A stretch of 64,000 nucleotides of DNA, from assembly GCA_008632985.1 (NCBI GenBank), contig QPGO01000005.1, forward strand, positions 310,001-374,000, in the 5' to 3' direction. The translations under genes and the position numbers were made by a program. This DNA is from Psammoneis japonica (lineage: Eukaryota). The notes under the pieces were generated by a model. That model was not told where the DNA came from, searched no databases, and worked only from the letters and a program-made list of their open reading frames with translations. Position 1 is the stretch's first letter; each line of letters opens with the position of its first letter. Positions 1 to 64,000 of this stretch are shown here, one piece after another.

Positions 1-159
1 GTGGCGTCATGGGACAAGCAGCGCTGAGAGTTGCAAAGGTATCCACAGAGTGCTGCAGATGTGACGAGACATCTCCGCTCTCCTCTGCTGCATGTTTTCG
101 ATGCTTTGAGATTTCAGAAACAAGAGCATTGTAGTCATACGACATTTTGCTGCTTATGT

Positions 160-209
160 GAGTGTATCTAAAAGGATCAGGGACGAGTGTATCTAAAAGG
201 ATCAGGGAC
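160..209. repeat. Perfect tandem duplication, 2 x 25 bp
   Basis: GAGTGTATCTAAAAGGATCAGGGAC at 160-184 and 185-209. Confidence 0.95.
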
Positions 210-491
210 GGAGTTAGTTGCGAGTTACGGCTGCTTGCGGTTGCCTGCTTCTCATTGTGATGTTTTCGTTCAAGCGTGCGAAGCTGCGAAGGGCGAAGGC
301 GGACAGACTGATCTTCTTCGGATTAGTCGTATTTGTCATAGGGCAAAAAATGTGTGAAAAGCTACGTACTCATAAATTGGTAATGTTCATACGTGGCAAA
401 GGAACGAAATCGAAGTTCTACGCTCATCGCTCCGCAAGCGTCGCTCTTCATCTCACAATTTGCCGCCACTTCCAACTTTTTCCGCATTTTA

Positions 492-1313
492 GAGCATCTT
501 CGCCAGTGAGTCGTAAACATAAACATAAACATAGGAACATAACCTAAAAGGACAAGCGAACAGACTGCCCCGTATAAGTTTACGATTCTGCACGCGACCA
601 TCATTTTCAGTCGATCACAATCGTATTCACTTTCGGCCGATGGTTGGGCAGACGTTGAGGTAACAACCAACTCCATACACGTATATCAATAACTAACTGA
701 TGGTAGGACGGACTTGTTGAATTTTACATGACGCCATGGCGGCTTTGAACGCAATATACGACACAAATCACCGTCTATTCAAAGATATGTCGACGTCTAT
801 CAATAGAGAATAATTCATATTATATGTCTATGTGTTACTATGTTGTGAAAGTCATTCTACATCGCGAAAACAAGCGAAATGTTATCACACGATTTATGCC
901 TTATTCTCTTCTGACCCCATAAACCCCCCATATGTCGGTTCTCCTCCCATATCTCGATGCGGCCGTATGTAAGTTCATAAGATACGACAAAGTCTTAATT
1001 GTTGGGCCTCTGTAAGGTCCTCTCATCAAGAAAGCGTCGATTGTCGTTTCGTCATGGTGACACGCACTTTCTACAGGATTTCTACACCCTTTTTGTACCA
1101 GAAATTTACGATTTTCGTTTACGATTTTGGAGGTGGATCGTATCCAAGGCCTGATTTGCGATTCACTTTCATGAATCGTAAATTCGAAAAGGGTTATTAG
1201 CGCAAAAAATATGTTTACGATCCACCGAAAATGATGATTTTTTGTGAATCTCATTCGTATCGGAAGACGTACGGACATAGGTTTATGTTTACGACTCACT
1301 GGCGAAGATGCTC
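492..1313. mobile_element. Non-autonomous PIF/Harbinger (Tourist-like) MITE, 822 bp
   Basis: Perfect 33-bp terminal inverted repeats (GAGCATCTTCGCCAGTGAGTCGTAAACATAAAC at 492-524; reverse complement at 1281-1313), flanked by a TTA target-site duplication (489-491 and 1314-1316). A TWA TSD and GAGC TIR start are typical of PIF/Harbinger. AT-rich interior with no transposase. Confidence 0.9.
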
Positions 1314-1390
1314 TTAGCGTTTTCTTGTTTATCAGTGATCAGTTCCTGCAGATTGTTTGACGAAGCTGGAGGACGCCTTAGGACAGAGGA

Positions 1391-2326
1391 ATGGAAACCA
1401 TGACTACTAGCATTGATAACGTTTTCTTTGACACGCGTAGGGTCCAGCCATCGATAAACCGCGGAAGAGAAATAATTGATCAAACCAAGCAAGCAGATTT
1501 CTACCAAGGCACGACTCAAAATGGTGGTCGCTTCGTCGGGAGTCACAAGAGTCCAAGAGGAGAGAAATATGGATCCACATCATCAGACTACGAACGTGGA
1601 GTTCAGAGAGCTAAACCAGCACCACGAAATTCGTTGAGTCGCACCAGGGCACACAGACGTAGGAGTGGTCATGATCGTAATGGTCGCGTGATTATGAAGC
1701 AACGCGACTACCGGAAGAATCGTCCCACACAGCAGTATGATAGGCACAAGAAGAACAATTATAGGATTCACAAAGCGTCTCCGTATATATCGTCTTACCA
1801 TCCAAGAGATCATGTGGGTAAAGGGAATTCGCGGTCGCGGCAGCAAAGAACAAAGCATGAAAGTTCACTTGATCGTGCTTCCATCGAGATGCCACGAGGG
1901 ATACCATTTCCAAATGAACAACATAGGATGACTCGCACCTTCCATGACGTATATAAGAATCACGTTTCTTCCAATCTTCAGGAAACCACTCACGACACTT
2001 TCATTCCACGAGCTACCGTTGAACCAATGTTCGCAACCTCAAAACAAACTCTAGGTACAGATAGGACTATTAACCACCAACCTGAGAGTAACATAAACAG
2101 CAGTGAAATAGTAACAAACCTAACACAGAATACCCGTAGTGGCAATCAATGTGACGAGGGCAGAATTTCGTATGATCCCACCCAGCCGCAATACAGTCCG
2201 ACTTATGACCCTGTCGCTCTATACAAAGATATTGACTGGTATGATTTGGAAGCAACAGGAAAGAAAGCTTACGACCCTGAACACCCAGGGTATTTCCCAC
2301 CCGATGACATTGCCACAACTTTATAA
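1391..2326 (+). CDS. Orphan 311-aa basic/disordered hypothetical protein
   Basis: Uninterrupted ATG-to-TAA ORF with an R/K/H/S-rich middle and an acidic C-terminus with YDP/YSP motifs. No family recognised. Confidence 0.4.
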   Translation: METMTTSIDNVFFDTRRVQPSINRGREIIDQTKQADFYQGTTQNGGRFVGSHKSPRGEKYGSTSSDYERGVQRAKPAPRNSLSRTRAHRRRSGHDRNGRVIMKQRDYRKNRPTQQYDRHKKNNYRIHKASPYISSYHPRDHVGKGNSRSRQQRTKHESSLDRASIEMPRGIPFPNEQHRMTRTFHDVYKNHVSSNLQETTHDTFIPRATVEPMFATSKQTLGTDRTINHQPESNINSSEIVTNLTQNTRSGNQCDEGRISYDPTQPQYSPTYDPVALYKDIDWYDLEATGKKAYDPEHPGYFPPDDIATTL

Positions 2327-2647
2327 CTTTGCTTCACAGAGCCATTCATCAATAATTTTAAAAAATTAACAAGAAATAGTGATGCAAACTACAAACGTTC
2401 AAGAAATAGTATTACTTTGTACCGTTTCTATGTTCAATGTGCATGATTTTTTCTCGTGTTTCCCTCTTGGCGCCTTGAATAAATTATAGTCGCCTTCTAT
2501 GACTTATTTGCTTCATAGCAAAAATGCACGTCACGCTTTCGCCCTCTCACCTGCACGTGCGAGGATGTGCTACCAAGTTAAATGAAACACTTGTGAGGCA
2601 GAGTAGTCTTAAACTAGGAAGATGCTGGCTAGTAGCTATAGTACTAC

Positions 2648-4123
2648 TCAGACCTCCACACTTTGGTATGGAAAGCTGGTACTTCCCCAAGAAACGGCAT
2701 TTTTCCCTAATAATTCAACTCGATCCTTAAAGAGTGAATGTATCCCCTCTGGACTTGTAAACATGAGGCTATGGTCGTGTCCAACGCCCTGTACAACGAT
2801 CCTCTTGTGCGAGGCAATGCCAACTCGTTGCAATGACGCAAAGTAGCGAACATTCCGCTCCCATCGATTAAGCCCTTGGGCATTATCCATGCAAGTGGCC
2901 TCCATTCCGTGTGAGTTGCACCACCCTTCTGGTGAAGACACGTTGCATCGATCGAGACTACCAGTCAGGTATAGTACTTGCCGTCTAGAAAACCGCTCTG
3001 CCAATCGCGTCAAATTGGCATCCAATAACCGCATGGCATCATTTTTGTATTGAACATCTATCTTGCCGCCACTTTCAAATCCCCACTCCCACTGGTTGTA
3101 CTGTGGACAATTGGATGGAATCCTCCATTCTCCATTTTGAAATCGGTACTTTGTGAGATAGGCATAGGAGCTGGGGTTTGCAACAACCGCCCTCATGTGT
3201 ATGTTGGGAGTGTCGTACCAGTGCTCGGTGAGAAGCGACCACCGTTGAACAAATTGTGCTCCACTCGAGTGTCCAACAATCGTAATGTTGCGCAGGAGAG
3301 GAAACTTTACTGGGTCAATCAAGTCAGTAATCAATTGATCCATTGCGCGATACGAACTAGTGTTGGTGGCCGCAGACGGAGCAATTGCTGATGCGCCATA
3401 CCGCCACGTCCCGTCTCCTTGATCCTTCCATCGCATGGCTGTGCCTCCAGATGTGAGAGACACAGCTCCATCCGAGGGGACCAAGAATCTTGGTGCCACA
3501 ACCAAAACAGAGTCCTTGTCTTGGATATGGCTTTGAACAGCGACGGCAGCGTTCCCAGAACAAAAGTAGTCGTCAGCATTCCGGAGACTACCGTGAATTA
3601 CCACGAGAGCCATGGTTATGCTTGACGAACGAGTATTCTTATTCTGATGCTGAATATCCCCGTGTGTTGAATAGTATGCTAGCTCTCCTAGGTTGACTCC
3701 GTCTATCTTGAGACCGTGTACCAGTGAGAAAGCTTCTCTTTCAGCATGACAGAGGACGTATCGAGGTAACACTTGAACTAGAGGATCTCGAACTGATTCG
3801 GTAGCTAGACATTGTTGTTTAGGCCCGCATACATAACCTACAGCACAACCCGTGTGCTGGTCGTTGCAGCATGTTCCATTGTACGCCCCCAAGTCGTTTG
3901 GTATGCACCCCGACGTGCCGTCAAGTCGCGCACAGCACGTGTTGAAATCAGGACACAACCCATCGCCCTTTGAGGGATCACAAAACTGAATCCCAACAGC
4001 ACGAGGTACAAGCACAAAGGCAAGAAAGATGATGCATGAAGTCACGCATCGCACACCACTGTTGTTAACTTGAGTTCTCTCGACGTTCTTACACATTATT
4101 ACATGAAGTGCGCCGCTCATCAT
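2648..4123 (-). CDS. Secreted granulin-like domain + alpha/beta-hydrolase
   Basis: Hydrophobic signal (CIIFLAFVLVPRAVG), then a Cys-rich CPDFNTCC...GC...TCC...GC...YVC segment. Hydrolase motifs follow: VVIHG, nucleophile elbow GHSSG, VVANPSSY and a C-terminal VGHD His. Start Met uncertain (4123 or 4096). Confidence 0.8.
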   Translation of the reverse strand: MMSGALHVIMCKNVERTQVNNSGVRCVTSCIIFLAFVLVPRAVGIQFCDPSKGDGLCPDFNTCCARLDGTSGCIPNDLGAYNGTCCNDQHTGCAVGYVCGPKQQCLATESVRDPLVQVLPRYVLCHAEREAFSLVHGLKIDGVNLGELAYYSTHGDIQHQNKNTRSSSITMALVVIHGSLRNADDYFCSGNAAVAVQSHIQDKDSVLVVAPRFLVPSDGAVSLTSGGTAMRWKDQGDGTWRYGASAIAPSAATNTSSYRAMDQLITDLIDPVKFPLLRNITIVGHSSGAQFVQRWSLLTEHWYDTPNIHMRAVVANPSSYAYLTKYRFQNGEWRIPSNCPQYNQWEWGFESGGKIDVQYKNDAMRLLDANLTRLAERFSRRQVLYLTGSLDRCNVSSPEGWCNSHGMEATCMDNAQGLNRWERNVRYFASLQRVGIASHKRIVVQGVGHDHSLMFTSPEGIHSLFKDRVELLGKNAVSWGSTSFPYQSVEV

Positions 4124-5483
4124 TCCCAATTTGCTACTATGAGATCTGAAATTCCAAAATCTCGTAGAATCACGTAGAGTTGTACTAAACAAAACTGCCG
4201 CCGACAGACGACAGATCTATCATGACATCATGCTTCATGCTTCGAAAGAAGACAGCAGCACTGGACGCACTGGACAGCAGCGGCAACGATTGATGATGAA
4301 TGATGAAGCGAACGAGAGCAGCAGTGGCAGCAGCAGTCAACAAGACGAAGAATGCGACAAAGACGATATTGAACAGCACATGACCCTGCAGGAATGACTG
4401 GATAAATGGCGCACAGCAGGCAGTGTGAAGTTGACAACGTTGCACAACGAAAGACAAAAACGTGGACGAAGCGATCGAAAAGGCAAGAGAACAAGTGCAC
4501 AAGTCTGACAAGAACCTTCCAGAATAGGAGACAAAAAGAGAAAGAGGTCCAAGCATGCTCCAACTGTAGCAAGCTCATCGCAGTGTGATTTTTATCAGCA
4601 TGGAGAGCCTTCACAGAGATGCGTCAGGCACCGGAGATTTGAAGCGCGGAATAAGGTGCTGCAAAAGGCTCACGACCAAAGACGGAGTTCTGACAGCAAC
4701 ACAAAACCTGCCAATCACAACCGTGACATGCACTTCCGCAGGAGATTCCATATAAGGATATAACATACGTGAAGATGTTCATGGACGATGGATCTTTCAT
4801 CGCGCACCTTTGATCGATCCATGATAGAGACGAATGATTTTGATGGCGAGAGCAATAGACTGCGGCCGATGGCCGGCAACAGCAACACGTTATACACTTG
4901 CCATGGCCTATATACAGCTCGTATGTAGCAAGATGACTCCCTCAGCCGCTTCAGCCATCTCAGTTAAGTCATTCTGCAGTCTACAGTGCAGCATGGAGTC
5001 ACAACGGAAAACGGGAAGTGATGCCACTGGAAGCCGTTATCACAAGGAAGGAAATTCGCTTTTGCTTCGATCATGCCGCGGGATAAATTTCAGAGCAGTG
5101 CAGTAGGGTCCCAGAATCTTTTCATAGGGGTCGATGATTGAATTTCGAAAACTGGACGGTGGGTTTTGCGGTCAAACTTCGGCTATGTTGCAAAGATACA
5201 AGATGCGGGTCGCTTCAAGTACCATGAAAACGATGAAAGTTCCCCCATGAAAATTTTCGTACCCGTATTCTTTTCTACAAGGAGTCAAACTTCCAGCAAC
5301 GTAAAGGAGCAAGAAGATTGGCTTCAAGTACGCGACCGGCAGCTAGACATTTTGAAAATTTCAGTGTAGTACTCGTGGGTACGTATCGGTCAAACTTCCA
5401 GGTATCGGTCAAATTTCCAGTAGAGATGCCACAAATTCCCGACAGCCACAAAGAAGGAAGGAAAGGTAAAAGAACATCTGACG

Positions 5484-8400
5484 ATGAAGATATGCACCGT
5501 TTGCCTCGATGACGAGGAGGACATCGGCTATGCATGTGTAGATCACAACTGTCCCTATCAGTTGTGCTCCCCGTGCATTCGGCGTGCCTTTGAAGATGTA
5601 TCTGGAGCCAACTACAACAGATGCCCGATGTGCTCAACTCCCATGGCGAGGCACTTGCTGGAAGCTCGATGTGGAGAGGGAGCTATCAAGGCTGTTGAAA
5701 GAGAACTTCGCAACAAGGTGGAGTTCGACGTCAAACAAGAGTACCTTAGAAAAGAAAAGGCCAAGAGGGAGATGAAGGAGATGACTGTACGAGCCAGCGA
5801 GCTGTACAACGAACTGTCCGATCGTCTAAACATGCGGTGTCCTCGCTGCAGTATGGTATTCTTTGATTACAGCGGCTGCAACGCCCTGACCTGTGGAAAT
5901 GATGCGTGCAAGGCCAAGTTCTGTGCTGTGTGCTTGAAAGATTGTGGACGAGACGCCCATCCGCATGTCAGACAACATCACGGCAATCTATTTGACAAGG
6001 GCGTGTTTGAGCGTTCTAGAAAGAAAAGAGAAGAGGGAACCTTCCATGCCTTTCTTGAGGAGATCGCAGATGAGCCGTTTGAGGTCAAACAGCTAGTCAA
6101 GCAGCACCACGGCAAGTCGGCCTTTGTGGAGAGCGAACAGTCTGGCCTGGCGGTGGGGTCAAGGTTTCTGTCTTTGGCTAAAGATAAGCTGAGGGATGCT
6201 GTGAAAATGGATCGTCTCGCTGTGTTGAGCAACGCTGAGTGCTTTGAATATATGCGTCGTGGACTGAGTGTGGACGACATCTCCCCTCGCCTCGTCATCC
6301 CAGAGGACTACAAGCTCTCTCTGATCCGTCAAGGCTCCGGCACGTACACCATTTCTCTTCAATGGGATCATCCTACTCGAGGGTGGATGCCTGTTCCTCT
6401 CCCGAGCGAGAGCGATGAGAATGGCCCTAAAAACACCGGTGTTAACGAAGACGATTTCTTTAAGGATCGCGCTCAAGTTGACTCTCTCAGCAACATTCGC
6501 TACTCCTTGAGATGCGGCGTTATCGCTTTTCGGGGTGCGACGAAACTCTATCAGGCACGAGCCGTGAAACCTGCTAAAGGAATGAACTTGAGCGAAGACC
6601 AGGTGGCTCTGAAGTTCGCAGAGGTCGATCGAAGGGGACAAATGAGAGAGGTGATTGCCGAGCTACCCTTTGGCGTCGAAGCGGTCGTCCTTGGAGTAAA
6701 CCAGAACCTCAGGTTGGTCCTTCTCGAACAACATGCAGAGGCAACGCCAGATGAGGTGCTTATGTTTGATCCGCTTCGATCCTTCGTCGGGGAGAAGCAG
6801 GCATCACACGTTTTCTCCGAGATTCTACTTCCAGCCCCAAACACCTTTGGCACCCTCAATGACGAGCAGAAGAAAGTTGCTCATCCACTGGGTCTCAAGA
6901 CCGCAATGGACGTTGCAGGGCCGCCCGGGACAGGTAAGAGCTACACCATCACGGAGCTAGTACGTTCGATCCTCGAATGCACCACCGCGGATGTTCTTGT
7001 CTTATCGGAACGAAACGGGGCAATCGACGCAATTGCTGAAAAATTCGCTGATGCGTGCCTCGACATGTCAAAGTCTAAGGAGCTTAGAGTGCACAATGTG
7101 ATGATGTGGACTGATTTGATGGCATTTGGATCCAGTGGTGTCGGTCCGCATACAAAGCTGTTTACGCTTCCAGAGAAGCTCAAGTAAGTCGACGCGCTGA
7201 TATATGAAATCGTTCGAATTCGTTGAGTCCAGCCGCTTCTCTCTTACTGTTCTCCTTCTTCTACTCTAGGTACCATCCAGAACTTGTTGAGCTACGTCGG
7301 CTTGAAAAGGAGAAAAAAGCAATGTGGACGGCACTTGGTGAAGCGATGCGCGATGCCATCGTGAAGAGACTTGAGGATTTAAGCAATGTTATCCCCCGTG
7401 ATGCAATTGCGACGAAAACTCGCAAAATCGCAAACAACGAAGAACCAGGGCTCACAACACCAGGGCTAATTGTCGCAACAATGAAATCATGTGTGGAGGC
7501 CATCACCAATGTCATAGACCAGGACATGAGCGTGATCCGGGAAGAGGAAGTGGGAAACCTGGTTCTCGACCATGACGATATACTGACTACGCTTATTGCC
7601 GTCCGTACCAAGCCGGAGATGAAGCGTGTCCCGTGGAAGACCATTCGCAAAGACGTCATTTATCAGCTCAAGTGCATCCAGAAGAAGTTTCGCATACTGA
7701 TCGACGAGCCTCTTTTCTCTTTCACCAGGACCGAAGATGCTCTGTCGCGTCTCAGGGATGCCCAGGAATCGACGCGCCTGGCTGAACAACGCCTTCAGTC
7801 CGAGCTCATCAGCAAGGCCCGCGTCAATCTGTGCACCATTGGATCTTCTCACCGACTTCCTGTGGCCAGTGTCGATGATGATGATGACAGCATTGGAGCT
7901 CTGATTAACGCCCTTGGTAGTTCGTCGCTTGACAGTGGGAAGGAGACTGTTGTGATCATTGACGAAGCCGGGTGTATCCCACTTTATGAATTTCTTGGTT
8001 TGTCTCGTCTTGGAAAAAATATCATCGGTCTTACATGCGTGGGCGACAAGCATCAGCTTCCACCTTATGATGGGACACAGTTTGGTGGGGCCCAACGAAA
8101 TAGCCGCTTGATAGGACGGCAAGGCTCCTTTGGAGGTGTTCGACCAGAACGGAGAATGCGATGTGCTTCTGCCCCGACGCCCAGCCTGCTAGACGCATCA
8201 CGATTGACGCTGGATCAAGAAACAAAGGTCAAGCTCACCACCCAGTATCGTGTGCCCCGCGACATTGCAGGGATACTGAACGACAGGGTATACAAAGGCG
8301 ATTACAATACCGATGGAAGTTTCGGTGTCCCAGACAGGGGGTTTCGCTTTGTTCATGTTCCTGAATACCGCGGAGACGTCGGAAAGAAGTATGTCAATGA

Positions 8401-8862
8401 AGAGGAGGTCGAGTACTGCATCGAACTTATTCGTCAATTCAAGCGTGAAGGACAATCCAGCATCATGGTGCTCACTCCTGTAAGTATATTTCTCGCGTAG
8501 GTCTCCCCGGCTGGGTCTTCCGCTAACGCTCTCGCTACTCCTATCTCTTCCACCGGTAGTACAAGAAACAGCAACGTGAAATCCAGTTTCAAGTCAAGAA
8601 GCGAGGATATGAAAACATCCCAGTTCTCACTATCGATCAGTGTCAAGGACAAGAAGCCGACTTTGTTGTCCTGAGTTTAGTGCAGAAGCCAACGCGCTTT
8701 CTCAACAGAAACCGCTTCAACGTTGCTCTTTCACGTGTTCGAAAGACTCTTTACATGTTGGCGGACAAAGCAAAGTTCAGAGCCGCGAGTATGGACTCGA
8801 ACTGGGAGTGCTCGCTCATGGCCAAAGATTTGCTTTGTCTTTCTGCTTCGGAAAACTGCTAG
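5484..8862 (+). CDS. RING + IBR/RING2-like zinc fingers fused to an SF1 (UPF1/DNA2/SEN1-like) helicase; 3 exons
   Basis: Exons 5484-7183, 7270-8479 and 8560-8862 with GT-AG introns that splice in frame. N-terminal CxxC...C...C...CxxC...CxxC RING, then CPRC...GCNALTC...C...FCAVC. Helicase motifs GPPGTGKS, IIDEAG, VGDKHQL, QYR, TPY, TIDQCQGQE and RFNVALSR. Confidence 0.9.
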
Positions 8863-9234
8863 TCAGTATGGTGGTCGTTTTTGAGTGCAGTGACATGCAA
8901 GCAATGAAAAGGAAACTAGCAACAGTCTTATGGTATGAAGCAACTAAACCCTTTGCTTGTCTGTAGGTTGTTGGCTCTGTTGTAGAAACGAGTTCTATAT
9001 CGCATTGCATATATTCACAAAGGGTTTACGCCTTTCTGGTTCAATAGTAACTTAAAACACATAGACCCGAACCGATATCATTGTAAACATGACAGTGTTA
9101 TCATCCCTTATTTCTACAACAGGACGCTATCTACCGTTCCCTCGGCACCATAGAAACAACTGATTCAAATTTCACATCCATGCTTCCACTTTTTCATCTT
9201 CACCCCTCATCAGCACAGACAAATTGTTTCTAGT

Positions 9235-10118
9235 TTAAGCGACACGCTTGGCTTCCAACAGTCGCGAAAAGTAAAAGTTTGTTCCAGTCATTTCCTCTCG
9301 CGCAACCTCAAAGCCGGCGTTTTTGAGTGCATCCCTTACGATTTGCTCCTCGTGAAGATAGGCTCGTGTGGTTTTGGACGGTCCAGGAAATAGTTCGCCA
9401 ATCTTTTTCAGTGCTTGGTAGTACCATGTTTTCGGTGCAAACGAAATCAAGACGCGTTCATCGGCAAGGCTGCACAAGTGTGTCACCATTTCAGCCATCT
9501 TCTCTGTAGGGTAGTGAATGGCAACATCAACACAAGTTACAGTATCATATTTTCCCGTCACACTCTCAAGATCAGAGGTGTAAAATTTGGCATTCACACC
9601 AAGCTCCTTGGCACGGCGACCAGCTTCCGTAGACATGGCGTCAGAAATGTCACTAGCTGAAACCTTGGCACCTGTGCGAATCATGACGAAGAAAAGAAAG
9701 GACAAACCAAAATGAGAAATTTGCATAGGCTATCAGCGATACTTTTTCAGACGGTTCCTACAGTTTGCTTACCCATTTGAGCAAGAGGAATAGCGAGACT
9801 GCCAACACCGCATCCGCAGTCGCACACGCTCTTTCCGGCAATATCTCCGTCGGCTTGGATCCAGTTGAGAATCTTTTGTATCGTTTGGTCGTGTCCATTA
9901 CGGATATCCAGTTGGACAGAGTTAACGTCGTCACTTTCGGAGTAAATCTTGTTCCAACGACTGAAACCTTCGCTGTTGAAGTATTCTCGGACTTCTGTCT
10001 TGTCGTCCACCGATGACATGGCGAGAGGAGCAAAAGCGTGTTTTGTAGTTGGAACAAAAGCGCTCGTTTGGCTTGCAGCCAGAACGACACCCAAAACAAC
10101 AGATGATCCAAGCTTCAT
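9235..10118 (-). CDS. chlM: Mg-protoporphyrin IX methyltransferase, plastid-targeted; 2 exons
   Basis: Exons 10118-9773 and 9671-9235. Signal peptide plus TSA-FVP motif; VREYFN..GFSRWNKIY, CDCGCGVGSL SAM motif, FPGPSKTTRAYLH, FYFSRLLE. Confidence 0.96.
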
Positions 10119-10655
10119 TGTTACAAGAGATGTTAAAGCGGTAAGCGATTGCCGAAACAACAATGAGACAGACAACGAGCGAACTGCTTTCTTTTTCTCA
10201 ATGTGCGATGAGTGATGATGCAGACAGGTGGAACCTGAACCGCCGAGGATCCCAAGTTGAAGTTGAAAGTTGCGGCCAATGAATGAGCGACGGCAAGACG
10301 ACGGAATATTTCCCCTTGCTTTTTCGAATCTGGTTCCAGGACTTTGAATTCCACATTCCGTTCAACTTTAACGGGCAGCCTGTCCGCCTCCCCAACTTAA
10401 CTTCACCACGCACGCACCCACCGCGAGCGCGCGAGCACCCACCGACCAATAGCATCACGCGCTCATCGATCATCGACTGCCAATAACTGCCCGCCCCTGC
10501 TCCTGCTCCCATCACTCTTGTGCCATCGATGAAAAGTCAGCCAACAAACAAGAGAACTCGCACCTTGTAACAACATCCGCATAAAGACGGCGTTTGGTTT
10601 CTGTAATTATCTTTTCTTTGAAATCGCCCTATTGAAAGCGAATGTCCATCATATA

Positions 10656-13074
10656 ATGAGTCCTCATTTGTTGGCGGTAGCTTTCATCGTGTTTTCATCG
10701 CGGGAGCGTGAGGTGGTCTCCGCCTTTTCTACTAGAAGCGATGCAGCTCGTCGGAGAACCTTTTCGACAACCCCTTCACTTGAAATGGTATCAACTAGCA
10801 GTAGTTCTAGTCGAGGAGTGAGCACTCCCCCAAGCAAGTACCCGACAGAACGAGGCACAGAAGTAAACAGCCGAAACATTGTATCAGCCAGTGGAGGAGA
10901 TCATTTGACAGCGATTCGTTTGTCGCATATTTTATTTGCATCCGAGGAATTGGCAATTAATACGTTGGCAGACCTCAAAAAGGCCACTCTTGCGTTTGAC
11001 GAAGTGGCGGGACAAATAAGCAATTGTGCGGCAACAAGAGAGCACGGTGGTTCTGTGGGATGGGTATCGGCAGATGATAAGTATGGTGAATCTCCAGACG
11101 TCAATGAACATCTTGACCAGATTCTTCCACGAGATGCGAGGACAAAAATATTAAACATGTCAACAAAGGTCTGTGCAGTTCATAAACGTTGATTCATGCC
11201 TCGAGGTTACAGTACGGTACACTAAAGGAGGGACTGTTGCCGTGAATCACTCACCGAGCGCGTTTTCGATTTGTTCTTTTTTCTATCAAACCTGAAGCCG
11301 GGCGATATCATTATGGTACCATCTTCACGAGGTCACCACTTGGTGCAGATTGTTGATGTAATGGTTGATGTTTCCAAGATGGCGTTCCAAAAGCCTCGAA
11401 ACAGGAGAAAAACTGCTCCGGGCGAAGTTATTCCTGGAATCATGGGTGGAGCACTCACTTTGGATGGTACAGCGGATTTGACGTACAAGCTGGAAACAAT
11501 GGGCTGTCAAATGAATGCTGCAGACTCAGAGAGAATGGAGGGGCAGTTACAAGATCTTGGTATAAGACCGCTGCTACCGGAGGAAGAAAAGGCAATGGCA
11601 AAGCCTGATGTAGTTGTCTTCAATACATGTTCGATCCGAGACCACGCAGAGCAGAAGGTTTATTCGTGAGTGACTCGTCCAAGAGAGGAGGCTAGTTGTG
11701 CTGTATAGGTGATGTCCTACATCTAACTTTTTCTCTTAATTTTGTAAAGATACATTGGTCCATATGCAAAGAGAAAAAGGGAAGGGGAAGATGTTACCAT
11801 TGTTGTTGCTGGCTGTGTAGCACAGCAAGAAGGTGAGGCTTTGTTACGAAGATCTCCAGAGATCGATCTCGTTATGGGTCCACAATATGCCAATCGGATC
11901 GGAGACTTGCTTGAGGACGTGTCGAATGGTAACCAAGTTGTCGCGACAGAAGCCACCCATATTATGGAAGACTCGACCAAGCCCAGACGTAGCTCGACGA
12001 CGGCTGCGTGGGTGAATGTCATTTACGGATGTAACGAGAGGTGTCGATTCTGTATTGTACCTACAACACGTGGAGTTGAACAGAGTCGACCTGCCGAGAG
12101 CATTGTGCGCGAAGTAGAGGAGTTAGTGAGTCAAGGATACAAGGAGGTGACTCTTTTGGGTCAGAACATTGAGTACGTCTCGTGACCCTCAGCAAACTTT
12201 CGCTTTTTGAGTGTCGATTCTAGCACAAGGCTTACTTTTTTCTTTTATTTCTTCTAACCGTTGTAGTGCGTACGGGAGAGACATGATCCCGAAACGAAAG
12301 TTCTCGGACCTCTTGAGAACCATTGGCTCCATTGCTGGTCTCAAGCGGCTTCGCTTCGTTACATCGCATCCTCGCTACATGAGCCTCGCCGTTGTGGACG
12401 CCGTTGCAGAAACCGAAAGTGCCTGTGAAAGCTTTCATATTCCTTTTCAGAGCGGTTCTAACGAAGTGCTGAATGCCATGGGACGTGGTCATACGAGAGA
12501 GAAGTATCTTACGATTGTAGATCGAATTCGCTCGGTAAGGATTGTGTTGCATTATGTTTGGGATCATCAACGTAACTTGTACTCTCATGGGTATAAACTA
12601 CACTTGTGCTTCATTATGACCTTGGTGCAGAGATTGCCTGACGCCTCCATAACAGCCGATGTGATCGTGGGATTTCCGGGCGAAACGGAGGAGCAGTTTG
12701 AGGAGACGCTGAGTTTAATGAGAGAGGTTGTCTTTGATTCTGTAAACACGGCTGCCTATTCTCCTCGACCAAACACACCAGCTGCGACCTGGGACAATCA
12801 AGTACCTGAGAAAGTCAAGCGTGAGCGTTTAGCCAGAATCAATGCGTTAAATTTGGAACATGCGGCCCAACGACGAGCTCGAATGAAAGACCGTGTAGTC
12901 GAGGTCCTCATTGAAGAAAGAAACGTGCAAGTTCCAACTCAAGTGATGGGACGAACAACCCATGGGTACATTGTCTACTGCGAAGGAGACATTGACGAAC
13001 TTCGAGGACAGCTGGTCAACGTCAAGATCGACGACTGCCAGACCTATTACCTCGCCGGGAGCATCGTGCAATGA
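10656..13074 (+). CDS. miaB: MiaB-type tRNA methylthiotransferase with an N-terminal parvulin-like PPIase domain; about 5 exons, probably plastid-targeted
   Basis: [28 protein letters not shown], radical-[33 protein letters not shown] and a C-terminal TRAM domain. Upstream are RLSHIL...[13 protein letters not shown]...SSRGHHLV (parvulin) and a VSA-FST targeting motif. Confidence 0.92.
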
Positions 13075-13320
13075 GCTAGCATGAAATGAATTACATTTTG
13101 AGTTAGTTTTATGAATTTCTAATGTTTTCTTAAGTCCGTCTCTCTTGCAGAGTGCTCGGAGGAGTATGTATGCAAAAAAGGGGAAAAGGCAATGGCAGCC
13201 GGTCACAGCCCCAAACAGCGTCGCTTTTGCAACGCACCGTGGCGAATTCGACTGAGTTTCTTCGCCTCTAGTCCGTGACCGAGTCCTTGTTGCGTTTTCC
13301 TAACAGAGAGTGGTAAAAGC

Positions 13321-14198
13321 TCACGGCGACACCATTGCAGCATCTTTTTTGGTTCTGCCCAGGGTCGACAATTGGCACAAGGCAGCGGCGGCTATTGCAG
13401 TGCCTACAGCATTATCGACCTGCCCATATGGATCGGGGCTGACGCACATTTGTGAAAATGAGTTGGTGGGTGACAATGATGGAGGTGTCGAGGGTGGTGG
13501 AGTGTGGGGCCCACCAAAAGAAAAGGAAAGATTCCCGTTTCCAAGGGTTGCATGGAATGCTGGTCGTCTAGGTAGCATAGCGGGAGTGGGCATGGGCATT
13601 CGTGGCCCCTCAATCCTTCTTCTGGGGATCACACTCTTCATGTTGTGAAGCTTCTTCGGCTCTTGCCTTGGCGGCACACGAATCTTCTTTGCGGGAGGGC
13701 CTTCGTCTATTAGGTGAGGTACGTGGAGAGACTCGTGGGAAGCAGAGGCCTTTCTTGAGGTATTTCGGAAGCGACGCATAACTACGCATTCAAAGTACTC
13801 TCTGTTCTCTTCCAAAGGCGCAAATACATTCTCTCCGGCTTCAAATCTCTTCATAACCTTCTGACCATGGCTCTTAATTTGAACAAGAGACCTAAGGCAG
13901 ACGCATCGAAAAAAAAAAATCAGTAAAACGGAGTTAGCAAAAAATATCTTTGAAGAACACGGGAAGAGTATGTTTGCCTCCACCCCCGGCATTACACTCA
14001 CCTAGTTGGAAGAAAGGCTCCGATCTTCTTCCACTTTCCCTTCCCAAACTTGCTAAGGCCATATAAGAACAGAAGCTTTTCTTCATGAGTCCAGCGACCT
14101 GTTAAGACGGTTTTCGTCGCGTGCTTGGCCTGCTTTTTGGCCTTCACCACGTTGCAGCTATTTCCGAGCAGTGTTCGTGGTGCAATTGCAACTGTCAT
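13321..14198 (-). CDS. MYB-related (SHAQKY-class) transcription factor; 2 exons
   Basis: TGRWTHEEKLLFLYGLSKFGKGKWKKIGAFLPTR joined across an intron (~14002-13894) to SLVQIKSHGQK. Pro/Ser-rich tail ending in AAAALCQL. Confidence 0.9.
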
Positions 14199-15489
14199 GT
14201 TTACGGCGATGAATGGGCTTTATAAGCTCTCCTTGTGCTATTCGAGAGAGTATTCTAAACACAGGAGTTGCTGTTCTTGTTTGCAACAGAGTTGTGCGAT
14301 GATGAAAAGAGTCGGCGGCATCCAAAAGCGGTTTCAGGGTTCACGACATCGACGAAAAGTGGTCAAATACAAGACTCGGACACCCCTAAACGATTGAATC
14401 GTCCAAAATAAATCGCACACTCCCGCCAACGGATTTTGTGAGTTGAGTGTTTTGAGCTACAGATATTGTTAAAGTTGGCAGGCGACAGATATTCTGTACC
14501 AGACCCAGCGTAACTCTCTAGAAATATCTTCGCATAAACCTCATTTTATTTCTATCTACATAGTTATATTTTTTTAAACAACGTCATTTTCTAAATTGGA
14601 AAATCTACAATCTTGCGACAAAGTTTCAATAATATATTTCAATAATTCATGAATATGTTTTATTTTCAAAAGGTATCTTGTTTTTGAAGCCCGAACGACT
14701 GCTGGCGACAGAACAAGATCCCCACGTAGAATTCAACACGGATTTGTATCGGACACAAAATCGATATAAAAGAGGCTTGCGTCAGATGCAACTGATGGAA
14801 TCAGGAATCTTTTCTTTTTTGTATTGGACAACGAGGCTCAATTTCGAATTCCAAACTGCGCGAATACGCGCGAACTGCAACTGTCATCATTCACAACGCA
14901 GTCAAAAAAGCAGAGGTAAGAATGGTCCGCGATGGCGAAGGCGGCACCCCTGACGCTTCTGCACCATTTCGTTTCGTTATTCTTGTCCCTTCACGTCATA
15001 TGAGTATCAAGTGATTGACCCTTGCGAAGAGAGCTACGGAATCAACCGTGTTGTGTTGTTTCGGCGCTGCCTACCTTCATCATGGCGAACGACGAAAAGC
15101 TCGCCGCAACTCACTTGAGTCGGTGACAATGGAATCAGTACAGTTTCTACCTAATTTTCACGTGGGCAGAGTGTCTTTTTCGCTTATATTTGATCTTCGT
15201 TGGATTAGATGAACAAATCGTATCTACGTATCTTTCCGAATATTAGTATAATCCGTTGCGCGCAGTTTGCGAGCGCGAAACTGGATCGGTTCGTTCTCGC
15301 TCTTGTTGCGCAACGAAAACCTCGCTTCATTCATCCTGTCGTCATTTGTCTGTTGTGTGTTGTGTGACTATTGGCGGCACGTTGCGCCCACACTCATCGT
15401 TTCCGCTTGTTTGACTCTCTAGATATCGAAGTTCCTGCTACATTTGTTCTGGTTGATCAAGTGCCGGAAAAGTGCTGTGGTCGTCAAGC

Positions 15490-18400
15490 ATGTCGGACGA
15501 GCACGTGCCAGCTGAAGATTCTGCGGTGCAAGTTGAAGAAGGAGTTGCTGCAGATGGTGAGGATCCAGAGCTAACTGCCTCTGACGATCGTAAAGCTACG
15601 CAAGTGTCATCAGGTCAGACAGAAGAGACCGAGGATATGCAAGTGGATGACGCATCTCCAACCGAGAATGGCGTCGGAGGCAACGCTGTTGACGACGCAC
15701 CGCAATACGGGACACGCCAGATTAAAGCGGGGTCTGATGATGTGGAAGCGGGTGTGGAAGATATGCAAGTCATGGACGTCGAAGGAGACGTTATCGAGGA
15801 AACGAAACAGGATCCAGTGTCAGAGGAGGAACTTGGTGACGAGCTTCCAGAGAACACTTCGAGCAGCGCTCCAGGAGTTCAAGTAGACGCTACAAGCGAT
15901 AATGCTGAAGCTGCGGCGGATAAGAAAGCTGAAATACCTTACAGTATAAGGGGGCGTCAGCCACCTAGAGACAGCTCTGATTTTGAAACGTCAAGAGGAG
16001 GTTATCGTGACACTGGATCGGATGCGGGTTTTCATGAGGGGGGCAGTGACTATGGAGGTCGCGAAACTACGAGAGATACTGCCCCAGGCACATCCTTTCT
16101 TGAGTCCTTGACCGAAGAAGAGCGGCGTCTTCGCACCAGATACCTACCTGATGTTGAGGGTATTCGTATGCTCCATAAGAGTGAAATCAAGAGGGACTTA
16201 TCCATGGCGCGGTCCATTGGTGGTGCTGGTGCCATGGCTTCTTCATCGAAAAAGAAAGGAAAGAAGTCACAAGGCAGGTTTTCTGATGAAGATAGGATGG
16301 ATACTGGCGACGAAGGAAACAAAGAAGTCGAAGATGACCGGTCTTCAGAAATATCGTCTAGGCTTGGCAGTACCAACATTGACCTAGATACTCGAGAATT
16401 GTCCATTCTCTCGGGGGCTTTTGTGTCTCCTCCCGAATCTATTACCTCCTCAACCGGAGACTTGAACGATGCGAGAGAGGGCCAGTCGACTGTTAAACGA
16501 TGGCAGGCACCGTCAAGATCTTCCCTTGTTGTAGAGTCTATAACGGCGTATAATCCACCTCGACCGGCGGAGTCGACGGCCGCCAAGAAAAAACACCGGA
16601 TGCTACGTTGGGAACGCAACCCTCAGGCTGCAGAAAAGGAGTTGCGTGCGCTACAACAGACAGTCCAGAACATTCGTGGAGAACTTCACAGAGCAGAAGG
16701 CGAACGCGGGCGTCTGGTAACCGCGAATTCGGTTTTGCGAACGCATTTCCTTAGCCAATTGAATTCAATGAAGAACGAGAGCATTAGGCTAAACGAGGAG
16801 TTGGCTAATGTCCAGGTGGACTGCGTTAAGACAGCCGACCTGTTAACTTCCCGCACCCGCAGCCGCGGTGCAGGAAAGGGCGTTTATTTGATGAGAGATG
16901 TCCTTACAGTTTTGAGAAGTCGCGGGGTGTCGCTTTCTGAGAAAGGGGTTCTCCCTTTGAAATCTCACGTCGACAGTTCTCTCTCTGGTATTGGTGGGTT
17001 GACCAATACAAGTTTTGTTGATTGGGACGTTGACACGTCGCTCGGCTCTAACCCTCTTGCAGCAGGCTGGGTCCTTCCCGGGGACAAGGTACAAACACCT
17101 TACGGGGAGGGAGTCGCCGTGCGAGTGTTTGGTCCCCGCAAATTGGATACGAGTGAATCACCTGTCGAGTATCAGCGTTCAAAGGCAGCCGACCCTCTTG
17201 AAAAGGACGCGCCAAAAGAAACAAAGCCCGAATCGGGGACTACTTCAGTCGAGAGTAGCCCCACGAAGAGCCACGGGTTTGGCCTTAGTGAGACGAATCC
17301 TAAAGACATGGACGGAAAAACAAACAACGATGACCAGAAGGAAGGGCCTACAAATGGATCCTCTGCTGCAGAAAAGGACACTGCCAGCCCAAAAACTAAC
17401 GTCGCGAAAGATAGCGCGAAAAAGTCTGAGAAGGAAAAGAAGAAAGCAAATCCGAAGAAGTCAAAAGCACCAACCGCCAAGCCCGGTAAAGACGACGACG
17501 AAGAGTCGAAGCACGTCCTTCTTCCTAGCGTATGCGTCCGCCTCCCCTTCGGTCTTGGTTTCTTTCCCTTGGATGTGGTAATGTCCAGGGAGGACTCGTC
17601 GTCGTACTCTGATGCGATGCTTTCATCTCGATGGAAGAAAATGGTGGAAGTTGCGATATCTGTTGGGTCTTACTTAGACGTTGCTGGAACGGAGCATGAA
17701 ATAGTGAAGGATCGGTCCTCAGGTCGTGGACCGCTGGATAACGATTCCGACGAAGCTTCTGCCGCCACAGGTTCGAGAAACCCTGAAAGCGAACCCATGG
17801 ATGTCGACCGCGACAGTTGGTCCGCTCCGTCGAATGCCATTGAAAACAAGGAAGCGAGTGTCAACCGGCGGGAGAGTCAGAGCACAGACGGGCTATCGGC
17901 TTCTGAGATGATGGGTGAGAATAAGTCAGAAAGGAGTAGCATTGTGCCAGTTGGCGCCGGTATGTTGCCAACTGCATCAAGCCGTGGCGCTCTTTTACCC
18001 GATTCTTCGATCTCCACCCTAGAGAATGGACTTGGTGCTGCCTTTGATGGTTTTAGCTCCATGCTTGGGAAGGTAAGACGTGTCAATTGGAAGCCATCTT
18101 CGTTTCTGTCGTACGAGGTCTCTCGACTTACACTTGTTTCACCTTCTCTTCGTTCAAGCCCGACAATCCTGGTATGCCCAATGGTGTGAGGAATTGGGAG
18201 AATCAACGTTACGAGACTTGCATACTTCAGGCAAAAGTTTTGCAGCTTCGAAACGAATTGTACCGCCAGCGCCGCATCCGTACGCTGAACGAGCGCGTTT
18301 TTGTTACATCCAGAGACCGTTCTCACCGCGTAGAAAACTTGCTGTCTGAAATGAGGGCTGACTTGAAATCTCTGAAAGAAAGACTAGAAGGAGAACTTCT

Positions 18401-18926
18401 CAAGCTTGGTAAGAGGAATTCGAAATCCCGCGTTTTGTACTGTGACTGAGCTGTGAGGTTTTCGTAAGCTTACAATACATTCTTGTTTTCGGGCTTTACA
18501 GGCATTGATGAAGAAAAGGCTGAGATCATTCTATCAGCGTACTACAAGAACAAGGAGAACAGGGAGAAAATCTCCACAGATGCTACCCCACCCCCAAAGG
18601 TATGTTTGTGCTGCATCTGTTGTAGAAACATGTGTGGAAACTCGAATAAATCGTTAATGTCACGTCTTGTCCTCTTTAAATTTCTTCAGCGAAAGCGCAA
18701 GCCGCCAAAAGAACAACCAGTGCTGGAACCCAAGCATACCCGTCGTCGCGCTGCGGAATCTGCGGAAGAAGCAGCGTTATTCGACCAGGGAGACGGTACA
18801 TTGAGGGGCACTGAGCAATATGGAGAAAGTGACGACAGACTCTCTGGCGATATGTCTGTCGATCAGTCCAGCGACGACGACATGGACTCGAGGAGAGCCA
18901 CCAAGCGTAGTAGGGTTGCTGCGTAA
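15490..18926 (+). CDS. Large hypothetical, probably nuclear, protein (acidic disordered N-terminus, coiled coils, basic NLS-like patches); about 4 exons
   Basis: 905-codon open frame plus spliced downstream exons (GT at ~18073, 18409, 18600). Contains a GDKVQTPYGEGV segment, coiled-coil heptads and KKKGKK/RKRK patches. No family assigned. Confidence 0.75.
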
Positions 18927-18986
18927 ACACAAGGGATAATGAAAATGCTGTTTTTGTGTATCTTTGTCTATCGTCTCGCCCCTTGA

Positions 18987-21638
18987 TTATGTGCTACACT
19001 CCTTTACTTGCGATTCAGTTGCAGTCCGCTGACTGTAGTATCCGCTGTAATCCAACTGAAACATCAAAAACCAAAGCGAGTCAACATCGAGCGAATTACT
19101 ACTTTCCGTAGAGGTCGGCCTTTGTCGCACAGATTCTGCGAACACTCTACCGGCTGTGGGAGAAGACACATCAGAATAGAAGGACGGATCGTCAAATCCA
19201 CTGCCATTGACTGTTTCTTGAAGACCACGTTGCACCTTGATGAACGTTTGTTGGAACTCGTCCGACACCCGAACCATCTTCTTCACCATGAATTCGTCTG
19301 CCAATCCATAAAAAGACTGGCTTAAGCTCTGGTCCGGCTCGAATGTATACCCCCACTGGTGCTTCTCGTCTTGAAGAAGTAAAGCCTCTTTGGATTTCTC
19401 GATTGCCGCTTCAATGTCACTTAAAGCATCCGCGAAAAGTCCGTCTTGAAGGGTGCAGAATGCACGTACAATGTACAGCAGGTGATCGAGCTGTAGGGCC
19501 AGTGTAGTTTCCCGACGATGCTTGCTCGATTCCATCAAGGACTCGTCATGCAAGAAGCTCTTTCGAACAACATGCTCGAGATATGTTTCGTGAGCCAGAA
19601 TCACGTCATCCAAGGTCTTTGCTGCTTTGATTTTCTGAAGGAGATCTTTCCATCCTTGTTCAAGGACTCCGATCATTAAGTAGCTCTGGAGGTTACTCAC
19701 AAAATGAAGCATGGATTGCCGAGCCAAACACACTTGGCGGAGGAACCCCTTTGCCCGACGATACGGCTTGCTAATTTCAGGAGTGATGTGAATAACTTGA
19801 GCGTAAAGGGCAATTGCATGATGCAACGAGGTACTCTGACGCCACGTTGCATTCAGCATGTACTCAACACGTTTCAGTCGGAACAGAAGGGAAAAGATTA
19901 GCTTGTATCGGGCCAATGCCTTTGGATGGACAATTGCTTGAAGTGAAGAAGGGACATCGTAGGTCAACATGAATATATCCCAGCCGGATCTGATATCATC
20001 GCTTTCGTCGTCACCCGAGCTGCCCGCGTCGAGCCCCGGACCAAACGTATAGTCCTTATCGTCCATCAAGAGCTCTACACGTAGCCGCTCTAGCGTGTAC
20101 GGAGGAAGTGCCATGGCGTTTGTGCTCTGCAAAGCTCCATCCACAATAGACATTAAAGATCCGGCATACAGTCCACTGATTCCATCTCGTTGTTCAAAGT
20201 CTTGGTGAAGCCCATCCATAAGAGTCGTGATAAAGTCTCCCTGCCCAAGTAGGAGGAACTGTTTGAGAGCCCAAAGGTGCTGGACCAAATGGTGTTTCTG
20301 GAAGAGCGACCGGAGAATATGTGAATGTACCTGATGTGCAGCATGGGCCAAGGTCCGGTGAAGAGGCGAGACGAAGCTTCCGTCCGGGCCGGACCGTATC
20401 TTGGCACTGGTAGTTGAGTAATGATATCCCAGCCGTAGTTTGATGTCTTCCTCACTTGAAACGGTGTCATTGGTTGTTTCCTTGTCGTCGTGCATTTCGA
20501 GTGTCCATTCCGTGTCAAGCAGACAATGTCTAATATAGTTGATCCCCTTACCAACAATCAAACTGGGTTTTACCAAGTCTCTTTCAAGAATCCCAAAAGG
20601 AATGTTGTGGCGGTTGATTTGGTATCGATTCTGCCACATGTGGTCGTCATGCACTTGGGGCTTTTCTACTATGAAGAACTCATTGTGCGGATCGCACAAG
20701 TTGCCCGTCACGGTCCACTGATACAAGATATCATACCATGCATGCGAGGCCGCATACACAATGCTTTGCACCAGGGTCTTGTGACGCGTATCACCGTGAA
20801 TGGTGTGCTGATGCAAGGCGCTCAACAGCTGACCACCGGATAAGTGTGACAATCCATCAGCCAACATGGCCAAAGTCTTGAGTCTGGCAATTGGCATACG
20901 CATCTCCACCATCAATTGTCGAAGAGTCATAGGAGAATCCAACAATCTCGCTTCGAGACTAGCAAGCAAAGCATGATAATCGCATAGTTCCTTGTCCAAT
21001 GCACTCGCCAAGGCGCGAGGTACCACTCCTCCAGGCCTGCCAGATGCGGCAGTCGTATCCACGTCTCGTGTCGTAGAAATAGATGCCGGAGCATTCTGAA
21101 CAGACTCTACAAACGTTTGAACTCGTTTGTAAAGCCAACCGGCTTCACCGCAGATACGCATTGCATCCATAGCACCGCTTCCGATTCGAGAATTGAACTG
21201 AGGACGCTGCAACGCTGACGATCGAATTCGAATCCCCTTGTAGTCAGCAGGGTCTTGCATATAAACATTGCTGTTTTCACTTCCTTCCCAGAAGCGTATT
21301 TGCTCTCCTTCAAGTCCCTGCAAAGCGTACAGGCATTCACGAAGCAGTAGTGTTTCTTCCAATTGTGCCTCTGTATGACGGCCTAAATCATCTGGAGTTT
21401 CATTCTGTAGAAGATCTGCTGCTGGATCCGAACTGCCGACGTTTCGGTTTTCGTGATGATTCATGGCCAAAGCTAGAACTGTTTGATCGTCTGCATTGCT
21501 ACTCACGGGAGCACCATCCACTCTCAGCGCTTGCCGTAGCAGCGCCGTAAGCTCAGAAATGTCACGTGGGTTAGCATTCGCATTGGTGCTACTAGCGGTA
21601 TGTTCGCCCTCGGCATGTGAGGGTGGCTGAAATCTCAT
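18987..21638 (-). CDS. GCP3: Gamma-tubulin complex component 3 (Spc98)
   Basis: LLRECLYALQG, GEAGWLYKRV, HGD, W...G.L.DPHNEFFI, GKGINYIR, ALKQFLLLGQGDF, GWDIFMLTYDV, LFRLKRVEY.L, AKTLDDVILAHETYL. Confidence 0.9.
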   Translation of the reverse strand: MRFQPPSHAEGEHTASSTNANANPRDISELTALLRQALRVDGAPVSSNADDQTVLALAMNHHENRNVGSSDPAADLLQNETPDDLGRHTEAQLEETLLLRECLYALQGLEGEQIRFWEGSENSNVYMQDPADYKGIRIRSSALQRPQFNSRIGSGAMDAMRICGEAGWLYKRVQTFVESVQNAPASISTTRDVDTTAASGRPGGVVPRALASALDKELCDYHALLASLEARLLDSPMTLRQLMVEMRMPIARLKTLAMLADGLSHLSGGQLLSALHQHTIHGDTRHKTLVQSIVYAASHAWYDILYQWTVTGNLCDPHNEFFIVEKPQVHDDHMWQNRYQINRHNIPFGILERDLVKPSLIVGKGINYIRHCLLDTEWTLEMHDDKETTNDTVSSEEDIKLRLGYHYSTTSAKIRSGPDGSFVSPLHRTLAHAAHQVHSHILRSLFQKHHLVQHLWALKQFLLLGQGDFITTLMDGLHQDFEQRDGISGLYAGSLMSIVDGALQSTNAMALPPYTLERLRVELLMDDKDYTFGPGLDAGSSGDDESDDIRSGWDIFMLTYDVPSSLQAIVHPKALARYKLIFSLLFRLKRVEYMLNATWRQSTSLHHAIALYAQVIHITPEISKPYRRAKGFLRQVCLARQSMLHFVSNLQSYLMIGVLEQGWKDLLQKIKAAKTLDDVILAHETYLEHVVRKSFLHDESLMESSKHRRETTLALQLDHLLYIVRAFCTLQDGLFADALSDIEAAIEKSKEALLLQDEKHQWGYTFEPDQSLSQSFYGLADEFMVKKMVRVSDEFQQTFIKVQRGLQETVNGSGFDDPSFYSDVSSPTAGRVFAESVRQRPTSTESSNSLDVDSLWFLMFQLDYSGYYSQRTATESQVKECST

Positions 21639-22264
21639 GGTTGACCTTAGCTGCTATGATAGATGTACTTATGGCCCCTCTGACCACAATCTTCCATTGT
21701 CCATGGGCGTACGTGTAAAGTGGTTTCTTGTCAACCTCGCTGTCAACCTGAATCCTTTTGTCACAAGACTCGGACCTCAATCTCCGGGTCTTTCTCCGAT
21801 TTTTTGTCTTATTCAAATGTGAAATCATATAATAAAAGTGGTTTTTAAATACGGAGAAGTTTCCTATTTTAAGTTAGTCCGTCTCATCATTGATTGGGCT
21901 ACGAGCTATCTGTGCCATGTTGTCTCTTACGATCAGTACTGCTCCACATCCTCTTTTTGATACGTTGCCTCTTCTATCACAACTCTGTCAACACGCGCTT
22001 CTGTGCTTCCTGCCGTTGTGAACAACGCCTGCCGGATGATTACATTATAGTATCCGTTTATGTGTTTTGTGAGCTCGTGAATCTCCGGGTCTTCCTGACA
22101 TCATCCACGTACAATTTCACTGCAACTGTACCAGCGGCACTGGCTAAATCCAAAACCGAGCAAAAAATCCGCACGATTTGACACGCGGATTCGCTCACAT
22201 TTTTTAGATTTCTTTCGTCTCAATGGCGTGAGCGAGTGTTTCTTGCAGTCGCATCACGTTCACC

Positions 22265-23404
22265 ATGACATTCACATCGAGTGTGAGACGTCTCTTTTCC
22301 ACTAAAAGCCGAAAGAAGAGCAAGAAGAGCCGTACCGACGAAATAAGTGCCGCAAACGCAGAAATAGTATCGTCCTCGTCAGGCGGAGATGCAGTCCCGG
22401 CTTCAAAAGAATTGCGGTACGTCACGAAGTTTGACTGGGAGGATGAATTCACGCAATTGTTCGGAATATACACTGGTCCAGTAGACTCAGACGGTCAACC
22501 TCATGGTGTGGGAGTGGTGCGCTATTCGAACGGAAGTGTCTATGATGGTCGTTTTAATCATGGTGTCAAGAGCGGAATTGGCGTTTACACGTGGCCAGAC
22601 AGCAGTGCTCACTATCAAGGACATTTTCAGCACAATTCATTTCATGGAGAAGGAACTTATACCTCTAAAAATGGGGATCTATATTCGGGATCTTTTCTTG
22701 GCGGAAAATATCACGGTCGGGGCACCTTGACGTTTTCGGATGGTACCGTTTACGATGGAAGATTTCGAGAAGGAAGAAAGCATGGCACGGGAACCCTCAA
22801 AGATGCAAATGGTGAGTGTCTTCAACAAGGCAGATGGAGACATGACATATATGTCACTGCAGATTCTAGAACTCTTGCTCTTATTGAAGTAGCAATGAAA
22901 AAGAGCCTGAACGACCGCGTAACATACGATGACTTGGGAAACGTAATCAAGTTGGATTTGAGCTGGTACCTCGACTTGACAGCAATACCCGAAGAAATCG
23001 GAGAACTCTCTGAATTGGTTACACTCAATCTTACTGGATGTGTACAACTAAAGGAGCTTCCGTCCACTATTGGTATGCTCTCCAAACTGGAAACATTCCA
23101 TGTGAGTGATTGCGAGAGTCTCGTTAAGATTCCTCCTGAAATTGGAAAACTGACGCAACTAAAGGAGCTCAATATTTCGAATTGCAAGCGACTTATTCAG
23201 ATTCCTCATGAAGTTGCAAAGCTGCTGAACTTGAAAGTGTTGATAGTTGGAGGTTGCAGACGACTTGCATCGCTTCCTCCTCAAATTGCGCAGTTGTCCG
23301 AACTGAGAATTTTTGTAGCAAGTGGATGCCCACGCCTTCGGACATCCGCCGTTGAGTTCCAACAACTTCGAGAAGAGACTCATATGGATATTGCGAATAG
23401 CTAA
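22265..23404 (+). CDS. MORN-repeat + leucine-rich-repeat protein
   Basis: About 6 MORN repeats (YxGxFxxGxxHGxGxxxxxxG), then about 5-6 LRRs of the LxxLPxxIGxLxxLxxLxLSxC type. Confidence 0.9.
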   Translation: MTFTSSVRRLFSTKSRKKSKKSRTDEISAANAEIVSSSSGGDAVPASKELRYVTKFDWEDEFTQLFGIYTGPVDSDGQPHGVGVVRYSNGSVYDGRFNHGVKSGIGVYTWPDSSAHYQGHFQHNSFHGEGTYTSKNGDLYSGSFLGGKYHGRGTLTFSDGTVYDGRFREGRKHGTGTLKDANGECLQQGRWRHDIYVTADSRTLALIEVAMKKSLNDRVTYDDLGNVIKLDLSWYLDLTAIPEEIGELSELVTLNLTGCVQLKELPSTIGMLSKLETFHVSDCESLVKIPPEIGKLTQLKELNISNCKRLIQIPHEVAKLLNLKVLIVGGCRRLASLPPQIAQLSELRIFVASGCPRLRTSAVEFQQLREETHMDIANS

Positions 23405-23452
23405 CCTATTAATGTCCCCTAGAGTAGAGACCGTCTACCGGGTCGTTACGCT

Positions 23453-25227
23453 CTAATCTTCATCGTCGCTGTGGTCAAATGTGATTTTGACTGCCTTTTT
23501 CATTGGCGCACCCGAGTCCCTAGGTCCAAAGTTACCATAAAGCTTGTGCTCCTTCTTCTTGATTGTACTCCCAAACTTCATCAATTCTTCAGGAACGTCC
23601 TGGCCCGCTTGTTTCATGACTTGCTGCAATTCTCCGGCGTGAGATTTGTCACCGGGCTGGAAAAAGGTATGGCTGACACCATTCTTGCCAGCACGACCGG
23701 TACGGCCAATGCGATGCACATAATCTTCAATCGTCAAAGGAAAGGTAAAATTGATCACCACCTCTACGTTTGGGATATCAAGGCCTCTTGCAGCTACGTC
23801 GGTCGCAATCAAGAGTGGACACGATCCGTCCTTGAATTGTCCAAGAGCAGCAGTGCGTGCCGCTTGATTCTTGTTGCCATGAATCGAACAACAGTTCCAT
23901 CCGTCCCGACGTAAGGCGTACTCCAATCGCTCTGCTTCTTTCTTGTACAAACAGAAAATCAACACGCGATTGTTGCGCTTCCCGTGATACTGGTTCAGAA
24001 GCTTGCGCAGCCTCTGGTCTCTAGCCCTATCTTCAATCACCTCTACTGTTTGAGAAACGCGTTTGTTGGCACTGAGAGAGTCGTCGATTGCATTCTCCCC
24101 GTTGCTACCCACAATTGCTTCAAAACCAACATAGACCCGAAGTGGATCCACCATGTAATCCATTGCAATCTTTTGAATGGCAGCTGGCCAGGTGGCCGAG
24201 AACATTGCGGTTTGACGGCTCTCCTTGGGCTTACAGTGACTCAAAATGTCACGGACATCCTCTTCGAATCCCATATCCAACATTCGATCCCCTTCATCCA
24301 AGACGAGATGTTGCACCTCTGACAAATCGCACGATCGGTCGTAGATTAGATCCTTGAGACGACCCGGCGTGGCAACAATGCAGTCGACGGTGCCACGCTT
24401 CAGCTCTGTCGTCTGAGTATGTTTTGGAACACCCCCATAAACCACCAGCGATTTAATATTCACTACGGAACCAAACTCTAGCAGCACTTCTTGCGACTGC
24501 ATGGCGAGTTCGCGTGTTGGGGCGAGAACCAACATTTGTGGCAAACGACGCTTGTTCTTGTTCTGGTTTGCCTGCATGGCCGACAATGCTGGGAGAGCGA
24601 ACGCCAATGTCTTTCCACTTCCAGTCTCGGCGATACCCACAACATCCCGCTTGGCAAGTAGAATAGGCCAGCACTGAGCTTGAATAGGAGAAGGCTTCAA
24701 GAAACCATTGCCCTGCGTGCACTGCCGCAACAAGGCCGACGAAATTGTTGTCGCTCCCTGAGAGCACGAGTCAAAGCTGATGCTTGGATAGTACTTGGTA
24801 AGAGAATTAATCTTTTCGTCATCTTCATTATCGTCGTTCTTGCCACATCCTTTGAGAACAATCTTGTGGTTCTTTCGCCACTGTGCAACGTAGTCGGGAG
24901 TCAGCTCTACTCCCTCCTGTACTGGTGAAGTACGAGCCTTTTTTCGAAAAGACGACTCTTCACTGTCGCTGTTTCGTTCTCTCTTTGAAGCGAGTGAGAC
25001 AATCTTTCCGTCTAGCGTGAATTTCTTGCTCGATGAAATCACCTTTCTAACGTCCTTGACATTTGCAGGTTGATCGGATTGTTTCTTTGACAGTTTCTCG
25101 ACCACTTCTTTCGCCAAAGCCTTGAGCTTCATCGTACCAGAGTCCTGACGTTTGAGAGACTTCTTTGCCGCCTTAACAACACATTGTTTAGGGACGATTC
25201 ATCGGCGTCGGTACTGGTGGCTCCCAT
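23453..25227 (-). CDS. DBP3: DEAD-box RNA helicase DBP3 (ribosome biogenesis)
   Basis: Q motif, AETGSGKT, PTRELA, TPGR, DEGD, SAT, HRIGRTGR and the Dbp3-type tail FGSTIKKKEHKLYGNF. The ATG at 25227 needs a 1-nt frameshift near 25190; the in-frame Met is at 25132. Confidence 0.9.
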
Positions 25228-25344
25228 GTTGATGGTTTGTTCTGTCTATCTTTGGTTGTGCTACCGATGAAAGTGTGTGGCTGCGGGCATGACAGAGGAT
25301 GTTTCAAATTCAATTTTTGAGTGGCCCTGCGGCGCACGAAAAAA

Positions 25345-25405
25345 GCGCGGGAAAAAGCGCGAGAAAAATGATGACGTGCACATGACGTAGCGCTGTTTCC
25401 CGCGC
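25345..25405. promoter_or_regulatory. Compact bidirectional promoter with E2F-like and CRE-like motifs
   Basis: GCGCGGGAAAA (25345), GCGCGAGAAAA, two TGACGT and TTTCCCGCGC (25396) in the ~230 bp between divergent genes. Confidence 0.45.
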
Positions 25406-25455
25406 ACGCATTTTTGATTTGACCTCACATTTTTTGCTTTGCGCCGAAGAGTACC

Positions 25456-26351
25456 ATGATTGTCCCGCTCCTTGCTGCTGGGGCCATAAGCCTTACCTTG
25501 GCTGCTAATTCAGTTCGAAACATATCACAGACGTATTTTATAGTATCTGGACCGAGAGATGACCAAGTCCCTCCGCCATCCTTTGGAATAATACAGAACC
25601 AACAAACGACGGACGGTGTCCTTTCTCACCTACAGACACTCAAAAAGCGAGAGTTGCTGGAATTGTTCCTCTCATGTGAGGCTCCAACAGATATCAGGGA
25701 AGTATCAGGTCCATGGAATGGAATTTTGTTGAACAATAACGGCTTGGTACGTGGTTGCTCTCTGAATCTTCCGACAGTCCAACACCATCAATTCGAAAAG
25801 CTCACTCGCGATGGATCCATTGTATCATGTTCCTCTTTTTGTTTTCACCATGAAAGACATCAGTATCTAATTTTTTATCTAATCAAATGTTTGGAGGGCT
25901 TGGGCAACGATGGAACGGGAAGTCGTTTCTAGAGGATGGCACCGGCATTAATAGATTTGAGCCAAACAGCAGAACGGACCATCGTTTTGATATTGATTGG
26001 CAGAGCGCATCGCGTTACGACGAATTTCAGCCAGACCCCTCGTCGAAACAAAAGAAAGCTACACTGACAACGAGATATAATCGTTATCACTTTATCTTCT
26101 CGCTGTGGAGAACCATGATGGACGAAGTGCGTGTTCTGAAATTAGACATTCCTGACGGCGGTCAAGTTTTGATCGGAATGGGATGTATGGGATGGTCCGG
26201 CGGGATGTTGAATGGCTCGCCTTTTTGTCTTTGGAGAAAAGATGAGCAAGAAGAATACAATTCCAGACAAGCTCTCTACTGGAGGAACTCTTGGTGTATC
26301 GAGGCAAGTTGCGAAAAAATGAGTCAAGAACGATGTCTAGATACAGAGTAG
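25456..26351 (+). CDS. Hypothetical protein, GXWXG/DUF4334-like; 2 exons
   Basis: Hydrophobic N-terminus; LFL...AP....GPWNG, WNGKSF, GINRF and MMDEVRVL motifs; intron ~25747-25856. Confidence 0.65.
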
Positions 26352-26706
26352 GGGGGTGGTAATATCATAGTTGCTCCTCCAAAGCAGGCCTGTCCGACAA
26401 CGTTCCCTCTCTCTAGAGAGAGAGAGCAGGCAGACTCTAGCTAGCTAGAAGATAGTCTCTGCTTCCTCGGTGGCCGCTTTATCTATCTACTGTATCGACA
26501 AACTCCACGAGCTGTTCGTCCTTCGCGATCTCTGCGCTACGGGGGGCTCCACGTGGAGCTGATGTACGTCAGTCGTCGTTAGTTCAGATTGAAGATCACT
26601 GACAATGGCACTGTTTACCGTTGACGCACATCACTCTTCCATCTCTGTGTTGGTGCTGTCTTCATCTTGAAAACGTGAAACCCTGGTCCCAAGAACAAAA
26701 AAAGGC

Positions 26707-27474
26707 ATGCGGGTTCTTCTTGTCGTATCGGCGTTGCTTGCTGTGGCGCAAGGCTTTACGCCATCACATTCTGCAGCAGCATTCTTACGAAACAACATTG
26801 TGAAAGGCGAGACTTCTTCACAATTGTATGAGATCATTAAAGCAGACGAAGCTGATTTTAAATTTGACAGGGGATCAGGAGGCGTCCGACTTGCCAATGA
26901 GAGTGCGATCAAGCTTGCTGGTTCCGTCAAGCACGGTCCAGGAAAAGCTACGGCTGAAGTCAACACTTTTCTCCGGTACAAGAAAGTAACTGAATTGGAC
27001 GAATCGACCGTTCAGTCCGCCATGAGTAAAAGCGGGGCATCAATTATAACAACTGGTTCAGGCCAAGAAAATTTCAAGGATCCCGGGGCGACCACAACCA
27101 AAGAAGTCACGCTTGCACCGGATCAGGCCGTTCGGGATGCGCTCATGGGGGCCGCGGCTGTTGACAAGGCTTCGAATATTGTAATCAACTTTCTTGGAGG
27201 TGATGATTTAATCGCAGACCAAGTCACAAAGGCCATATCCACGTTGGTGCTAGACATGAGCCCGCCAACCAAGGCAAAGATCACTTTCAACTCCATGTGC
27301 CACACATCATTTCCACTAGAACGTGCCACCGTCACTGTCGTGTCGACTAGTGGTGACGAAGCGGAGGAGGGCGTTAACGGCGCAGAAAAGAATATTTTAA
27401 ATGGAGAAGTTTATTTTTGCAATGGGAAATGGTATACTGTTGTTGAGGATGACATCAATACAGCTGTCGCATAA
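26707..27474 (+). CDS. Plastid-targeted protein resembling an isolated FtsZ C-terminal domain
   Basis: Signal peptide plus AQG-FTP. AMSKSGASIITTGSG...ASNIVINFLGGDDL...AKITF...VTVVST parallels the FtsZ C-domain. No GGGTGTG GTPase motif. Confidence 0.7.
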   Translation: MRVLLVVSALLAVAQGFTPSHSAAAFLRNNIVKGETSSQLYEIIKADEADFKFDRGSGGVRLANESAIKLAGSVKHGPGKATAEVNTFLRYKKVTELDESTVQSAMSKSGASIITTGSGQENFKDPGATTTKEVTLAPDQAVRDALMGAAAVDKASNIVINFLGGDDLIADQVTKAISTLVLDMSPPTKAKITFNSMCHTSFPLERATVTVVSTSGDEAEEGVNGAEKNILNGEVYFCNGKWYTVVEDDINTAVA

Positions 27475-27890
27475 CACTACAATATTATCCATCTTTTAAT
27501 CCCTCGGAGTGAAATGCGCTATGTGAATTTCCTAGCTAGGATAGCCCCGTGCCTGCTCTTTTCCTCAAAATCAAATCTATTTGAAGAATTCCTTTGAGCA
27601 TAAGCCCTTAGGTCTCGTCCGCCTAAGGAATAAAATATGTGAACAGACTTAAAAAAATAAATAAAGACAGGCAAGAGATAGAGTCTAGATAAAAAGAGGA
27701 AACTACCGTATATTGTAGCGATTTGCTGCCTCTACTAGGGCCCTACAGTACTTACTCTCTTCTATGAATAGCTAGAGTAGAGTAGACCTTACGGTAGTTA
27801 TTACGAGTACTCGTAGGAATGAACTTGTATTGTGAGCATGATGTGAGAATGCCGCCAACGCATGATTCTTTTACAATACTACGAATTGCT

Positions 27891-28185
27891 GAACAATTGC
27901 GCGATACACGTGCCCGAACGGTGATTGTTGCTTCGGGCACGAAATTCGAACTTCGCGCACGTAGAGACCGTAGAATATGTACCAGCATTCGAGAATGTCC
28001 GATTTGTGTAGATCACGTAGCACCGTACCACAGAGGTCATTTCCTGAAATTCCCGCGACGACTCATACGACTCCAATGGTATTTTCAATACCATATACTA
28101 TGTAGAATGGACATCTGCGCGAACGATGATTGTTGCTTCGGGCAACGATATTCGAGCTTCGGGCACGTGTATCGCGCAATTGTTC
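27891..28185. mobile_element. Small TIR-bounded MITE-like element (~295 bp) abutting an assembly N
   Basis: Perfect 28-bp inverted repeats (GAACAATTGCGCGATACACGTGCCCGAA at 27891-27918; reverse complement at 28158-28185) and an internal ~41-bp direct repeat (27915-27955 vs 28119-28161). N at 28186. Confidence 0.65.
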
Positions 28186-28313
28186 NGGGGATCCAACGTT
28201 TGTGTCTGCGTTTTCAGATTGTCAATGCTTCGTGTACATTCTCAGGGCTCAATAGCAATCCGCAGTGATTCGTCGAGAATCCAGCTAAAGAGAAAGCTGC
28301 TCTCAGCACCAAC

Positions 28314-31285
28314 ATGAACTTCAGGGTGGTCGGAAGTGGCTTTTTGATTGCGTCCTTTGCGGTTGTACAGGGTGTGACAAGTCAAGTGATCGACAGTTCC
28401 TCGCATATTGATATTGAGCCCTTGCCTCTTCAAAATGAGACAACAGCTGAAATCGAAGTTCCGCGCTTGCAAAAATGTAGCTTGGAACTGTTGCCGCAGT
28501 TTGGTTCTGGAGTAGTGCCAGAAAACGTGATTAGTTTCGTCGCTTTGGGAGACACTCCATACAAACTCTATGACCGGCATTGTTTAAACTATCAGATGAG
28601 AAACATCGATCTATCGACTCCAGATGAACCATCAAATGAGAAGCCTCAGTTTGCAATCCACTTGGGTGACATCAAGATGAGCGGGTTTAGATTTCCATGC
28701 GACGAACAAGCATACTCAGATGTCTCGGATATCTTCACACATCCAGATAATGCACTCAATTATGATTCTAGAGATGTGTTCTTTGTGGTCGGTGACAACG
28801 AATGGGTGACTGTTCCAATCCAGCAGAAGCGTGGTCTTTGTGGATGAAATATTTCGGTCCGAAAAGGTACGTTCGGGGCGAATGTTGGTCCACAACGCAA
28901 TTGAAGTGCTCGGATTTCCTTAATGACTTGTTTCTCCTATCAAAAGTGTCCGCGGCTTTGGAACGCTATCTAGGGGTGATACAGAGGTGCGCAGACAAAC
29001 TAAGATTGACGGCATGGATAGGAGTGAAAACTTTGCTTTCTTCAGAGAAAGCGTTTTGTTCATTGGTGTAAATATAGTTGGAGGTCGTGAACGGTACGTT
29101 TTGTTTCCCTGGGGTTAGAGTTATTGTCTTGTACTCTAGGTGAAGGCTCATGATATTTTCCGTGGGCTTGATCAATCTGCCGTTTATTTTTTATATATGA
29201 TCCAGAGGTGATGAGTCAACTCGACTCGTTCAGAACTTCAAATGGGTAAAAACCCAGATGGACATCTTTTCAAAAAGGGGGCTGAAAGCCGTCGTCATCA
29301 TGGGCCACGGCGTCCTGAAAAGAGACTTCCACTACAAGTATTATGCTGATGACCTGTTCACTTTGTTGCGAAAGAACTATAAGGATCTTCCCGTCATGTA
29401 TTTACACGGGGATGGACATTTGTTCTGTGTACGATATCCAGCTCCCGACCTCAACTACGTGGATCTGAGTGAGTAGCTTCTGTGTGTAGGTTTTCATTGT
29501 AAATGCTATTGCATTTTGTATTATGCTTCTCACAATCATCACAACGCCTACTGCATTATCGAATTCCTCTTCTCTTCAATAGTGGTGGATGAAGGAGGCG
29601 TTGCTAATCCCATTCTAGTTAGCGTGGTGAAGGATCCGTCCACAGACAAATATGGCTTTGCTGTTGACAGACGCGGAGGCCTCTATTCTCCCGAGGCAGG
29701 ACCAGACGACGTTCCAGACTGCCCCTTCATCGAAGAGACGACGTGGAATGTGACGCTTCCAACTAGTAACCTAAAGACGCAATCATTGGATCTGGCCATT
29801 GCTGCTTTCCCCCACATCTACCGAACACCCTCGGTGAATGCCAAGGTCACTGCAGGAGTGATAGGGATTGCAACAAAAGATTAGGGCTGAAATGTTTTAT
29901 TCGCCAAGGCTTCACTTCGGTTCCAAACTGCCTAGGAAAAGGGAAAAAGAACAAGAACTACTGCTTCAAGCCCGATGCTGCAATGAGCAGCCCAACGGCG
30001 TCTCCAACACAAGACCCCGCCATTACCCCTACAACAGCTCCGTCCCGCGGTCCAAGTGCATCCCGACAATTTTGCCTAGTTCCGCCCCCATTTCATCTCC
30101 TAAAGATGTCCAACCGAAGAAGTTAAAGCTTGTCGCTCGCCCTCCACACATCCCAAACAGCCTAGGCCTCTGTGAAGGCCACTGTAAAAGAGATGAGGAT
30201 TGTAAACAGGATGAGGGCTTGTATTGTTACAAACGACGCAATTTTGATCCAATTCCCTTTTGTCTATCGAAAGGTCGCAAGGGCAAGAATTATTGCATTC
30301 CGCGCAATGTCACAGAAAGAAGCAATCCGACATCGCGCCCATCCCCGTTACCGCCTCCAAATCCAACAACAAGTCCATCAATCAGTCCAACTCTGTCACC
30401 AACTCCCAAATCCGACCGCGTTTCCTACCCCACACCGACAAAAGGCCACTCGCTGGGCAACCTAGTATTCTTTGGAAATCCGCAGACAATCCATCTAAAT
30501 TTCCGCTCAGTCGCTGCGAAGGTGATGTAAGTGAAGGAGATTGTAGGAACGATAATGTTGTTGCTATCGCCTTGCACCCTTTCACCATGTCTCACATTTG
30601 CATCTTTTCTTTGCACACGCTCAACAACTACGCAATAGTGTGATGGGGACAAGCAATGCAAACCCGGTTTGGTGTGTTTCAACAGAATTGGACGAGAGCA
30701 AACAAAAATTCCTGGATGTGTCGGGGACGCTCGGCCAAATAAAGACTATTGTTATGATCCGAAATGGGAGCAAATAGACTCGTCCACAATACAAAAGTCG
30801 CGACCAAGCATTCCGCCATCCATAACTCCGACGGCTACCCCTACACATAGTCCGTCATCGAGTGCTATCTATTTGGTTTGGGTTGGTAATCGAAGTGAAT
30901 CTCCTGAACTCTTCCCTCTCGGACTGTGCGAAGGTATGGCTTTTTCTGGATGTTACTTTTTGAATCTTATCTTGATAACTCGGGAGCTGAACAAATCACA
31001 ACCTCGTTTGAATCATCTCTATATACTGCATCACAGGCGACTGCGATAGTGATAATCAGTGTAAAGACACGCTGAAGTGTTATAAGCGCGACGGAGCAAA
31101 ACGAAACGATGGTGTTCCTGGCTGCGAAGGCGAAGGTCTGCCGGGTGAAGACTGTAAGTTGCTTTCGTCATGATTTCATGTCTTCCATTGCTTGCTTGAT
31201 GATCATGCATAACTCACATCCACAAAATTTTGGCATACAAATGAGTTTAGACTGCTACGATCCACGCGTTGACACGACTTCGTGA
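28314..31285 (+). CDS. Secreted metallophosphoesterase-like domain + 4 frustulin-type Cys-rich domains (paralog A; about 4 frameshifts)
   Basis: Signal peptide; ALGDTPY, IHLGDIK, VGDNEW(x)DC and YLHGDGH. Then C(E/Q)G(H/D)C..D.DC..GL.C..R....(V/I)P.C.G.G....(D/N)YC repeats separated by Pro/Ser/Thr linkers. Frameshifts near 28806, 29800, 30060 and 30480. Confidence 0.8.
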
Positions 31286-31795
31286 CGCCTCCAGTGTGTG
31301 CCCATAAACGAAACCACGCATTTAGCAAAATAACTTGAAACTTCCCGCACGCTAAAAGAGAATGGGCAGCCAGGCTGATAGCTCTAAAGTGCATGGTGCT
31401 GAATTAATCATAACGAAGTCCCTCTAGTGCGCTGTTATGAAACTTTGATACTCGTCAAAAAGTGAGCCGGTTGACGAACCACTGCACTGTCAATTATGTC
31501 CATGAGTCTATGTTATGCTCAGCAACTACTTAACTACTGACAAAGCGACAAAAAGGACTTAACAACGTGAGCGAAAGAACATAAATGACCCTCAGAGATG
31601 TCTATTTGAAAGATTTAATATTATATTCCGATTTTTATACATAGCAATTTATCAAGTTCCGTCCATCGAAAACCATGCGGCGGCCAAATTTTGCAATTTA
31701 ATTTGCGAAGTACTTTCAGTACGCGTGTTTCAGCCGATCCGATGAAACACGCCAATCAAAACATACATCCACCTCCCATCGCTCAATGATACACC

Positions 31796-34720
31796 ATGAT
31801 GATGAAAGACCTTCTCTTTCCCTTCCTTATACTCTTGTCAAATTTCCAAGGCAGCAAAGGGGAGGGGGCATATCACAGGAGGTTAAACTGCCAGGTTAAC
31901 GAACTGGCATCTTTTCATCCTTCTGTCAAACCAAAAACACTTGTTAGCTTTATTGCAATGGGGGACATTCCATACTCGATCGCAGAAAGATATTGCCTCA
32001 ACCAACATTTACGTGAGCTCGAGCTTTCTAGTGATGGTGACGCGAAATTTGCCGTACACGTTGGTGACATCAAAGAGGGAACTAGGTCCAAGGTGTGCAG
32101 CGAAGAACAATACAATGACATTGCCGAGATCCTGACTCATCCAAAAAACCAAATAAACTACGATCCGAGCAATTTACTATTTGTGGTGGGAGACAACGAG
32201 TGGATAGATTGTCTTGATCCAAACGAGTCATGGGGATATTGGATGAAGCATTTTGGTAAGTCGCTTTGAATGCGTCAATTTTTTGGTGGTTTGCGGTTGC
32301 TGGAAAGGTTCTATTGACGGATAAACAACTCTCAATGCTGACTATGTACCATGAATAAATAGGACCAGACAATAAATATGGATTTGGGACGCTTTTGTCG
32401 CACAATGTGACTGTGGAACGACAAACTGAAGTTAACAGAGCACCAGGGGTGAACAGAGGCGAAAATTTTGCCTTTTCATGGATGATGTGCTGTTCGTCGG
32501 ACTGAATGTGATCGGTGGTCGTGACGTTGGTACGTTCATGCTCCGTATTGTGTTGTTGCTTTTTGGATTTGGTCTCAAATCGGCTGCGCTTTTTCCTCTA
32601 CTTCCTTTAGGAGACGAAAACATTCGACTAGTCCAGGTAAGCTTTGACGCTCTATTTTGCTCAAGAAATTTGCTCGAGGAATTGCCAACCCTGTCTGTTC
32701 ACCCACGATTGTAGAACTTTACTGGATACGAAGCAAGTTGTCCTTCTATTCCCGGCCACAATATAATATGAAAGCAATGGTGATATTTGCACATGCTACG
32801 TTGAAGCCAGGGGTGAGACGTCAGTATCTAGGGGACGTCTTTTGGCGGCTGTTACGAAACAGCTACCCGTACTTACCTGTGATGTACCTTCACGGTGACG
32901 GTCATGTACGTATCTCGAAGTGCTGTGATCTTCATGTTTCTCTCTATTCTACGCCTTTGCCCACACATGTCTTTCATTCCTTTTTGCAGGACTATTGCAT
33001 AAAATATCCAGACCCCGAGAACCCAAACTTTGTTGACGTCAGTAAGTCGTATGTTTGGAGTTTTTTCATTGGTGACGTTATTGTGTTACGAAATATTCTA
33101 CTCACAATTGATGCCCTACGCCCTCTTTTACTTCGAAGTGGTGGATGCAGGAGGGTACGCACCCCCGATAAAGGTATCGGTTCTCATCAACCCAGCAAAC
33201 AAACGACAGGTGAGATTTGAGATCGATAGAAGAGGTGGCGAATACTTTCCGCTTGGAAACTGTCCGCAGATAATAGAACAAACCTGGTATACGCCAGGAG
33301 AAGCAGTACCCCCTCAAGACGGATATAGGCCGGCTAGCACCCCGAATAAAAAGGTCGTTCCGTCGCCGGCTAGTACCCCGAACAAAAAAGCCGTTCCGTC
33401 GCCAACCCCATCACTGCCGGAACTGGTGACCTTTACAGGGAAAAAGAAGAAACAGAAAATGCCACTGAAACTTTGCCAAGGTAAGAAGATTCCTGTTTTC
33501 TTTAAAGTGTCATCAAAATGTAGCTCATCTGTTAACTTCCTTCCAGGTGACTGTGACTCAGATGTCGACTGTGCGGGAGCTTTGGTGTGCTATAAGAGAA
33601 AGAAGAGAAGAAATGGAAAGAATGGGGTGCCTGGTTGTCGTGGATCAGGAGAGGAGGGACAAGACTACTGTGCTGTTGATATTGTAAGACCGGTTCCACC
33701 AACAGATCGACCGACAATGAGCCCAACACAGGACAGTCGATTGGCGACGATGAGCATAAAAAATTTGGTTTGGATTGGTGATCGTAGCGAATCTCCTAAA
33801 CTGTTTCCTCTCGGCGCATGCCAAGGTAAGCTCCTCCTTGTTTTGAGTGTCACAAAACGTTCTTCCGTGTTTTTTCTCACATGTATTCTGTATCAATGAA
33901 TATCTCAGCCGACTGTGACAATGATAATCAGTGCAGAGGCCGTTTGCTGTGTTTAGGCGCGAAGGCCGTAAAAGAAATGGTGAAATTCCTGGGTGTAAGG
34001 GCAAAGGGACGCCTGGTGAAGACTGTAAGTTGCTATGTCTTGCTTTCACGCAGTACACATACACTTTTTGACCGTTCATCATGAATCACTCACCTTCTTC
34101 TGTTTTGTAAACTTAGACTGCTATGATCCACGGTTTGACACTCGACCGCCTCCCAGGCGGCGTTCAACGCCTCCTCCAACTCCACGTCCAACCACCAGAC
34201 TGCCCCGAAAGAGAATTGAAAAACCTAAACCCGTAGCAAAACTGCCACTAGAGCTAAAAGGTGACGGTTTTACTGGCAGACGTGGTCAATGCGTCGGTGA
34301 CTGTGACAAGGACTCAGGATGTGATTATGGACTGCTGTGCTTCCAGCGAGATTCCAAAGACAAAGAAGAGGTCCCAGGTTGCGCTTCCGGAGGTCCTGGA
34401 GATGTCAGAGGCAAGGACTACTGCTACTTACCGCCGCCAGATGTACTCGTTCGCCTTGGAAGCGACGGGCAGCCTGCTGCGAACTATCCACTCCGTCGAT
34501 GCTCGGGAGATTGTGACTCCGACAATGGTAAGAAGCAAGAATGTGAAACCCATATCTTCACACCATCGCGTTGATATGATTCTCACCATGTTTTTTTTTC
34601 GCTTTTACCAACACCAATAAAGACTGTCAGACAGGTTTCAGATGTCATAAGCGCAAAGGCTTCGACCCAGTGCCGGGTTGTCGCGGAGCAGGAGATAAGG
34701 GTGCCGATTACTGTGCATGA
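31796..34720 (+). CDS. Secreted metallophosphoesterase-like domain + 4 frustulin-type Cys-rich domains (paralog B), multi-exon
   Basis: Signal peptide; AMGDIPY, VHVGDIK, VGDNEWIDC and YLHGDGH; four CxGDCDxD...VPGC...DYC-type domains; stop at 34718-34720. One apparent frameshift near 33952. Confidence 0.85.
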
Positions 34721-34826
34721 AGAACCATTAGTAATCGAACAAAGGGATCGCGAATTTGGACATCACAGGTAGATTACAGCAAAATCTTCTATTCTAAATA
34801 GCGTTCCGAGTTAGAAAGCGTAGTAG

Positions 34827-36398
34827 CTAGTCTTCTTTCTCATGCTTTAGCTGTGTATAAGCTGCAAGTGCGTTGTGAATCAACGAAGAAGTTGTCGGGG
34901 ACACAGCTTTGCGGCTCTTGTTCATCACTGTGTTATGCTTTCCTTTTGGTATTTGCAGAGGTACTCCCGGTTTCTTTGAAAGTTGTGCAGCCGAGGGTAC
35001 TGAAGCTGCATCGTCCGAAGGAGACTTCACTGTGTGCACTGTTAGTTTCGAGCTGCTCTTGGTCTCTTCCAAAGTTGAGTCCATTGACTTCTTAGCCGAC
35101 CCTTTTTCTGATCCGTTTTGCAAGTCGTTAGTATCCACAAGGACAGGCGTTGCATTACCAATCGTTGTTTGCGCAGTCGAAATTGGCGTTGTAACAACAC
35201 TGCCGTTCTTACATGGACGGCTATCTACAACCTTTTTCTTTCCGTCCGTCCCAGTAGCTGGCTGTGATGTTGTAGATACGGCTTTGTCTTTTTTGCTTTC
35301 CACTTTTCTCTGATCAATCGGTTCTCCCGCTTCAATTCGTCGCCGCAATTCCTTAAATGCTGCTATATCAAAGTAATGCATGTTACTTTTCGGATCCCTG
35401 TAGCGTGCTGGTTTTCCAGTAATGACACAAATCTTCTTTTTCGACAGACGTGGTCAGCCGTTTTTGTCTGTTTTCTCGCAAGAATCGCAGGCACGCGTCC
35501 ATTTCAGGAAATGTTAATGTATTGAAGCGACCACGTCGGGAATGAAACTTTGAAACGACTTTTCCGCCCCTAGCATCCCGTTGGCCGGCCGTGGTCTTGG
35601 CGGAGAGAGCATTCTCCAAATCCTGATTTCGCTTTCTCCCCAACAGCCATCTTTCGTTCTCGGGCTCTGTAACTGTTGCAGCCTCTAGCAAGAGCTCTTC
35701 TTGCGTAAAACGTTTTTGTCGTTTCTTTGCCTGTTGTGAAGTCTGCTGCGACGACTGTCGTGTGGCTTCCGACTTTTTGATTTCTTGCGCTTTGGTGCGT
35801 GCTCGTAAGGTTCGCCTCGCTGCCGCTTGAGTAGACCGAAGCGATCGAGTCGATGCAAGCGTTCCCACTTGTTTTGCGGGACTAGTTGTTTTTGCTTTTG
35901 TTTCCTTAACATATGCTTGTTGTGGTATTGCCGCGACACCAGTAGCTATGGGTTGAGGCGGCACTGCAGCGCCAGCAGACGGTGGAAGGTTCAGAACGAG
36001 CCCCGCATTGAAACCATCGCCCATGAGATCCTTCTTTCTTTTTCTCGACGTCCCTTTCTTTTTCTTCAAAAGATCTCTACCGGCATTCGATATATCCATA
36101 TGCTTCTTTCTACTGGAGCTTCGTTCGAGTCGCTGAAGTTCCGCTTCTTCTGCTGCTCCTGCTGCAACTTCGTCGGCTTCATGGTCGGACTCGCTATCGT
36201 CAAAATCGGAATCGAATCGGTCCACTCGCTGCTCCGAGTCTTCATCAGATTCACGAAAGACTCGTTTCCCGAATCGTTCTCGTCGGCCCACACGTCATGC
36301 GACCAGAATGCATCATCGTCCTCGGCTGCCTTTCCCACAAGACTTGACATTCGCCGTCCAGCAGTGGCACGGCGTTCTCGTTCCGTCACCGCCGACAT
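34827..36398 (-). CDS. VPS72: SWR1 complex subunit Vps72/YL1 (apparent frameshifts near 36257 and 35440-35495)
   Basis: RERRATAGRRMSSL, DxFDSDFDD, FTQEELLLEA...TEPEN..WL and the YL1-C motif CVITGKPARYRDPK...Y....AFKELR, recovered across reading frames. Confidence 0.85.
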
Positions 36399-36797
36399 GG
36401 TTTCTACTTTATGATTCCTCGCAAGGCGTTACAAGCTCAAAGACAAAATACAAACAAACCTGCAATTCAGAATCAAGAGACAGCCATTCTCCGCCGACTC
36501 GGTGGTATGATGTATGGATAGGGATGACACGAACACACCGACTATTATCGACGCTTTTTTGCTTCTCTGCTCCACATCGTCGCTGGCGGTGGCGGTGGGC
36601 CCGCCGGTGGCAGCAAAAGTTGCCGCGCGATCAAACGCGCAACTCTTTGGACGCAGGGAGGGTTTAGTTTGGATTATCTTGCTTCCACTTAGAGTGATTA
36701 CTGTATGCTACTATAGCTAGTCTAGAGAGTTGAGAGTACAGTAATGTACATTGGTGGAAGAGAAAACAAAGTGATGTAATTTCTTTTGACTTAGCCC

Positions 36798-38782
36798 TTA
36801 CGGAACGGTCGCGGGATCGTAACAATAGTCAATGTCGAACACTCCAAATCCCGAGCAACCTGGAACGGGCTCAAATCCTTGGCGACGTTTGCATAATAAA
36901 CCGGGTTTACACTCAGAATCTTCGTCGCAATCCCCTTGGCAAGCGGAAAAAGGAATGCCATACTTTGAACGCTTAAACGTAAAAAGTTGGGGTTCACCTG
37001 GGTTGGACGGAGGTTCTTGACCGTACAGTGGGTTGTAACAATAGTCACGACCCTTATAGCCTTCGTACTCATCCGAGCAACCTGGAATAACTTCGTAATT
37101 CTTACGCTTGAAACAAGTCAAACCTAGAGAAGCATCACAATCGCTGTTGGTGTCACAATCACCTTGGCACATGCCAAGTTTGGGACTAGGGTTTGATTCT
37201 GTCGTGATATCTTGAAGTAGAGGAAGGTTTTCGTCGTTGCCAATTGAAAGTGTTGGCGCAAGCGTTGTGGCCTTTGCTGTCGGACTGACGTATGGCGACA
37301 TTGTAGGTGGAGCAGTGGTGGGGAAGGGTGTAGGAGAGGCGGTTGGGGGTGGTGCTGCTGTTCTTTTTGGTACCGTTGGAGCTGCCCCCTTGTTCTCATC
37401 AAAGCAATAATCAGTGGAATGGGTTCCTGCGCCGGCACAATTGGGGACGTCTTCGTACGCGTCGCGTTTAAAACATTTCAGCCCGCCCTGGCAATCTTTG
37501 TTGCTATCGCAGTCACCTATGTTGATATCGTGAAAGAGGTGGTTAGTAAGAGAGAAAATGAATAGCGTGTTTGCGTTTGGTCGATAGAGTCAGACGGGAC
37601 ATACCTTCGCACTCGCCGAGTGGATACTCGGGAGATTCATCTACTACAATATCAGTGAGCTCTTTCATTGTCGGAGCCGGCGTCGGAGAGAGCGTGGGAG
37701 AGCCTGTAGGAGCTTTCGTTGTTGGAGAGCTTGTAGGGGCGGTAGTTGTTGGAGATGACGTAGGTGGTGCTGAGGCTGAGGTTCTTTTTGGTACCGTTGG
37801 AGCTGCCCCCTTGTTCTCATCAAAGCAATAATCAGTGGAATGGGTTCCTGCGCCGGCACAATTGGGGACGTCTTCGTACGCGTCGCGTTTAAAACATTTC
37901 AGCCCACCCTGGCAATCTTTGTTGCTATCGCAGTCACCTATGTTGATATCGTGAAAGAGGTGGTTAGCAAGGGGGGATATGAACCGCGTGTTTGCGTTTG
38001 GTTGATAGAGTCAGACGGGACATACCTTCACACTCGCCGAGTGGATAATCGGGAGATTCATCTATCACAATGTCAGTGAGTTCTTTCATTGTCGGAGCCG
38101 GCGTCGGAGAGAGCGTGGGAGAGCCAGTAGGAGCTTTCGTCGTTGGAGAGCTTGTAGGGGCGGTAGTTGTTGGAGATGACGTTGGTGGTGTAGATGGACT
38201 GGGTGTTTCAGCTGGAGAGGTAGTAGTTTTTGTTTCAGGAGGAATTTCGGACACAGCCTTGTCCATCCTAGGATCGGGAGCGTTGGGGTCGTAACAATAA
38301 TTAACACCTTTCTTTCCTTTTCCAAAACATCCTCTGACTTCCTCATAGGCGGTTCGCCTCTTACATACGAGTCCTTCCTTGCAGTGCTTCTTACTGCTAG
38401 TGCAGTGTCCCTCGCATGCACCGACTTTGAAAAGCTCCGGGGTTCTATGATATCGTCCAACATACGTGAGTCGCTTCAACGCGTCCTTGTATCGTACACA
38501 GTACCCCGTGTCAGGCTTTCCCTTTCCTTTGCAGCCGGGAACTTCAGCAAACCCAACACGTCTGAAGCAGAACAAGCTTTTTCCTTTACAGTCGTCGTTT
38601 GTTGAACATGGGCCGCGGCACCTTCCCATGGGCTCCACCTTGTTTGGCACCCAAGATAACTGAAAAAGAGCCCGATGATTCTCGCCGACATCTTCATCGA
38701 GGAGATGGCTTTCACCGCTAACATTCAAAGCGATAAAAGCCGAAAGGATAGTGATGTTCTGTAAGAGAGTCTTGACATTCAT
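36798..38782 (-). CDS. Frustulin-like secreted cell-wall protein, 6 Cys-rich domains; 3 exons
   Basis: Signal peptide (ATG 38782); six C.G.C....DC..GL.C..R....VP.C.G.....DYC domains with TxAPTxSPT linkers; two introns inside the CEG|DCD motif. Confidence 0.88.
37360..38190. repeat. Near-identical 421-bp tandem duplication of an exon-intron-exon module in the frustulin-like gene
   Basis: 37360-37769 matches 37781-38190, including the intron. Confidence 0.95.
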
Positions 38783-39299
38783 GGTGCTGAAACGCTTTCT
38801 TTCGAATTTGTGAGACTGGCTGTGGGTCATGACATCCGATTTCAGATTATCTCGCGATTATTCTTGAGGATGCCGGTACTAACTCTCGTACAACAAATAT
38901 GTAATTCTACGAGTGTACGAGAATCAATCGTAGATTCGATAGAATTTCGAAATTCGCTTTCAAAGCATAAATTAAATAAAATATGGATATATACAAATAA
39001 GATGGGTTAATGGCCGAATAAGTCATTGGCATGTCTATTGCCTGGGGCGGGTTTCAACGACTCCGATAGTTAGTACATAACGTTATGGACATTTTGGCAC
39101 AATACCGTGGAAGTCATTCCCGCGCAAACTCACAAATTCAAGATCAAGAGTTCGGTTCGCCGTGCCTTCCATCGTCGTCGGAAGCTCCGACCAGTCCTAA
39201 CAAACCGTTCTGGTAGAGTCCCCCTTGTTCACGCAAAGAAGCTCTATCACACAACATGTTGGCAATGTGTTGCATTCAAAAACCAGATCTAAATTTAAA

Positions 39300-40720
39300 G
39301 TGCCATCACTCCTTTGCCGGCTGTGCCGGTGCTGGCTGACCCACATCCCCAGCACACAGCTGAGTGCGGCAGGAGCTTGCACGGGATTGGCTGGAATGGG
39401 CATCACCAGAAGGTGACACCCCACCAAGACAACTAAAAAGGAATGACTCACATGAGGGATTCATTGCATGCTTGTTGATGACAGCCACAGAAGGAACACG
39501 CCACAGCTGCAGCAGCGGACAATTGCGCTCGGCAGACAGGTTTTTAAAATGGTCCACAAAAGGAGCCTTGAAGGCAAGACAAGCAGGTCATCAGAGAAAA
39601 TGTTCATGGCACACAGAAACAACACTGGGTCTTGTACAGAAAAGCCAACGGGAGCAGCAAACCGAAGACAATCAAGTGGCGCCACAGGATGACTCGCGCG
39701 CTCTTGCTGAAAAGGGCCGCAACAGAAGCAGCACAATCACCACAAAGAGCGAAGCACTTGATTGCATGGCAGAGAAAAGAAATGGGGTTGAAGACCAGAT
39801 GGCAAGGACAAAAGCAGTCTGGAGAAGTAACACGTAGATGGTCAGTGGCAACGCGCAGAAACAACGCCAGATCTTGCGCAGAAAAACAGGCGGGAGTGGC
39901 AAATGGAAAACAATCAAATGACTCCAAATGACAACTGACATTCTTGCTGAAAAGAGCTGCAATGGAAGCAGCACTTGCACCACAAAGAGTGAAGGACTTG
40001 ATTGCATGGCAAGGAAAGGAAGTGGCGCTGAAGACCGACTGGCAAGGACAAAAGCAGGCCGGAGAAGTGACGCAGCAGCACCCGCGGATCCACACAGAAT
40101 TTGTGCTAGAACCTGTGCAGAAAATTTTCTGAGACAAAAGAAAATTACAAGAAATGACAACTGGCACATGATGAGCCAACAGGCAGCGACACTCGTCATT
40201 TTCCACTGATGAACTTTGCCCATCATGCCGCACAACAAGAGTGCGCGCCATTGGCAAACGTGGACAGAACGGGCTTGTTGGCTGGAGCCAAATCAACACC
40301 ATCTGAGAATGGTGACATCAGCACAAGAGCACATGCATGAACACATGCAGGAGGTTGCCAGTGGGTGCATGCACAGAAGAGTGCATTCAAAGAACTCTGG
40401 AGCGCACTTTTGCAGAACAACATTGTGTCTTTCTCAAGGAGGAGCAGGTTTGAGTGCACTGTGCCAGCCCTTCCAGTTTTAGTGTGGAGCAGTGTCCACA
40501 TCAATGACAACACCACCTCCATCACTGTGAAACAAACCATTTGTCCCACTCGCAGTGCTTGCAGTGGACACAGCCAAGCGCGCCGTGCTTTTTCCTCGTG
40601 GATTGCGAGTTTTGAAGTCAGAGGGCCGCCTCTGTCTGTGGTGTCATGAATGTCTAGAGTGACAGCAAACACGGAAAAATCCATGTTGAAATGAAAATGA
40701 CTGCGCAATCAACCTGGGCT
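39300..40720. mobile_element. Degenerate repeat/TE relic, TpA-depleted island
   Basis: About 9 TA dinucleotides in ~1.4 kb by manual count, TG/CA-rich, no credible ORF, contains an internal ~241-bp duplication. TE family not identified. Confidence 0.55.
39608..40080. repeat. Diverged ~241-bp tandem duplication
   Basis: CAGAAACAAC at 39614/39856, GCTGAAAAG at 39706/39946, GGCAAGGACAAAAGCAG at 39801/40041. Confidence 0.9.
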
Positions 40721-40966
40721 GCCAACCGAAGGACCTCTACTCTAGCTAGCAGCTCTCTACTGGCAGCAGCATTTATTTTGTCATTCCGTTGATTATAGCT
40801 CATCCGCCCATACATCATCACTCGAGATTTTGACCTTTATTCTTTTATTCTAAATACTGTATGGTAAATTACCAATTTAATTATTTATATTTGTAGAAAA
40901 AAGATATCCATTCGAAAAAGCCGCAATCCGCCGCAACAAGCCGACATCGCATTTTTTCTTTTCGCC

Positions 40967-42580
40967 ATGACGACTCCAACACGCCATCAAGCCACACTTG
41001 TTGCTTGTGTCATTCTCCTGGCTATTCCTGCTACTGCCGAACCTATAGTATGCCCAGTGGTTGCAAGCACAGACAATAGCACCACGTTGAACCACATTGA
41101 CTCCGTCAAACGGTACAACGAGCTCTCAGGATTGGCCATCTCGCCCACACAAACCGGACCGAGCGGGCAACCCATTCTTTATGGAGCCAACGATGGCGGC
41201 GGAGGAGAACGAATGGGCGTATGGGATACGGGTACAGGAGAACGAATCATGTCACTGCGAATCCCCAACAACCGCTTGAAAAACACGGACTGGGAAGACA
41301 TGACAATCGGTTCCTGCGGTTCGACTGGCGTGGATGATGTGTGCATCTACATTGCGGACGTGGGCGACAATGTCGCTATTTCATCGTCGGGTAGACGTTC
41401 TCGCCGTAGTGAAGCTGTGCCTTACCAAATTTTGAAGATTCGAGAACCCAACCTGGAAGATTATAGGGACAATGATGTGCTACCTGATTCTTCAGTAAGC
41501 ATCTTACCATTTAACTATTTGCATCCGTCTTCACCGACTGCTGCCGCAGACTGTGAATCCATGTTTATTGATCCTACTGGTTGGGGGGAAGGAGGTGCAA
41601 TTGGGGACTTGTACCTTATTACCAAGTGGTATTGGGATGATAAAGGCAACTGTCGCCTTTTCAAAATTCCAGCCTCGGTATGGCCTGATGATGGAGGGAA
41701 CGGTACCATGTACTCTCCCGAGGCTGTGGGGACCTATGTTGCTGGTGGTGCCCTGGACGCTAGTTGGTATTGGACTCGAGCTGAATCGTCTCGGGACGGG
41801 ACTATCATTCAAGTGGGAGAAGACGTGGAAAACTTTCTGTTTTTACGTTGTCCCGGCGCTACCGTGGCGGAGGTACTGGCCAATCCAGACACGTCTGTGC
41901 AGAATTGTCTTCGATGGTTCGATCCAACACCGGGTCAATCAGAAACCTTTGCATGGATGCCGGATGGAATGAGCAATTTGCAAATTCCGGAATGGAGCCA
42001 CAACATGGGTTGGACAACCATGTCCTATGATGTAACCAAGACAACACAAACATGTCCAGAGGTTGGTTATGTGCAAGGTCAATGCGTGGCGCTTGAAACA
42101 AACGATCCACTTCCGGACGCGTGGTGCCAAGCGGCAAATCCCGATACGAGCACACCGACACTCGCTCCGGTAGACCAGTCAACCGTCGCTCCAACATCAC
42201 GTCCCAGTCCAGGACCAACTCTTTCTTCGGTACATTCAACATTGTCGCCATCGGTTTCACCACCAACTCTTTCTCCGGTGCATTCGACTTTGTCGCCTTC
42301 AGTTTCACCAACTCTTTCTCCCGTGCATTCGACTTTGTCGCCTTCGTTTTCACCTCCAACTCTTTCTCCCGTGGATTGGACTTTGTCACCTTCTATTTCA
42401 CCGCCGCCTCTTTCTGCCGGGGATTTGACAGTGACACCTTCGGTTTCGCCGTCCACAATTGTCTTTTCCAATACATCACCATTGAATGGTGATGATTCTT
42501 CCGATGCCGACAGCATTTTGCGAAATGTTAATCTACCCATTGCTGTCATTGCATGGACACTTTTCTATCTGTGCTTATGA
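40967..42580 (+). CDS. Secreted, probably GPI/membrane-anchored surface protein with a bacterial-type beta-propeller-like domain and Ser/Pro/Thr stalk
   Basis: Signal peptide; ELSGLAIS, NDGG, DWEDMT, IYIADVGDN, DCESMF and LYLITK motifs; TLSPVHSTLSPSVSP repeats (~42215-42400); hydrophobic C-terminus; intronless. Confidence 0.8.
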   Translation: MTTPTRHQATLVACVILLAIPATAEPIVCPVVASTDNSTTLNHIDSVKRYNELSGLAISPTQTGPSGQPILYGANDGGGGERMGVWDTGTGERIMSLRIPNNRLKNTDWEDMTIGSCGSTGVDDVCIYIADVGDNVAISSSGRRSRRSEAVPYQILKIREPNLEDYRDNDVLPDSSVSILPFNYLHPSSPTAAADCESMFIDPTGWGEGGAIGDLYLITKWYWDDKGNCRLFKIPASVWPDDGGNGTMYSPEAVGTYVAGGALDASWYWTRAESSRDGTIIQVGEDVENFLFLRCPGATVAEVLANPDTSVQNCLRWFDPTPGQSETFAWMPDGMSNLQIPEWSHNMGWTTMSYDVTKTTQTCPEVGYVQGQCVALETNDPLPDAWCQAANPDTSTPTLAPVDQSTVAPTSRPSPGPTLSSVHSTLSPSVSPPTLSPVHSTLSPSVSPTLSPVHSTLSPSFSPPTLSPVDWTLSPSISPPPLSAGDLTVTPSVSPSTIVFSNTSPLNGDDSSDADSILRNVNLPIAVIAWTLFYLCL

Positions 42581-42797
42581 CAAACCTTAGAGATGTTTCA
42601 ACGCCGTTTGCTACTGCCGAGTTAAAAATTAGCAGTATGGTAACGAATGTATTGCAATATTTCAAGCGCGACTCTGTCAAGATATGTCAAAATCTCGTCT
42701 GTAAATATGCCTTGTTGCTCCAAAAGGCAATCTAAAGTAGGGGCGTTTTCAAACAAAAGAAACGTTTTCGCAGACGTCATTGAAAACCGAGGTACTT

Positions 42798-44688
42798 TTA
42801 CCAACCTGCCATCATCTCACGTTCGATTTCTCTTTCTATTTCCCTTTCTATCTCGCGTTCAATCTCTCTTTCGATTTCTCGTTCTATCTCGCGCTCAATC
42901 TCCTTTTCAATTTCTCTTTCGATCTCACGCTCAATCTCCTTTTCGATTTCTCTCTCCACCTCACGCTCAATCTCCTTCTCGATTTCTCTCTCCACCTCAC
43001 GCTCTACTTCGCGTTCTATTTCTTTTTCGATCTCCCTTTCCACCTCGCGTTCAATCTCCCTTTCCACCTCGGCTTCAATTTCTCGTTCGATCAAATCTTC
43101 GTACAGGGCCTGTTCGTACATTCCAGTGTAATATCCCATATCATAGCCCAAGCTATACTCTAAACCCGAACACACCGGACCAAAGAGTAGTTCGTCAATG
43201 ACCCATCCGGCCAAGATTGCCAAGAAAACCGCCCCTGCCATGTCACCTGCGCTCATTTGTTGTCGATACTGAACTTTCTCGCCGCTCTTGGATGCGGTAG
43301 GCTTGAAAGTGTAGGGCAAATCAAGGACGCTGCCGGAATGACAACTGTCAATGAGACATGTCACCTTTACGCCTTTTTTCATCGGTTGAACAAAATGATT
43401 AAAGAGGTTGAAGTCACGAATGTGTCCTGCCTTGGGATGATCCAACGGAATCAGCGTTTGATCGTATTCATCGTTCTTTTGTTTGAGCGAGTTCTGATCG
43501 GCTTCTAGGAATCCACCGTGTCCACTGTAATGGAAAAAGACAGAATCACCCTCATTGCTGATCTGAGTCAATGTCTTCAGCTTGGCTATCATTTTTGCCT
43601 TGGTGGGTTGTTCTCCGTCTCCATCATCAGTCAGTAGGGTGATATTTTCTTCCGGGAAGCCGTGTATATTTTTCAGATAATCCTTCATGTGGTAGACATC
43701 ATTGTGACAGCCCCGAAGTTGCCCGTTTTGACCCACGTAATTGATTCCGACCAGTAGAGCCCGTCGTTTGCCACTGGTATTTCCGTCCTCGTCTGTTCCA
43801 CCATGAAGCGTAAAGGGAGTTTCGTCCAAATCAAGTGGTCGACTGCTGGAAAGCTGAGGGACTTGAGAGTGTCCCTGTTCCTTGAGTTTGTCTCGGAGCG
43901 CCATGAGTGCATCCTGAAAGGAAAACTTTTCATCCTGGTACTTGTATAATAGTTCCAACAGGGCCGACGTGCAGCCCCTCCTGCACGTCCCTGGGGTCGG
44001 GCAAACCACTATTGTTGGCGGCGTTCATAACATCGGCGCTGGTTTGCTCGTCTTCGCATCCACTAATCATTCTTACTTCTGCGGGAATGAGTTTCTCGGC
44101 TTGCTGTAAGAATTGTTCTGGATCTTGAGGAGCATCAGCCGCGGCTTCCTCAGGATCAACGGTTGCCTTTTTACGATGGTATTCGGACATGTCACGGCTA
44201 ATGACATTGGTGAGCGGAGGCGGAGGGATTTTGGATTCCGCCTCGGCAATCTTCTCTTGTTTTAAGGCGGCTTGCTTCTTTTGAATGTCTGGTGACACCT
44301 TCTTAGCCGCAACTTGTTTTTGGATACGTGCCTCTTTGTCGGCTTGGGCCTCTCGGCTGTTCTTTTTGGCACTGACCCGTTTCTGGAGTTGGGCGTCCTT
44401 TGCAGCTTGGGTACGCTTGCTGACGACAGCAGCGTCGCCAGTTTTCTTCTTTCCGGTCTTCTTTTTGGCCTCTACTTGCTTCCGTATCCGAGCTCTCCTG
44501 GGATCTTCGGGTTGTTTAGGCTTTGGCTTTGGTTGCTGAGGCTTTGGCCTAGGCTGCTGCTGTTGTTGTTGGTACCGAGGGTTGGGGCTTTGCTGTTGTT
44601 GATAACGAGTCCCTCCGCCAGCCGTAGGACGAGGTTGTTGTTGTGGAGGGCGACCTTCGTTCACTGGGACGGATTGGTCGCAACCCAT
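42798..44688 (-). CDS. Type III metacaspase (p10 before p20) with MGC N-terminus and (I/V)E(R/K)E-repeat tail
   Basis: p10: VRMISGCEDEQTSADV...CTSALL...QVPQLSSSRPLD. p20: RALLVGINY, LRGCHNDV, FHYSGHG, DSCHSG. Two apparent 1-nt deletions at C/G runs near 43975-44000 break the expected PDPxGRAGGAC. Confidence 0.9.
42816..43091 (-). repeat. Coding 12-bp tandem repeat, about 23 x (I/V)E(R/K)E
   Basis: Translation IEREIEAEVEREIEREVEREIEKE...IEREMMAGW; synonymous codons vary between units. Confidence 0.95.
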
Positions 44689-45026
44689 GCTCACTATTGG
44701 ACGTTTGGTTGTCAGAAGTGTTTCTTGATGCTTTCGATGAGACAAAACTCGACCATCTGGATCTCGCTTCTGTTGAACGAGGATATTGCGGATAAAGATG
44801 TTAGTTGTGGCTTGTGGCCGCCATTGGCCGCCAAATAAAAAAAGAGATGATGATGGATTCCTTCTGACGGAAGTTACGACATATATATATTTATTCCGGT
44901 ACATATATTTATGATACGGTAGAACACGACTAAGATATTAGAAATAAGGATTCCGTATTCCAATATCGTTTGCAACTTCGCCATAAGACAGTCGCCAAGC
45001 TTTTCTACACAGCCGAAAGACGGACC

Positions 45027-48000
45027 ATGGCGTCGGAGCCGCAGAGTACTTCAAAGAAACGACTTCGTCCCGATTGGACGAATGAAAGCGATGACGAGAA
45101 AATCAAAGAAGTAGTAGAGCCAGAAGAAGTCACCTTAACGCCACACACACATCGGCTATTGCGACTCATTCAAGAAGGCACAACCGAACATGCCAAGCTA
45201 GCAGCTTCGCATCTCACATCTATTGCTGCGACATCATCTCCCTTGATACTGTGGGATTTATTGGGGAGACTTGTAGAAACATTAGCATCGCCATTGTGGA
45301 GCTGCAGATACAACGCAAGTCTTGCAGTCGAGGGGATCGCGCGACACTTGCCACCGTTGGACCAACAAGAGTTTCTTGCATCCAATCACGAGCAGCATAG
45401 TGACTCGGAGGGATTATGGTTAAGCATATCCGACTTGGATCGACCCATTGATGATTCAAAGAAAGCGATTGGCTTAGATTTGGTGATTGAAAAAGGTCGT
45501 CTCCTTCTGGCGTCGTCGGGAACTCAGTACGACTCTGAACTTGACGAAGCCTATCAGAGCGAAGCTCAACAGCTGAATCGGCTGGATGCTTCTTCTGGTA
45601 CCCGTGCTGATTTTTTAAAGGAAAGAATTGCTCTTCAACGGTCAATATTGGCGCAGCGATTGGGGTTTGGTGGTGTATTGGGTTCGGTGACGGACGAGTC
45701 ACAGTTCTTTTCGCATGTCTTGACAAACGAAGACCTTTTGGTGTCGTCATCGACTGCAGAGGTACCGTCGGCTACTTCACGTCGACAGCAGCATATGGAA
45801 CGAATCAATAGTCGGCGAAAAGAGGAGAAGGCTCGAGAGGATTCCTCTAACTCAGTACGAGCTCTGTTGGTTATGGAAATGAATCAACAACAAAAGGCAT
45901 GCGCTGGAGCGACTTCCCATAAGAACCCACAAACACTCTTGGGGACCGAATTCATCTATCAAATGTTTTCCCCATTTTGGTATGTGCGGCATGGAGCCTT
46001 GCTTGGGGCTCTTGCGTTACTTAGAGCTTGGAAAGGCTCGTACACGGACAGAAACAATGCAGCTTTCGGCGTGTGGCCTCATGACATTTTGGCACGATGT
46101 GTTTGTGTCTTGGCCTTGGATCGATTTGGTGATTATTCCGGCTCGTTTGACATAGCCAGTGATAAGAACTCAGACGAGATTTCAACAGATGTGAGTAGTG
46201 GCGGTGTTGTCGCACCCGGCCGAGAGGTGGCTGGGCAGCTCCTTTCAATGATTCTCGCAATGGCACCCCAGAAAGTTCAGCAAGATTGTTTGAATCTCCT
46301 ACTGCACATGACGAAGCATCCTACAGAATGGGAGGTGAGACATGGCGCACTATTGGCGTTGAAATATATAGTAGCTGTCATGATGGTAGATACTGCAGAA
46401 GGGAACGTGGAGATGATGAGTTGGCTTGAGAAGGTATCGCGTGCTGCAATTGAGAGACTTGTCGACAGCAGTGAAGATGTTCATTGCGTCGCATCACAAG
46501 TACTTTCCAGTCTTATTTCAGCAGAAGCAAAAGTTGTCTCTCAGACCAAATCGCATTTGGATTTCAATGCCTTGTGTGAGGCTGCGGTCAAACCACTCTG
46601 GGAAACCCTGGCAAAGGTTGGAGTTGTTTCTACTTCCGTCGTGGACCTTGTCGACTTGTTTTCTCGAATCGTTTGTCGCGACCCGAATCTAGTGCTTCGT
46701 TACCTGACAACGGATGGCGCCAGGACAAACCTTTCATCTCGTCATGCAGAAACGCTCCGACATCTTCTCGAGAAGCTTGCCGACTTCCTAGACTACCCTT
46801 CTCTGAATGTAAAGCTCTCTGCGCTCCGCTCTCTTGAGGTTGTAGCTCGGCCAATCTCAGCCATTATCGCTCGCGCTGCTGCTGTCGACCAGGGAGACGA
46901 CCAATCAACAGCTGCTTTTGCTTGTTGCGCTTCTGTCCTTCTCCAAAACCTCTTTGATTCCTACTTCGATGGCTCGCTTGTGCATCCCGACGACGGCACC
47001 GCGAGTCGCGAGCTAGAACGACTAACTAGCGCAAGGGATCACGCGTGGAGGAAGCTGGTCGATAATTTCCAGGCCCTCTTCGAGAATACCAGAGAGCTAT
47101 ACATGAAACTAGCAGTATCTTTGATTCTTCGCTACTTCGGAATCAGATGGCCGGATAGTAGCAGGTCAGCGGAAGATGGAATATCCTTGTCAGGTGCTGG
47201 AACGGCTATCCACACATCCGACTCGCTTGACCTCCATGCAGTTCGAGCCCGTACTGCACGAGTTCTTGTGTATTTTCTTTGGGCAAACATTGCTCGTACA
47301 GAGTCGGTCGATAATATTGCTGTCGACGTTGATAGGCTGCTTTGCGTCACGCTGGCTTCGCATCTGCAATCCCCTTGGCCCGACCATTGCGAGGCGGCGT
47401 GTCTGCTCTACAAGGAACTTGGCCTTTTGCTGACTACAAATGAAAGCCTCCAACCGCTGCTTCAATCGTCGCTTGAGACCTGCCAGTCCCTATTGTGCGA
47501 TATGCTGGTTCTATCGCCCTACTGTATGCGGCTCGGAACAAATAAAGAATCCGAACAGGAATTGGCCGCCTTGTGTAATAGCGCATTCACTGCCACGCTT
47601 GTTCGACAAATTGACGCAAAGAATGGAACTCCAAGCCAACCCCTTGATTCGGTACAGGAACTCGTGAACCTGTGGAAGGAGTCTTTCAAAGCAACAGGCG
47701 CAGCTATCGATGCGAATGAAGATCTCCCACCTCCGGTTAGTATGGAATCAGTACGGTTGCAAGCGGTGATAGCAGGATGCATGCTTCCCTTTGGTAGGAA
47801 ATCCCTCCCACCGAAGCTCACCCCAATGATTCGATCTCTCATGACAGCTCTAAAGAATGAGTCAAGCAGATCTCGACAGAGAGAGATCTCTTTAGACATT
47901 GTTCAGATGTTGAAGCTTCTATCTATGGGAGACGATCTGAGAGTGAGAGATAGGGTGTTAGAGAATATCTGCGTCCTTGTGGAACATGAGAAATCATCTA

Positions 48001-50766
48001 CTGGCCTTGACACCAATGCCAAAGGCTTCGCTGCGGCCGCGTATGTTCTCGAGCAAATAGTCCATCAGCTTCCAAGTGACTACACCATAGAATGCCTTCC
48101 TTCAATTTGGGCGAGAATAAAGCTATTGAACAGGTGTAATCAATCTGCCACAGAGGAAGTGGTGCTGGAGAACTCCTTACGCATTTTGGGTGTTGTGTCG
48201 AGATCGCTACGACGTGATGCCGACTCCTTCGCTCACTTGATGGACTTTGCGGTCCCATCTCTCGTGCTTCTCGCTTGCGAGTGCCCTTTTCAAAATGCCC
48301 GATGTCTTTCCCTAGCAGCGTTTGAGTCATTTTGCAGGGTCGACGCTTCGAGGACACTCAAGAAAGGATTGAGAATTGTAGTGAAGTATCTCAGAGACGC
48401 TGAAAATGACGCATACAGGCTTGCGAGTTGTACCTTGCTGCAATCGATCATCGAATCTGCCGGGACGGGAATTTGCGAGTTCGTCAGGTACCTTCTGCCT
48501 ACTGTGATGTCACTGATGACTGATCCGTTAATAGATTGCGCGAAAATGGCTGCTCGGAGTTTTGCTGAGTTAGTAATGATTGCCCCTCTAGTGCGAAGAG
48601 ACCAGTCATATTTTGTTGAGGCAACCGACGTCAACGATTCTGCCACGAAGGTGATTGATCATCTAATTCATGGATTACCCCTCCCGCCTTGTCACCTGCC
48701 AGCTGCAATCACATCGGATTTGAACCAGACCGGCACAACTCTGAGGCAGTACCAGAAAGAAGGCGTAGCTTGGCTAAGGTTTTTGCAGACGGTAAACCTC
48801 AACGGAGCTTTGTGTGATGATATGGGAACGGGAAAAACGTTGCAAGCTTTGGTGGGGATAGCAATTTCGCATTGCCAGGCGATCGAAGCTGGTGAGACCC
48901 CTGTCTCTTTGGTCGTGTGTCCTGCAACGGTCGTCGGTCATTGGGTTGCAGAAATCAAAAAGTTCTTTCCCTCCGAAAACATATTTAGAGTTTTACCGCT
49001 TGTCGGCCGCGCAAAAGACAGAAGATGTCAGTGGAATCGAGAGATCTCAGCTTGTAACATCGTTGTCACGAGCTACTCCTATCTCCGTAGTGACATTGAT
49101 TTGCTCGCAAATAAAGCGTGGCGATATTGCGTCTTAGATGAAGGCCATCTACTCAAAAATCCCAAAACAGGTATGTTTATTCTACCGTCGCAAGTTCACT
49201 CTCGCGTGTGTGATCTCATTCTGAAATCTCGTTTCTTTTCTTCACTTCAAGCTACTGCCGTCGCGTCTCGACGCATCCGCGCAAGTCACAGATTGATACT
49301 CACTGGAACTCCCGTTCAGAATCGCGTGCATGAGCTCTGGGCAGCTTTTGATTTCCTCATGCCAAACTTCCTCGGCACGGCAACTTCTTTTACGAAAGAG
49401 TTTGCAAAGCCAATTGCATTGGGGCATGCTCTTGACGCATCTGCAGAGAGCGTGGGGATTTCCATTCAGAAGTTGAAGTCCTTACACCAGCAAGTGCTGC
49501 CTTTTATTCTGCGGAGAGAGAAGGGGCAAGTTCTAGCAGAGCTTCCTCCGAAGTGTATCACGAATATACCTTGCACCATGAGTGTGGAACAAGAACGTCT
49601 CTATCGAGAGTTTTGTTCCGGAATTCGAGGCAAGAAATCTCTTGCGGCGTTGCAAAAGCTTGTGAATGAATCATCACACGAACTGCACACTGATCGTGAA
49701 TCGCAACGTCCAATAGCAGTCGGGGCTGATGTGCTTAAATCTCTACTTTACCTAAGGCTTATATGCACTCACCCCTCGCTCGTAAGTGGGCGGCAGAGAT
49801 CAGGTGCTGGCCTTTCTGACGGTAGGCCAATTGATCGTTTTGACTCCTCCGGCAAGTTGCTGGCGCTGAACGAACTGCTCCGTGGCGCCGGGATATGCGG
49901 TGATGAGATCACGGCTGCTGACAACGACACGTCTCTGTTCTTTTGTGACGATGAATGTGCTGACCACGACTCCTCTCTCGATGTTGAGAATGGGACTTCT
50001 CATGATCGTGATCAACTCGATGCAACCGCTGGCTCAGACCAAAGACCAGGTGGATCGAAGTGCTTAGTATTTGCTCAATTCAGCCAGAGCCTTGATGTAA
50101 TTGAGAAATTACTCTTCTTGCCTCACATGGCTTCGTTGCGGTACCTGCGGATGGACGGGAGCACTCCTCTCAAAGAACGAGACAGAATTGTTGAGAGCTT
50201 CAACATGGATGAAAGCATCAAGGTTATGCTGCTAACAACTCGAGTGGGTGGACTCGGACTCAATCTCACAGGTAAGTATGCTATTATCATGCAGCGCAAC
50301 CTTTGTAGAAACGTGCCTGAACCCGTTATGCTTGCGTGCATTATCAGGCGCTGACACCGTGATTTTCGTTGAGCACGACTGGAATCCACATACTGATTTA
50401 CAAGCAATGGATCGATGCCACCGCATTGGTCAAACCAAAACTGTGAATGTGTACAGGCTGGTCACGTCCGATACGATAGAGGAGCAGATAATGAAAATAC
50501 AGGACGCCAAACTTGCAATGAGTGAAGCAATCGTAAACACGGACAACTCCACAATGTACAGCATGGGAACCGATCGGCTACTGGATATCTTTGCATTTCG
50601 AGGTAAAGCAGCTCAGAACGACGGTGTCGAAAGCTGTGGCAAGAGCGAATTTGACGGGTTTGATGATTCATCCTATACTTCTGACGACTATTCGAGCCTT
50701 TCGTTGAAGGAGTTCGTCCGTGGATTCTTACGCGACAGATCTCATCACGGCAGTGAAGAATCTTGA
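45027..50766 (+). CDS. BTAF1: TBP-associated SNF2 ATPase BTAF1/Mot1
   Basis: HEAT-type [73 protein letters not shown] and [13 protein letters not shown]; introns near 49171-49251 and 50272-50348. Confidence 0.93.
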
Positions 50767-50835
50767 TAAAAGCGCTGATCTCTTTGTCAGGCTTCACCAT
50801 GGGAACGCTACCAGTACTTTTAATACCTGGATATC

Positions 50836-51453
50836 TTATAACCCATTTTCAACAAAGCCCATTGCCTGTAACACAAGTCCCGCGCACTTTCGTCGAGCTA
50901 TGTCAAAGTCGTTCTCTGAGAGAAGTGACTGCATCTCTGTTTCATCCTTTTCCGATGGTCCCAGGAGATGAAATCGTTTCGCCACATCTTGAATTAAACG
51001 ACGGGAACGCTCTTCTTCGCTCCCTCTTTCGTATTCCTGGGCAGCCATTTTCGATAGAACTACCCCGTATCCTCCGCGTCCTCCATCGGAGCCATCCCAT
51101 CGACCGCGTTGCCAAGCTAGAGCTAATACGAGCTTCACTTCTTCAAAGGGAATGACACCATTTTCACCTAAGCTAGGACTTCGAAGATTATCTACCAGGG
51201 AAGATCGTGACTGGCGATCTGAAAACTGTTGACGACAAATAGCAGCACAGTCATGCCCCGTACCAACCGCTGAGCCCCAATTCCATTCCGCAGACGTCCA
51301 GCCTGAATTGGGGATGTTGTAAATTTCTCGATTACCCGAGGACATTATCATAAACGAGAAAGCTGATACTCTTGAGGCAATAACAACTGCCAAGTAAAGC
51401 AGCACCGGTAGTGCTGTCCGTGTCTGAGCCTTTTTCATGGCCAATGTTGCCAT
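50836..51453 (-). CDS. Conserved-looking hypothetical protein, probably plastid-targeted
   Basis: Signal peptide plus VSA-FSF; Trp/Gly-rich motifs SGWTSAEWNWGSAVGTGHDCA and WQRGRWDGSDGG. Start Met 51453 or 51438. Confidence 0.7.
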   Translation of the reverse strand: MATLAMKKAQTRTALPVLLYLAVVIASRVSAFSFMIMSSGNREIYNIPNSGWTSAEWNWGSAVGTGHDCAAICRQQFSDRQSRSSLVDNLRSPSLGENGVIPFEEVKLVLALAWQRGRWDGSDGGRGGYGVVLSKMAAQEYERGSEEERSRRLIQDVAKRFHLLGPSEKDETEMQSLLSENDFDIARRKCAGLVLQAMGFVENGL

Positions 51454-51494
51454 GGTTACGTCGCCAAAATGCCAAAAAATGAAAAGTGGAGGAC

Positions 51495-51579
51495 GTGAAG
51501 TCGGACGGCTCACGCACGTACCAAATACGTCATCATCGTCCGTCCTTCTATCCAAGTTTCATGACACTGCTCGAGAAAC
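51495..51579 (+). repeat. Left copy of an ~85-90-bp direct repeat bracketing the large island
   Basis: GTGAAGTCGGACGGC...CCAAGTTTCA...CGAGAAAC aligns to 61300-61389. Confidence 0.9.
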
Positions 51580-53479
51580 AGATAGAGAAGACACAGCGAG
51601 AGTGACGACACTCCTCCGGCCGATTTCAAGACTGGCGGCATGGACCATCAGAGCTGCCATGGATGATGTGGGATCAACCTTTGGCCGTTGTTACAGGAAG
51701 ACAAGGGCCCAAGGTTGGACCCGACGGAGCAGCGACACAGCAGGGGCGGGGTGGGGGGGGGTGAAGTGCACAAGATGATTGTTCCCTGCAAGCTGGCGAC
51801 TGTGATGACACAAGGACCAGCAAGAAGAAGAGACATGGAAAAAGGTGCCTGACTGTCATCCACAAACAGTCTGGCTGGCCATGTGCACCAGCCGCACTGG
51901 TCAAAAAACTGATGACACCGTCCCCTGACCCCCCCTCCTGCCTGGCACGTCTGGGCCAGAGACAGTGCAGGTCACAGACAGGCTGACAGGGAAGGCATGA
52001 ATGTCAGCAATCAACCAGTGAGATGCATTGCAAACCAGATGACCCAAGAGCAAGTGGACAAAACAAAAACACAAGGGGCTGTTTGGGTGGCAGATGCCAA
52101 ACAGATGGGAGACAACAACGTGCCTCAACAGAGGTGTCCCGCAAGGGGGGCACTCTGATTGGAGACATGTCTGTGCCAAATGTCTGTGCCACCAGTGGGG
52201 CGCAAGGCACAATGATGGCGCACAATGCATTTTCAGGTGCTGAGGCTGTGGAACTTCAACAAAAAATCAACTGGACAGGCTTTCTTGTGACCGCCGCTGA
52301 CAGAATGCAAAACCTGTTTGTTGAGGAGGGGGTGGCACACAGGAGCAAACAGCAACATGCTCAGACTGCAACATGCCCTTTCTTTGTTTCTGCAAGGGGG
52401 CACATGCAGGCAGCCACCCACATCCACAGGTTGTTGTGCTGCTGGTGTGCCAAGTGCCAGACAGACTTTGAGTGAACATGGATTGTCAGGACAAGTGGGC
52501 TGTGCAAAAGAAGTGGATCCTTGTCACCCATGCAAGTGACATGTGCACCAGCACCCAGCTGTGCACATGGTTTGTCAGGCTCAAATTGCACTGCGTTGAC
52601 CTTGAAAAACTTTTCTGTCGGTGTCATGGGTGATGGATGGTGAGACCCATGATGGCGCACTTGGTGAGATGATCTGATCTGAGTTTGAGGCAGCAAAGCC
52701 ACACGCGCATGTTTCACATGTCCAGAACAAAGCAGATGTGGTCAACTCCAATTGCAATGACCACTTTTGCACATGACAAGCTTGGAGAGCAAGCTCCATT
52801 TTGCAACCCAACATTTGACAAGAGAATGACCTGAATCATCATCAGAGCTCCACAGAGCTCTCACCTTCAGAGAGCAGCTTTCTTGACAAGTGATGCAACT
52901 GGTGTGGAACAAGGGGTCTGCTGATGTTGCCAGCAGGATGAGTTCATTGATGATGTGCCTGTGAATCAGTGTGCCATGAATGTCATCCTTGGTTTGGATG
53001 TGTTTCAGATCATCAAAGAACTGACCCAGATCTGGGGTGCATCACCACACTTGTCATTCAGGCAACCTGTGGCCTGTTGCTGGTTTGCACATTGTTGAAA
53101 AGTGAGCTGTGTGTTGGCAAGAGTGTCAACAGCACCCTTTGTGGTGTCTTGAGATTCACCATGATGGAGGTGCCCTCATCATGCATGGAAGTGTGAGCAC
53201 TTCCAGGATCAAAAAGCTGTTTTGTGCTCATTTGGCTCACAAACCACCAAACAAAACAAGATGGGGTTGTGTCAAAAAAAAAAGAACATGTGACAAGACA
53301 AGGCTGCAAAATGATGGAGCAGAAACACATTGAGAGGTGACATGCACAACAGACTTCCCTGCAAACTGGTGGCTGTGACAACATGAGCACTGGTGAGAAA
53401 GAGTGAGAAGGAGATCTCAGAGAGATCTGCCTCATCTGCTGTCCAAAATGCTGCCTGACCATCATCTGCAAACAGCCTG

Positions 53480-54110
53480 GCCATGTGCAATGGTGCTGGC
53501 CAACTGACAGGACCAGGGCAGGTGTGCTGCCTGGTGCATTTTGCTCTGCCAATGTTGAGGATGCAAGAGCCAATGTGGATGACAGAAGCACAACAGAAAG
53601 TGTTGTGGTCTCACTCCTCCATGCTCCATCCTGAAACCAAGCAACCTGTGAAGATGTTGCAGCAAGCTGATTGACTGTTGGAGTGTGGTGGCTTGCCATG
53701 CTGTCAATGTGCACCCTCCAAAACCTGCAGTTCTTCTGCAGAAATTCTGAGTTGGCTCACACTGATCAAGACCTTGCGCTGGCAAACACAACTTAAATCA
53801 CCATTGGGCACCCAAAAGAATGATGAGATGAGCTGCAATGCGGTGATGACATGCTGGGACAGGAACAACTTGCTGTGCCCAATGCAAGCCTGGGATGCAG
53901 CAGTCTTCCACATCTCCTCAACAACCTCCCTGACTCCAGTCAATGTTTCAGCATGGATGGTCAAGCACCTGCACTTCTTTGCTCCTGTTCCAGACTTCTT
54001 CAATCCTGAAAAACCAGGAGTGCACAATTGTCATGAGCTCCAAGCCATCACAATTGCCGTGAACTGCAAGCCATTGCTCATGCAAACAATGGCCCATGCT
54101 GAGCACAGTT
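53480..54110 (+). pseudogene. Possible tyrosine-recombinase remnant of a DIRS/Ngaro-like retroelement
   Basis: Across frames: GAF..A(M)LR..E, HTDQDLALA...ITI, QKNDE...V....LLCPMQAWDAAV..I.S....TPV. This recalls the QK.DE...LCPV.AW pattern of such recombinases. From memory only. Confidence 0.4.
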
Positions 54111-55507
54111 GATGGTGCAACAACTGCTGCGCAGCTCACTCTCTTTGCTTGAGCGGCAGTGCAGAGATGAGAGTGGCTGATCAGAGATCAAAATTTTGCA
54201 AGTGAGTCATGATGGTCATGTCAACTGCAGAGCCATTCTTGGGTCACTGGGGAAATGTTCAGGGCTAGAATCTGTGACCTGAGGGGGGGGGGGCTTGGTT
54301 TGATGGGTCATTGTTTGTTGGTCCTGTGAGCCAGAGCAATTTGCACAAATCATGTGCAAGTTGGGACAGCAGGAGGCATGGACAAGTGGATGAGTGCATC
54401 TTGTCATTTGGCTGCTTGTGCACACCTGACATTCAGCAGACTCAATTTCCTGCACAAAGGTCACCTGTCATTCTCTGTTGACAATGCTGGATTTTGTTGA
54501 TGATGATGCATGAATCTGTGTCATGTGCTGCAGTGCTGTTGAGTTGCTGCTGGGGAATGGGAGTCTTGTGCCATGATGCAGAAAAGCATGCAGAAAAAGT
54601 TGTGCTCCACAAAATTCTTGGGGGGGAGAAAGCTGACTCAGATTTTTTGCCTTGTTTCATGTGACATTTGCATCCCAGTGACCATGTCAGTTGGAGGCCA
54701 GTGGTGGCTTAAGGTGCTTGGTCCTGTGAATGAGCTCAACACTTTGCTCTCTTCAGCAATGCTCAAGGGAGAGGCACTTGGGGATGATGATGCAGCACAC
54801 CTGCAAAAAAACAGTGACAAGGGTGTCACGGTCACGGCGCAGTTTTTGACATCACACATTCACTGCACCTGCCACAGAGCTTGTTGACAGAGCTCTTCCA
54901 TTGGTGTGTGATGAGAAGCTTGTGTCTGCAGGCATTGATGGTGCCTTGGTTGATGCATGAGAAGCTTGTGTCATCTGCAGGTGTTGTTCCAGTCTGTGCA
55001 TTGACAGGTTCCATCATTGACAACAAAAGTGTGGCCCAAGAGGCTCCTCAAGACAGAAGTGTCCAAAACACCAACTGGTGAACAGAGGAGTTTTCTGCAA
55101 AGCACAAGACAGCACATGATCTAGGATGCCAGCACTCTGGGTCTGACTGCCTGTCATGATCTGGGACTTTCCTCACTGTGATCACAAAAATGGTGTTGCT
55201 CAACAAGCCAGGCATTTTTTTTTTGTTTTAGCTCAAAACTGGCTGAGTTTGCAGGGCTCTGTCAGAAGCAAAACCACACTCCACTTTTGTCAAAGGGCAA
55301 TCTTGTGTCCAGCCCCACAGTCAATTTGGTTCTTTGAGTTTGTTTTGTTGTTTCTCTTGCTGCCGTCTCTCTTCATTCAATGCAGTCACTGCCCCTGATT
55401 TGTCTCATTGCATGTTTCTTTAAAAATTTGTGCTCCATGCCACCACCTTCATGTTTTTTACCTTGCCACAGATTTTAACTGCCGCTGAAGTTGTGGCTTG
55501 CACACTG

Positions 55508-55931
55508 GCTTGGTTGATTGCTGCTGCTGCATGCTTGTTCTGCACTGGCATTTTTTGTGCTTTCAAAGGCAGGTCATCCCTCCCATTGGTGTGTCACACC
55601 ACTCCTCTCTCTCCTCCCTCTTTCATTTCTTTTCTGCTTCCCTGGACAAGCTTGGCGTTGATTGCCATTGCTGCTGCTTGTTCTGCACTGGCATTTTGTG
55701 CATTCAAAGGCAAGTCATCTCTCTCCCGTTGGTGTGTCCCACCACTCCTCTCTCTCCTCCCTCTTAAATTTCTTTTCTGCTTCCCTGGACAAGCTTGGTT
55801 GATTGCTGTTGCTGCTGCTTGTTCTGCACTGGCATTTTGTGCATTCAAAGGCAGGTCATCTCTCCTGTTGGTGCATCCCACCACTCCTCTCTCTCCCCCT
55901 CTTTCATTTCTTTTCTGCTTCCCTGGACAAG
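55508..55931. repeat. Three tandem copies of a ~142-bp unit
   Basis: Units start at 55508, 55650 and 55793; each ends CTTCCCTGGACAA. Confidence 0.95.
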
Positions 55932-57569
55932 TTTGCTTTTTCTCACCTCTGTTCACTCCTGGAACCCAGACTGCAACCTGGGTTGTCAGCTCTGTCCTGC
56001 TTTGCCCACCACACATGCACAGCTCATTGCATTTCTGTGGGTGATCCTTCCATGCTCCATCCCTGACTCTGCTTTGCCAACTCACCCCTTCCTTGGGTCA
56101 TGCACTTCACATCCTTTACATTGTCCGCTGTCAGTTTCCTCCTCCTTGCAGTGTCATCTTTTTGTCCTTCTCCAATTTTTAAGTTGTGATGGAAGCCTTG
56201 TTGCAGAAGTTCAAGCACACGAACATGGCAAATGCATGGATGAAACAGCAAGTCATTCTTCTGGTGATTCAGCGGTGCTTCTGCCAAAATGTGTCTGGCC
56301 CACCACTGTCGGCACAATGTTTTCCACAGGAACCATGCACACATGTCCCTGTCTGCTTGGCTTTTCTTCAAGTCCTTGCACTCTGCCAGCAAACCTTCCA
56401 AAGTGAAAACTGCACGTGCACAAAAAATGATGCACCAGGCTCACCTGTTTGAAAAGACACACAACTCTGACTCTTTGTCAGGTGCATCATTGTGGCTCAC
56501 CTGTTGTTCATCTCCTGGTGTTGTCTTGCACATTGTTCCTCTTTCTGTTGAGCACATTCCAAAAGACCTCTTTGCATGCATTCCAGAATGCTTTTTTTAA
56601 CCTTGCCATGCTTCTCTTGAACTCCTGCAATGCCATTTTTGTACAATCACCTCCCAGCACTGCCAGCTCTTTTTCAAACGACAACAATGAATTTGTGGTG
56701 CAGCCACAAAAGTTCATTGACAACCTTGGTCAACATTGATCCAACTGTTCTCTTGCTCATGACTGGAGTGTGATCCATCACCTGATGTCCCATCGGAGTT
56801 GCCACAGAACTGGAGCTGCCCCATTCCAGCTAGAATCAATGCAATTCTTTCATTTGCAGGTTCATGAGCCCTGCTGTTGCAGGGCTCATGGTCACCGCAA
56901 TTCATCCCAAAATTGCCAACAAACTTGTTGGCAGTCTCTCTGATCATCTGTCCTCTTGCAACTCCTGCTCTGCCCAACTCACTGCCAGGAGCCACCCTGC
57001 CACCATCTGGTTCTGTCTGCCCTGTCACAACTGAGCCTTCCATCTGCATGCACTCTTTTCTGCATCTCAAGACTGTGGCATTTGTTGTCATCACCCATTG
57101 TTTGTGCCACCAGAAGTGGCAAAGTGAGCGCACTTTTTCAGAGTTGGCTTCTGTGTTTTGTCATTGGAGGCATCTCCTGATTCACTGCCTTTGCACCAAC
57201 TTTCTTGGCTCATCTCTTTGATGATGGTGGAACATGTCCAATCTTCTCACCATTTGAAAAGTCTCTTAACAAGTGCAACCACCACATTCAGGCAAACGCC
57301 TGACTCCGATTGTGGCAAGGTGATGTGGCAAAGTGCAACTGAGCTCTGTGCAATCCAAGAGCAGACATGATTCTTGGCCATTTGGCAACATGGATGAAGC
57401 ACAACAATGTGGAATTTGAGCATGCTCTGTTTGATGTTTTGGGCAGAACAAGAGCCAGATTGATGTCATCATGATGAAGGCCAGAGATGCAGCAACCCTT
57501 GGTGCAAGAGTTTTGCTGCAAGTGGAAGGTGTGCCAAAACAACACTTTTCTAGATGGGTGTTGCATTGG

Positions 57570-57680
57570 GGAGCATTTGTTCAAGCACTGGGTGGCAATG
57601 GCCAACCCTGTTGTTGGAATGGACCACAACAAAAACACACAACATTTCATTGGCAAAGGTGCATGATCATGTGCTGGCCT
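57570..57680 (+). pseudogene. Possible Myb/SANT-like (Harbinger ORF1-type) remnant
   Basis: W.....NPVVGMD(Q/H).K..TF.W..VHDH pattern across frameshifts resembles LCxAW...DPIVGxDQ...FW. Confidence 0.25.
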
Positions 57681-58089
57681 TCTCCCACAGCTCACAGTTT
57701 GGTCTGGTGCAAATGTTGCACAAGCTGCTCACAACAAGTTCACAAGAGCTTGAATCTGGCAAGGTGCTGCTGTGTTTGATTGTGTTCTCCTGCAGCTCTT
57801 AGTTTGGTCTGCTGCAAATGTTGTGCAAGCCATTCACAACAAGCTCCTGAGAGCTCAAATCCTGCAAGGTGTCATTGAATCCTTTGCCAAGCTCTGTTGG
57901 TCAGGGTTCACAGGGACATCTGACAACTTGGCACTTTGACCCTCTCCAAATTCTGCCACAGCCCATCATGGACTTCAACGTTGCTTGACAACAAAGTTCC
58001 AACTCAGATTGGCCAGTGGATGACACATGAGGAGGTGTTGGAGCCTGCCAGTTCCATGGTGGGTTGGGATCACAGGTTGCACCACTTCA

Positions 58090-58410
58090 TCTGCCAGAAA
58101 CAAACAGCAACACTTTGCAAGAAAGAGTGGCACTTGCATCAATCTGCTTTGACTGCTGAAAGCAAATGGCGCTGCTTCACATGAAAGAGATTGTGTTTGT
58201 GGAGATTGTGATGCTTTGTCTGCTGGAAGCAAACAGCGCCACTTTGCAAGCAAGAAAGAGCCTCCTTGTTTTGGCAAAAGTGCCTCACATGGCATCTCAC
58301 TCCTTTGTCTGTCAAAAGCAAACAACAGTGCTTCAAAACAAAAAGGGCAGGTTGCGGCATTTGCAGAGATGTTGATGCTTCTTTTGCTGGAAGCAAACAG
58401 TGCTGCAGAG
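58090..58410. repeat. About 5 degenerate copies of a CTGCTGGAAGCAAACAGC-like motif at 65-90 bp spacing
   Basis: Copies near 58091, 58153, 58220, 58309 and 58385. Confidence 0.6.
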
Positions 58411-59097
58411 CAACAAGCACAACAAATCCCACTGCAGCCATTTTGCCATTTCCAAATGTGCACTCAGCAGGGTGTGCCTTTTGATGGTTTTTTGTCATGC
58501 AGTTGATGCAGCCCTCAAACATCTCAAGCTGCACTGCAGCAATTCTTTTTTCAGAGAGTTCTGGGGTGATGAATGAAGTGCCTTCTCACTCATGGCCTTC
58601 ATTTGATCATGATTCTTGCTGAGTGTCAGTGTCGCCTCATCTGAGATGGCTGCCTCTTCCTGCAGCTTTTCATTCATGCCAATTGCTTCCAGGCCACTTG
58701 TCAATGTGGTCCACAATGTGTTGGATTGTCATCTTCTGCAGCAGAGAAGGGAACCCTTCCAACACTTTCCAGGTCCAAGTTGTTGTCTGAGCCACTGGGG
58801 CTGCTCTTCAGTTGCTCTCTGCTGTTGTCATTGTCGTCATGCCCAAAATTGTCAAAGTCAGACAGAGCTGCCCCCTCCTCTGTTGTTCAAATCATCCTTC
58901 TCCTGAGCTTTGTGGGCATCTGTCACCACCACAACTTCTTGGTTTGATGGGTCATGGCAGTCTGGCTGAGCATGATGCACTGCACTGTGACTTGACACCA
59001 TGACACAACAATGTGACAGACAGTGGTGGCAGAGGAGCTGCGACATTGACCATGCATCACATGACACTGCAAAATGGTCTACAAAGCCACAAAAATC

Positions 59098-59200
59098 TCA
59101 AACAAGGAGCTTTGCCTTGGCCCTGGAGAGTTCACCTGCTGACAGGGTTCCATTGTCATGCAAAGCCTTGAGCTTGGCAAGCTTTTCTGTGACATCATCA
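59098..59200 (-). pseudogene. SHOCT-like C-terminal domain remnant
   Basis: DDVTEKLAKLKALHDNGTLSAGELSRAKAKLLV* fits LxxLKxLxDxGxL(S/T)xxE(F/Y)xxAKxKLL. Confidence 0.55.
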
Positions 59201-60404
59201 ACATTGTTTTGTGAACCAGCTGCCACGGCAGAGTTGCAAGCTGCATTTTCCATGGTGAAGAGGGCCTCAAACCTTGAGAAATGCCCTTCGTGATGGTGTT
59301 CTCCAAGCTGCTGACATTGCCCACCCACCAGGCATTGCCACTGTGTGCTCCCAATGCCTGTCCATTCCTGCAGTTTGTGCACAGTTTGTGTGTTTGATGG
59401 AGAGAGCTGCCCGCATCAGTGCATTTGTGCATCACGCAAAAGCAGCTGCAAACAAAAAAAACACTTGCACACAATCTCAAAGGTTCCTGTTGTGAGATCC
59501 ATCAGCTGAATTCCTCCCCTGCCATCAAAGGTCAACAAGTGCTTGTGCTGTTGGCATGGCCCCAGCACCAACATCATGGCCATGCCTTTGCCCAGATTTT
59601 TCTTGCACTCAATTTGCACCTTTGTGGACATTTCTTTCTGAATGTTCCACTCCTTGGCCAACTCCTGCTTCACTGGATTGACAAACAAGGTGGGGTGCCA
59701 AAAGACCAAGAATTTCATGTCTGACTTAACTGCCTTGACTTTGGTGATGCAATCACAGTTTGGGGTGTTGGCGGTGCTTCCATTGATGCTGATGATGTGA
59801 TCATCATGTTCTGGCTTGCTGACTCACCCATGCCGGAGAGTTTGCTTGTGCAAATCACCCACCATTTTTCTTCATGGAGACACCAATCCTGGCTGCTTTT
59901 TGATGGTTGCAGCAAGGGCGGGCATGGCGTCATTGCAACAGGAGTGGCAAAAGGACAATGAATGTGGAGAAAAGTGATGTGTGGCAAGAACAACAGGAGT
60001 CATTGTAAAACATGGCGATGGGTGATGGCACCACACTTGCACATCTTTTTGAGAAGTTTCAACTCATTGTTTTGGCAGAAATGACTGTGACTGACTGCAG
60101 CCAGGCCCAAGGTCACTGCTGGTGACATGGAAGTGACTTCAACTGGGCAGTGTCTCATGCACACCACCTGATTTTCTTGTGTTTTTGTGTGTGCAGTGTT
60201 GAGAAATGCATCGGCTGTTGAAGAGCTGCTGCAATGGCTTTGTCTCATTGCCTTGGTCTCTCCTTGCAACTTTGCTGTCTTCCAAGTCTTTGTCTTCTTG
60301 TGTGATGTTGGAGCCAGCCCCGCAAGGATGCCAAGAGCTGGAGCTCTGCAAGTTGGGCTGTGGAGCATCAACTGGAAGCTGGTCAGCATGGTCACACACA
60401 ACAA

Positions 60405-60428
60405 GAGAGAGAGAGAGAGAGAGAGAGA
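60405..60428. repeat. (GA)12 microsatellite
   Basis: Seen directly. Confidence 0.95.
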
Positions 60429-60609
60429 TTTTTGGCAACATGAGCACACAACAGCCAGAGAACAGGGCATCATGATGAGTGTGTCCTGGAAGGTTGCAGC
60501 AGCTGTGAAGCAAAATTTGAGCACTCCAATCTTTAGAAAATGAAGCTGACCTGGCTGCTTGATGGCAGGGCAATGCAAACCAAGAGCTGTCTGAGTTTAA
60601 CAGCACTCA

Positions 60610-60760
60610 TGGTGCCTTTGTCTGCCAAGGATCAATTTTGCAAAGCTGCCAAAAAGCCAGAGTTTGACACAGGTGAGGAGCTGTTTGACAATTTTGAGCA
60701 AGTGTTGGCTGGCACAGTGGAAGACAAATGGGGGAGATTGGCTGATGAAGCTCTGCATGG
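60610..60760 (+). pseudogene. Possible LTR-retrotransposon gag-like remnant
   Basis: FCKAAKKPEFDTGEELFDNFEQVLAGTVEDKW reads as real coding sequence and recalls diatom retroelement gag-like ORFs. From memory only. Confidence 0.3.
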
Positions 60761-61299
60761 TGCATGGTGAAAAACTGTCTCAAGCACCTTCTTGGCAAGG
60801 GGAGTGAGTCACTTTGGTTTGCAGCACAGTGGTTGAACACATCTGCCAACCCTGAAAAACTGTTCAAATCTGAAGTGCGGGCTCAAAGGGAGGTGTTGGT
60901 GCCCTGCTGCTGCTCTTGCAAGCTCACAGCAGGAGCTGCTCCACACAGGTTGTGAGGAGCCCCCAGAACAAAAAGATGGTGTCAAAATCATGACTGCTTC
61001 ATTTCACCCAAACAAGCTCTCAGAGCTTGCACAATGCTGCAAAGCCAGCATTGATGACAAGACACACTGCGCCAACGACTGCTCGACCAGGAAATGGCCA
61101 CACCTTTGACTGTTGCTTTGGCTGTGTTCGTTGTTTTGGGGCTTTTCTTGATGGTGCTGTTGCCTTCGTGACTTTGACTGTTGCCACAGTCAACGCACGT
61201 CAAAAGTCTGTTTATTTGACTTTGGCTTTTCAGGCACTGAGACACCCTGAGCATGATGCATGGTCTGTCTGGGAGGTCTGCGGCAGGAACAGCGAAGAG

Positions 61300-61389
61300 G
61301 TGAAGTCGGACGGCGCACGCACGGCACCAAATGCGACAACATTGTCGGTCCTTCCGTCCATCCAAGTTTCAAAAAACTACACGAGAAAC
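61300..61389 (+). repeat. Right copy of the ~85-90-bp direct repeat bracketing the island
   Basis: Aligns to 51495-51579 with two small indels. Confidence 0.9.
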
Positions 61390-61627
61390 TGCGAGAAAAG
61401 CCGTTTTCTCTTTTATAAACCTGCTTACCGCTCTCCTCTCTAGAGAGTAGAAGTTTACAATTCATGTTAGAGAGGCAAGTGGGTGCTCTTTGTCGTTTTG
61501 CAAAAAGGTCCAGGAAGATTGAACGACAATAACAGACAACCAGTGGCATTTAACAACCTCTTGGTGATACCATAAAGAGAGATATGTTTAACATTGGGAT
61601 AGCACCCAGCCAAAAGGAGCATCGATA

Positions 61628-63724
61628 TCATGACGGTGATAGTTTGTCAAGTAGGTCTAGCACCTTGTCTGTTCGAGATACGGCAATCCTCCCAATTTCG
61701 TTTCCGACAGCGCTGACAACGTTGAACGGCAGACACGAAAGAAGCTCCATTGCTTGGTTTTTCCTCATGGGATAGCTTGTGTATGGCAAAGCCTGCCCAA
61801 TACCCTTCTCCCCCAACATTCCGTATACGAATGCAGTTACCGCCCAATTGGTGACATCAAAACACCCCGTGGCCTCCATATTGTCGGGAACGGCGTTAAA
61901 GAGTAGCCGGTAAATCTCTTCTTCGCCGTGGCATGCCTTAGTATGGAATTGGTCTGATGTGAAGACGGGGAGTCCATAGCCCATTTGGTCGGAAGTGTAT
62001 CGTCTCGTTCCACATTTGTCTTTTCCCCCGACAGAATCCCCCACGAGGAAACAGTAGGGCACGTCCCCACCCGTCAATTCTGCAAAGGCAGATACAATGG
62101 AGTTGCTTACGGCTTTGCATTCGATGCAGAGTTTACCAACCTTTGAATTTTCACGATAACGACGCAGAAACTGCCCCACTTCTAGTGCATCTGGGACGCC
62201 TCGGAAGGAGACAAAAAAGTTGTCTTTCTCAAAAGAACTATCAACAACTTGTTGCAAGTTCTTGACTGCCATGTGATAATCACCGACGGTGTAGAGTTTG
62301 GGCTGACGCAACGCAGCGTTGAACTGCGGCAAAAGCCCCCATAGTTTTATCAGGTACGACTCCATGTCGGTGGAGGCAAACACCCCACGAAAGCGATTGA
62401 CAACGTCGGCAGCCCGTTGGACGGCCTTTTCTAGCTTGCATGTAGTCAAACACAGTGAGTAGAGACGATTCGCTTCTTCGAGTCGATCATACATGTCCTG
62501 GAGTGTCAAGGGATTGCTTTTTGCTTGTGGCGACGAAAGGCTCTTTCTTTGTTCTGGATTGCCGCCACTACGAATAAGGCTGCGTCTCCTGGAGTCCTTT
62601 CGTTGCTTCAGAAAGAGCTGTCTATCCACGCAATCGCAGGAAAGCCCAAGGCCGCAAGAAAATGGAACGGTTGCTTCAATACATACAACCACCTTGGCAA
62701 GTTGTGCTTTGGTCAAGCTGTTCTTCAAAACCCTCACAGCCACAATTGATGCAAGAAGCTTGTCCTTGATGTATGATTGAAGCTCTTGTAGTTGTGGTTT
62801 CTCCGGTTTGACACCAAACATTGTCATAACCATATCAACGAGTAGGTCCTCCCCGTGTTTGTAAGCGTTGCCATCAGCATTTTGAGGAGCAAAGTAATTG
62901 ATACCGTTGTCCCCCATCAATACCAAAATGTCCTCCACCAATTCGTGCAAGTTCGCACACAAATGTCCACTATCCATTTCGAAACTCACAACGTTGGAGA
63001 AGTAAATCGCCAGCATCTGAAAAGGGTCGGCACCATGGGATACTTCAAACATGGTATCGATTCCCATGAGCGGTGCCCGCTGGATGTTTGACATGCAATC
63101 ATGAATGCAAATGGCCCATGATTCCAGTTCCTCGTCGGACTCTTGTCCGTTCAAAAAGTCAATGCTACACTTTAGATCCAAAACGAGACGGGTCAAATAG
63201 GTAGGCTGTTCTTTCTCAAACAGTTCTTGTCTCGTTTTCCCAAAGGCTCGAGTACCCCCAGCGTTGACAAAGCGAAAACATCCACCCTGGCTGGCCTGCA
63301 GATTCAGCGACCTCCCGGCCAGAAAGTTGCAGAACTCTTCATACGAAACAAACCCCTTGCTTTTCACGTCCATGGCGTTGAATGTCTGCTGTGAATCGGT
63401 AATCGATAGGCTCGATGCTGTCTTCATGAAATCCTTTTTGTACAACCGTTCCTCTGTATCATTCGAAGTCGTCTGAAACCACAAGTTGTTGTACAGCGCT
63501 AGATAACGCAGAAAGAGCTCGAACTCATTTCTGTCAATGAATCCATCCTTATTCACGTCGGAAGCGCGGTATGCTCTCATAATAGCCGACTTGTGCCGAT
63601 ATCTCGGCCACACAGTGCGGACAGCCGCCTCCAATTCACAAATGTTGAGTTTGCCGGTGCCGTTGAAGTCCAGCCCATCAAAGGTGCGCAAGCACGTTTC
63701 GGTGTCAGGAACGGAGACAATCAT
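61628..63724 (-). CDS. EF-hand Ca2+-binding protein with a large helical, degenerate HD-like domain
   Basis: EF loops DFNGTGKLNICE, DVNKDGFIDRNE and DVKSKGFVSYEE. Then WAICIHDCMS, ADP...LA..F(SN)VV, IEATVPF, W.LLP..N..LR...YT and F..FRGVP; intronless, 698 aa. Confidence 0.8.
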   Translation of the reverse strand: MIVSVPDTETCLRTFDGLDFNGTGKLNICELEAAVRTVWPRYRHKSAIMRAYRASDVNKDGFIDRNEFELFLRYLALYNNLWFQTTSNDTEERLYKKDFMKTASSLSITDSQQTFNAMDVKSKGFVSYEEFCNFLAGRSLNLQASQGGCFRFVNAGGTRAFGKTRQELFEKEQPTYLTRLVLDLKCSIDFLNGQESDEELESWAICIHDCMSNIQRAPLMGIDTMFEVSHGADPFQMLAIYFSNVVSFEMDSGHLCANLHELVEDILVLMGDNGINYFAPQNADGNAYKHGEDLLVDMVMTMFGVKPEKPQLQELQSYIKDKLLASIVAVRVLKNSLTKAQLAKVVVCIEATVPFSCGLGLSCDCVDRQLFLKQRKDSRRRSLIRSGGNPEQRKSLSSPQAKSNPLTLQDMYDRLEEANRLYSLCLTTCKLEKAVQRAADVVNRFRGVFASTDMESYLIKLWGLLPQFNAALRQPKLYTVGDYHMAVKNLQQVVDSSFEKDNFFVSFRGVPDALEVGQFLRRYRENSKVGKLCIECKAVSNSIVSAFAELTGGDVPYCFLVGDSVGGKDKCGTRRYTSDQMGYGLPVFTSDQFHTKACHGEEEIYRLLFNAVPDNMEATGCFDVTNWAVTAFVYGMLGEKGIGQALPYTSYPMRKNQAMELLSCLPFNVVSAVGNEIGRIAVSRTDKVLDLLDKLSPS

Positions 63725-64000
63725 AATTTATTGTTTCCTGGCTTTCGAGTTTTAAAAACAGTCAAGATTTTTCTTCGCAGGTTTAATCTACGGTAATCAA
63801 TCTATCTCGCAATACAAGGAACAGGCTCTAGCTACTAGAGAGCAAAATGAGGACTTGTACGAGTTGGCAGCATGCGGCAGCAGCGCGGCGCAGATGGCGG
63901 CCATCGAAAAAAAATGTCGGAGTTCTGTGCGTGCGCGAAAAGGAGCGAGCGCTCGAGCGAGCGGGAAAATACCGTACCACGTGTTGTGCACCCGCCTAAT

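Follow-up and report, generated by a model that had tools for sequence, protein, structure and literature searches.

Our analysis revealed that the non-coding block at positions 39300..40720 of the 64,000-nt stretch of Psammoneis japonica DNA analysed here (the window) is strongly depleted of TA steps and moderately depleted of CG steps. The window is nuclear diatom DNA, and the block is probably a copy of a diatom repeat that has been reshaped by TpA-directed transitions plus CpG decay. In the mechanism that we propose, the cell would direct two mutational processes at silenced repeat DNA through putative enzymes and a presumed targeting signal. The first would change TpA to TpG or CpA by A-to-G transitions on either strand, most simply by adenine deamination in DNA, and would have cost this small block about four fifths of its TA steps and a second, 9.5-kb island in the same window nearly all of them. 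The second would be the decay of CpG to TpG or CpA, presumably via cytosine methylation, with about half of the CG steps lost in the small block and nine tenths in the big island. Since both processes would yield CA and TG, G+C would stay near the genome mean, and the copies of a repeat would diverge by transitions.

The original prediction, which was made from the letters of the DNA, described an island with few TA and persisting CG, and dinucleotide counts bear this out. The 1421 nt of the small block, to which no strand is assigned, contain 9 TA (observed/expected, o/e, 0.11), 45 CG (o/e 0.50), 173 CA (o/e 1.61) and 126 TG (o/e 1.86); by these ratios, CpG is less depleted than TpA, in agreement with the prediction. 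The base counts are A449, C340, G378 and T254, so that the plus strand is rich in purines and in A. The background, defined as the window minus both islands, showed o/e values of 0.56–0.60 for TA, 0.97–0.99 for CG and 1.11–1.16 for CA/TG. Among 950 overlapping 1421-nt segments outside the islands, the lowest TA count was 35, the lowest TA o/e 0.40 and the lowest CG o/e 0.785, while the highest CA and TG o/e were 1.41 and 1.48. When the TA-free gaps of the whole window are ranked by length, the first 17 fall inside the two islands, and the longest one elsewhere is 211 nt. The surviving CG steps of the small block had been noted in CCGG- and GCGC-type contexts; indeed, 24 of the 45 occur in GCGC, CCGC or CCGG, as against 18% of background CG.

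The small block is non-coding and is placed between two divergent genes, in their shared upstream region. Both genes read away from the island. The left open reading frame (37964..38857, minus strand) encodes a cysteine-rich and Ser/Thr/Pro-rich protein of secreted type with a sub-threshold Pfam match only, and the right one (40967..42580, plus strand) a 537-aa protein with a Ser/Pro-rich repeat tail and no Pfam family. A six-frame scan of both islands, in which stops were read as X, detected no Pfam family above cut-off; the hits to SHOCT (17.9 bits, cut-off 27) and DUF7129 (11.9 bits, cut-off 30) were at chance level. An Rfam search of 38500-62000 (E <= 0.1) and a tRNA scan of the whole window returned nothing, and repeat comparison and inspection by eye revealed neither terminal inverted repeats nor LTR ends or target duplications at the small block. 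A period-3 signal (score 6.0) was obtained in one of six sub-windows of the small block; it overlaps the 241-nt tandem repeat described below and is ambiguous. A search of sequencing runs listed no RNA run with this DNA. We also observed that run X2, which is RNA-like in having spliced GT..AG joints, gives no cover on either island or on 38800-42119, and we do not take this as evidence.

The small block is a member of a repeat family with many diverged relatives in the same sample. Many diverged contigs of run X1 map to 39278..40791 (no strand), where the summed contig depth reached 406, 1315 and 561 in three bins of 38800-40791, compared with about 60 in the flanking genes, and loose contig ends are found at 39278 and 40321. 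The 330 run X1 contigs on a 19.9-kb stretch comprise 72 at 99% identity or above, 72 at 95–99% and 186 at 90–95%. Between 39319 and 39890, 18 sites vary among family copies, and 17 of these variants are transitions. Pyrimidine–purine (YR) steps hold 14 of the 17 (p = 0.005): six involve TA (TA<->TG in four, TA<->CA in two) and eight involve CG.

At positions 39362, 39389 and 39462, where the small-block copy has TG or CA, 74%, 61% and 81% of the relatives' depth, respectively, reads TA. Conversely, at the small-block TA sites 39435 and 39829, the relatives have TG at 95% and 92% of their depth, suggesting that TA may also arise by ordinary mutation. The TA sites of the small-block copy were variable among relatives in 3 of 5 cases and its CG sites in 4 of 22, a difference that is not significant (p = 0.09). 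The direction of change that we infer is based on the depth-weighted majority states at the three sites and on mass balance, with a background-like ancestor assumed in both. A degenerate YR pattern of the repeat unit gave 0 matches against metagenome contigs.

The internal 241-bp duplicate noticed earlier was recovered by repeat comparison as two tandem copies of a unit of about 241 nt at 39606..40124 on the plus strand (39606-39885 and 39848-40124), with a spacing of 240–242 nt. Identity between these copies is 72–77% in the four-letter alphabet and rises to 91% once bases are reduced to purine or pyrimidine; the aligned stretches 39614-39831 and 39856-40071 are 77.5% identical, and again 91% when purine/pyrimidine is scored alone. 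The differences comprise 56 transitions and 22 transversions. Both pairs of words singled out from the sequence are present, namely gaagTAa (39828) versus gaagTGa (40068) and ttgTAca (39635) versus ttgCGca (39877). The proposed CA/TG swaps and CG-versus-TG differences also exist: the YR steps of the two copies differ by 5 CA/TG swaps, 15 pairs of CG versus CA/TG, 2 of TA versus CA/TG and 1 of CG versus TA.

Several results point to mutation after amplification rather than native composition. Seven in-island repeat pairs showed 30 CA/TG swaps versus 123 conserved CA/TG steps, while five control pairs outside the TA-poor blocks showed 0 swaps versus 78 conserved steps (Fisher p = 1.8e-6). A CA/TG swap consists of two adjacent transitions, the outcome to be expected if two copies inherit a TA or CG and each resolves it on its own. 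In the big island, one column of a 143-nt tandem repeat (three copies, 55508..55935, plus strand) reads CA, CG and TG across the copies, and a 105-nt tandem repeat (two copies, 57680..57882, plus strand) carries 6 CA/TG swaps versus 14 conserved CA/TG steps.

In silico conversion of the background of the window itself, with a random choice of CA or TG, led to the same direction. Conversion of CG only produced a CA/TG o/e of 1.62 and a GC content of 42%, whereas conversion of TA and CG produced 1.92 for CA, 1.91 for TG and 46% GC. The big island shows 1.88/1.87 for CA/TG and 48% GC; thus, the joint conversion reproduces the excess and the CG-only conversion does not. The root-mean-square deviation from the big island over 16 dinucleotides was 0.094 for the joint and 0.178 for the CG-only conversion. 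When 81% of TA and 49% of CG were converted, the predicted CA and TG values were both 1.61, and those of the small block are 1.61 and 1.86. The G+C content of the islands is 48–50.5%, compared with 47.8% in the background.

We considered whether the family, or a foreign source, was poor in TA and CG from the outset, for example because UpA and CpG had been selected against during an RNA stage, with no directed mutation of TA. The run X1 relatives of the small block all appear TA-poor and a TA-rich founder was not found among them, and expressed RNAs and RNA viruses are described as avoiding UpA and CpG in the available text of a published study (PMC3829696). We nevertheless regard a native origin of the composition as improbable. 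The TA o/e of 0.04–0.11 is well under any background value, the CA/TG swaps imply that, at the origin of the copies, YR steps had yet to change from TA or CG, and the relatives mostly read TA at the three sites at which the small-block copy has TG or CA. TA takes part in 6 of the 18 variable sites, yet accounts for only 9 of 1420 steps. Furthermore, the limits of depletion are sharp and differ between TA and CG, and the big island offers neither coding periodicity nor domains on which selection could act.

The spatial arrangement of the big island separates the two kinds of loss in part. What we call its TA-free span, determined by dinucleotide counts, extends over 51692..61213 (no strand); 51900-61000 contains 22 TA (o/e 0.04) and 55 CG (o/e 0.10), with CA and TG at about 1.87 each. 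The CG-poor span, 51948-61070, lies inside it, so that TA-free DNA overshoots the CG-poor core by 256 nt on the left and 143 nt on the right, at a normal CG density. The left edge (51692..51948, no strand) has 0 TA and 8 CG, and the right edge (61070..61213, no strand) is TA-free with CG back at normal density; 61000-61199 has 0 TA and 7 CG. Edges with CG and without TA had been predicted. The six-frame Pfam scan detected neither a transposon or viral protein domain nor a reverse-transcriptase relic in the big island, which also showed no coding periodicity; we therefore speak of a "repeat", and "foreign DNA" would be a further assumption. When each island was compared with the window by four-letter blastn, the matches were confined to internal repeats and one flank repeat, and the islands were mutually dissimilar.

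These results support a separate process of TA loss, as opposed to a side effect of CpG decay. TA loss looks independent of CpG decay because it overshoots CG loss on either side of the big island, and mass balance and the precedent of TpA-only mutation discussed below agree with this. The original prediction had left the choice between an independent and a faster TA process; the first part held up well, and the second receives modest support. With a background-like ancestor, TA would have decayed with an exponent of about 1.66 and CG with one of about 0.66, so that the two differ by a factor near 2.5.

Alternatively, both TpA and CpG might be turned into CA/TG in marked repeats by the same enzyme or complex, such as a DNA deaminase acting on A and C; such a system would be analogous to fungal repeat-induced point mutation (RIP), but GC-neutral. 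The TA and CG depletions coincide in two blocks, both yield CA/TG, and G+C at 48–50.5% is close to the background of 47.8%; moreover, ADAT2 enzymes are cited as deaminating A and C in DNA in the available preprint text of Mettrop et al. (10.64898/2026.01.13.699255). However, the two depletions are spatially uncoupled, with edges that are TA-free and have normal CG, and they differ in degree, TA o/e being 0.11 against 0.50 for CG in the small block and 0.04 against 0.10 in the big island. The surviving CG steps lie in G/C-rich flanks, as is expected under spontaneous deamination of 5-methylcytosine. The hypermutation of Bigelowiella natans was also TpA-only, according to the same preprint text. 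We therefore hold one shared activity to be quite unlikely and favor two processes.

The contexts of the few TA steps that survive give a further indication of how the TA process may act. None of the 31 surviving TA (22 in the big island, 9 in the small) is in an ATA or TAT context, compared with 49% of background TA (p = 1e-9); the surviving contexts are TAG and TAA. TTAA holds 10 of the 22 surviving TA of the big island, versus 4.5% of background TA. The resolution of TA steps is skewed, in all four 5'-neighbour classes, towards mutation of the A that is followed by a 3' pyrimidine, and the skew amounts to roughly 2.4–3.5 SD in three of them (rough estimate). The polarised event at 39462 is an exception to this 3'-pyrimidine rule.

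An artefact, in which misread modified bases or mis-polishing made TA and CG into CA and TG in the consensus, has a negligible chance of accounting for these patterns. Between the window and run X1, 6 substitutions occur in 51753-58700 (6.9 kb) and 0 in 40800-51400 (10.6 kb, genes), so that some assembly noise in the islands is possible; a multi-copy bin contains one of these six, and run X1, the only run found to contain this DNA, may be the assembly's own source run. The same contrast is at most a hint of a locally raised mutation rate. Short-word contigs of run X1 nevertheless match the big island, with 1 and 5 differences in pieces of 3894 and 2799 nt, and its depth of 65–67 equals that of the neighbouring genes. 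The in-island copies also differ by transversions and indels, which systematic misreading would not give, and conversion is essentially complete across 2.1 kb.

The small block had also been proposed to be an earlier stage of the same process, and this is unproven. It may be younger than the big island or less methylated. A steady state would involve the same processes, with TA loss at full strength and a weaker CG process, due to less methylation near the two adjoining promoters, that is balanced by newly formed CG; this is possible, though we are inclined to doubt it. The number of CA+TG per surviving step is 33 for TA and 6.6 for CG in the small block, and 97 and 39 in the big island, TA being more depleted in both. 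The family variants are bidirectional, with TA or CG present either in the small-block copy or in the relatives, and CG density is even over the small block (4–8 per 200 nt). The duplicate has a single CG/CG pair beside its 15 CG-versus-CA/TG pairs, which is less than expected from independent decay of shared CG, and some CG may thus be new. In contrast, the relatives of the small block reach 90–99% identity while the big island is mostly single-copy in run X1, which fits a younger element. Composition does not divide an earlier stage from a steady state, since time and rate are inseparable from composition alone.

The closest parallel to our proposal of two processes is in Bigelowiella natans. 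According to the available preprint text (Mettrop et al., 10.64898/2026.01.13.699255), two integrated viral regions were hypermutated about 1000-fold in mutation-accumulation lines of this alga; of 231 mutations, 230 were A-to-G or T-to-C, all of these on TpA, and the genome contains 124 clusters of TpA-poor, CpA+TpG-rich windows. Both diatom islands pass its cut-offs (Rho TpA <= 0.43, Rho CpA+TpG >= 1.52), with 0.11 and 1.61/1.86 in the small block and 0.04 and 1.87 in the big island, although the small block, at 1.4 kb, is shorter than its three-window cluster rule. As far as the preprint text goes, the systems share a local and sharp TA-poor, CA+TG-rich footprint, an apparent loss of TpA to TpG or CpA on both strands, a mutation that would raise G+C, and targets that would be silent or degraded, non-host-like and mostly unannotated. 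They differ in host, a chlorarachniophyte (Rhizaria) versus a diatom (stramenopile), and in target, viral inserts there and a non-coding repeat without viral or transposon domain here. Rho is 0.45 in the NCLDV insert described in that text, whereas depletion in the diatom is near saturation. CpG loss is joined to TA loss in the diatom, while the words CpG, flanking and diatom are absent from the preprint text at hand, which does not describe the flanking-base pattern seen here either. Finally, its mutations were caught arising, whereas the diatom process is known from its footprint alone.

CpG decay itself is recognizable from the CG o/e of 0.50 and 0.10 with a matching gain of CA/TG, from the CG-versus-CA/TG pairs between copies and the column with CA, CG and TG, and from the clustering of surviving CG in G/C-rich flanks. 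It leaves the TA loss unexplained, and it accounts neither for how large the CA/TG excess is nor for the maintained G+C. Diatom transposons are CpG-methylated, according to the available text of two studies (PMC2806351 and PMC9998398).

The islands resemble fungal RIP in that context-dependent transitions on both strands degrade the repeats and drive their copies apart. RIP, however, converts CpA to TpA, raising TA and lowering G+C (PMC2621366, available text, and general knowledge), and the diatom signature is of opposite sign, with a TA o/e of 0.04–0.11, CA/TG of 1.6–1.9 and G+C of 48–50.5%. RIP was rejected as the cause, as the islands have no TA excess, CA/TG deficit or falling G+C.

ADAR-type hyperediting of retroelement RNA shares A-to-G changes that prefer U/T on the 5' side. 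On the 3' side, ADAR prefers G; TAG and TAA nevertheless survive in the islands. Editing of RNA would leave its trace on a single strand. In the big island, by contrast, CA and TG both reach 1.87; this equal enrichment indicates that both strands were affected, and hence DNA rather than a one-strand RNA intermediate. ADAR hyperediting fixed by retrotransposition was likewise rejected, the changes not being confined to one strand and family variants reaching both TG and CA.

The diatom block thus fits, by analogy, the TA-directed hypermutation that has so far been reported in one distantly related alga only. Directed A:T-to-G:C hypermutation of DNA at TpA is known from that one chlorarachniophyte report (10.64898/2026.01.13.699255, preprint text available). 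A full-text literature search found no reports of TpA loss or of TA-plus-CG-free islands in diatoms, and the terms hypermutation, dinucleotide, deamination and RIP are absent from Maumus et al. 2009 (PMC2806351). In 60 loci of metagenome contigs (392,730 nt), chosen around orthologues of a neighbouring DEAD-box helicase gene, TA o/e below 0.2 never coincided with CA/TG above 1.5 in a 1-kb window; these contigs are short and gene-dense, and the scan is therefore little informative on other diatoms.

If the diatom process is of the same kind, the phenomenon would reach a second major lineage, one that is genetically tractable, and ordinary repeats, not just viral inserts, would be targets. Its joint action with CpG decay would erase repeats without the AT-enrichment typical of fungal RIP. 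The motif would constrain a candidate deaminase, with TA followed by a 3' pyrimidine being sensitive and YTAR resistant. We can imagine, as a speculation that we think unlikely, that diatoms possess a RIP-like, GC-neutral genome defence in which a DNA adenine deaminase preferring T-A-pyrimidine acts on marked repeats, and in which CpG-directed deamination of cytosine is carried out alongside it or by that very enzyme. YR steps would be driven to CA and TG and repeatedly re-randomised between them, and DNA adenine editing would then, with the B. natans result, be an ancient immune function in the SAR lineages.

Old repeats in such islands escape four-letter similarity search, and purine/pyrimidine comparison recovers them. 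The repeat copy at the edge of the big island (51723..51877, plus strand; partner 53297-53483) is detectable in purine/pyrimidine letters alone, with 88% identity over 108 nt plus 100% over 32 nt. Over 122 aligned positions of this pair, 9 of the 25 shared CA/TG steps are swapped.

The small block at 39300–40720 (1421 nt) contained 9 TA (observed/expected ratio, o/e, 0.11) and 45 CG (o/e 0.50), with CA at 1.61 and TG at 1.86. In the background, which is the window minus the small block and the TA-free big island, the o/e was 0.56–0.60 for TA, 0.97–0.99 for CG, and 1.11–1.16 for CA/TG. Across 950 overlapping 1421-nt windows of background, the TA count never fell below 35 and the CG o/e never below 0.785, and the o/e stayed at or below 1.41 for CA and 1.48 for TG; the 17 longest TA-free gaps in the 64-kb window all lay inside the small block or the 51.7–61.2 kb island. 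The TA/CG anomaly of 39300–40720 is real and far beyond chance. The original prediction had described about 9 TA with CG persisting over 1.4 kb and an internal duplicate of 241 bp; the counts agree, the duplicate was found (spacing 240–242 nt, identity 77.5%), and every quoted difference between its copies was present in the sequence.

X1, the sole DNA run matching the window, provided contigs that were aligned over 38800–58700. Among the 330 aligned contigs, 72 had an identity of 99% or more, 72 of 95–99%, and 186 of 90–95%; summed contig depth, which does not equal copy number, was ~60 on the flanking genes and 406, 1315, and 561 in three bins of the small block. These results show that the small block has many diverged relatives within the same sample. 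Two long X1 contigs covered the big island at depth 65–67, as in its neighbours, with some multi-copy bins. This argues against an artefact of assembly or base calling, which we regard as very improbable, although X1 may be the source of the window.

The TA-free span of the big island (51692–61213) exceeded its CG-poor core (51948–61070) by 256 nt and 143 nt, where CG density was normal, as expected from the claim that the edges keep CG and lack TA. In the small block, TA had dropped to roughly a fifth, and CG to about half, of the background level. The overshoot and the unequal losses indicate that the two losses are separable; thus, the main claim, that TA loss is independent of CpG decay, holds, and it is improbable that a single dual mechanism acts on both TpA and CpG. 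The claim that TA mutation is faster was borne out in part. Simple arithmetic assuming a background-like ancestor gave decay exponents of 1.66 for TA and 0.66 for CG (ratio near 2.5), but the variability among relatives at 39300–39900 (3 of 5 TA sites of the window copy versus 4 of 22 CG sites), while in the same direction, was not significant (p = 0.09). That the small block is an earlier stage was not established: if it were instead at a steady state, with CG decay the weaker process, the outcome would look alike, and we consider the two readings about equally likely. The small block has close relatives and the big island is mostly single-copy in X1 contigs; the presence of these relatives fits, but does not prove, a younger small block. 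In the internal duplicate, 15 pairs of CG against CA or TG, compared with one shared CG, suggest that some CG were newly made.

The poverty in TA and CG might be original to the repeat family, with no directed mutation, but several results make such a native composition unlikely. Seven in-island repeat pairs showed 30 CA/TG swaps (two adjacent transitions, so that one copy has CA where the other has TG) versus 123 conserved CA/TG steps, whereas the counts were 0 versus 78 in five pairs taken as controls from outside the TA-poor blocks (p = 1.8e-6); swaps are expected if a TA or CG of the ancestor was resolved separately in the two copies. One column of a 143-nt repeat had CA, CG, and TG across three copies. 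Purine/pyrimidine recoding of the window revealed a repeat undetected by four-letter blastn (51723–51877 versus 53297–53483), in which 9 of 25 shared CA/TG steps were swapped (12 of 29 in a broader alignment). Moreover, 17 of the 18 variable family sites listed for 39319–39890, as read from X1 contig depth, were transitions, and 14 of these 17 lay at pyrimidine–purine (YR) steps versus 49% expected (p = 0.005), 6 involving TA and 8 involving CG. At 39362, 39389, and 39462, the relatives carry mostly TA (74%, 61%, and 81% of depth) and the window copy TG or CA; at 39435, 39829, and 39835, the window copy has TA, and TG or CA makes up 95%, 92%, and 35% of depth. Random conversion of all background TA and CG to CA/TG also reproduces the CA/TG excess of the big island (CA 1.92 and TG 1.91 predicted; 1.88 and 1.87 observed). 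CG-only conversion gives a CA/TG of 1.62 and lowers G+C to 42%, against 48% observed. Partial conversion (81% of TA, 49% of CG) predicts 1.61 for both CA and TG, the small block having 1.61 and 1.86.

We consider it fairly probable that two processes targeting silenced repeat DNA act jointly on both islands: a TpA-directed A:T→G:C transition on both strands, which in its simplest form would be adenine deamination, and CpG decay, presumably via methylation. The analysis shows the composition, its limits, the repeat nature, and the concentration of differences at YR steps, and from these we infer which way the changes ran, which enzymes made them, and how they were targeted. The equal enrichment of CA and TG in the big island points to a DNA target, not an RNA intermediate.

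None of the 31 surviving TA (22 in the big island, 9 in the small block) lay in ATA/TAT, contexts that hold 49% of background TA (p = 1e-9). In the big island, 10 of the 22 were in TTAA, compared with 4.5% of background TA, and 17 in YTAR contexts (TTAA, CTAG, CTAA/TTAG). Resolution of TA showed an excess over random of GTA→GCA, TTA→TTG, CTA→CTG, and ATA→ACA, by a roughly estimated 1.4–3.5 standard deviations if the ancestor was background-like. All four shifts indicate a preference for adenine with a 3′ pyrimidine, which one polarised family site (39462) does not follow. From the sequence, we read a probable T-A-pyrimidine preference of the TA-directed process. A similar context, U-A-C in the anticodon loop, is that of tRNA adenosine deaminases of the TadA/ADAT2 type, whereas ADAR prefers 3′-G. 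Surviving CG lay in GCGC, CCGC, or CCGG in 24/45 and 29/68 cases, versus 18% of background CG. The o/e of GC was raised in both islands (1.26 and 1.33; random TA/CG conversion of background predicts 1.05) and that of AT lowered (0.82 and 0.83; 0.91 predicted); a preference for TAC→TGC and TAT→TGT would push both in these directions.

In fungal RIP, TA is gained and G+C lost; RIP does not fit, its signature being opposite in sign, so that its defining feature fails. Nor is one-strand RNA hyperediting compatible with the strand symmetry, which its defining feature does not allow. As far as the text of a preprint on B. natans goes, the closest known case is its TpA hypermutation (10.64898/2026.01.13.699255). 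In mutation-accumulation lines, two regions of integrated viral DNA mutated at ~6e-7 per site per generation; of the 231 changes there, 230 were A→G or T→C, and each of these 230 was on TpA; the genome has 124 clusters of TpA-poor, CpA+TpG-rich windows, enriched in unannotated and mobile-element genes, and the authors proposed an ADAT2-like DNA adenine deaminase (10.64898/2026.01.13.699255). Both diatom islands fall within the composition cut-offs in that text. They differ in host lineage, non-coding repeat target, and near-saturation, and add CpG loss and a pattern in the flanking bases. The preprint text does not contain “CpG”, “flanking”, or “diatom”, and its supplements may still record a flanking motif. 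Neither a full-text literature search nor a term search of the diatom retrotransposon paper PMC2806351 returned a description of such islands in diatoms. We file the islands as a probable case of the recently described TpA hypermutation plus ordinary CpG decay, in a lineage new for it.

Judged by its sequence, the window is diatom nuclear DNA. Its long ORFs correspond to gamma-tubulin-complex, Mot1-type SNF2, YL1, metacaspase, and DEAD-box proteins. The best named relatives of the DEAD-box helicase (63–67% identity) were from Fistulifera, Nitzschia, Cylindrotheca, Fragilaria, and Skeletonema; further database matches reached 72%, with no near-identical entry in the database searched. The genes next to the small block (37964–38857, minus strand; 40967–42580, plus strand) are both transcribed away from it. 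The block had no Pfam family in any frame, no Rfam family, and no tRNA, and is non-coding because the ~241-nt tandem unit would break a reading frame. To its left, a 421-nt tandem duplication (37360–38190, 95% identical, normal TA and CG content), used as a control pair, sits in cysteine-rich, Ser/Thr/Pro-rich secreted-protein genes. A 12/24/36-nt periodic repeat at 42813–43091 encodes the (EREI)n-type tail of a metacaspase-like protein (42798–44024, minus strand). In the Mot1/BTAF1-like SNF2 gene (44970–50354, plus strand), a contig of a second run, X2, skips 49169–49249 and 50269–50344, both with GT..AG ends; X2 is therefore RNA-like, and these stretches are introns. At 47348–47349 and 47833–47852 of this gene, extra X1 contigs, aligned over short lengths close to contig ends, carried CA>TG double changes and TA>TG relative to the gene, and may stem from paralogous fragments at other genomic sites that have been hypermutated.

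A direct repeat of ~100 nt flanks the big island (51489–51590 and 61294–61400, 77–81% identical). Its copies differ by 8 transitions and 11 transversions, and show no CA/TG swap; of their four TA-versus-CA/TG differences, three have TA on the left and CA/TG on the right, and one is reversed. The left copy is outside the TA-free span, and the right copy is at a TA-poor border (2 TA in 61200–61399). One X1 contig linked position 40165, in sequence like the small block, to 58349, in sequence like the big island, its shorter side being only 23 letters; this may be another genomic copy with relatives of both islands adjacent, or a chance match. Over 6.9 kb of the big island, the window and X1 disagreed by 6 substitutions, against none over 10.6 kb of genes next to it (p = 0.004). 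These differences, at 52400, 56575–56576, 57307, 57708, and 58370, include CG>TG, TG>CG, and a CA>TG swap that falls in a multi-copy bin, and could reflect rapid change that is still under way, a difference between alleles, or noise in the assembly.

What the first reader, a model, noticed from the sequence alone, without database searches (positions are those of the whole stretch)
51495..61389. Direct repeat bracketing the island gives a before/after view of TA->CA/TG change
Seen: an ~85-90-bp sequence just upstream of the 50836-51453 gene recurs at the far end of the island. The left copy has gTAc (51519), aTAc (51526), cTAt (51549) and tCGt (51537). The right copy has gCAc (61325), aTGc (61332), cCAt (61359) and tTGt. 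All three TAs in the island-facing part of the right copy are replaced, while most CGs are kept. One site differs the other way (left cTGc at 51568, right cTAc at 61378), but there the left copy is the island-proximal one. Inference: TA is ancestral and mutation spreads outward from the island. The repeat is too long for a normal TSD and may record a duplication-associated insertion.
Basis: partly seen in the sequence, partly recalled or inferred. Interest (0 to 1): 0.8.

Follow-up and report, generated by a model that had tools for sequence, protein, structure and literature searches.

The report
Spare promoter beside TA-erased transposon island
An old duplicate of a short stretch upstream of a diatom gene sits just outside a block of dead transposons and has probably lost its TA steps to a local mutation process that leaks a short way out of such blocks; the repeat alone is too small to prove this, and better controls elsewhere in the genome carry the case.

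Summary
The repeat is real: 51481-51590 and 61287-61400, 83 of 102 columns identical, two copies found in the genome. The named differences are correct, but 11 transversions and a fourth, unchanged left TA were omitted. Transitions are enriched at TA/CA/TG columns (5 of 24 vs 3 of 78, p=0.017); the 3:1 asymmetry alone is not significant. It is not a target-site duplication: the island's right end is an hAT-like terminus at 61249, about 37 bp short of the copy, and the left end cuts a repeat mid-body. It looks like an old local duplication of probable promoter DNA. Direction and leakage are shown by other loci: a captured copy of neighbouring genes lost 80 of 84 TA, 71 to TG/CA, with 1 of 298 reverse changes; a 3.5-kb duplication lost 9 of 12 TA within 300 bp of a same-family fragment against 13 of 103 beyond. 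Leakage is not universal. It resembles the TpA hypermutation reported in Bigelowiella natans. This scan already noted the process, and leakage, at many other loci of this genome. No outgroup or empty allele was found.

The parts
51481..51590 (+). Left copy of the repeat; lies 28 bp upstream of the ATG of the minus-strand gene, probable promoter (inferred); keeps 4 TA and 9 CG in 51489-51590
   Evidence: a spliced-looking contig of run X2 stops at 51463 (weak hint only)
61287..61400 (+). Right copy; host DNA outside the transposon terminus; CA/TG at 76, 83 and 110 bp from the terminus, TA at 129 bp; 10 CG
61250..61286 (.). 37-bp spacer between terminus and right copy; resemblance to the gene's start region is not significant (p 0.2-0.6)
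61150..61249 (-). End of an hAT-like DNA transposon; the same first bases occur in 4 of 6 other family copies aligned; hAT dimerisation domain 3.6 kb inside the C21 copy (same element inferred)
51596..61249 (.). Island: nest of decayed pieces of at least six dispersed repeat families, nearly free of TA and poor in CG
51596..51720 (+). Repeat family A cut mid-body at the left junction (4 of 4 other copies continue leftwards); resumes at about 53530 after an inserted piece; CG largely kept here
54580..58940 (.). Family C pieces (relatives carry an XPG_I match), interrupted by family D
55119..56850 (+). Family D piece with a sharp shared terminus at about 55119; used for the halo test in other copies
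60467..60882 (+). Family E piece; a relative lies upstream of a reverse-transcriptase RNase H match (LTR retrotransposon-like)
50836..51453 (-). Intact 205-aa gene, no Pfam family, conserved in diatoms and brown algae (47-63% identity); tail-to-tail with an SNF2-family gene
61628..63727 (-). Intact EF-hand ORF whose 3' end faces the right copy
46309..51026 (.). Host gene DNA of which pieces are captured in TA-free blocks on contigs C49 and C398; the polarised control

Best explanation
The repeat is an old local duplication of unique host DNA, probably the promoter of the 50836-51453 gene, now separated by a nest of dead transposons. SHOWN: two copies only; both are outside the transposon-homologous DNA; the right edge of the nest is a true element end and the left edge is a break inside an element; in this genome TA is converted to TG or CA on both strands in repeat blocks, faster than CG decays, and at some insertions this reaches 250-300 bp into host DNA. 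INFERRED: the right copy lay in such a halo (about 110-128 bp wide) and lost three ancestral TA while keeping its CG; the left copy kept its TA because it is under selection and/or because its junction was made later by a deletion; the single opposite site is a TA lost from the left copy or an ordinary change. The process is aimed by position on the chromosome (silenced transposon chromatin), not by sequence repetition. The chemistry is unidentified; most likely adenine deamination at TpA, as proposed for Bigelowiella, acting beside ordinary CpG decay.
For: Two copies. Terminus shared by 4 of 6 other copies; left break. Captured copy on C49: TA 84 to 4 kept, 40 TG, 31 CA; reverse 1 of 298; CG 70 of 128 kept; 11 of 13 Tyr codons now Cys/His; A>G after T 42 of 85 vs 10 of 127, 13 of 122, 15 of 191 after A, C, G. 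C61 duplication: 9 of 12 vs 13 of 103, p=1e-5; 9 vs 0 asymmetry near the fragment, 13 vs 23 beyond; 2 of 9 CG lost; that flank has only two copies. Family D: 7 TA vs 50 expected in 0-250 bp at 6 host-flanked termini. Repeat: 5 of 24 vs 3 of 78, p=0.017. Transversion divergence of the copies (11 of 102) lies within that of island pieces from their relatives (4-16%).
Against: Only 4 clean sites; 3:1 has p=0.31; one of the 5 'eligible' transitions is not a clean TA pair. No outgroup. No halo on the left side, nor at 2 of 2 host-flanked termini of the same family (20 TA vs 24.5 expected) or 2 of 2 of family C (19 vs 19), nor on the other side of the C61 fragment (25 TA in 250 bp). Family D halos also lack CG (39 vs 82) and could be unrecognised repeat DNA. 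The copies are 3-4 times more diverged by transversions than the C61 control, so ordinary change contributes. Promoter function is untested.
Confidence: 0.62

Rival explanations
1. The duplication is much older than the island (for example a tandem gene duplicate whose second gene was destroyed), both copies were long under selection, and the TA differences are ordinary substitutions of unknown direction.
For: 11 transversions vs 8 transitions and two indels; 10 CG in the right copy; one site opposite and one left TA kept 13 bp from the island; without a halo the posterior for TA-ancestral is only about 0.37.
Against: Transitions cluster at TA/CA/TG columns (p=0.017) and the 128-bp TA-free run is rare (0.8%); no remnant of the gene in the island (score 34-36 vs shuffled mean 35); extension to the ATG not significant.
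Confidence: 0.2
2. The duplication was made directly by the hAT-like element (alternative or aberrant transposition), so both copies started identical at the island's birth; later insertions and a deletion removed the left end. Compatible with the halo reading; it differs only in the cause of the duplication.
For: An hAT-like end faces the right copy; a fragment of the same family sits between the copies of a 3.5-kb tandem duplication on C61; maize hAT elements make tandem direct duplications (PMC3744419, abstract and passages); ages are compatible.
Against: The copy does not abut the terminus (37-44 bp gap, no significant homology in the gap); no second terminus of this family in the island; no 8-bp TSD identified; 0 of 6 other family loci showed a flank duplicated within the roughly 9 kb fetched.
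Confidence: 0.3
3. A RIP-like, homology-triggered process recognised the linked repeat itself and mutated it.
For: Both copies carry at least one candidate TA loss (3 right, 1 left).
Against: The 3.5-kb, 90%-identical C61 duplication keeps its TA beyond 300 bp from the transposon fragment and loses them in only the copy next to it; the left copy keeps 4 TA.
Confidence: 0.05
4. The repeat is part of a mobile element (LTR, long terminal repeat of a small element) or a structured RNA, and the paired changes at 51519/51527 are compensatory in a hairpin.
For: The two changes keep a 3-bp stem around a 5-base loop (seen in the sequence).
Against: Two copies only; folding z-scores -1.5 to +0.3, and the right copy does not form that stem in its predicted fold; no Rfam match at E<=1; two TA losses give a complementary pair half the time by chance.
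Confidence: 0.05

Closest known systems
TpA hypermutation in Bigelowiella natans (bioRxiv 10.64898/2026.01.13.699255; read abstract, introduction, results, discussion: parts 1-3 of 5; supplements closed)
   Same: TpA to TpG or CpA on both strands, confined to regions of foreign or mobile DNA; TpA-poor, CpA/TpG-rich blocks with transposon domains; enzyme unknown, adenosine deaminase proposed.
   Different: Here a diatom and transposon nests, close to saturation (TA o/e 0.04 vs Rho 0.45 there), joined with CpG loss, with leakage into host flanks. The preprint's main text has no hit for diatom, flanking, boundary, spread or CpG. There it was seen directly in mutation-accumulation lines; here it is inferred from copies.
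Repeat-induced point mutation (RIP) and RIP leakage in ascomycetes (PMC9453070, passages; C-to-T direction also)
   Same: Dinucleotide-specific transitions that erase transposons and leak into neighbouring single-copy DNA.
   Different: Opposite direction (TA is removed, not made) and not triggered by duplication as such.
CpG decay from DNMT5 methylation of diatom transposons (PMC9998398, passages only; deamination of 5mC is recalled)
   Same: CG loss to TG/CA inside the island; methylation spreading near transposons is mentioned in the paper.
   Different: Cannot remove TA; TA loss is stronger and reaches further than CG loss. The paper has no hit for TpA or deamination.
[quoted passage not shown]
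   Same: Direct duplication of host DNA with an hAT end between the copies.
   Different: There the duplicated segment abuts the element end and an 8-bp TSD marks the junction; here there is a 37-44 bp gap, no TSD found, and only about 110 bp remain.

Membership tests
Target-site duplication | Both copies abut the two termini of one element | tested here: not met
   Right terminus 61249 vs copy start 61287-61294; left junction is inside an element; no second terminus
Target-site duplication | Length typical of the element (8 bp for hAT, PMC3744419) | tested here: not met
   102-115 bp
LTR or dispersed repeat | Further copies at other loci | tested here: not met
   2 matches in each; the tool warns that counts are lower bounds
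hAT alternative-transposition duplication | hAT end between the copies | tested here: met
   (domain and terminus on one element is inferred)
hAT alternative-transposition duplication | Duplicated segment abuts the end; TSD at one junction | tested here: not met
Bigelowiella-type TpA hypermutation | TpA to TpG/CpA, both strands, TpA-specific | tested here: met
   (on the captured gene copy; the repeat itself gives 4 sites)
Bigelowiella-type TpA hypermutation | Confined to blocks of mobile or foreign DNA | tested here: met
Bigelowiella-type TpA hypermutation | Raised de novo rate in mutation-accumulation lines | not testable with these tools
   9 differing letters between X1 and the island, 0 in the flanks; none of them at a TA
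Bigelowiella-type TpA hypermutation | Same enzyme (ADAT2-like proposed, unproven) | tested here: inconclusive
   9 matches to PF00383 in the genome, not examined further; such genes are housekeeping
RIP | C-to-T changes that raise TpA | tested here: not met
   TA o/e 0.04; reverse changes 1 of 298
RIP | Triggered by duplication, both copies hit | tested here: not met
Structured RNA | Stable shared fold or Rfam match | tested here: not met

The most novel reading that the evidence does not exclude
Diatoms carry a TpA-specific DNA mutator that is recruited to transposon chromatin, strikes in a burst when an element is first silenced and overshoots its ends by 100-300 bp, leaving a permanent halo at original insertion ends but not at junctions made later by deletion. 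The two sides of this island (halo at the true terminus, none at the broken left end) and the two sides of the C61 fragment would record that order of events, and promoters next to insertions would be rewritten by it.
Probability: 0.3. Interest if true: 0.8.

Novelty: new variant of a known kind. Interest (0 to 1): 0.45.

Why it matters
A position-guided A:T-to-G:C mutator in a stramenopile would extend a process that my searches found described only in one rhizarian preprint, and its leakage would let transposon insertions rewrite neighbouring promoters and genes (Tyr to Cys/His). It also distorts dating and annotation of diatom transposons. This repeat adds one small example; the C61 duplication and the C49 captured copy are the better test cases.

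Tried and rejected
Outgroup: exact pattern in metagenome contigs, 0 hits; 60 homolog loci fetched, upstream regions of those among 41 listed loci with more than 150 bp upstream gave best E 0.17, no alignable promoter; EF-hand ORF in 0 of 60 loci, SNF2 neighbour in 8 of 60. Empty allele: three runs of one sample; no joint linking the copies among 15 of 17 joints shown, island depth 63-68 like the flanks; contigs drop rare variants, so absence is not shown. No RNA holder listed. Remnant of the gene or of the right flank inside the island: none. Homology extended to the start codon: rejected. Other terminus/TSD of the hAT-like family: not found; a candidate in the C21 copy lay inside another repeat. 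Pfam on 14 island ORFs and 4 relatives' ORFs: nothing over cut-off; homolog search for a relative's ORF: none. Pfam on 88 of 90 listed low-Tyr ORFs of related loci gave the few family hints used. Tet/JBP search: no match, control did not ring, uninformative. Polymerase-eta-type WA signature (recalled) rejected: AA is not raised over CA or GA. Sigma-70 scan irrelevant for a eukaryote. Literature: searches listed no paper on TpA loss in diatoms (listings only); one search found the one preprint. Halo test: 17 family D loci scored, 6 kept as host-flanked by my threshold (at least 0.024 TA per base at 500-1000 bp); L007, L015 and L017 were left out; 2 of 4 kept for family R, 2 of 3 for family C.
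Full report
Observation. Positions 51481-51590 and 61287-61400 are direct copies: 83 of 102 aligned columns match, with 8 transitions, 11 transversions and indels of 1 and 4 bp. The score is 89 against at most 22 in 72 other tiles. Not mentioned: the transversions, a left TA at 51583 that survives 13 bp from the island, and two CG lost by transversion (6 of 9 kept). Searches of the 91-Mb genome gave exactly these two copies (the tool gives lower bounds). Contigs of run X1 cross both junctions at even depth; X1 may be the source sample.

Host and surroundings. The left gene (50836-51453, minus strand) has 329 homologs, the named ones from diatoms and brown algae, so the host is most likely a diatom (inference). 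The left copy starts 28 bp upstream of its ATG. A contig of run X2 skips two intervals that fit GT-AG introns and stops at 51463; another begins at 61432 over the EF-hand ORF. This is a weak hint that neither copy is in those transcripts and that the left copy is promoter DNA.

The island. TA o/e is 0.04 and CG o/e 0.13, against 0.58 and 0.98 in the first 51.4 kb. It is a nest of at least six dispersed families, whose other copies are also TA-poor while CG varies. Its right edge is an element end at 61249, shared by 4 of 6 other copies aligned; the C21 copy has an hAT dimerisation domain 3.6 kb inside (E 1e-7). The right repeat copy begins 37-44 bp outside that end, and the gap is not significantly like the left side (p 0.2-0.6). 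At the left edge, homology to family A starts at about 51596 while 4 of 4 other copies run on leftwards: a break, not a terminus. No second terminus was found. So the repeat is not a target-site duplication, LTR or dispersed repeat. Its transversion divergence (10.8%) is within the 4-16% between island pieces and their relatives, so duplication and island may be of similar age, without proof that one caused the other.

What the repeat itself shows. Transitions fall on 5 of 24 columns that can interconvert TA with CA/TG and 3 of 78 others (p=0.017; four are clean pairs). The right side has no TA for 128 bp beyond the terminus, a run found at 0.8% of host positions, yet 10 CG in the first 125 bp. 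Lost sites lie at 76, 83 and 110 bp, the kept one at 129 bp. The left side has 4 TA in its first 125 bp. The 3:1 asymmetry has p=0.31. No outgroup was found, so the pair cannot be polarised; a rough posterior for TA-ancestral is 0.86-0.92 per site with a halo and about 0.37 without.

Direction, tested elsewhere. Pieces of the intact genes at 46309-51026 are captured in a TA-free block on contig C49. Over 2198 aligned bases, 84 TA gave 4 TA, 40 TG and 31 CA; 1 of 298 CA/TG became TA; 70 of 128 CG were kept; 11 of 13 Tyr codons became Cys or His; A>G occurred at 42 of 85 A after T and at 8-11% after other bases. The change is TA-specific, strand-symmetric and faster than CG decay.

Leakage, tested elsewhere. 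On C61 a 3.5-kb tandem duplication (90% identical, two copies) has a 220-bp fragment of the same hAT-like family beside one copy. Within 300 bp, 9 of 12 TA of the far copy are CA/TG in the near copy and 0 of 4 go the other way; beyond, 13 of 103 and 23 of 112 (p=1e-5). Only 2 of 9 CG were lost there. Six host-flanked termini of family D have 7 TA where 50 are expected in 250 bp, but also 39 CG against 82 (6 of 17 loci scored). Against generality: 2 of 2 host-flanked termini of the right-end family and 2 of 2 of family C have normal TA, and the other side of the C61 fragment is TA-rich. The C61 case also shows that duplication alone does not trigger the change.

Mechanism. Shown: TA>TG/CA in repeat blocks, with leakage at some ends. 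Inferred: targeting by silenced transposon chromatin; the right copy lay in a halo about 110-128 bp wide; the left copy was spared by selection or by a later junction. Not shown: the enzyme. Adenine deamination is the published proposal (bioRxiv 10.64898/2026.01.13.699255); 9 deaminase-domain matches exist in the genome but were not examined; a thymine modification is not excluded (uninformative). X1 differs from the window at 9 letters in the island and none in the flanks covered by its main contigs; four lie at CG versus TG/CA, none at a TA.

Comparison and novelty. It works like the Bigelowiella process in motif and direction, and like RIP leakage in geometry (PMC9453070 passages), but fails RIP's direction and repeat trigger. 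The preprint's main text does not mention diatoms, CpG or flanks; its supplements were closed. Five other searches listed no paper on TpA loss in diatoms (the library lacks most subscription papers). Earlier notes of this scan report the same process and leakage at many loci of this genome; I took the preprint lead from them and tested direction and leakage on loci of my own.

Verdict. Observation confirmed; interpretation partly supported. The repeat is an old duplicate of probable promoter DNA that likely records a short TA-loss halo, but it carries four informative sites and no outgroup. New variant of a known kind; interest 0.45.

Noticed in passing
G000:C61:49690-57165 (L151, L155): 3.5-kb tandem gene duplication with a 220-bp hAT-like fragment between the copies; clean one-sided TA-loss halo of about 260-300 bp. 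No look-alike note in the scan index.
   Followed up: yes
G000:C49 about 247500-251020 (L153) and C398 (L085); source window 46309-51026: Pieces of the SNF2-family gene and the 205-aa gene captured in order inside TA-free blocks present on two contigs; a short motif like the hAT-like terminus lies about 480 bp before the first piece (may be chance).
   Followed up: partly
window 39300-40700: Second, smaller TA-poor block (9 TA in 39300-40700) with CG only partly reduced and a 240-bp tandem duplicate at 39614-40071.
   Followed up: no
window 52400-60982: Run X1 differs from the window at 9 letters inside the island and none in the flanks; alleles, culture drift or assembly errors are not told apart.
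   Followed up: partly
window 51596-52300 and 61050-61249: CG loss fades over 200-400 bp inside both island edges while TA loss runs to the edge.
   Followed up: partly
window 44934-51453: An SNF2-family match lies next to the homolog of the 205-aa gene in 8 of 60 metagenome loci: conserved tail-to-tail pair.
   Followed up: partly
L064 1620-4520, L147, L150, L152: The hAT-like family carries long internal arrays of a roughly 188-bp unit.
   Followed up: no
window 37329-38190 and 42801-43100: A 418-bp tandem duplicate at 93% identity; a caspase-domain ORF with a long EREIE-type C-terminal repeat.
   Followed up: no
L054 46-1633 vs 7351-8520; L063 1485-1939 vs 4380-5357; L070 3282-3648 vs 7554-7920: Further local direct duplicates near TA-poor blocks that could serve as before/after pairs.
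   Followed up: no

Follow-up and report, generated by a model that had tools for sequence, protein, structure and literature searches.

A TA-depleted island in Psammoneis japonica DNA and the conversion, in place, of TA and CG to TG and CA

What could strip almost every TA dinucleotide from nearly ten kilobases of DNA and leave its G+C content unchanged? The island that raises this question lies in the window analysed here, a single stretch of 64 kb. Two convergent genes face it with their 3′ ends, which would otherwise be separated by a spacer of about 160 nt. The left neighbour encodes a Mot1-like SNF2 ATPase (44934–51463, + strand; two GT..AG introns, 81 and 76 nt long, from spliced X2 contigs) and the right one an EF-hand protein (61432–63868, − strand; ORF 61628–63727). 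The best named homologues are from diatoms, with an identity of at most 47%.

Composition and limits of the island

The TA-depleted domain extends from 51584 to 61377 (compositional features are given without strand) and has 24 TA against an expectation of about 400 (O/E 0.04), the expected dinucleotide densities being those of the rest of the window and not of the true ancestor. Counted over 51600–61370 (9771 nt), O/E is 0.038 by base composition for TA (n=24), 0.142 for CG (n=83), 1.85 for TG (n=1190) and 1.86 for CA (n=1070), as against 0.58, 0.98, 1.15 and 1.13 in the comparison region, 1–51599. With 0.0407 TA per nt as the background density, a count no higher than 24 has a Poisson probability of 5e-135, and that of none at all in the longest TA-free run, 51693–53793 (2101 nt), is e^-85. 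A previous sequence-only reading had reported about 23 TA in some 9.7 kb, a TA-free stretch of 2.1 kb, low CG and very high TG/CA, all of which the recount confirms (O/E 0.14 and 1.85 for the last two). AA and TT are undepleted (O/E 1.22 and 1.14, versus 1.13 and 1.14 outside) and G+C, at 0.49, is similar to that of the remaining window. The shift in TA density spans only tens of bases at both edges, on the left between 51583 and 51692 and on the right at 61378.

Within these limits there is a CpG-poor core (52710–61069; 8360 nt with 42 CG and 22 TA), whose remaining CG have, for the most part, G or C beside them. The G+C-rich left margin (51584–51950, 367 nt) has lost its TA, with one remaining, but kept 14 CG. 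An intermediate zone, 51951–52709, has no TA and 11 CG. The right margin (61070–61377, 308 nt) has likewise lost its TA, again with a single one left, but its 17 CG are at background density.

A six-frame search of the island found no TE or viral protein domain, reverse transcriptase included, and neither coding periodicity nor an RNA-family signal was found there. Most of it is single copy. Diverged relatives elsewhere in the genome exist for only two segments: 53212–53812, where contigs of sequencing run X1 with 85–95% similarity pile up to a depth of 454 (versus about 64 elsewhere), and 56217–56817, with a summed depth of 280. The absence of such domains and of periodicity, and the mostly single-copy state, leave the earlier description of the island as methylated TEs unsupported. 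It is described here as some 9.7 kb of non-coding, partly repeat-derived DNA, silent and inserted, and bracketed by a duplication of about 107 nt.

Logan contigs (k=31) of run X1, which is probably the assembly's own sample and so no independent replication, match 95% of sampled words. Their k-mer depth over the island, 63–67, equals that of the flanks, and they span both borders (47969–51751 and 60438–63914). Noisy-read basecalling or a contaminant, either of which the sequence-only reading would have taken as a refutation, is excluded by these contigs, as is a chimera. The main contigs differ from the window by nine substitutions, all in the island, with about 8 kb of flanking sequence free of them. 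CG↔TG/CA changes account for four, a CA↔TG swap at a single site for two, and TA↔TG/CA changes for none. Mutation of the island is possibly ongoing.

Conversion in place

The composition of the island is a mutational footprint that was made in place, with both TA and CG converted to TG or CA. Repeats (coordinates on the + strand) provide much of the evidence. The bracketing duplication is an imperfect direct repeat of host origin. Its left copy (51489–51595), which is not part of the TA-free domain, still has 4 TA, and its right copy (61294–61400) is within the domain as far as 61377. Three TA of the left copy are CA, TG and CA in the right one and the CGs are the same in both, so that TA was lost solely in the copy lying inside the island.

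Two dispersed paralogues, at 51723–51900 and, within the first segment that has relatives elsewhere, at 53297–53506, have a purine/pyrimidine (RY) identity of 0.76–0.88 and a nucleotide identity of just 0.51–0.67. Their two aligned blocks contain nine double transitions at YR steps, CA↔TG swaps among them. In a 143-nt tandem repeat of three copies (55508–55938) a single site reads CA, CG and TG across the copies. A 105-nt tandem repeat of about 2.4 copies (57625–57882) has a nucleotide identity of 0.70, an RY identity of 0.84–0.95 and seven CA↔TG swaps. There is also a degenerate tandem array (58074–58420), with units of about 62–89 nt and a 42-nt core present five times.

Ten paralogue alignments together contain double transitions at 29 of their 200 pyrimidine-purine (YR) steps and at 17 of the 659 remaining ones (Fisher p=3e-9). 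CA↔TG makes up 28 of the 29, and this swap is, step for step, 5–6 times as frequent as double transitions of any other kind. RY identity among island paralogues is 0.76–0.99, versus 0.27–0.94 for nucleotide identity, and at some sites one copy has retained CG or TA where others have TG or CA. Because of this retention in single copies and the excess of CA↔TG swaps, the ancestors of the island must have had CG and TA.

The amounts agree. The TG+CA excess roughly equals the TA+CG deficit and, when balanced per purine/pyrimidine flank class, a loss of 841 TA+CG stands against a gain of 883 TG+CA, relative to the rest of the window. When 94% of the TA and 86% of the CG of ordinary window DNA are converted in a simulation, the 16 dinucleotide O/E values of the island are recovered (r=0.98), with TG and CA at 1.82–1.83.

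Separate losses of TA and CG, and a flank rule

TA loss and CpG loss are two separable processes, because the margins lost TA but kept CG, and because TA loss far exceeds CG loss in a second island. The latter, the only other one of its kind in the window, is unrelated in sequence and occupies 1.5 kb of a divergent intergenic spacer (39246–40737), with a 242-nt tandem duplication at 39606–40124. It has lost about 90% of its non-YTAR TA and merely 35–40% or so of its CG. TA loss thus covers the entire main domain plus this spacer at 39.2–40.7 kb, and CpG loss in the main island covers the core only; CG decay there is stronger where A or T flanks the site. Paralogues, mass balance, simulation and margins together support the earlier proposal of a TA-specific A:T→G:C process distinct from CpG decay, and the pattern is, as was also proposed, the opposite of repeat-induced point mutation (RIP).

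The TA that survive are not a random sample: 17 of the 24 in the main island are YTAR, as against 17–19% in background DNA, whether coding or non-ORF (p=7e-9 and 3e-8). Relative to background density, survival is 25% for YTAR, 4.7% for YTAY, 1.0% for RTAR and 0.8% for RTAY. The rule recurs in the second island, where 7 of 12 TA are YTAR (10.3 expected) and the other classes are down to 5 from an expected 50.8. The spared contexts are TTAA, CTAG and TTAG/CTAA, and therefore at least one strand must offer R-T-A (equivalently T-A-Y) for the change to occur. Some of the surviving TTAA could be new TA that arose by transversion in T/A runs.

TG and CA products are randomly interleaved, a runs test giving no sign that strands are coordinated (z=−0.61), which is evidence against single-strand bursts. 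The gain of RCAR+YTGY, 351 versus 168 for RTGR+YCAY, leans to an edited A that is followed by Y, though these counts are confounded by CpG decay, which feeds the classes unevenly, YCGR being the most depleted. Two polarised paralogue sites fit instead an R two bases 5′ of the edited A. TA being self-complementary, adenine chemistry on one strand is indistinguishable from thymine chemistry on the other.

Candidate mechanisms and related systems

The best explanation as a whole, and quite a likely one, is that two context-specific transition processes rewrote the island after it was in place. One would be a TpA-directed A:T→G:C hypermutation, TA becoming TG or CA, that removed about 94–97% of TA domain-wide, also from the host-derived duplicate at its right edge. 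Sites would be hit independently of one another and on either strand, and the change would outpace its reversal by a factor of at least 100, leaving AA and TT unaffected and largely sparing TA with a 5′ pyrimidine and a 3′ purine. The other would be CpG→TpG/CpA decay of the core, for which the simplest account is that 5-methylcytosine was deaminated in silent, methylated DNA. The TpA process is probably enzymatic deamination of adenine in DNA to inosine, which is read as G; a TadA/ADAT2-like enzyme or another member of the deaminase superfamily is a candidate. No deaminase gene is present within the 64-kb window. An adenine-deaminating activity had been among the earlier suggestions and is still the best guess, as well as the proposal of a preprint on Bigelowiella natans (Mettrop et al., bioRxiv 10.64898/2026.01.13.699255), albeit as a mechanism that we infer. 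As proposed for that alga, the process may be a defence aimed at silent or foreign DNA.

Chemistry on the thymine side is an unlikely alternative. A TET/JBP-like dioxygenase or other thymine-modifying activity would act on the T of R-T-A, and a product such as 5-hydroxymethyl- or 5-formyl-uracil, which can pair with G, would give T→C, A→G being the view from the opposite strand. 5-Formyluracil is mutagenic towards T→C and the 5-hydroxymethyluracil of dinoflagellates favours TpA; with TA its own complement, the flank rule and strand symmetry fit this chemistry equally with adenine deamination. However, the sole experimental study of the TpA signature, the B. natans preprint, proposes adenine deamination, and deamination of A in DNA has been demonstrated for an ADAT2 (PMC10354150). 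The first candidate that the sequence-only reading had listed was error-prone patch repair. Non-canonical mismatch repair would be drawn to the T:G mismatches left by 5-methylcytosine deamination, and miscopying of WA by a Pol eta-like polymerase would turn TA into TG. In somatic hypermutation Pol eta does make A→G changes at WA, and the losses of TA and CpG do coincide in the core. But intact AA and TT beside so nearly complete a loss of TA need a specificity for TA over AA far beyond known WA hotspots, and TA has gone where CG is intact, in both margins and in the second island, which contradicts the idea and makes it very improbable. The preprint, too, puts all GC-biased B. natans hypermutations on TpA (bioRxiv 10.64898/2026.01.13.699255).

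It is doubtful in the extreme that the island always was TA- and CG-poor, as foreign or ancestral DNA or as a functional element under selection (nuclease or restriction avoidance, for instance). Related X1 contigs seem poor in TA at their loose ends too, but the paralogue swaps and singly retained CG and TA, the restriction of TA loss in the host-derived repeat to the copy inside the domain, the same rule in an unrelated second island, and a mass balance and forward simulation that agree with simple conversion all point to mutation on the spot, and coding or RNA-family signals for selection were not found. There is scarcely any likelihood that A-to-I editing of retroelement transcripts by an ADAR/ADAT-type enzyme became fixed in DNA when these were reverse transcribed and re-inserted. 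Changes from A to G with a preference for 5′ U are reminiscent of ADAR (Discussion of bioRxiv 10.64898/2026.01.13.699255) and parts of the island have relatives elsewhere. Yet the change occurred in place, tandem copies having diverged by independent resolution to CA or TG; the host-derived copy at the right edge was mutated too; no reverse transcriptase or other domain was found; and editing of RNA would mark one strand, whereas the products are symmetric (TG 1190, CA 1070) and interleaved. The optimum triplet of ADAR is UAG, but CTAG, with a UAG on each strand, belongs to the spared contexts, as does TTAG. Equally hard to credit is a sequencing or assembly artefact, be it modified-base miscalls, a chimera or a contaminant. 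The sequence is present in one sample only, but noisy long reads could not yield k=31 contigs that bridge both borders at flank-like depth, and miscalls would not produce a flank rule or paralogue swaps.

In the preferred reading, TpA-directed hypermutation with separate CpG decay, the TpA part has a precedent, and the earlier statement that no characterised system has this signature is out of date; overall that interpretation is supported in part. In B. natans, integrated NCLDV and virophage DNA undergoes TpA→TpG/CpA hypermutation. Of 231 de novo mutations in two regions 230 were A→G or T→C, the GC-biased ones arose at about 1000 times the genome rate, an ADAT2-like deaminase was proposed, and the genome has 124 clusters in which TpA is scarce and CpA+TpG abundant (bioRxiv 10.64898/2026.01.13.699255). 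The dinucleotide, the products and the direction towards G+C are identical here, as are the confinement to discrete genomic blocks, the possibility of single-copy targets and the long-term footprint. Differences are the lineage (a diatom-like stramenopile, not a rhizarian), the degree (TA O/E 0.04 versus 0.45 in the B. natans NCLDV block), a target in which no viral or TE gene can be recognised, and a mutation rate that was measured there and is here only deduced. Co-depletion of CpG and the sparing of YTAR are features of the present island; the main text of the preprint is without the term CpG and without such a rule.

Other systems match in part. RIP in ascomycetes and TCG-type TE hypermutation in basidiomycetes (PMC3318451) likewise ruin silent, duplicated or foreign DNA beyond recognition by local transitions in a dinucleotide context. 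RIP, however, changes C to T, mostly CpA→TpA, so raising TpA and A+T where the island has TpA erased, and it requires duplication and acts premeiotically. 5-Methylcytosine decay resembles the CpG half, in the matching gain of TG/CA, the CG↔TG/CA differences between reads and assembly and the harder-hit A/T-flanked CG, but leaves TA alone and its core is narrower than the TA-free domain. In Phaeodactylum tricornutum cytosine methylation depends on DNMT5a, loss of which de-represses young TEs (PMC9998398), and is described as TE-limited (PMC12344493). TadA/ADAT2-3, TadA-derived base editors and ADAR all make A into I, read as G, ADAR with a 5′ U/T preference, though the natural substrates of polynucleotide adenine deaminases are RNAs. 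Amphioxus ADAT2 deaminates both A and C in DNA, but its motifs in E. coli are GAA and TCG, not TA (PMC10354150). AID/Pol eta hypermutation also yields A:T→G:C changes, there secondary to C deamination, but its WA target includes AA, untouched here, and TA loss without CG loss is unlike it.

The TpA signature is thus not unprecedented, the 2026 preprint having come first. What is new is that it occurs in a diatom-like lineage and close to saturation, that it follows a flank rule and is accompanied by CpG decay, and that its target lacks recognisable viral or TE genes. The match to TpA hypermutation in an unrelated alga hints at a wider genome-defence mechanism.

Composition, borders and setting of the island

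The island at 51600-61370 (9771 nt) holds 24 TA dinucleotides, an observed/expected ratio (O/E) of 0.038 against 0.58 in positions 1-51599 of the window; at the background density of 0.0407 TA/nt, the Poisson probability of 24 or fewer is 5e-135. CG is also scarce (83, O/E 0.14 versus 0.98), and TG (1190, O/E 1.85 versus 1.15) and CA (1070, O/E 1.86 versus 1.13) are in large excess. Neither AA (O/E 1.22 versus 1.13 outside) nor TT (1.14 in both) is depleted, AT is at 0.81, and the G+C content of 0.49 is that of the flanks. The sequence-only reading had described just such a TA- and CG-poor, TG/CA-rich island, and its stretch of about 2.1 kb lacking TA is confirmed as a run of 2101 nt, 51693-53793. 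The TA-poor domain extends over 51584-61377, with a density shift spanning tens of bases at each end, and so forms a discrete block with normal neighbours, a feature also of the hypermutated blocks in the chlorarachniophyte Bigelowiella natans. A scan of the whole window revealed a sole other place of such composition, 39246-40737 (island 2). [At 4201-4800 TG/CA is mildly raised and TA low, 6-10 per 400 nt, though much more weakly than in both islands. There is a strongly T+C-rich stretch within 55500-57000, inside the main island, with GC skew of about -0.25 and AT skew down to -0.49, and the window sequence has one N, within 28001-29000.]

The sequence is present in one sample only. In run X1, searched as Logan k-mer contigs, depth over the island is 63-67, equal to that of the flanks, and contigs span the left border (47969-51751) and the right one (60438-63914). 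A chimera, a contaminant and miscalls from noisy reads are thereby excluded; the sequence-only reading had itself named a contaminant and a basecalling artefact as ways in which the island might prove spurious. X1 is probably the sample behind the assembly, so its support is not independent replication. The X1 contigs break at an (AG)12 microsatellite, 60404-60428. The main contigs differ from the window by 9 substitutions in total, all of them inside the island (51753-61377), and about 8 kb of flanks shows no difference (binomial p ~0.004). Four of the nine are CG<->TG/CA, two, at 56575-56576, form one CA<->TG swap, and none is a change at TA. Their clustering could reflect heterozygosity or recent mutation.

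The flanking open reading frames (ORFs) encode a Mot1-like SNF2 ATPase, an EF-hand protein, GCP3, a metacaspase, a DEAD-box helicase and an Mg-protoporphyrin methyltransferase. For the GCP3 homologue, the best named relatives come from diatoms, at no more than 47% identity; the host is therefore a diatom-like alga and not Bigelowiella. The Mg-protoporphyrin IX methyltransferase, at 9238-9729 on the minus strand, fits a photosynthetic host, and at 11226-13071 a MiaB-like radical-SAM/TRAM gene is divided among three adjacent ORFs, presumably by introns. Outside the island lie 77 ORFs of 130 aa or longer; of these, 49 were scanned (the rest being overlapping antisense frames), and none of the 49 encodes a deaminase or DNA methyltransferase. 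The Mot1-like gene has two GT..AG introns, of 81 nt (~49171-49251) and 76 nt (~50272-50347), which are skipped in contigs of a second run, X2; these contigs are therefore spliced. [The run is labelled ‘DNA?’, yet behaves like RNA.] The X2 contigs stop at 51463 and restart at 61432, with none covering 51464-61431, which places the island between the 3′ ends of two convergent genes.

The island is bracketed by an imperfect direct repeat of about 107 nt, at 51489-51595 and 61294-61400. With the island and one copy of the repeat removed, about 160 nt of spacer would be left. From this geometry we infer either an insertion that duplicated a long target or an integration mediated by homology; usual target-site duplications are far shorter than ~107 nt. 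The TA-free domain comprises the insert and most of the right repeat copy, and that copy could have arrived with the insertion or been made during it.

Content and relatives of the inserted DNA

When the island was scanned against Pfam in six frames, stops being read as X, no family came up at E<=0.001. The two matches at E<=1, SHOCT (E=0.0025) and DUF7129 (E=0.18), are both far under the curated cut-offs and are due to chance. No Rfam family or tRNA was found in the island. Coding period-3, measured as power in purine/pyrimidine (RY) coding, a signal that transitions cannot erase, is at the non-coding level throughout, with a maximum of 5.8 versus 5-30 in genes. The longest island ORF (232 aa, from a repeated segment) had one match among 1.84 billion proteins; it is spurious, since the target carries 16 identical tandem domains that inflate the score, and one copy by itself gives 28.9 bits.

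The island contains tandem arrays with units of 143, 105 and ~70 nt, and a dispersed repeat in two copies, 51723-51900 and 53297-53506, that was revealed by the RY-space search only. Contigs of 85-95% similarity from X1 pile up on 53212-53812 and on 56217-56817, so both segments are related to sequences elsewhere in the genome; the remainder of the island is at single-copy depth in X1. Two X1 contigs link ~51681/51684 straight to ~54190/54294. About 2.5 kb of the element as found here is thus missing from other genomic copies, and this difference is either a nested insertion in the island or a deletion elsewhere. That the island is a hypermutated copy of neighbouring DNA was considered, and RY 24-mers and RY-space BLAST matched nothing outside the islands. 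No terminal inverted or long terminal repeats rose above noise in RY space, where E-values, from a two-letter alphabet, are uncalibrated and only long matches were kept. A viral or foreign origin would accord with the insertion-like geometry and the two dispersed segments, to be set beside the lack of a Pfam family at E<=0.001 and of period-3. The label of transposable element (TE) given to the island earlier is justified only in part: the two segments with dispersed relatives speak for it, and against it stand the lack of a TE domain and the mostly single-copy state.

Conversion of TA and CG to TG/CA

In each RY flank class, a grouping unaltered by transitions at the central step, the loss of TA and CG (841 over all classes) is balanced by the gain of TG and CA (883). 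When 94% of TA and 86% of CG were converted in ordinary window DNA by simulation, all 16 dinucleotide O/E values were matched (r=0.98), and the RMSD to the island values fell from 0.37 to 0.08. Among the A/T dinucleotides the loss is limited to TpA, with TpG and CpA gained and the others spared, as in the B. natans pattern.

Paralogous segments within the island have kept their purine/pyrimidine pattern far better than their nucleotides (RY versus nucleotide identity is, for example, 0.88 versus 0.67 and 0.92 versus 0.72). In 10 paralogue alignments, two pairs of which share a copy and are thus not fully independent, double transitions occupy 29/200 pyrimidine-purine steps versus 17/659 others (p=3e-9), and 28 of those 29 are CA<->TG, the outcome to be expected when an ancestral CG or TA has decayed separately in each copy. 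In the three 143-nt tandem copies one site is CA, CG and TG, respectively. Of the four TAs in the outside copy of the flanking repeat, three are CA, TG and CA in the inside copy, and shared CGs are all kept. These three sites, with single TA-versus-TG/CA sites between paralogues, are the polarised TA sites; they are few and polarised without an outgroup. Conversion occurred in place, after the copies existed.

Loss of TA and loss of CG are separable. In both margins TA is gone and CG near normal: the left margin (51584-51950, 367 nt) has 1 TA and 14 CG, and the right margin (61070-61377, 308 nt) has 1 and 17. An intermediate part (51951-52709, 759 nt) has no TA and 11 CG, and the core (52710-61069, 8360 nt) has 22 TA and 42 CG. 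Island 2, whose sequence is not related to that of the main island, is located between two divergent genes and includes a 242-nt tandem duplication (39606-40124). Its CG is moderately reduced: about 90% of susceptible TA has been lost versus about a third of CG. With TA lost and CG kept in the margins and in island 2, TA loss is independent of CpG loss.

The TAs that survive follow a flank rule. Seventeen of the 24 are in the flank class YTAR (TTAA 10, CTAG 4, TTAG 3). Elsewhere in the window YTAR makes up 17% of TAs (p=7e-9), or 19% when non-ORF sequence alone is counted (p=3e-8). Relative to background density, survival is 25% for YTAR, 4.7% for YTAY, 1.0% for RTAR and 0.8% for RTAY. In island 2, the survivors are 7 YTAR versus 10.3 expected and 5 of the other classes versus 50.8 expected (p=0.0025). 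YTAR is the sole class without R-T-A (equivalently T-A-Y) on either strand, so one such flank must matter. The product counts lean to the T-A-Y flank (a pyrimidine at +1), but CpG decay feeds the same classes too, and two polarised sites agree instead with the R-T-A flank (a purine at -2). The TG and CA products are mixed at random (runs test z=-0.61), with a TG share of 0.46-0.61 per 500 nt; both strands have been struck, site by site, over many events. Since 2260 TG and CA are one transition from TA, yet there are only 24 TA, TA loss would be roughly 100 times faster than gain.

In the core, CG is low, TG/CA is gained and CG<->TG/CA variation is present. Surviving core CGs are mostly G/C-flanked (GCGG, GCGC, CCGC); depletion is strongest for CGs flanked by A/T (TCG, ACG) and, among the flank classes, for YCGR. 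This pattern, together with the four CG<->TG/CA read differences, fits ordinary decay of methylated CpG, as had been proposed from the sequence. Diatom cytosine methylation is described, in the parts of the sources available, as DNMT5a-dependent (PMC9998398) and as restricted to TEs (PMC12344493).

Candidate mechanisms and significance

Ascomycete RIP changes C to T at CpA and so raises TpA and A+T. The island goes in the opposite direction: TpA is nearly absent rather than raised, G+C remains as in the flanks, and its description as an inverse of RIP was apt. Patch repair by a Pol eta-like polymerase with a WA hotspot, the candidate named first in the sequence-only reading, would account for change of A in TA, but would also hit A in AA, and it fails on AA, which is not depleted. 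ADAR-type editing followed by retrotransposition would likewise give A->G, with the expectation of strand bias, a preference for the triplet UAG and a setting within a retroelement. In the island TG (1190) and CA (1070) are randomly mixed, CTAG and TTAG are spared, there is no reverse transcriptase domain and the changes arose in place; the route fails on strand symmetry, on spared CTAG and on in-place origin. A strand-coordinated burst, kataegis- or RIP-like, is rejected on the same random interleaving of TG and CA, with which a process confined to the transcribed strand does not agree either. The best explanation is that a silent insertion has been hit by TpA-directed A:T->G:C hypermutation, with decay of the methylated-CpG type superimposed in the core. 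The TpA process is probably DNA adenine deamination. The TA-directed A:T->G:C footprint of the sequence-only reading is largely upheld, though its TE label holds in part only and its polymerase candidate falls.

The sequence-only reading, made without access to the literature, knew of no characterised system with this signature; one has since been described. In the available part of a preprint on B. natans mutation-accumulation lines, 230 of 231 mutations in two blocks, one of an integrated giant virus and one of a virophage, are A->G or T->C, and all of these are placed on TpA. The remainder of that genome mutates about 1000 times more slowly than the blocks, the genome has 124 clusters of TpA-poor, CpA+TpG-rich windows, and the enzyme proposed is a DNA adenine deaminase of ADAT2-like type (bioRxiv 10.64898/2026.01.13.699255). 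Amphioxus ADAT2 is described as deaminating both A and C in DNA, at the motifs GAA and TCG (PMC10354150, in the part available). The main text of the B. natans preprint, as far as available, does not deal with CpG, flanking-base rules or diatoms, and its supplement may already contain a flank rule. A literature search, with most subscription journals outside its coverage, found no report of the signature in diatoms or beyond B. natans. The signature has been described once before, in another supergroup lineage, and the island is a further case. This locus adds a diatom-like host and a target in which no viral or TE gene is recognisable, and also saturation, sharp borders, the sparing of YTAR and a TA loss that does not depend on that of CpG.

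Any candidate enzyme is constrained to act on TA only and never on AA, to spare YTAR, to strike both strands, to respect sharp borders and to be independent of CpG loss. Composition alone suffices to detect such islands, and their origin is hidden from similarity searches unless comparison is made in purine/pyrimidine space.

To our knowledge, only C->T systems (RIP, APOBEC) are well established as genome defences that work by locally targeted hypermutation. For an A:T->G:C counterpart there is one experimental report so far, the 2026 preprint on a chlorarachniophyte. That a diatom-like alga carries the same footprint, at saturation, suggests a system not peculiar to one species. Some diatoms are genetically tractable models, and if islands of this kind occur in them, the mechanism could be tested there. 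A broader reading, which we regard as rather unlikely, is that an old and widespread genome defence exists in SAR protists (a rhizarian and a diatom-like stramenopile), the G+C-ward mirror of RIP. It would employ a DNA adenine deaminase that needs R-T-A or T-A-Y, spares TTAA and CTAG, is aimed at silent inserted DNA independently of CpG methylation and is able to saturate its target. If this were true, saturation of TpA deamination would remove all TAA and TAG stops and all Tyr codons. In a bolder form of the same reading, one ADAT2-like enzyme would deaminate both A at TpA and (5-methyl)C at CpG.

Follow-up and report, generated by a model that had tools for sequence, protein, structure and literature searches.

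So far a single report, a 2026 preprint on the chlorarachniophyte Bigelowiella natans, describes TpA-targeted hypermutation of DNA from A:T to G:C, and its main text gives neither an identified enzyme nor a motif beyond the dinucleotide. In two viral inserts of B. natans, 230 of the 231 new mutations were A>G or T>C changes, every one of which fell on TpA, and 124 clusters poor in TpA and rich in CpA+TpG were described (Mettrop et al., bioRxiv 10.64898/2026.01.13.699255). The same preprint proposes an ADAT2 homologue, mentions the 5' U preference of ADAR in its Discussion, and reports no CpG hypermutation in the B. natans lines; in word searches its main text contained none of the terms CpG, context, flanking and tetranucleotide, and flank data may be given in its Table S2. 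Our literature search for TpA hypermutation, or for islands free of TpA and CpG, in diatoms and other algae found this preprint only. Diatom transposable elements are described as CG-methylated (PMC9998398), and a TadA-derived editor variant is described as preferring Y-A-C (PMC13109818). Here we compare these systems with two TA-poor islands in a 64,000-nt stretch of DNA (the window), the host of which is a diatom-like stramenopile alga with diatoms as its closest named homologues.

Composition and content of the two islands

The larger block, island 1, holds 23 TA in 9685 bases, with an observed/expected ratio (o/e) of 0.04 by dinucleotide counts, compared with 0.59 outside the islands in the rest of the window. 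The zones are as follows.

51693..61377, no strand: island 1, TA-free zone; TA o/e 0.04, CA/TG o/e 1.85, GC 0.488
52707..61069, no strand: CG-poor core nested in the TA-free zone; 42 CG, o/e 0.09
51693-52706 and 61070-61377: CG-richer edges of island 1; o/e 0.25 and 0.82, respectively, by CG counts
39435..40654, no strand: island 2; 7 TA (o/e 0.10; 3 Y-TA-R), CG o/e 0.52, CA/TG o/e 1.64-1.81

The preliminary description had placed the TA poverty at 53790..61220, where it is indeed found, but the zone is wider, and 2102 TA-less bases from the zone start at 51693 precede the first residual TA at 53794. CG is also scarce in island 1, with 65 left (o/e 0.12 versus 0.99 outside); among the CG words TCGA is the most depleted (0.16 times its background share) and GCGC the least (3.8 times). 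This CG depletion had not been part of the preliminary description. CA and TG each reach an o/e of about 1.85-1.86 (1.12-1.14 outside), and the GC content is 0.488 compared with 0.477 outside. When about 97% of the TA steps and 87% of the CG steps in the outside sequence of the window were converted in a simulation, the CA/TG o/e became 1.83-1.84, and the observed value is 1.85. With these TA and CA/TG values over 9685 bases, island 1 lies within the thresholds that the preprint gives for islands of the B. natans type. AA and TT runs are as abundant as had been noted earlier (o/e 1.18 versus 1.14 outside), and this lack of depletion beside a TA o/e of 0.04 contradicts an equal A->G excess at every A/T position.

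Island 1 is non-coding. A Pfam search of its six reading frames, in which stops were replaced by X, yielded no family above the cut-off, the sole match being a sub-threshold SHOCT (18 bits against a 27-bit cut-off), and the stop density was flat over all six frames (0.026-0.031). A coding score using only the purine/pyrimidine pattern, which is valid here because transitions preserve that pattern, did not separate island 1 from intergenic controls. Neither blastn and tblastx of island 1 against the rest of the window nor an IMG/VR search with one of its six frames gave a match, the IMG/VR tool favouring W/C/H/Q-rich peptides, which are products of the mutation. Scans of the window for Rfam families and tRNAs returned nothing, and no RNA holder is listed for island 1. 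Both islands are intergenic and non-coding, and they are probably decayed foreign or mobile DNA, although none of these searches with island 1 points to such an origin.

Repeated copies in and around the islands bear on where the changes took place.

51489..51590, + strand: left copy of the 107-nt direct repeat bracketing island 1; outside the TA-free zone, 4 TA kept
61294..61400, + strand: right copy of the same repeat; 77.6% identity; in the CG-keeping TA-free edge
55508..55935, + strand: 143-nt tandem repeat, 3 copies; 3 homologous YR steps differing as CA versus TG between copies
57680..57871, + strand: 105-nt tandem repeat, 1.8 copies; five steps CA versus TG
39614-39831 and 39856-40071: 218-nt tandem duplication in island 2; 77.5% identity

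Over both islands, 12 homologous YR steps are CA in one tandem copy and TG in another, and the third copy of the 143-nt repeat keeps CG at one such step (CCAT / CCGT / CTGT). Transitions make up 14 of the 18 differences in the 105-nt repeat and 34 of 47 in a second comparison of tandem copies. The changes are transitions, and comparison of the copies indicates that they occurred on site.

It might be argued instead that the block came already poor in TA and CG, as from a virus or element avoiding both elsewhere, or was kept so by functional selection, the Y-TA-R words being those tolerated. The unedited R-Y steps of the island are unlike those of the host, which fits a different source, and we found no unmutated ancestor or paralogue of island 1. 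However, island 1 offers selection neither an open frame nor a domain to act on, and tandem copies that differ as CA versus TG, or as CG versus TG/CA, point to change after duplication in place. Likewise, the right bracketing repeat is host-like and yet, within the TA-free edge, has CA or TG at 3 of the 4 TA sites of the left copy, and differences of the CG type also occur between the window and the contigs of the public run X1. We consider such prior poverty unlikely.

Flanking preference of the surviving TA steps

Island 1 retains 22 TA in 51694-61212, namely TTAA 10, CTAG 4, TTAG 3, TTAC 2, GTAC 1, CTAC 1, and GTAA 1. The 23rd, a TTAT at 61213, also lies within the range given in the preliminary description.

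53794..60598, no strand: span with the 22 residual TAs, 17 of them Y-TA-R, by tetranucleotide counts
Residual TA positions, first part: 53794, 54266, 54710, 55122, 55229, 55421, 55459, 55476, 55765, 56117, 56180
Residual TA positions, second part: 56598, 56642, 56831, 57267, 57551, 57800, 59080, 59727, 60006, 60534, 60598

The Y-TA-R class accounts for 17 of the 22 residuals in island 1 but for only 363 of the 2148 TAs (17%) outside the islands (binomial p = 8.3e-10). Under a second null, in which the residuals arose newly from CA/TG by C>T or G>A, Y-CA-R makes up 477 of 2215 sites and p is 3.9e-8. ATAN and NTAT are absent from the 22 residuals (chance 4.2e-7). The earlier statements that the survivors are mostly YTAR and that none is preceded by A therefore agree with our recount, and the residual NTAN classes inside island 1 are out of proportion to the background in the rest of the window.

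When host-like ancestry was assumed, survival was 27% for Y-TA-R (17 of about 62), 2.3% for R-TA-R/Y-TA-Y (5 of about 218), and 0.8% for R-TA-Y (1 of about 123), and by word it was 10 of about 16.5 for TTAA, 4 of about 19 for CTAG, and 3 of about 26 for TTAG+CTAA; these values are approximate, since the unedited R-Y steps differ from those of the host and the starting composition may differ as well. There is a genuine flank rule, by which TA is lost when a purine precedes it or a pyrimidine follows it and Y-TA-R is spared. Since Y-TA-R is itself depleted about 3.6-fold in island 1, the rule is a rate preference rather than an absolute exclusion. The survival hierarchy, together with the contrast between TA (0.04) and AA/TT (1.18) and the nearly equal GC contents, bears out the proposal of an enzyme-like flank preference as opposed to general GC-biased drift.

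Direction of the change and its possible sources

The preliminary description had read four polarisable changes as RTA->RTG (= TAY->CAY). All four exist, as listed below.

51519 GTAC / 61325 GCAC: paralogue change in R-TA-Y context
51526 ATAC / 61332 ATGC: paralogue change in R-TA-Y context
51549 CTAT / 61359 CCAT: paralogue change in one-sided context
39828 GTAA / 40068 GTGA: paralogue change in one-sided context

They are, however, differences between old paralogous copies without an outgroup. The first two are uninformative on polarity because R-TA-Y is a target of both rules, and the other two come from paralogue pairs with 19 differences over 102 positions and 47 over 216, respectively. 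Under the same assumption, 51568 CTGC versus 61378 CTAC runs in the opposite direction. RTA->RTG is not established, as it relies on two paralogue sites that are informative but whose direction is assumed, and the opposite rule, TAY->TGY (= RTA->RCA), predicts the survival of Y-TA-R just as well. Because we found no unmutated ancestor or paralogue of island 1, no individual change is polarised in the strict sense.

Maximum-likelihood fits with 1-3 flank bases, bootstrap, and simulation all favoured R-TA-R -> R-CA-R under a host-like baseline, where the fraction of R-TA-R converted to R-CA-R was 0.75-0.94 and the strict polarity proposed earlier was rejected, but a control revealed that this baseline is violated. 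Among unedited R-Y steps, AT was 0.208 compared with 0.302 in the host, while GC was 0.316 compared with 0.228 (p = 5e-12), and purines before a pyrimidine were enriched in G even where neither TA nor CG is possible, and this applied to each of the 4 island quarters relative to all 9 outside 5-kb chunks. After flank-step correction, the R-CA-R share, which a T-A-Y target predicts to be high, ranged from 0.75 down to 0.18 as the R-CG-R share was set from 0.5 to 0.8, that is, it depends on the assumed CpG polarity, and the direct cases of CpG polarity (4 versus 3) are too few to fix the CpG share. Since the direction after correction is not identifiable, we claim no polarity. As a leaning, T-A-Y -> T-G-Y at one-sided sites seems somewhat better than an even bet, R-T-A -> R-T-G, the earlier proposal, is rather less probable at about one chance in four, and a process without polarity is the least probable of the three.

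A change of T rather than A would be another source, if the thymine of R-T-A were oxidised to hydroxymethyl- or formyl-uracil by an oxygenase of the TET/JBP type and then paired with G to give R-C-A. The product composition under the host-like baseline would favour this polarity, as would the G enrichment of pre-pyrimidine purines even where TA and CG are impossible, but the composition baseline is the one that the control showed to be unreliable. In sequence alone the two changes look the same, because on the opposite strand this polarity corresponds to a changed adenine in T-A-Y. We judge a thymine change to have a low probability, roughly that of prior poverty.

Even less probable is that the A:T to G:C arm reflects error-prone repair synthesis of the polymerase eta kind (WA -> WG) or ADAR-like editing of dsRNA copied into DNA, both of which change A to G preferentially after a 5' T. 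At the WA hotspots of polymerase eta, the A of both TA and AA mutates to G, yet AA/TT is undepleted in island 1 while 97% of TA is lost, and the polymerase eta context, suggested earlier as a comparison, is unmatched here. ADAR prefers 5' U and 3' G; the 5' T is seen in island 1, yet the Y-TAG words survive (CTAG + TTAG = 7 of 22). Moreover, editing of an RNA copy leaves both the TA loss in the host-like bracketing repeat and the on-site mutations in the B. natans lines unexplained.

We also compared the window with X1, the platform of which is off record and which may be the same sample as the assembly. X1 contigs span island 1 at a word depth of 63-68, equal to that of the flanks, and contig pieces of 3894 and 4527 letters differ from the window at 1 and 6 letters, respectively. 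Over about 9.5 kb there are 9 differences, 4 of which are CG versus TG/CA, though only about 70 CG remain, and one of which is CA versus TG at a single step. None of the 9 falls at a surviving TA, of which only 22-23 are left. The CG-type differences suggest ongoing or recent change, with the CpG arm still active. In X1, summed word depths rise to 320-7800 over short parts of island 1, compatible with dispersed-repeat fragments. A sequencing or assembly artefact, in which a long-read base caller misread 5mC in CG and a modified T or A in TA as transitions, would account for 3 of the 4 CG-type differences being TG/CA in the window and CG in X1, as expected of methylated-C miscalls in the assembly, but is very improbable given that independently built X1 contigs (word depth about 65) reproduce the sequence. 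The evidence that island 1 is real sequence is strong, without being final given the platform of X1.

Proposed process and comparison with known systems

Based on these observations, we suggest that saturating on-site transition mutagenesis at TpA and CpG, with a flank preference at TpA, is quite probably the best explanation. One arm would convert TpA to TpG or CpA (A:T to G:C) and the other CpG to TpG or CpA (G:C to A:T), both on site and to saturation, so that all pyrimidine-purine steps end as CA/TG and the GC content barely shifts. The TpA arm would be the same kind of process as that measured in the B. natans mutation-accumulation lines. Loss would be fast at TpA with a 5' purine (A > G), equivalent to a 3' pyrimidine (T > C) on the other strand, and Y-TA-R would persist (TTAA > CTAG > TTAG/CTAA) because it offers no good site on either strand. 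The TpA arm may be enzymatic, for example the work of a TadA/ADAT2-type DNA adenine deaminase; the CpG arm may stem from methylated C being deaminated in silenced chromatin, and the block may be foreign. Since the preprint reports no CpG hypermutation in the B. natans lines, the CpG arm may also be an unrelated ordinary process. We put forward tentatively, at slightly under even chances, the joint reading that a sequence-specific DNA-editing defence reads R-T-A (= T-A-Y), drives A:T to G:C, shares a chromatin domain with CpG decay, and strips invaders of both self-complementary pyrimidine-purine steps.

Compared with fungal RIP, island 1 shares local, saturating, dinucleotide-directed transitions of unwanted DNA that reach adjacent sequence. 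However, RIP makes CpA -> TpA and raises TpA, whereas island 1 shows the opposite (TpA o/e 0.04, CpA/TpG o/e 1.86), and RIP was rejected; no present duplication trigger is evident either, because the read depth of island 1 equals that of the flanks. CpG decay through 5mC is similar in its CpG -> TpG/CpA change with matching product gain, and the core CG o/e of 0.09 and the CG versus TG/CA differences between copies and against X1 agree with it. It differs in that the CpG arm here coincides in space with the TpA arm and in that TCGA is the most and GCGC the least depleted word. TadA/ADAT2 enzymes deaminate A, the resulting inosine is read as G, and their natural tRNA site is U33-A34-C35; whether the preferred pyrimidine sits 3' of the A is the same point as the polarity question.

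The closest system is that of B. natans, where, as far as the preprint describes it, TpA likewise goes only to TpG/CpA, as in the TpA arm here, and most cluster genes lack annotation, as here. The differences are that its host is a chlorarachniophyte and ours a diatom-like stramenopile, that its giant-virus insert keeps 3.3% TpA while island 1 is saturated, and that in island 1 CpG is erased too. The present islands add a second, distant host, an end point with 97% of TpA lost, a CpG arm at the same place, and a flank hierarchy (5' A>G>>C>T, with TTAA the most resistant word) that constrains any candidate enzyme. Because the CpG arm leaves the GC content unchanged, such islands escape GC-based scans. 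The flank rule is new relative to the main text of the preprint and is open to an immediate check against the 231 polarised mutations published for B. natans. If the reading as an editing defence is true, the three-base word would be a direct biochemical handle for an enzyme search, and occurrence in a stramenopile and a rhizarian would make the defence an ancient RIP-like system, widespread in the SAR group.

Composition of the islands and changes made in place

Against a window background of GC 0.48, TA observed/expected (o/e) 0.59 and CG o/e 0.99, the TA-depleted features were as follows.

51693-61377: island 1, with 23 TA in 9685 bases, TA o/e 0.04 and CA/TG o/e 1.85
52707-61069: CG-poor core of island 1, CG o/e 0.09
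39435-40654: island 2, with 7 TA, TA o/e 0.10, CG o/e 0.52 (half depleted) and CA/TG o/e 1.64-1.81

The GC content was 0.488 in island 1 vs 0.477 outside. The CG depletion is nested within the TA depletion, and both edges of island 1 lack TA, with CG o/e of 0.25 on the left (51693-52706) and 0.82 on the right (61070-61377). AA and TT steps were undepleted (o/e 1.18 in the island vs 1.14 outside), in agreement with the preliminary description, which had found AA and TT runs still abundant. Besides the TpA arm (TpA to TpG/CpA), a CpG arm (CpG to TpG/CpA) was considered. Between 51722 and 61198, 68 CGs remain, including GCGC 11, CCGC 9 and GCGG 8, while TCGA and TCGC occur once each, and this word bias indicates that the CpG arm favours CGs preceded by T or C and acts most slowly on those preceded by G. 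Island 2 contains a 218-nt tandem duplication and a 232-aa ORF (39604-40302, minus strand) with no Pfam match, which is probably an artefact of scarce TAA/TAG stops.

Three observations indicate that the island composition arose in place by transitions. First, tandem copies inside the islands contain 12 homologous pyrimidine-purine steps at which one copy has CA where its partner has TG, and each such pair requires that a TA or CG ancestor was hit twice. Second, one step reads CCAT, CCGT and CTGT across three tandem copies. Third, transitions accounted for 14/18 and 34/47 of the differences between tandem copies. When about 97% of TA and about 87% of CG in the outside sequence of the window were converted in silico, the CA/TG o/e became 1.83-1.84, compared with the observed 1.85.

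Surviving TA steps and the polarity of the change

The 22 TAs in 51694-61212 are TTAA (10), CTAG (4), TTAG (3), TTAC (2), GTAC, CTAC and GTAA (1 each); a 23rd at 61213, on the island edge, is TTAT. The preliminary description had stated that residual TAs are mostly YTAR, and indeed 17/22 have a 5' pyrimidine and a 3' purine (Y-TA-R) vs 363/2148 TAs outside the islands (p=8.3e-10). Under the alternative null that survivors arose recently from CA/TG by C>T or G>A, the Y-TA-R expectation is 477/2215 (p=3.9e-8). None of the 22 is ATAN or NTAT (chance 4.2e-7), which also bears out the statement that no residual TA follows A.

Since all changes at issue are transitions, the ancestral purine/pyrimidine pattern is kept, and thus the counts of ancestral pyrimidine-purine steps per class are known exactly. 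Assuming a host-like TA share within each flank class, survival was 17/~62 (27%) for Y-TA-R, 5/~218 (2.3%) for one-sided sites (R-TA-R or Y-TA-Y) and 1/~123 (0.8%) for R-TA-Y. By word, it was 10/~16.5 for TTAA, 4/~19 for CTAG and 3/~26 for TTAG and CTAA together. These values indicate a 5' flank preference of A > G >> C > T, mirrored on the 3' side, which is a preference in rate and not an absolute rule, and they support the enzyme-like sequence preference suggested earlier.

The polarity RTA to RTG (equivalent to TAY to CAY), also proposed in the preliminary description, was not supported. Survivors cannot separate R-T-A to R-T-G from T-A-Y to T-G-Y, because both rules spare exactly Y-TA-R. 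The four polarisable changes cited for RTA to RTG, from the repeat bracketing island 1 and the island 2 duplication, are present as sequence pairs, but two are in R-TA-Y, the target of both rules, and the two informative cases (51549 CTAT/61359 CCAT and 39828 GTAA/40068 GTGA) are old paralogues without an outgroup. Under the same assumption, a third site, 51568 CTGC/61378 CTAC, would indicate the opposite direction.

We then compared products, since R-TA-R becomes R-TG-R under that rule and R-CA-R under the other. R-CA-R and R-TG-R sites numbered 737-746 vs 498-502 in the island and 2136 vs 1824 outside. With a host-like baseline, the share of R-TA-R ending as R-CA-R (pi) was 0.94, 0.75 and 0.31 when the corresponding share for R-CG-R (the CpG share) was set to 0.5, 0.65 and 1.0, with pi=0 rejected throughout; direct cases gave a CpG share of 4/7. 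However, this baseline is undermined by a control on uneditable R-Y steps (pattern R[RY]Y), in which island and outside differed for AT (0.208 vs 0.302) and GC (0.316 vs 0.228; p=5e-12), a shift present in 4/4 island quarters vs all nine outside 5-kb chunks. After flank-step correction, pi was 0.75, 0.62, 0.46 and 0.18 at CpG shares of 0.5, 0.57, 0.65 and 0.8, and with a span of 0.18-0.75 product composition does not fix the polarity. The ancestor of the island may have differed in composition, which would explain the control shift; alternatively, A>G may occur weakly off target wherever a pyrimidine follows A, and this would favour the T-A-Y reading. Purines before purines showed almost no composition shift in the island. 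TadA-derived editors preferring Y-A-C are described in the available text of PMC13109818. We lean modestly towards T-A-Y polarity.

Reality and origin of island 1, and its host

X1, one public sequencing run of unrecorded platform, contains 95% of the sampled island words, and the word depth of its contigs over the island (63-68) is the same as in the flanks. X1 pieces of 3894 and 4527 letters differ from the window by 1 and 6 letters, respectively, and contigs break in the island only at internal tandem repeats and an (AG)12 run. A base-calling artefact is therefore unlikely, although X1 and the assembly may stem from one sample, so that the agreement is not fully independent. Among nine differences between the window and X1, four are CG vs TG/CA, though only about 70 CGs are left, and one is CA vs TG at a single step. 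These could be alleles, differences between strains or errors; should the CG-type differences be genuine, the CpG arm would have acted recently or be active even now. Two X1 contigs link 51681/51684 to 54294/54190, so that some 2.5-2.6 kb lying between poly-G tracts at 51749-51761 and 54281-54293 is left out. The junction 51681-54294 could be a deletion allele or a misplaced repeat (sides of 26-44 letters, 80% likeness).

Six-frame translation of island 1 with stops read through gave a lone Pfam match, below the cut-off, and stop density was 0.026-0.031 across all six frames; island 1 is non-coding at present. It resembles no sequence in the rest of the window. Short pieces of the island matched many additional X1 contigs, with high summed word depth (up to ~7800 at 53411 in piece 53386-53451, 320 at 56505-56871 and 756 at 60699), and resemble parts of dispersed repeat families. 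Island 1 is likely to be a decayed mobile or foreign insertion. Two further features of the window are as follows.

51489-51590 and 61294-61400: 107-nt direct repeat bracketing island 1, 77.6% identity
11226-13071 (plus strand): MiaB-like radical-SAM gene (UPF0004, Radical_SAM and TRAM domains) in three ORFs with gaps of ~80 and ~30 bases

The right copy of the repeat lies in the TA-free edge, with CA or TG at 3/4 of the TA sites of the left copy and CG kept. This pattern may come from a long duplication of the target or from the TA process spilling over into the DNA of the host.

The window comes from the nuclear genome of a photosynthetic eukaryote whose introns are few and short, and the ORF breaks of the MiaB-like gene are apparently such introns. 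Products of other long ORFs are a gamma-tubulin complex protein, a Mot1-type SNF2 ATPase, a DEAD-box helicase, Mg-protoporphyrin methyltransferase, YL1 and a metacaspase. The gamma-tubulin complex ORF has 82 homologues (top match of all 47% identity), and the organism-named ones among the better matches are all diatoms, indicating a host among the diatoms or their close relatives, thinly covered by the database and distinct from Bigelowiella natans. Identities were 44% for a Bacillariaceae metagenome genome, 40% for Nitzschia and Chaetoceros, and 37% for Seminavis and Amphora. Coding regions carry tandem repeats with periods of 48/93 at 42214-42447 (end of ORF 40967-42580), overlapping a locally low TA count (8 TA in 42001-42500), and with periods of 12/36 at 42813-43091 (downstream part of the metacaspase ORF 42801-44024, minus strand).

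Comparison with known systems

A polymerase-eta spectrum would remove AA too and fits less well with undepleted AA/TT (1.18 vs 1.14). ADAR-like editing prefers a 3' G, which does not match the survival of CTAG and TTAG. Fungal RIP converts CpA to TpA, opposite in direction to the TpA loss of the island.

Diatom transposable elements are CG-methylated according to the available text of PMC9998398, which offers an ordinary explanation for the CpG arm. For the TpA arm, our literature search found one report of such a process, a preprint on B. natans (10.64898/2026.01.13.699255), and none for diatoms. In the mutation-accumulation lines described in its available text, 231/302 new mutations fell in two integrated viral regions, and 230 of these 231 were TpA changes of the type A>G or T>C. 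The B. natans genome contains 124 clusters in which TpA is scarce and CpA+TpG abundant. Island 1 easily exceeds the cluster thresholds given there. Word searches of the main text, as available, gave no mention of a flank rule or a CpG arm, and its supplements may have flank data. We group the island phenomenon with the TpA hypermutation newly described in this chlorarachniophyte. In the present window it occurs in a diatom-like host and is saturated, and it shows a flank rule and a co-located CpG arm, the last two being new relative to that main text.
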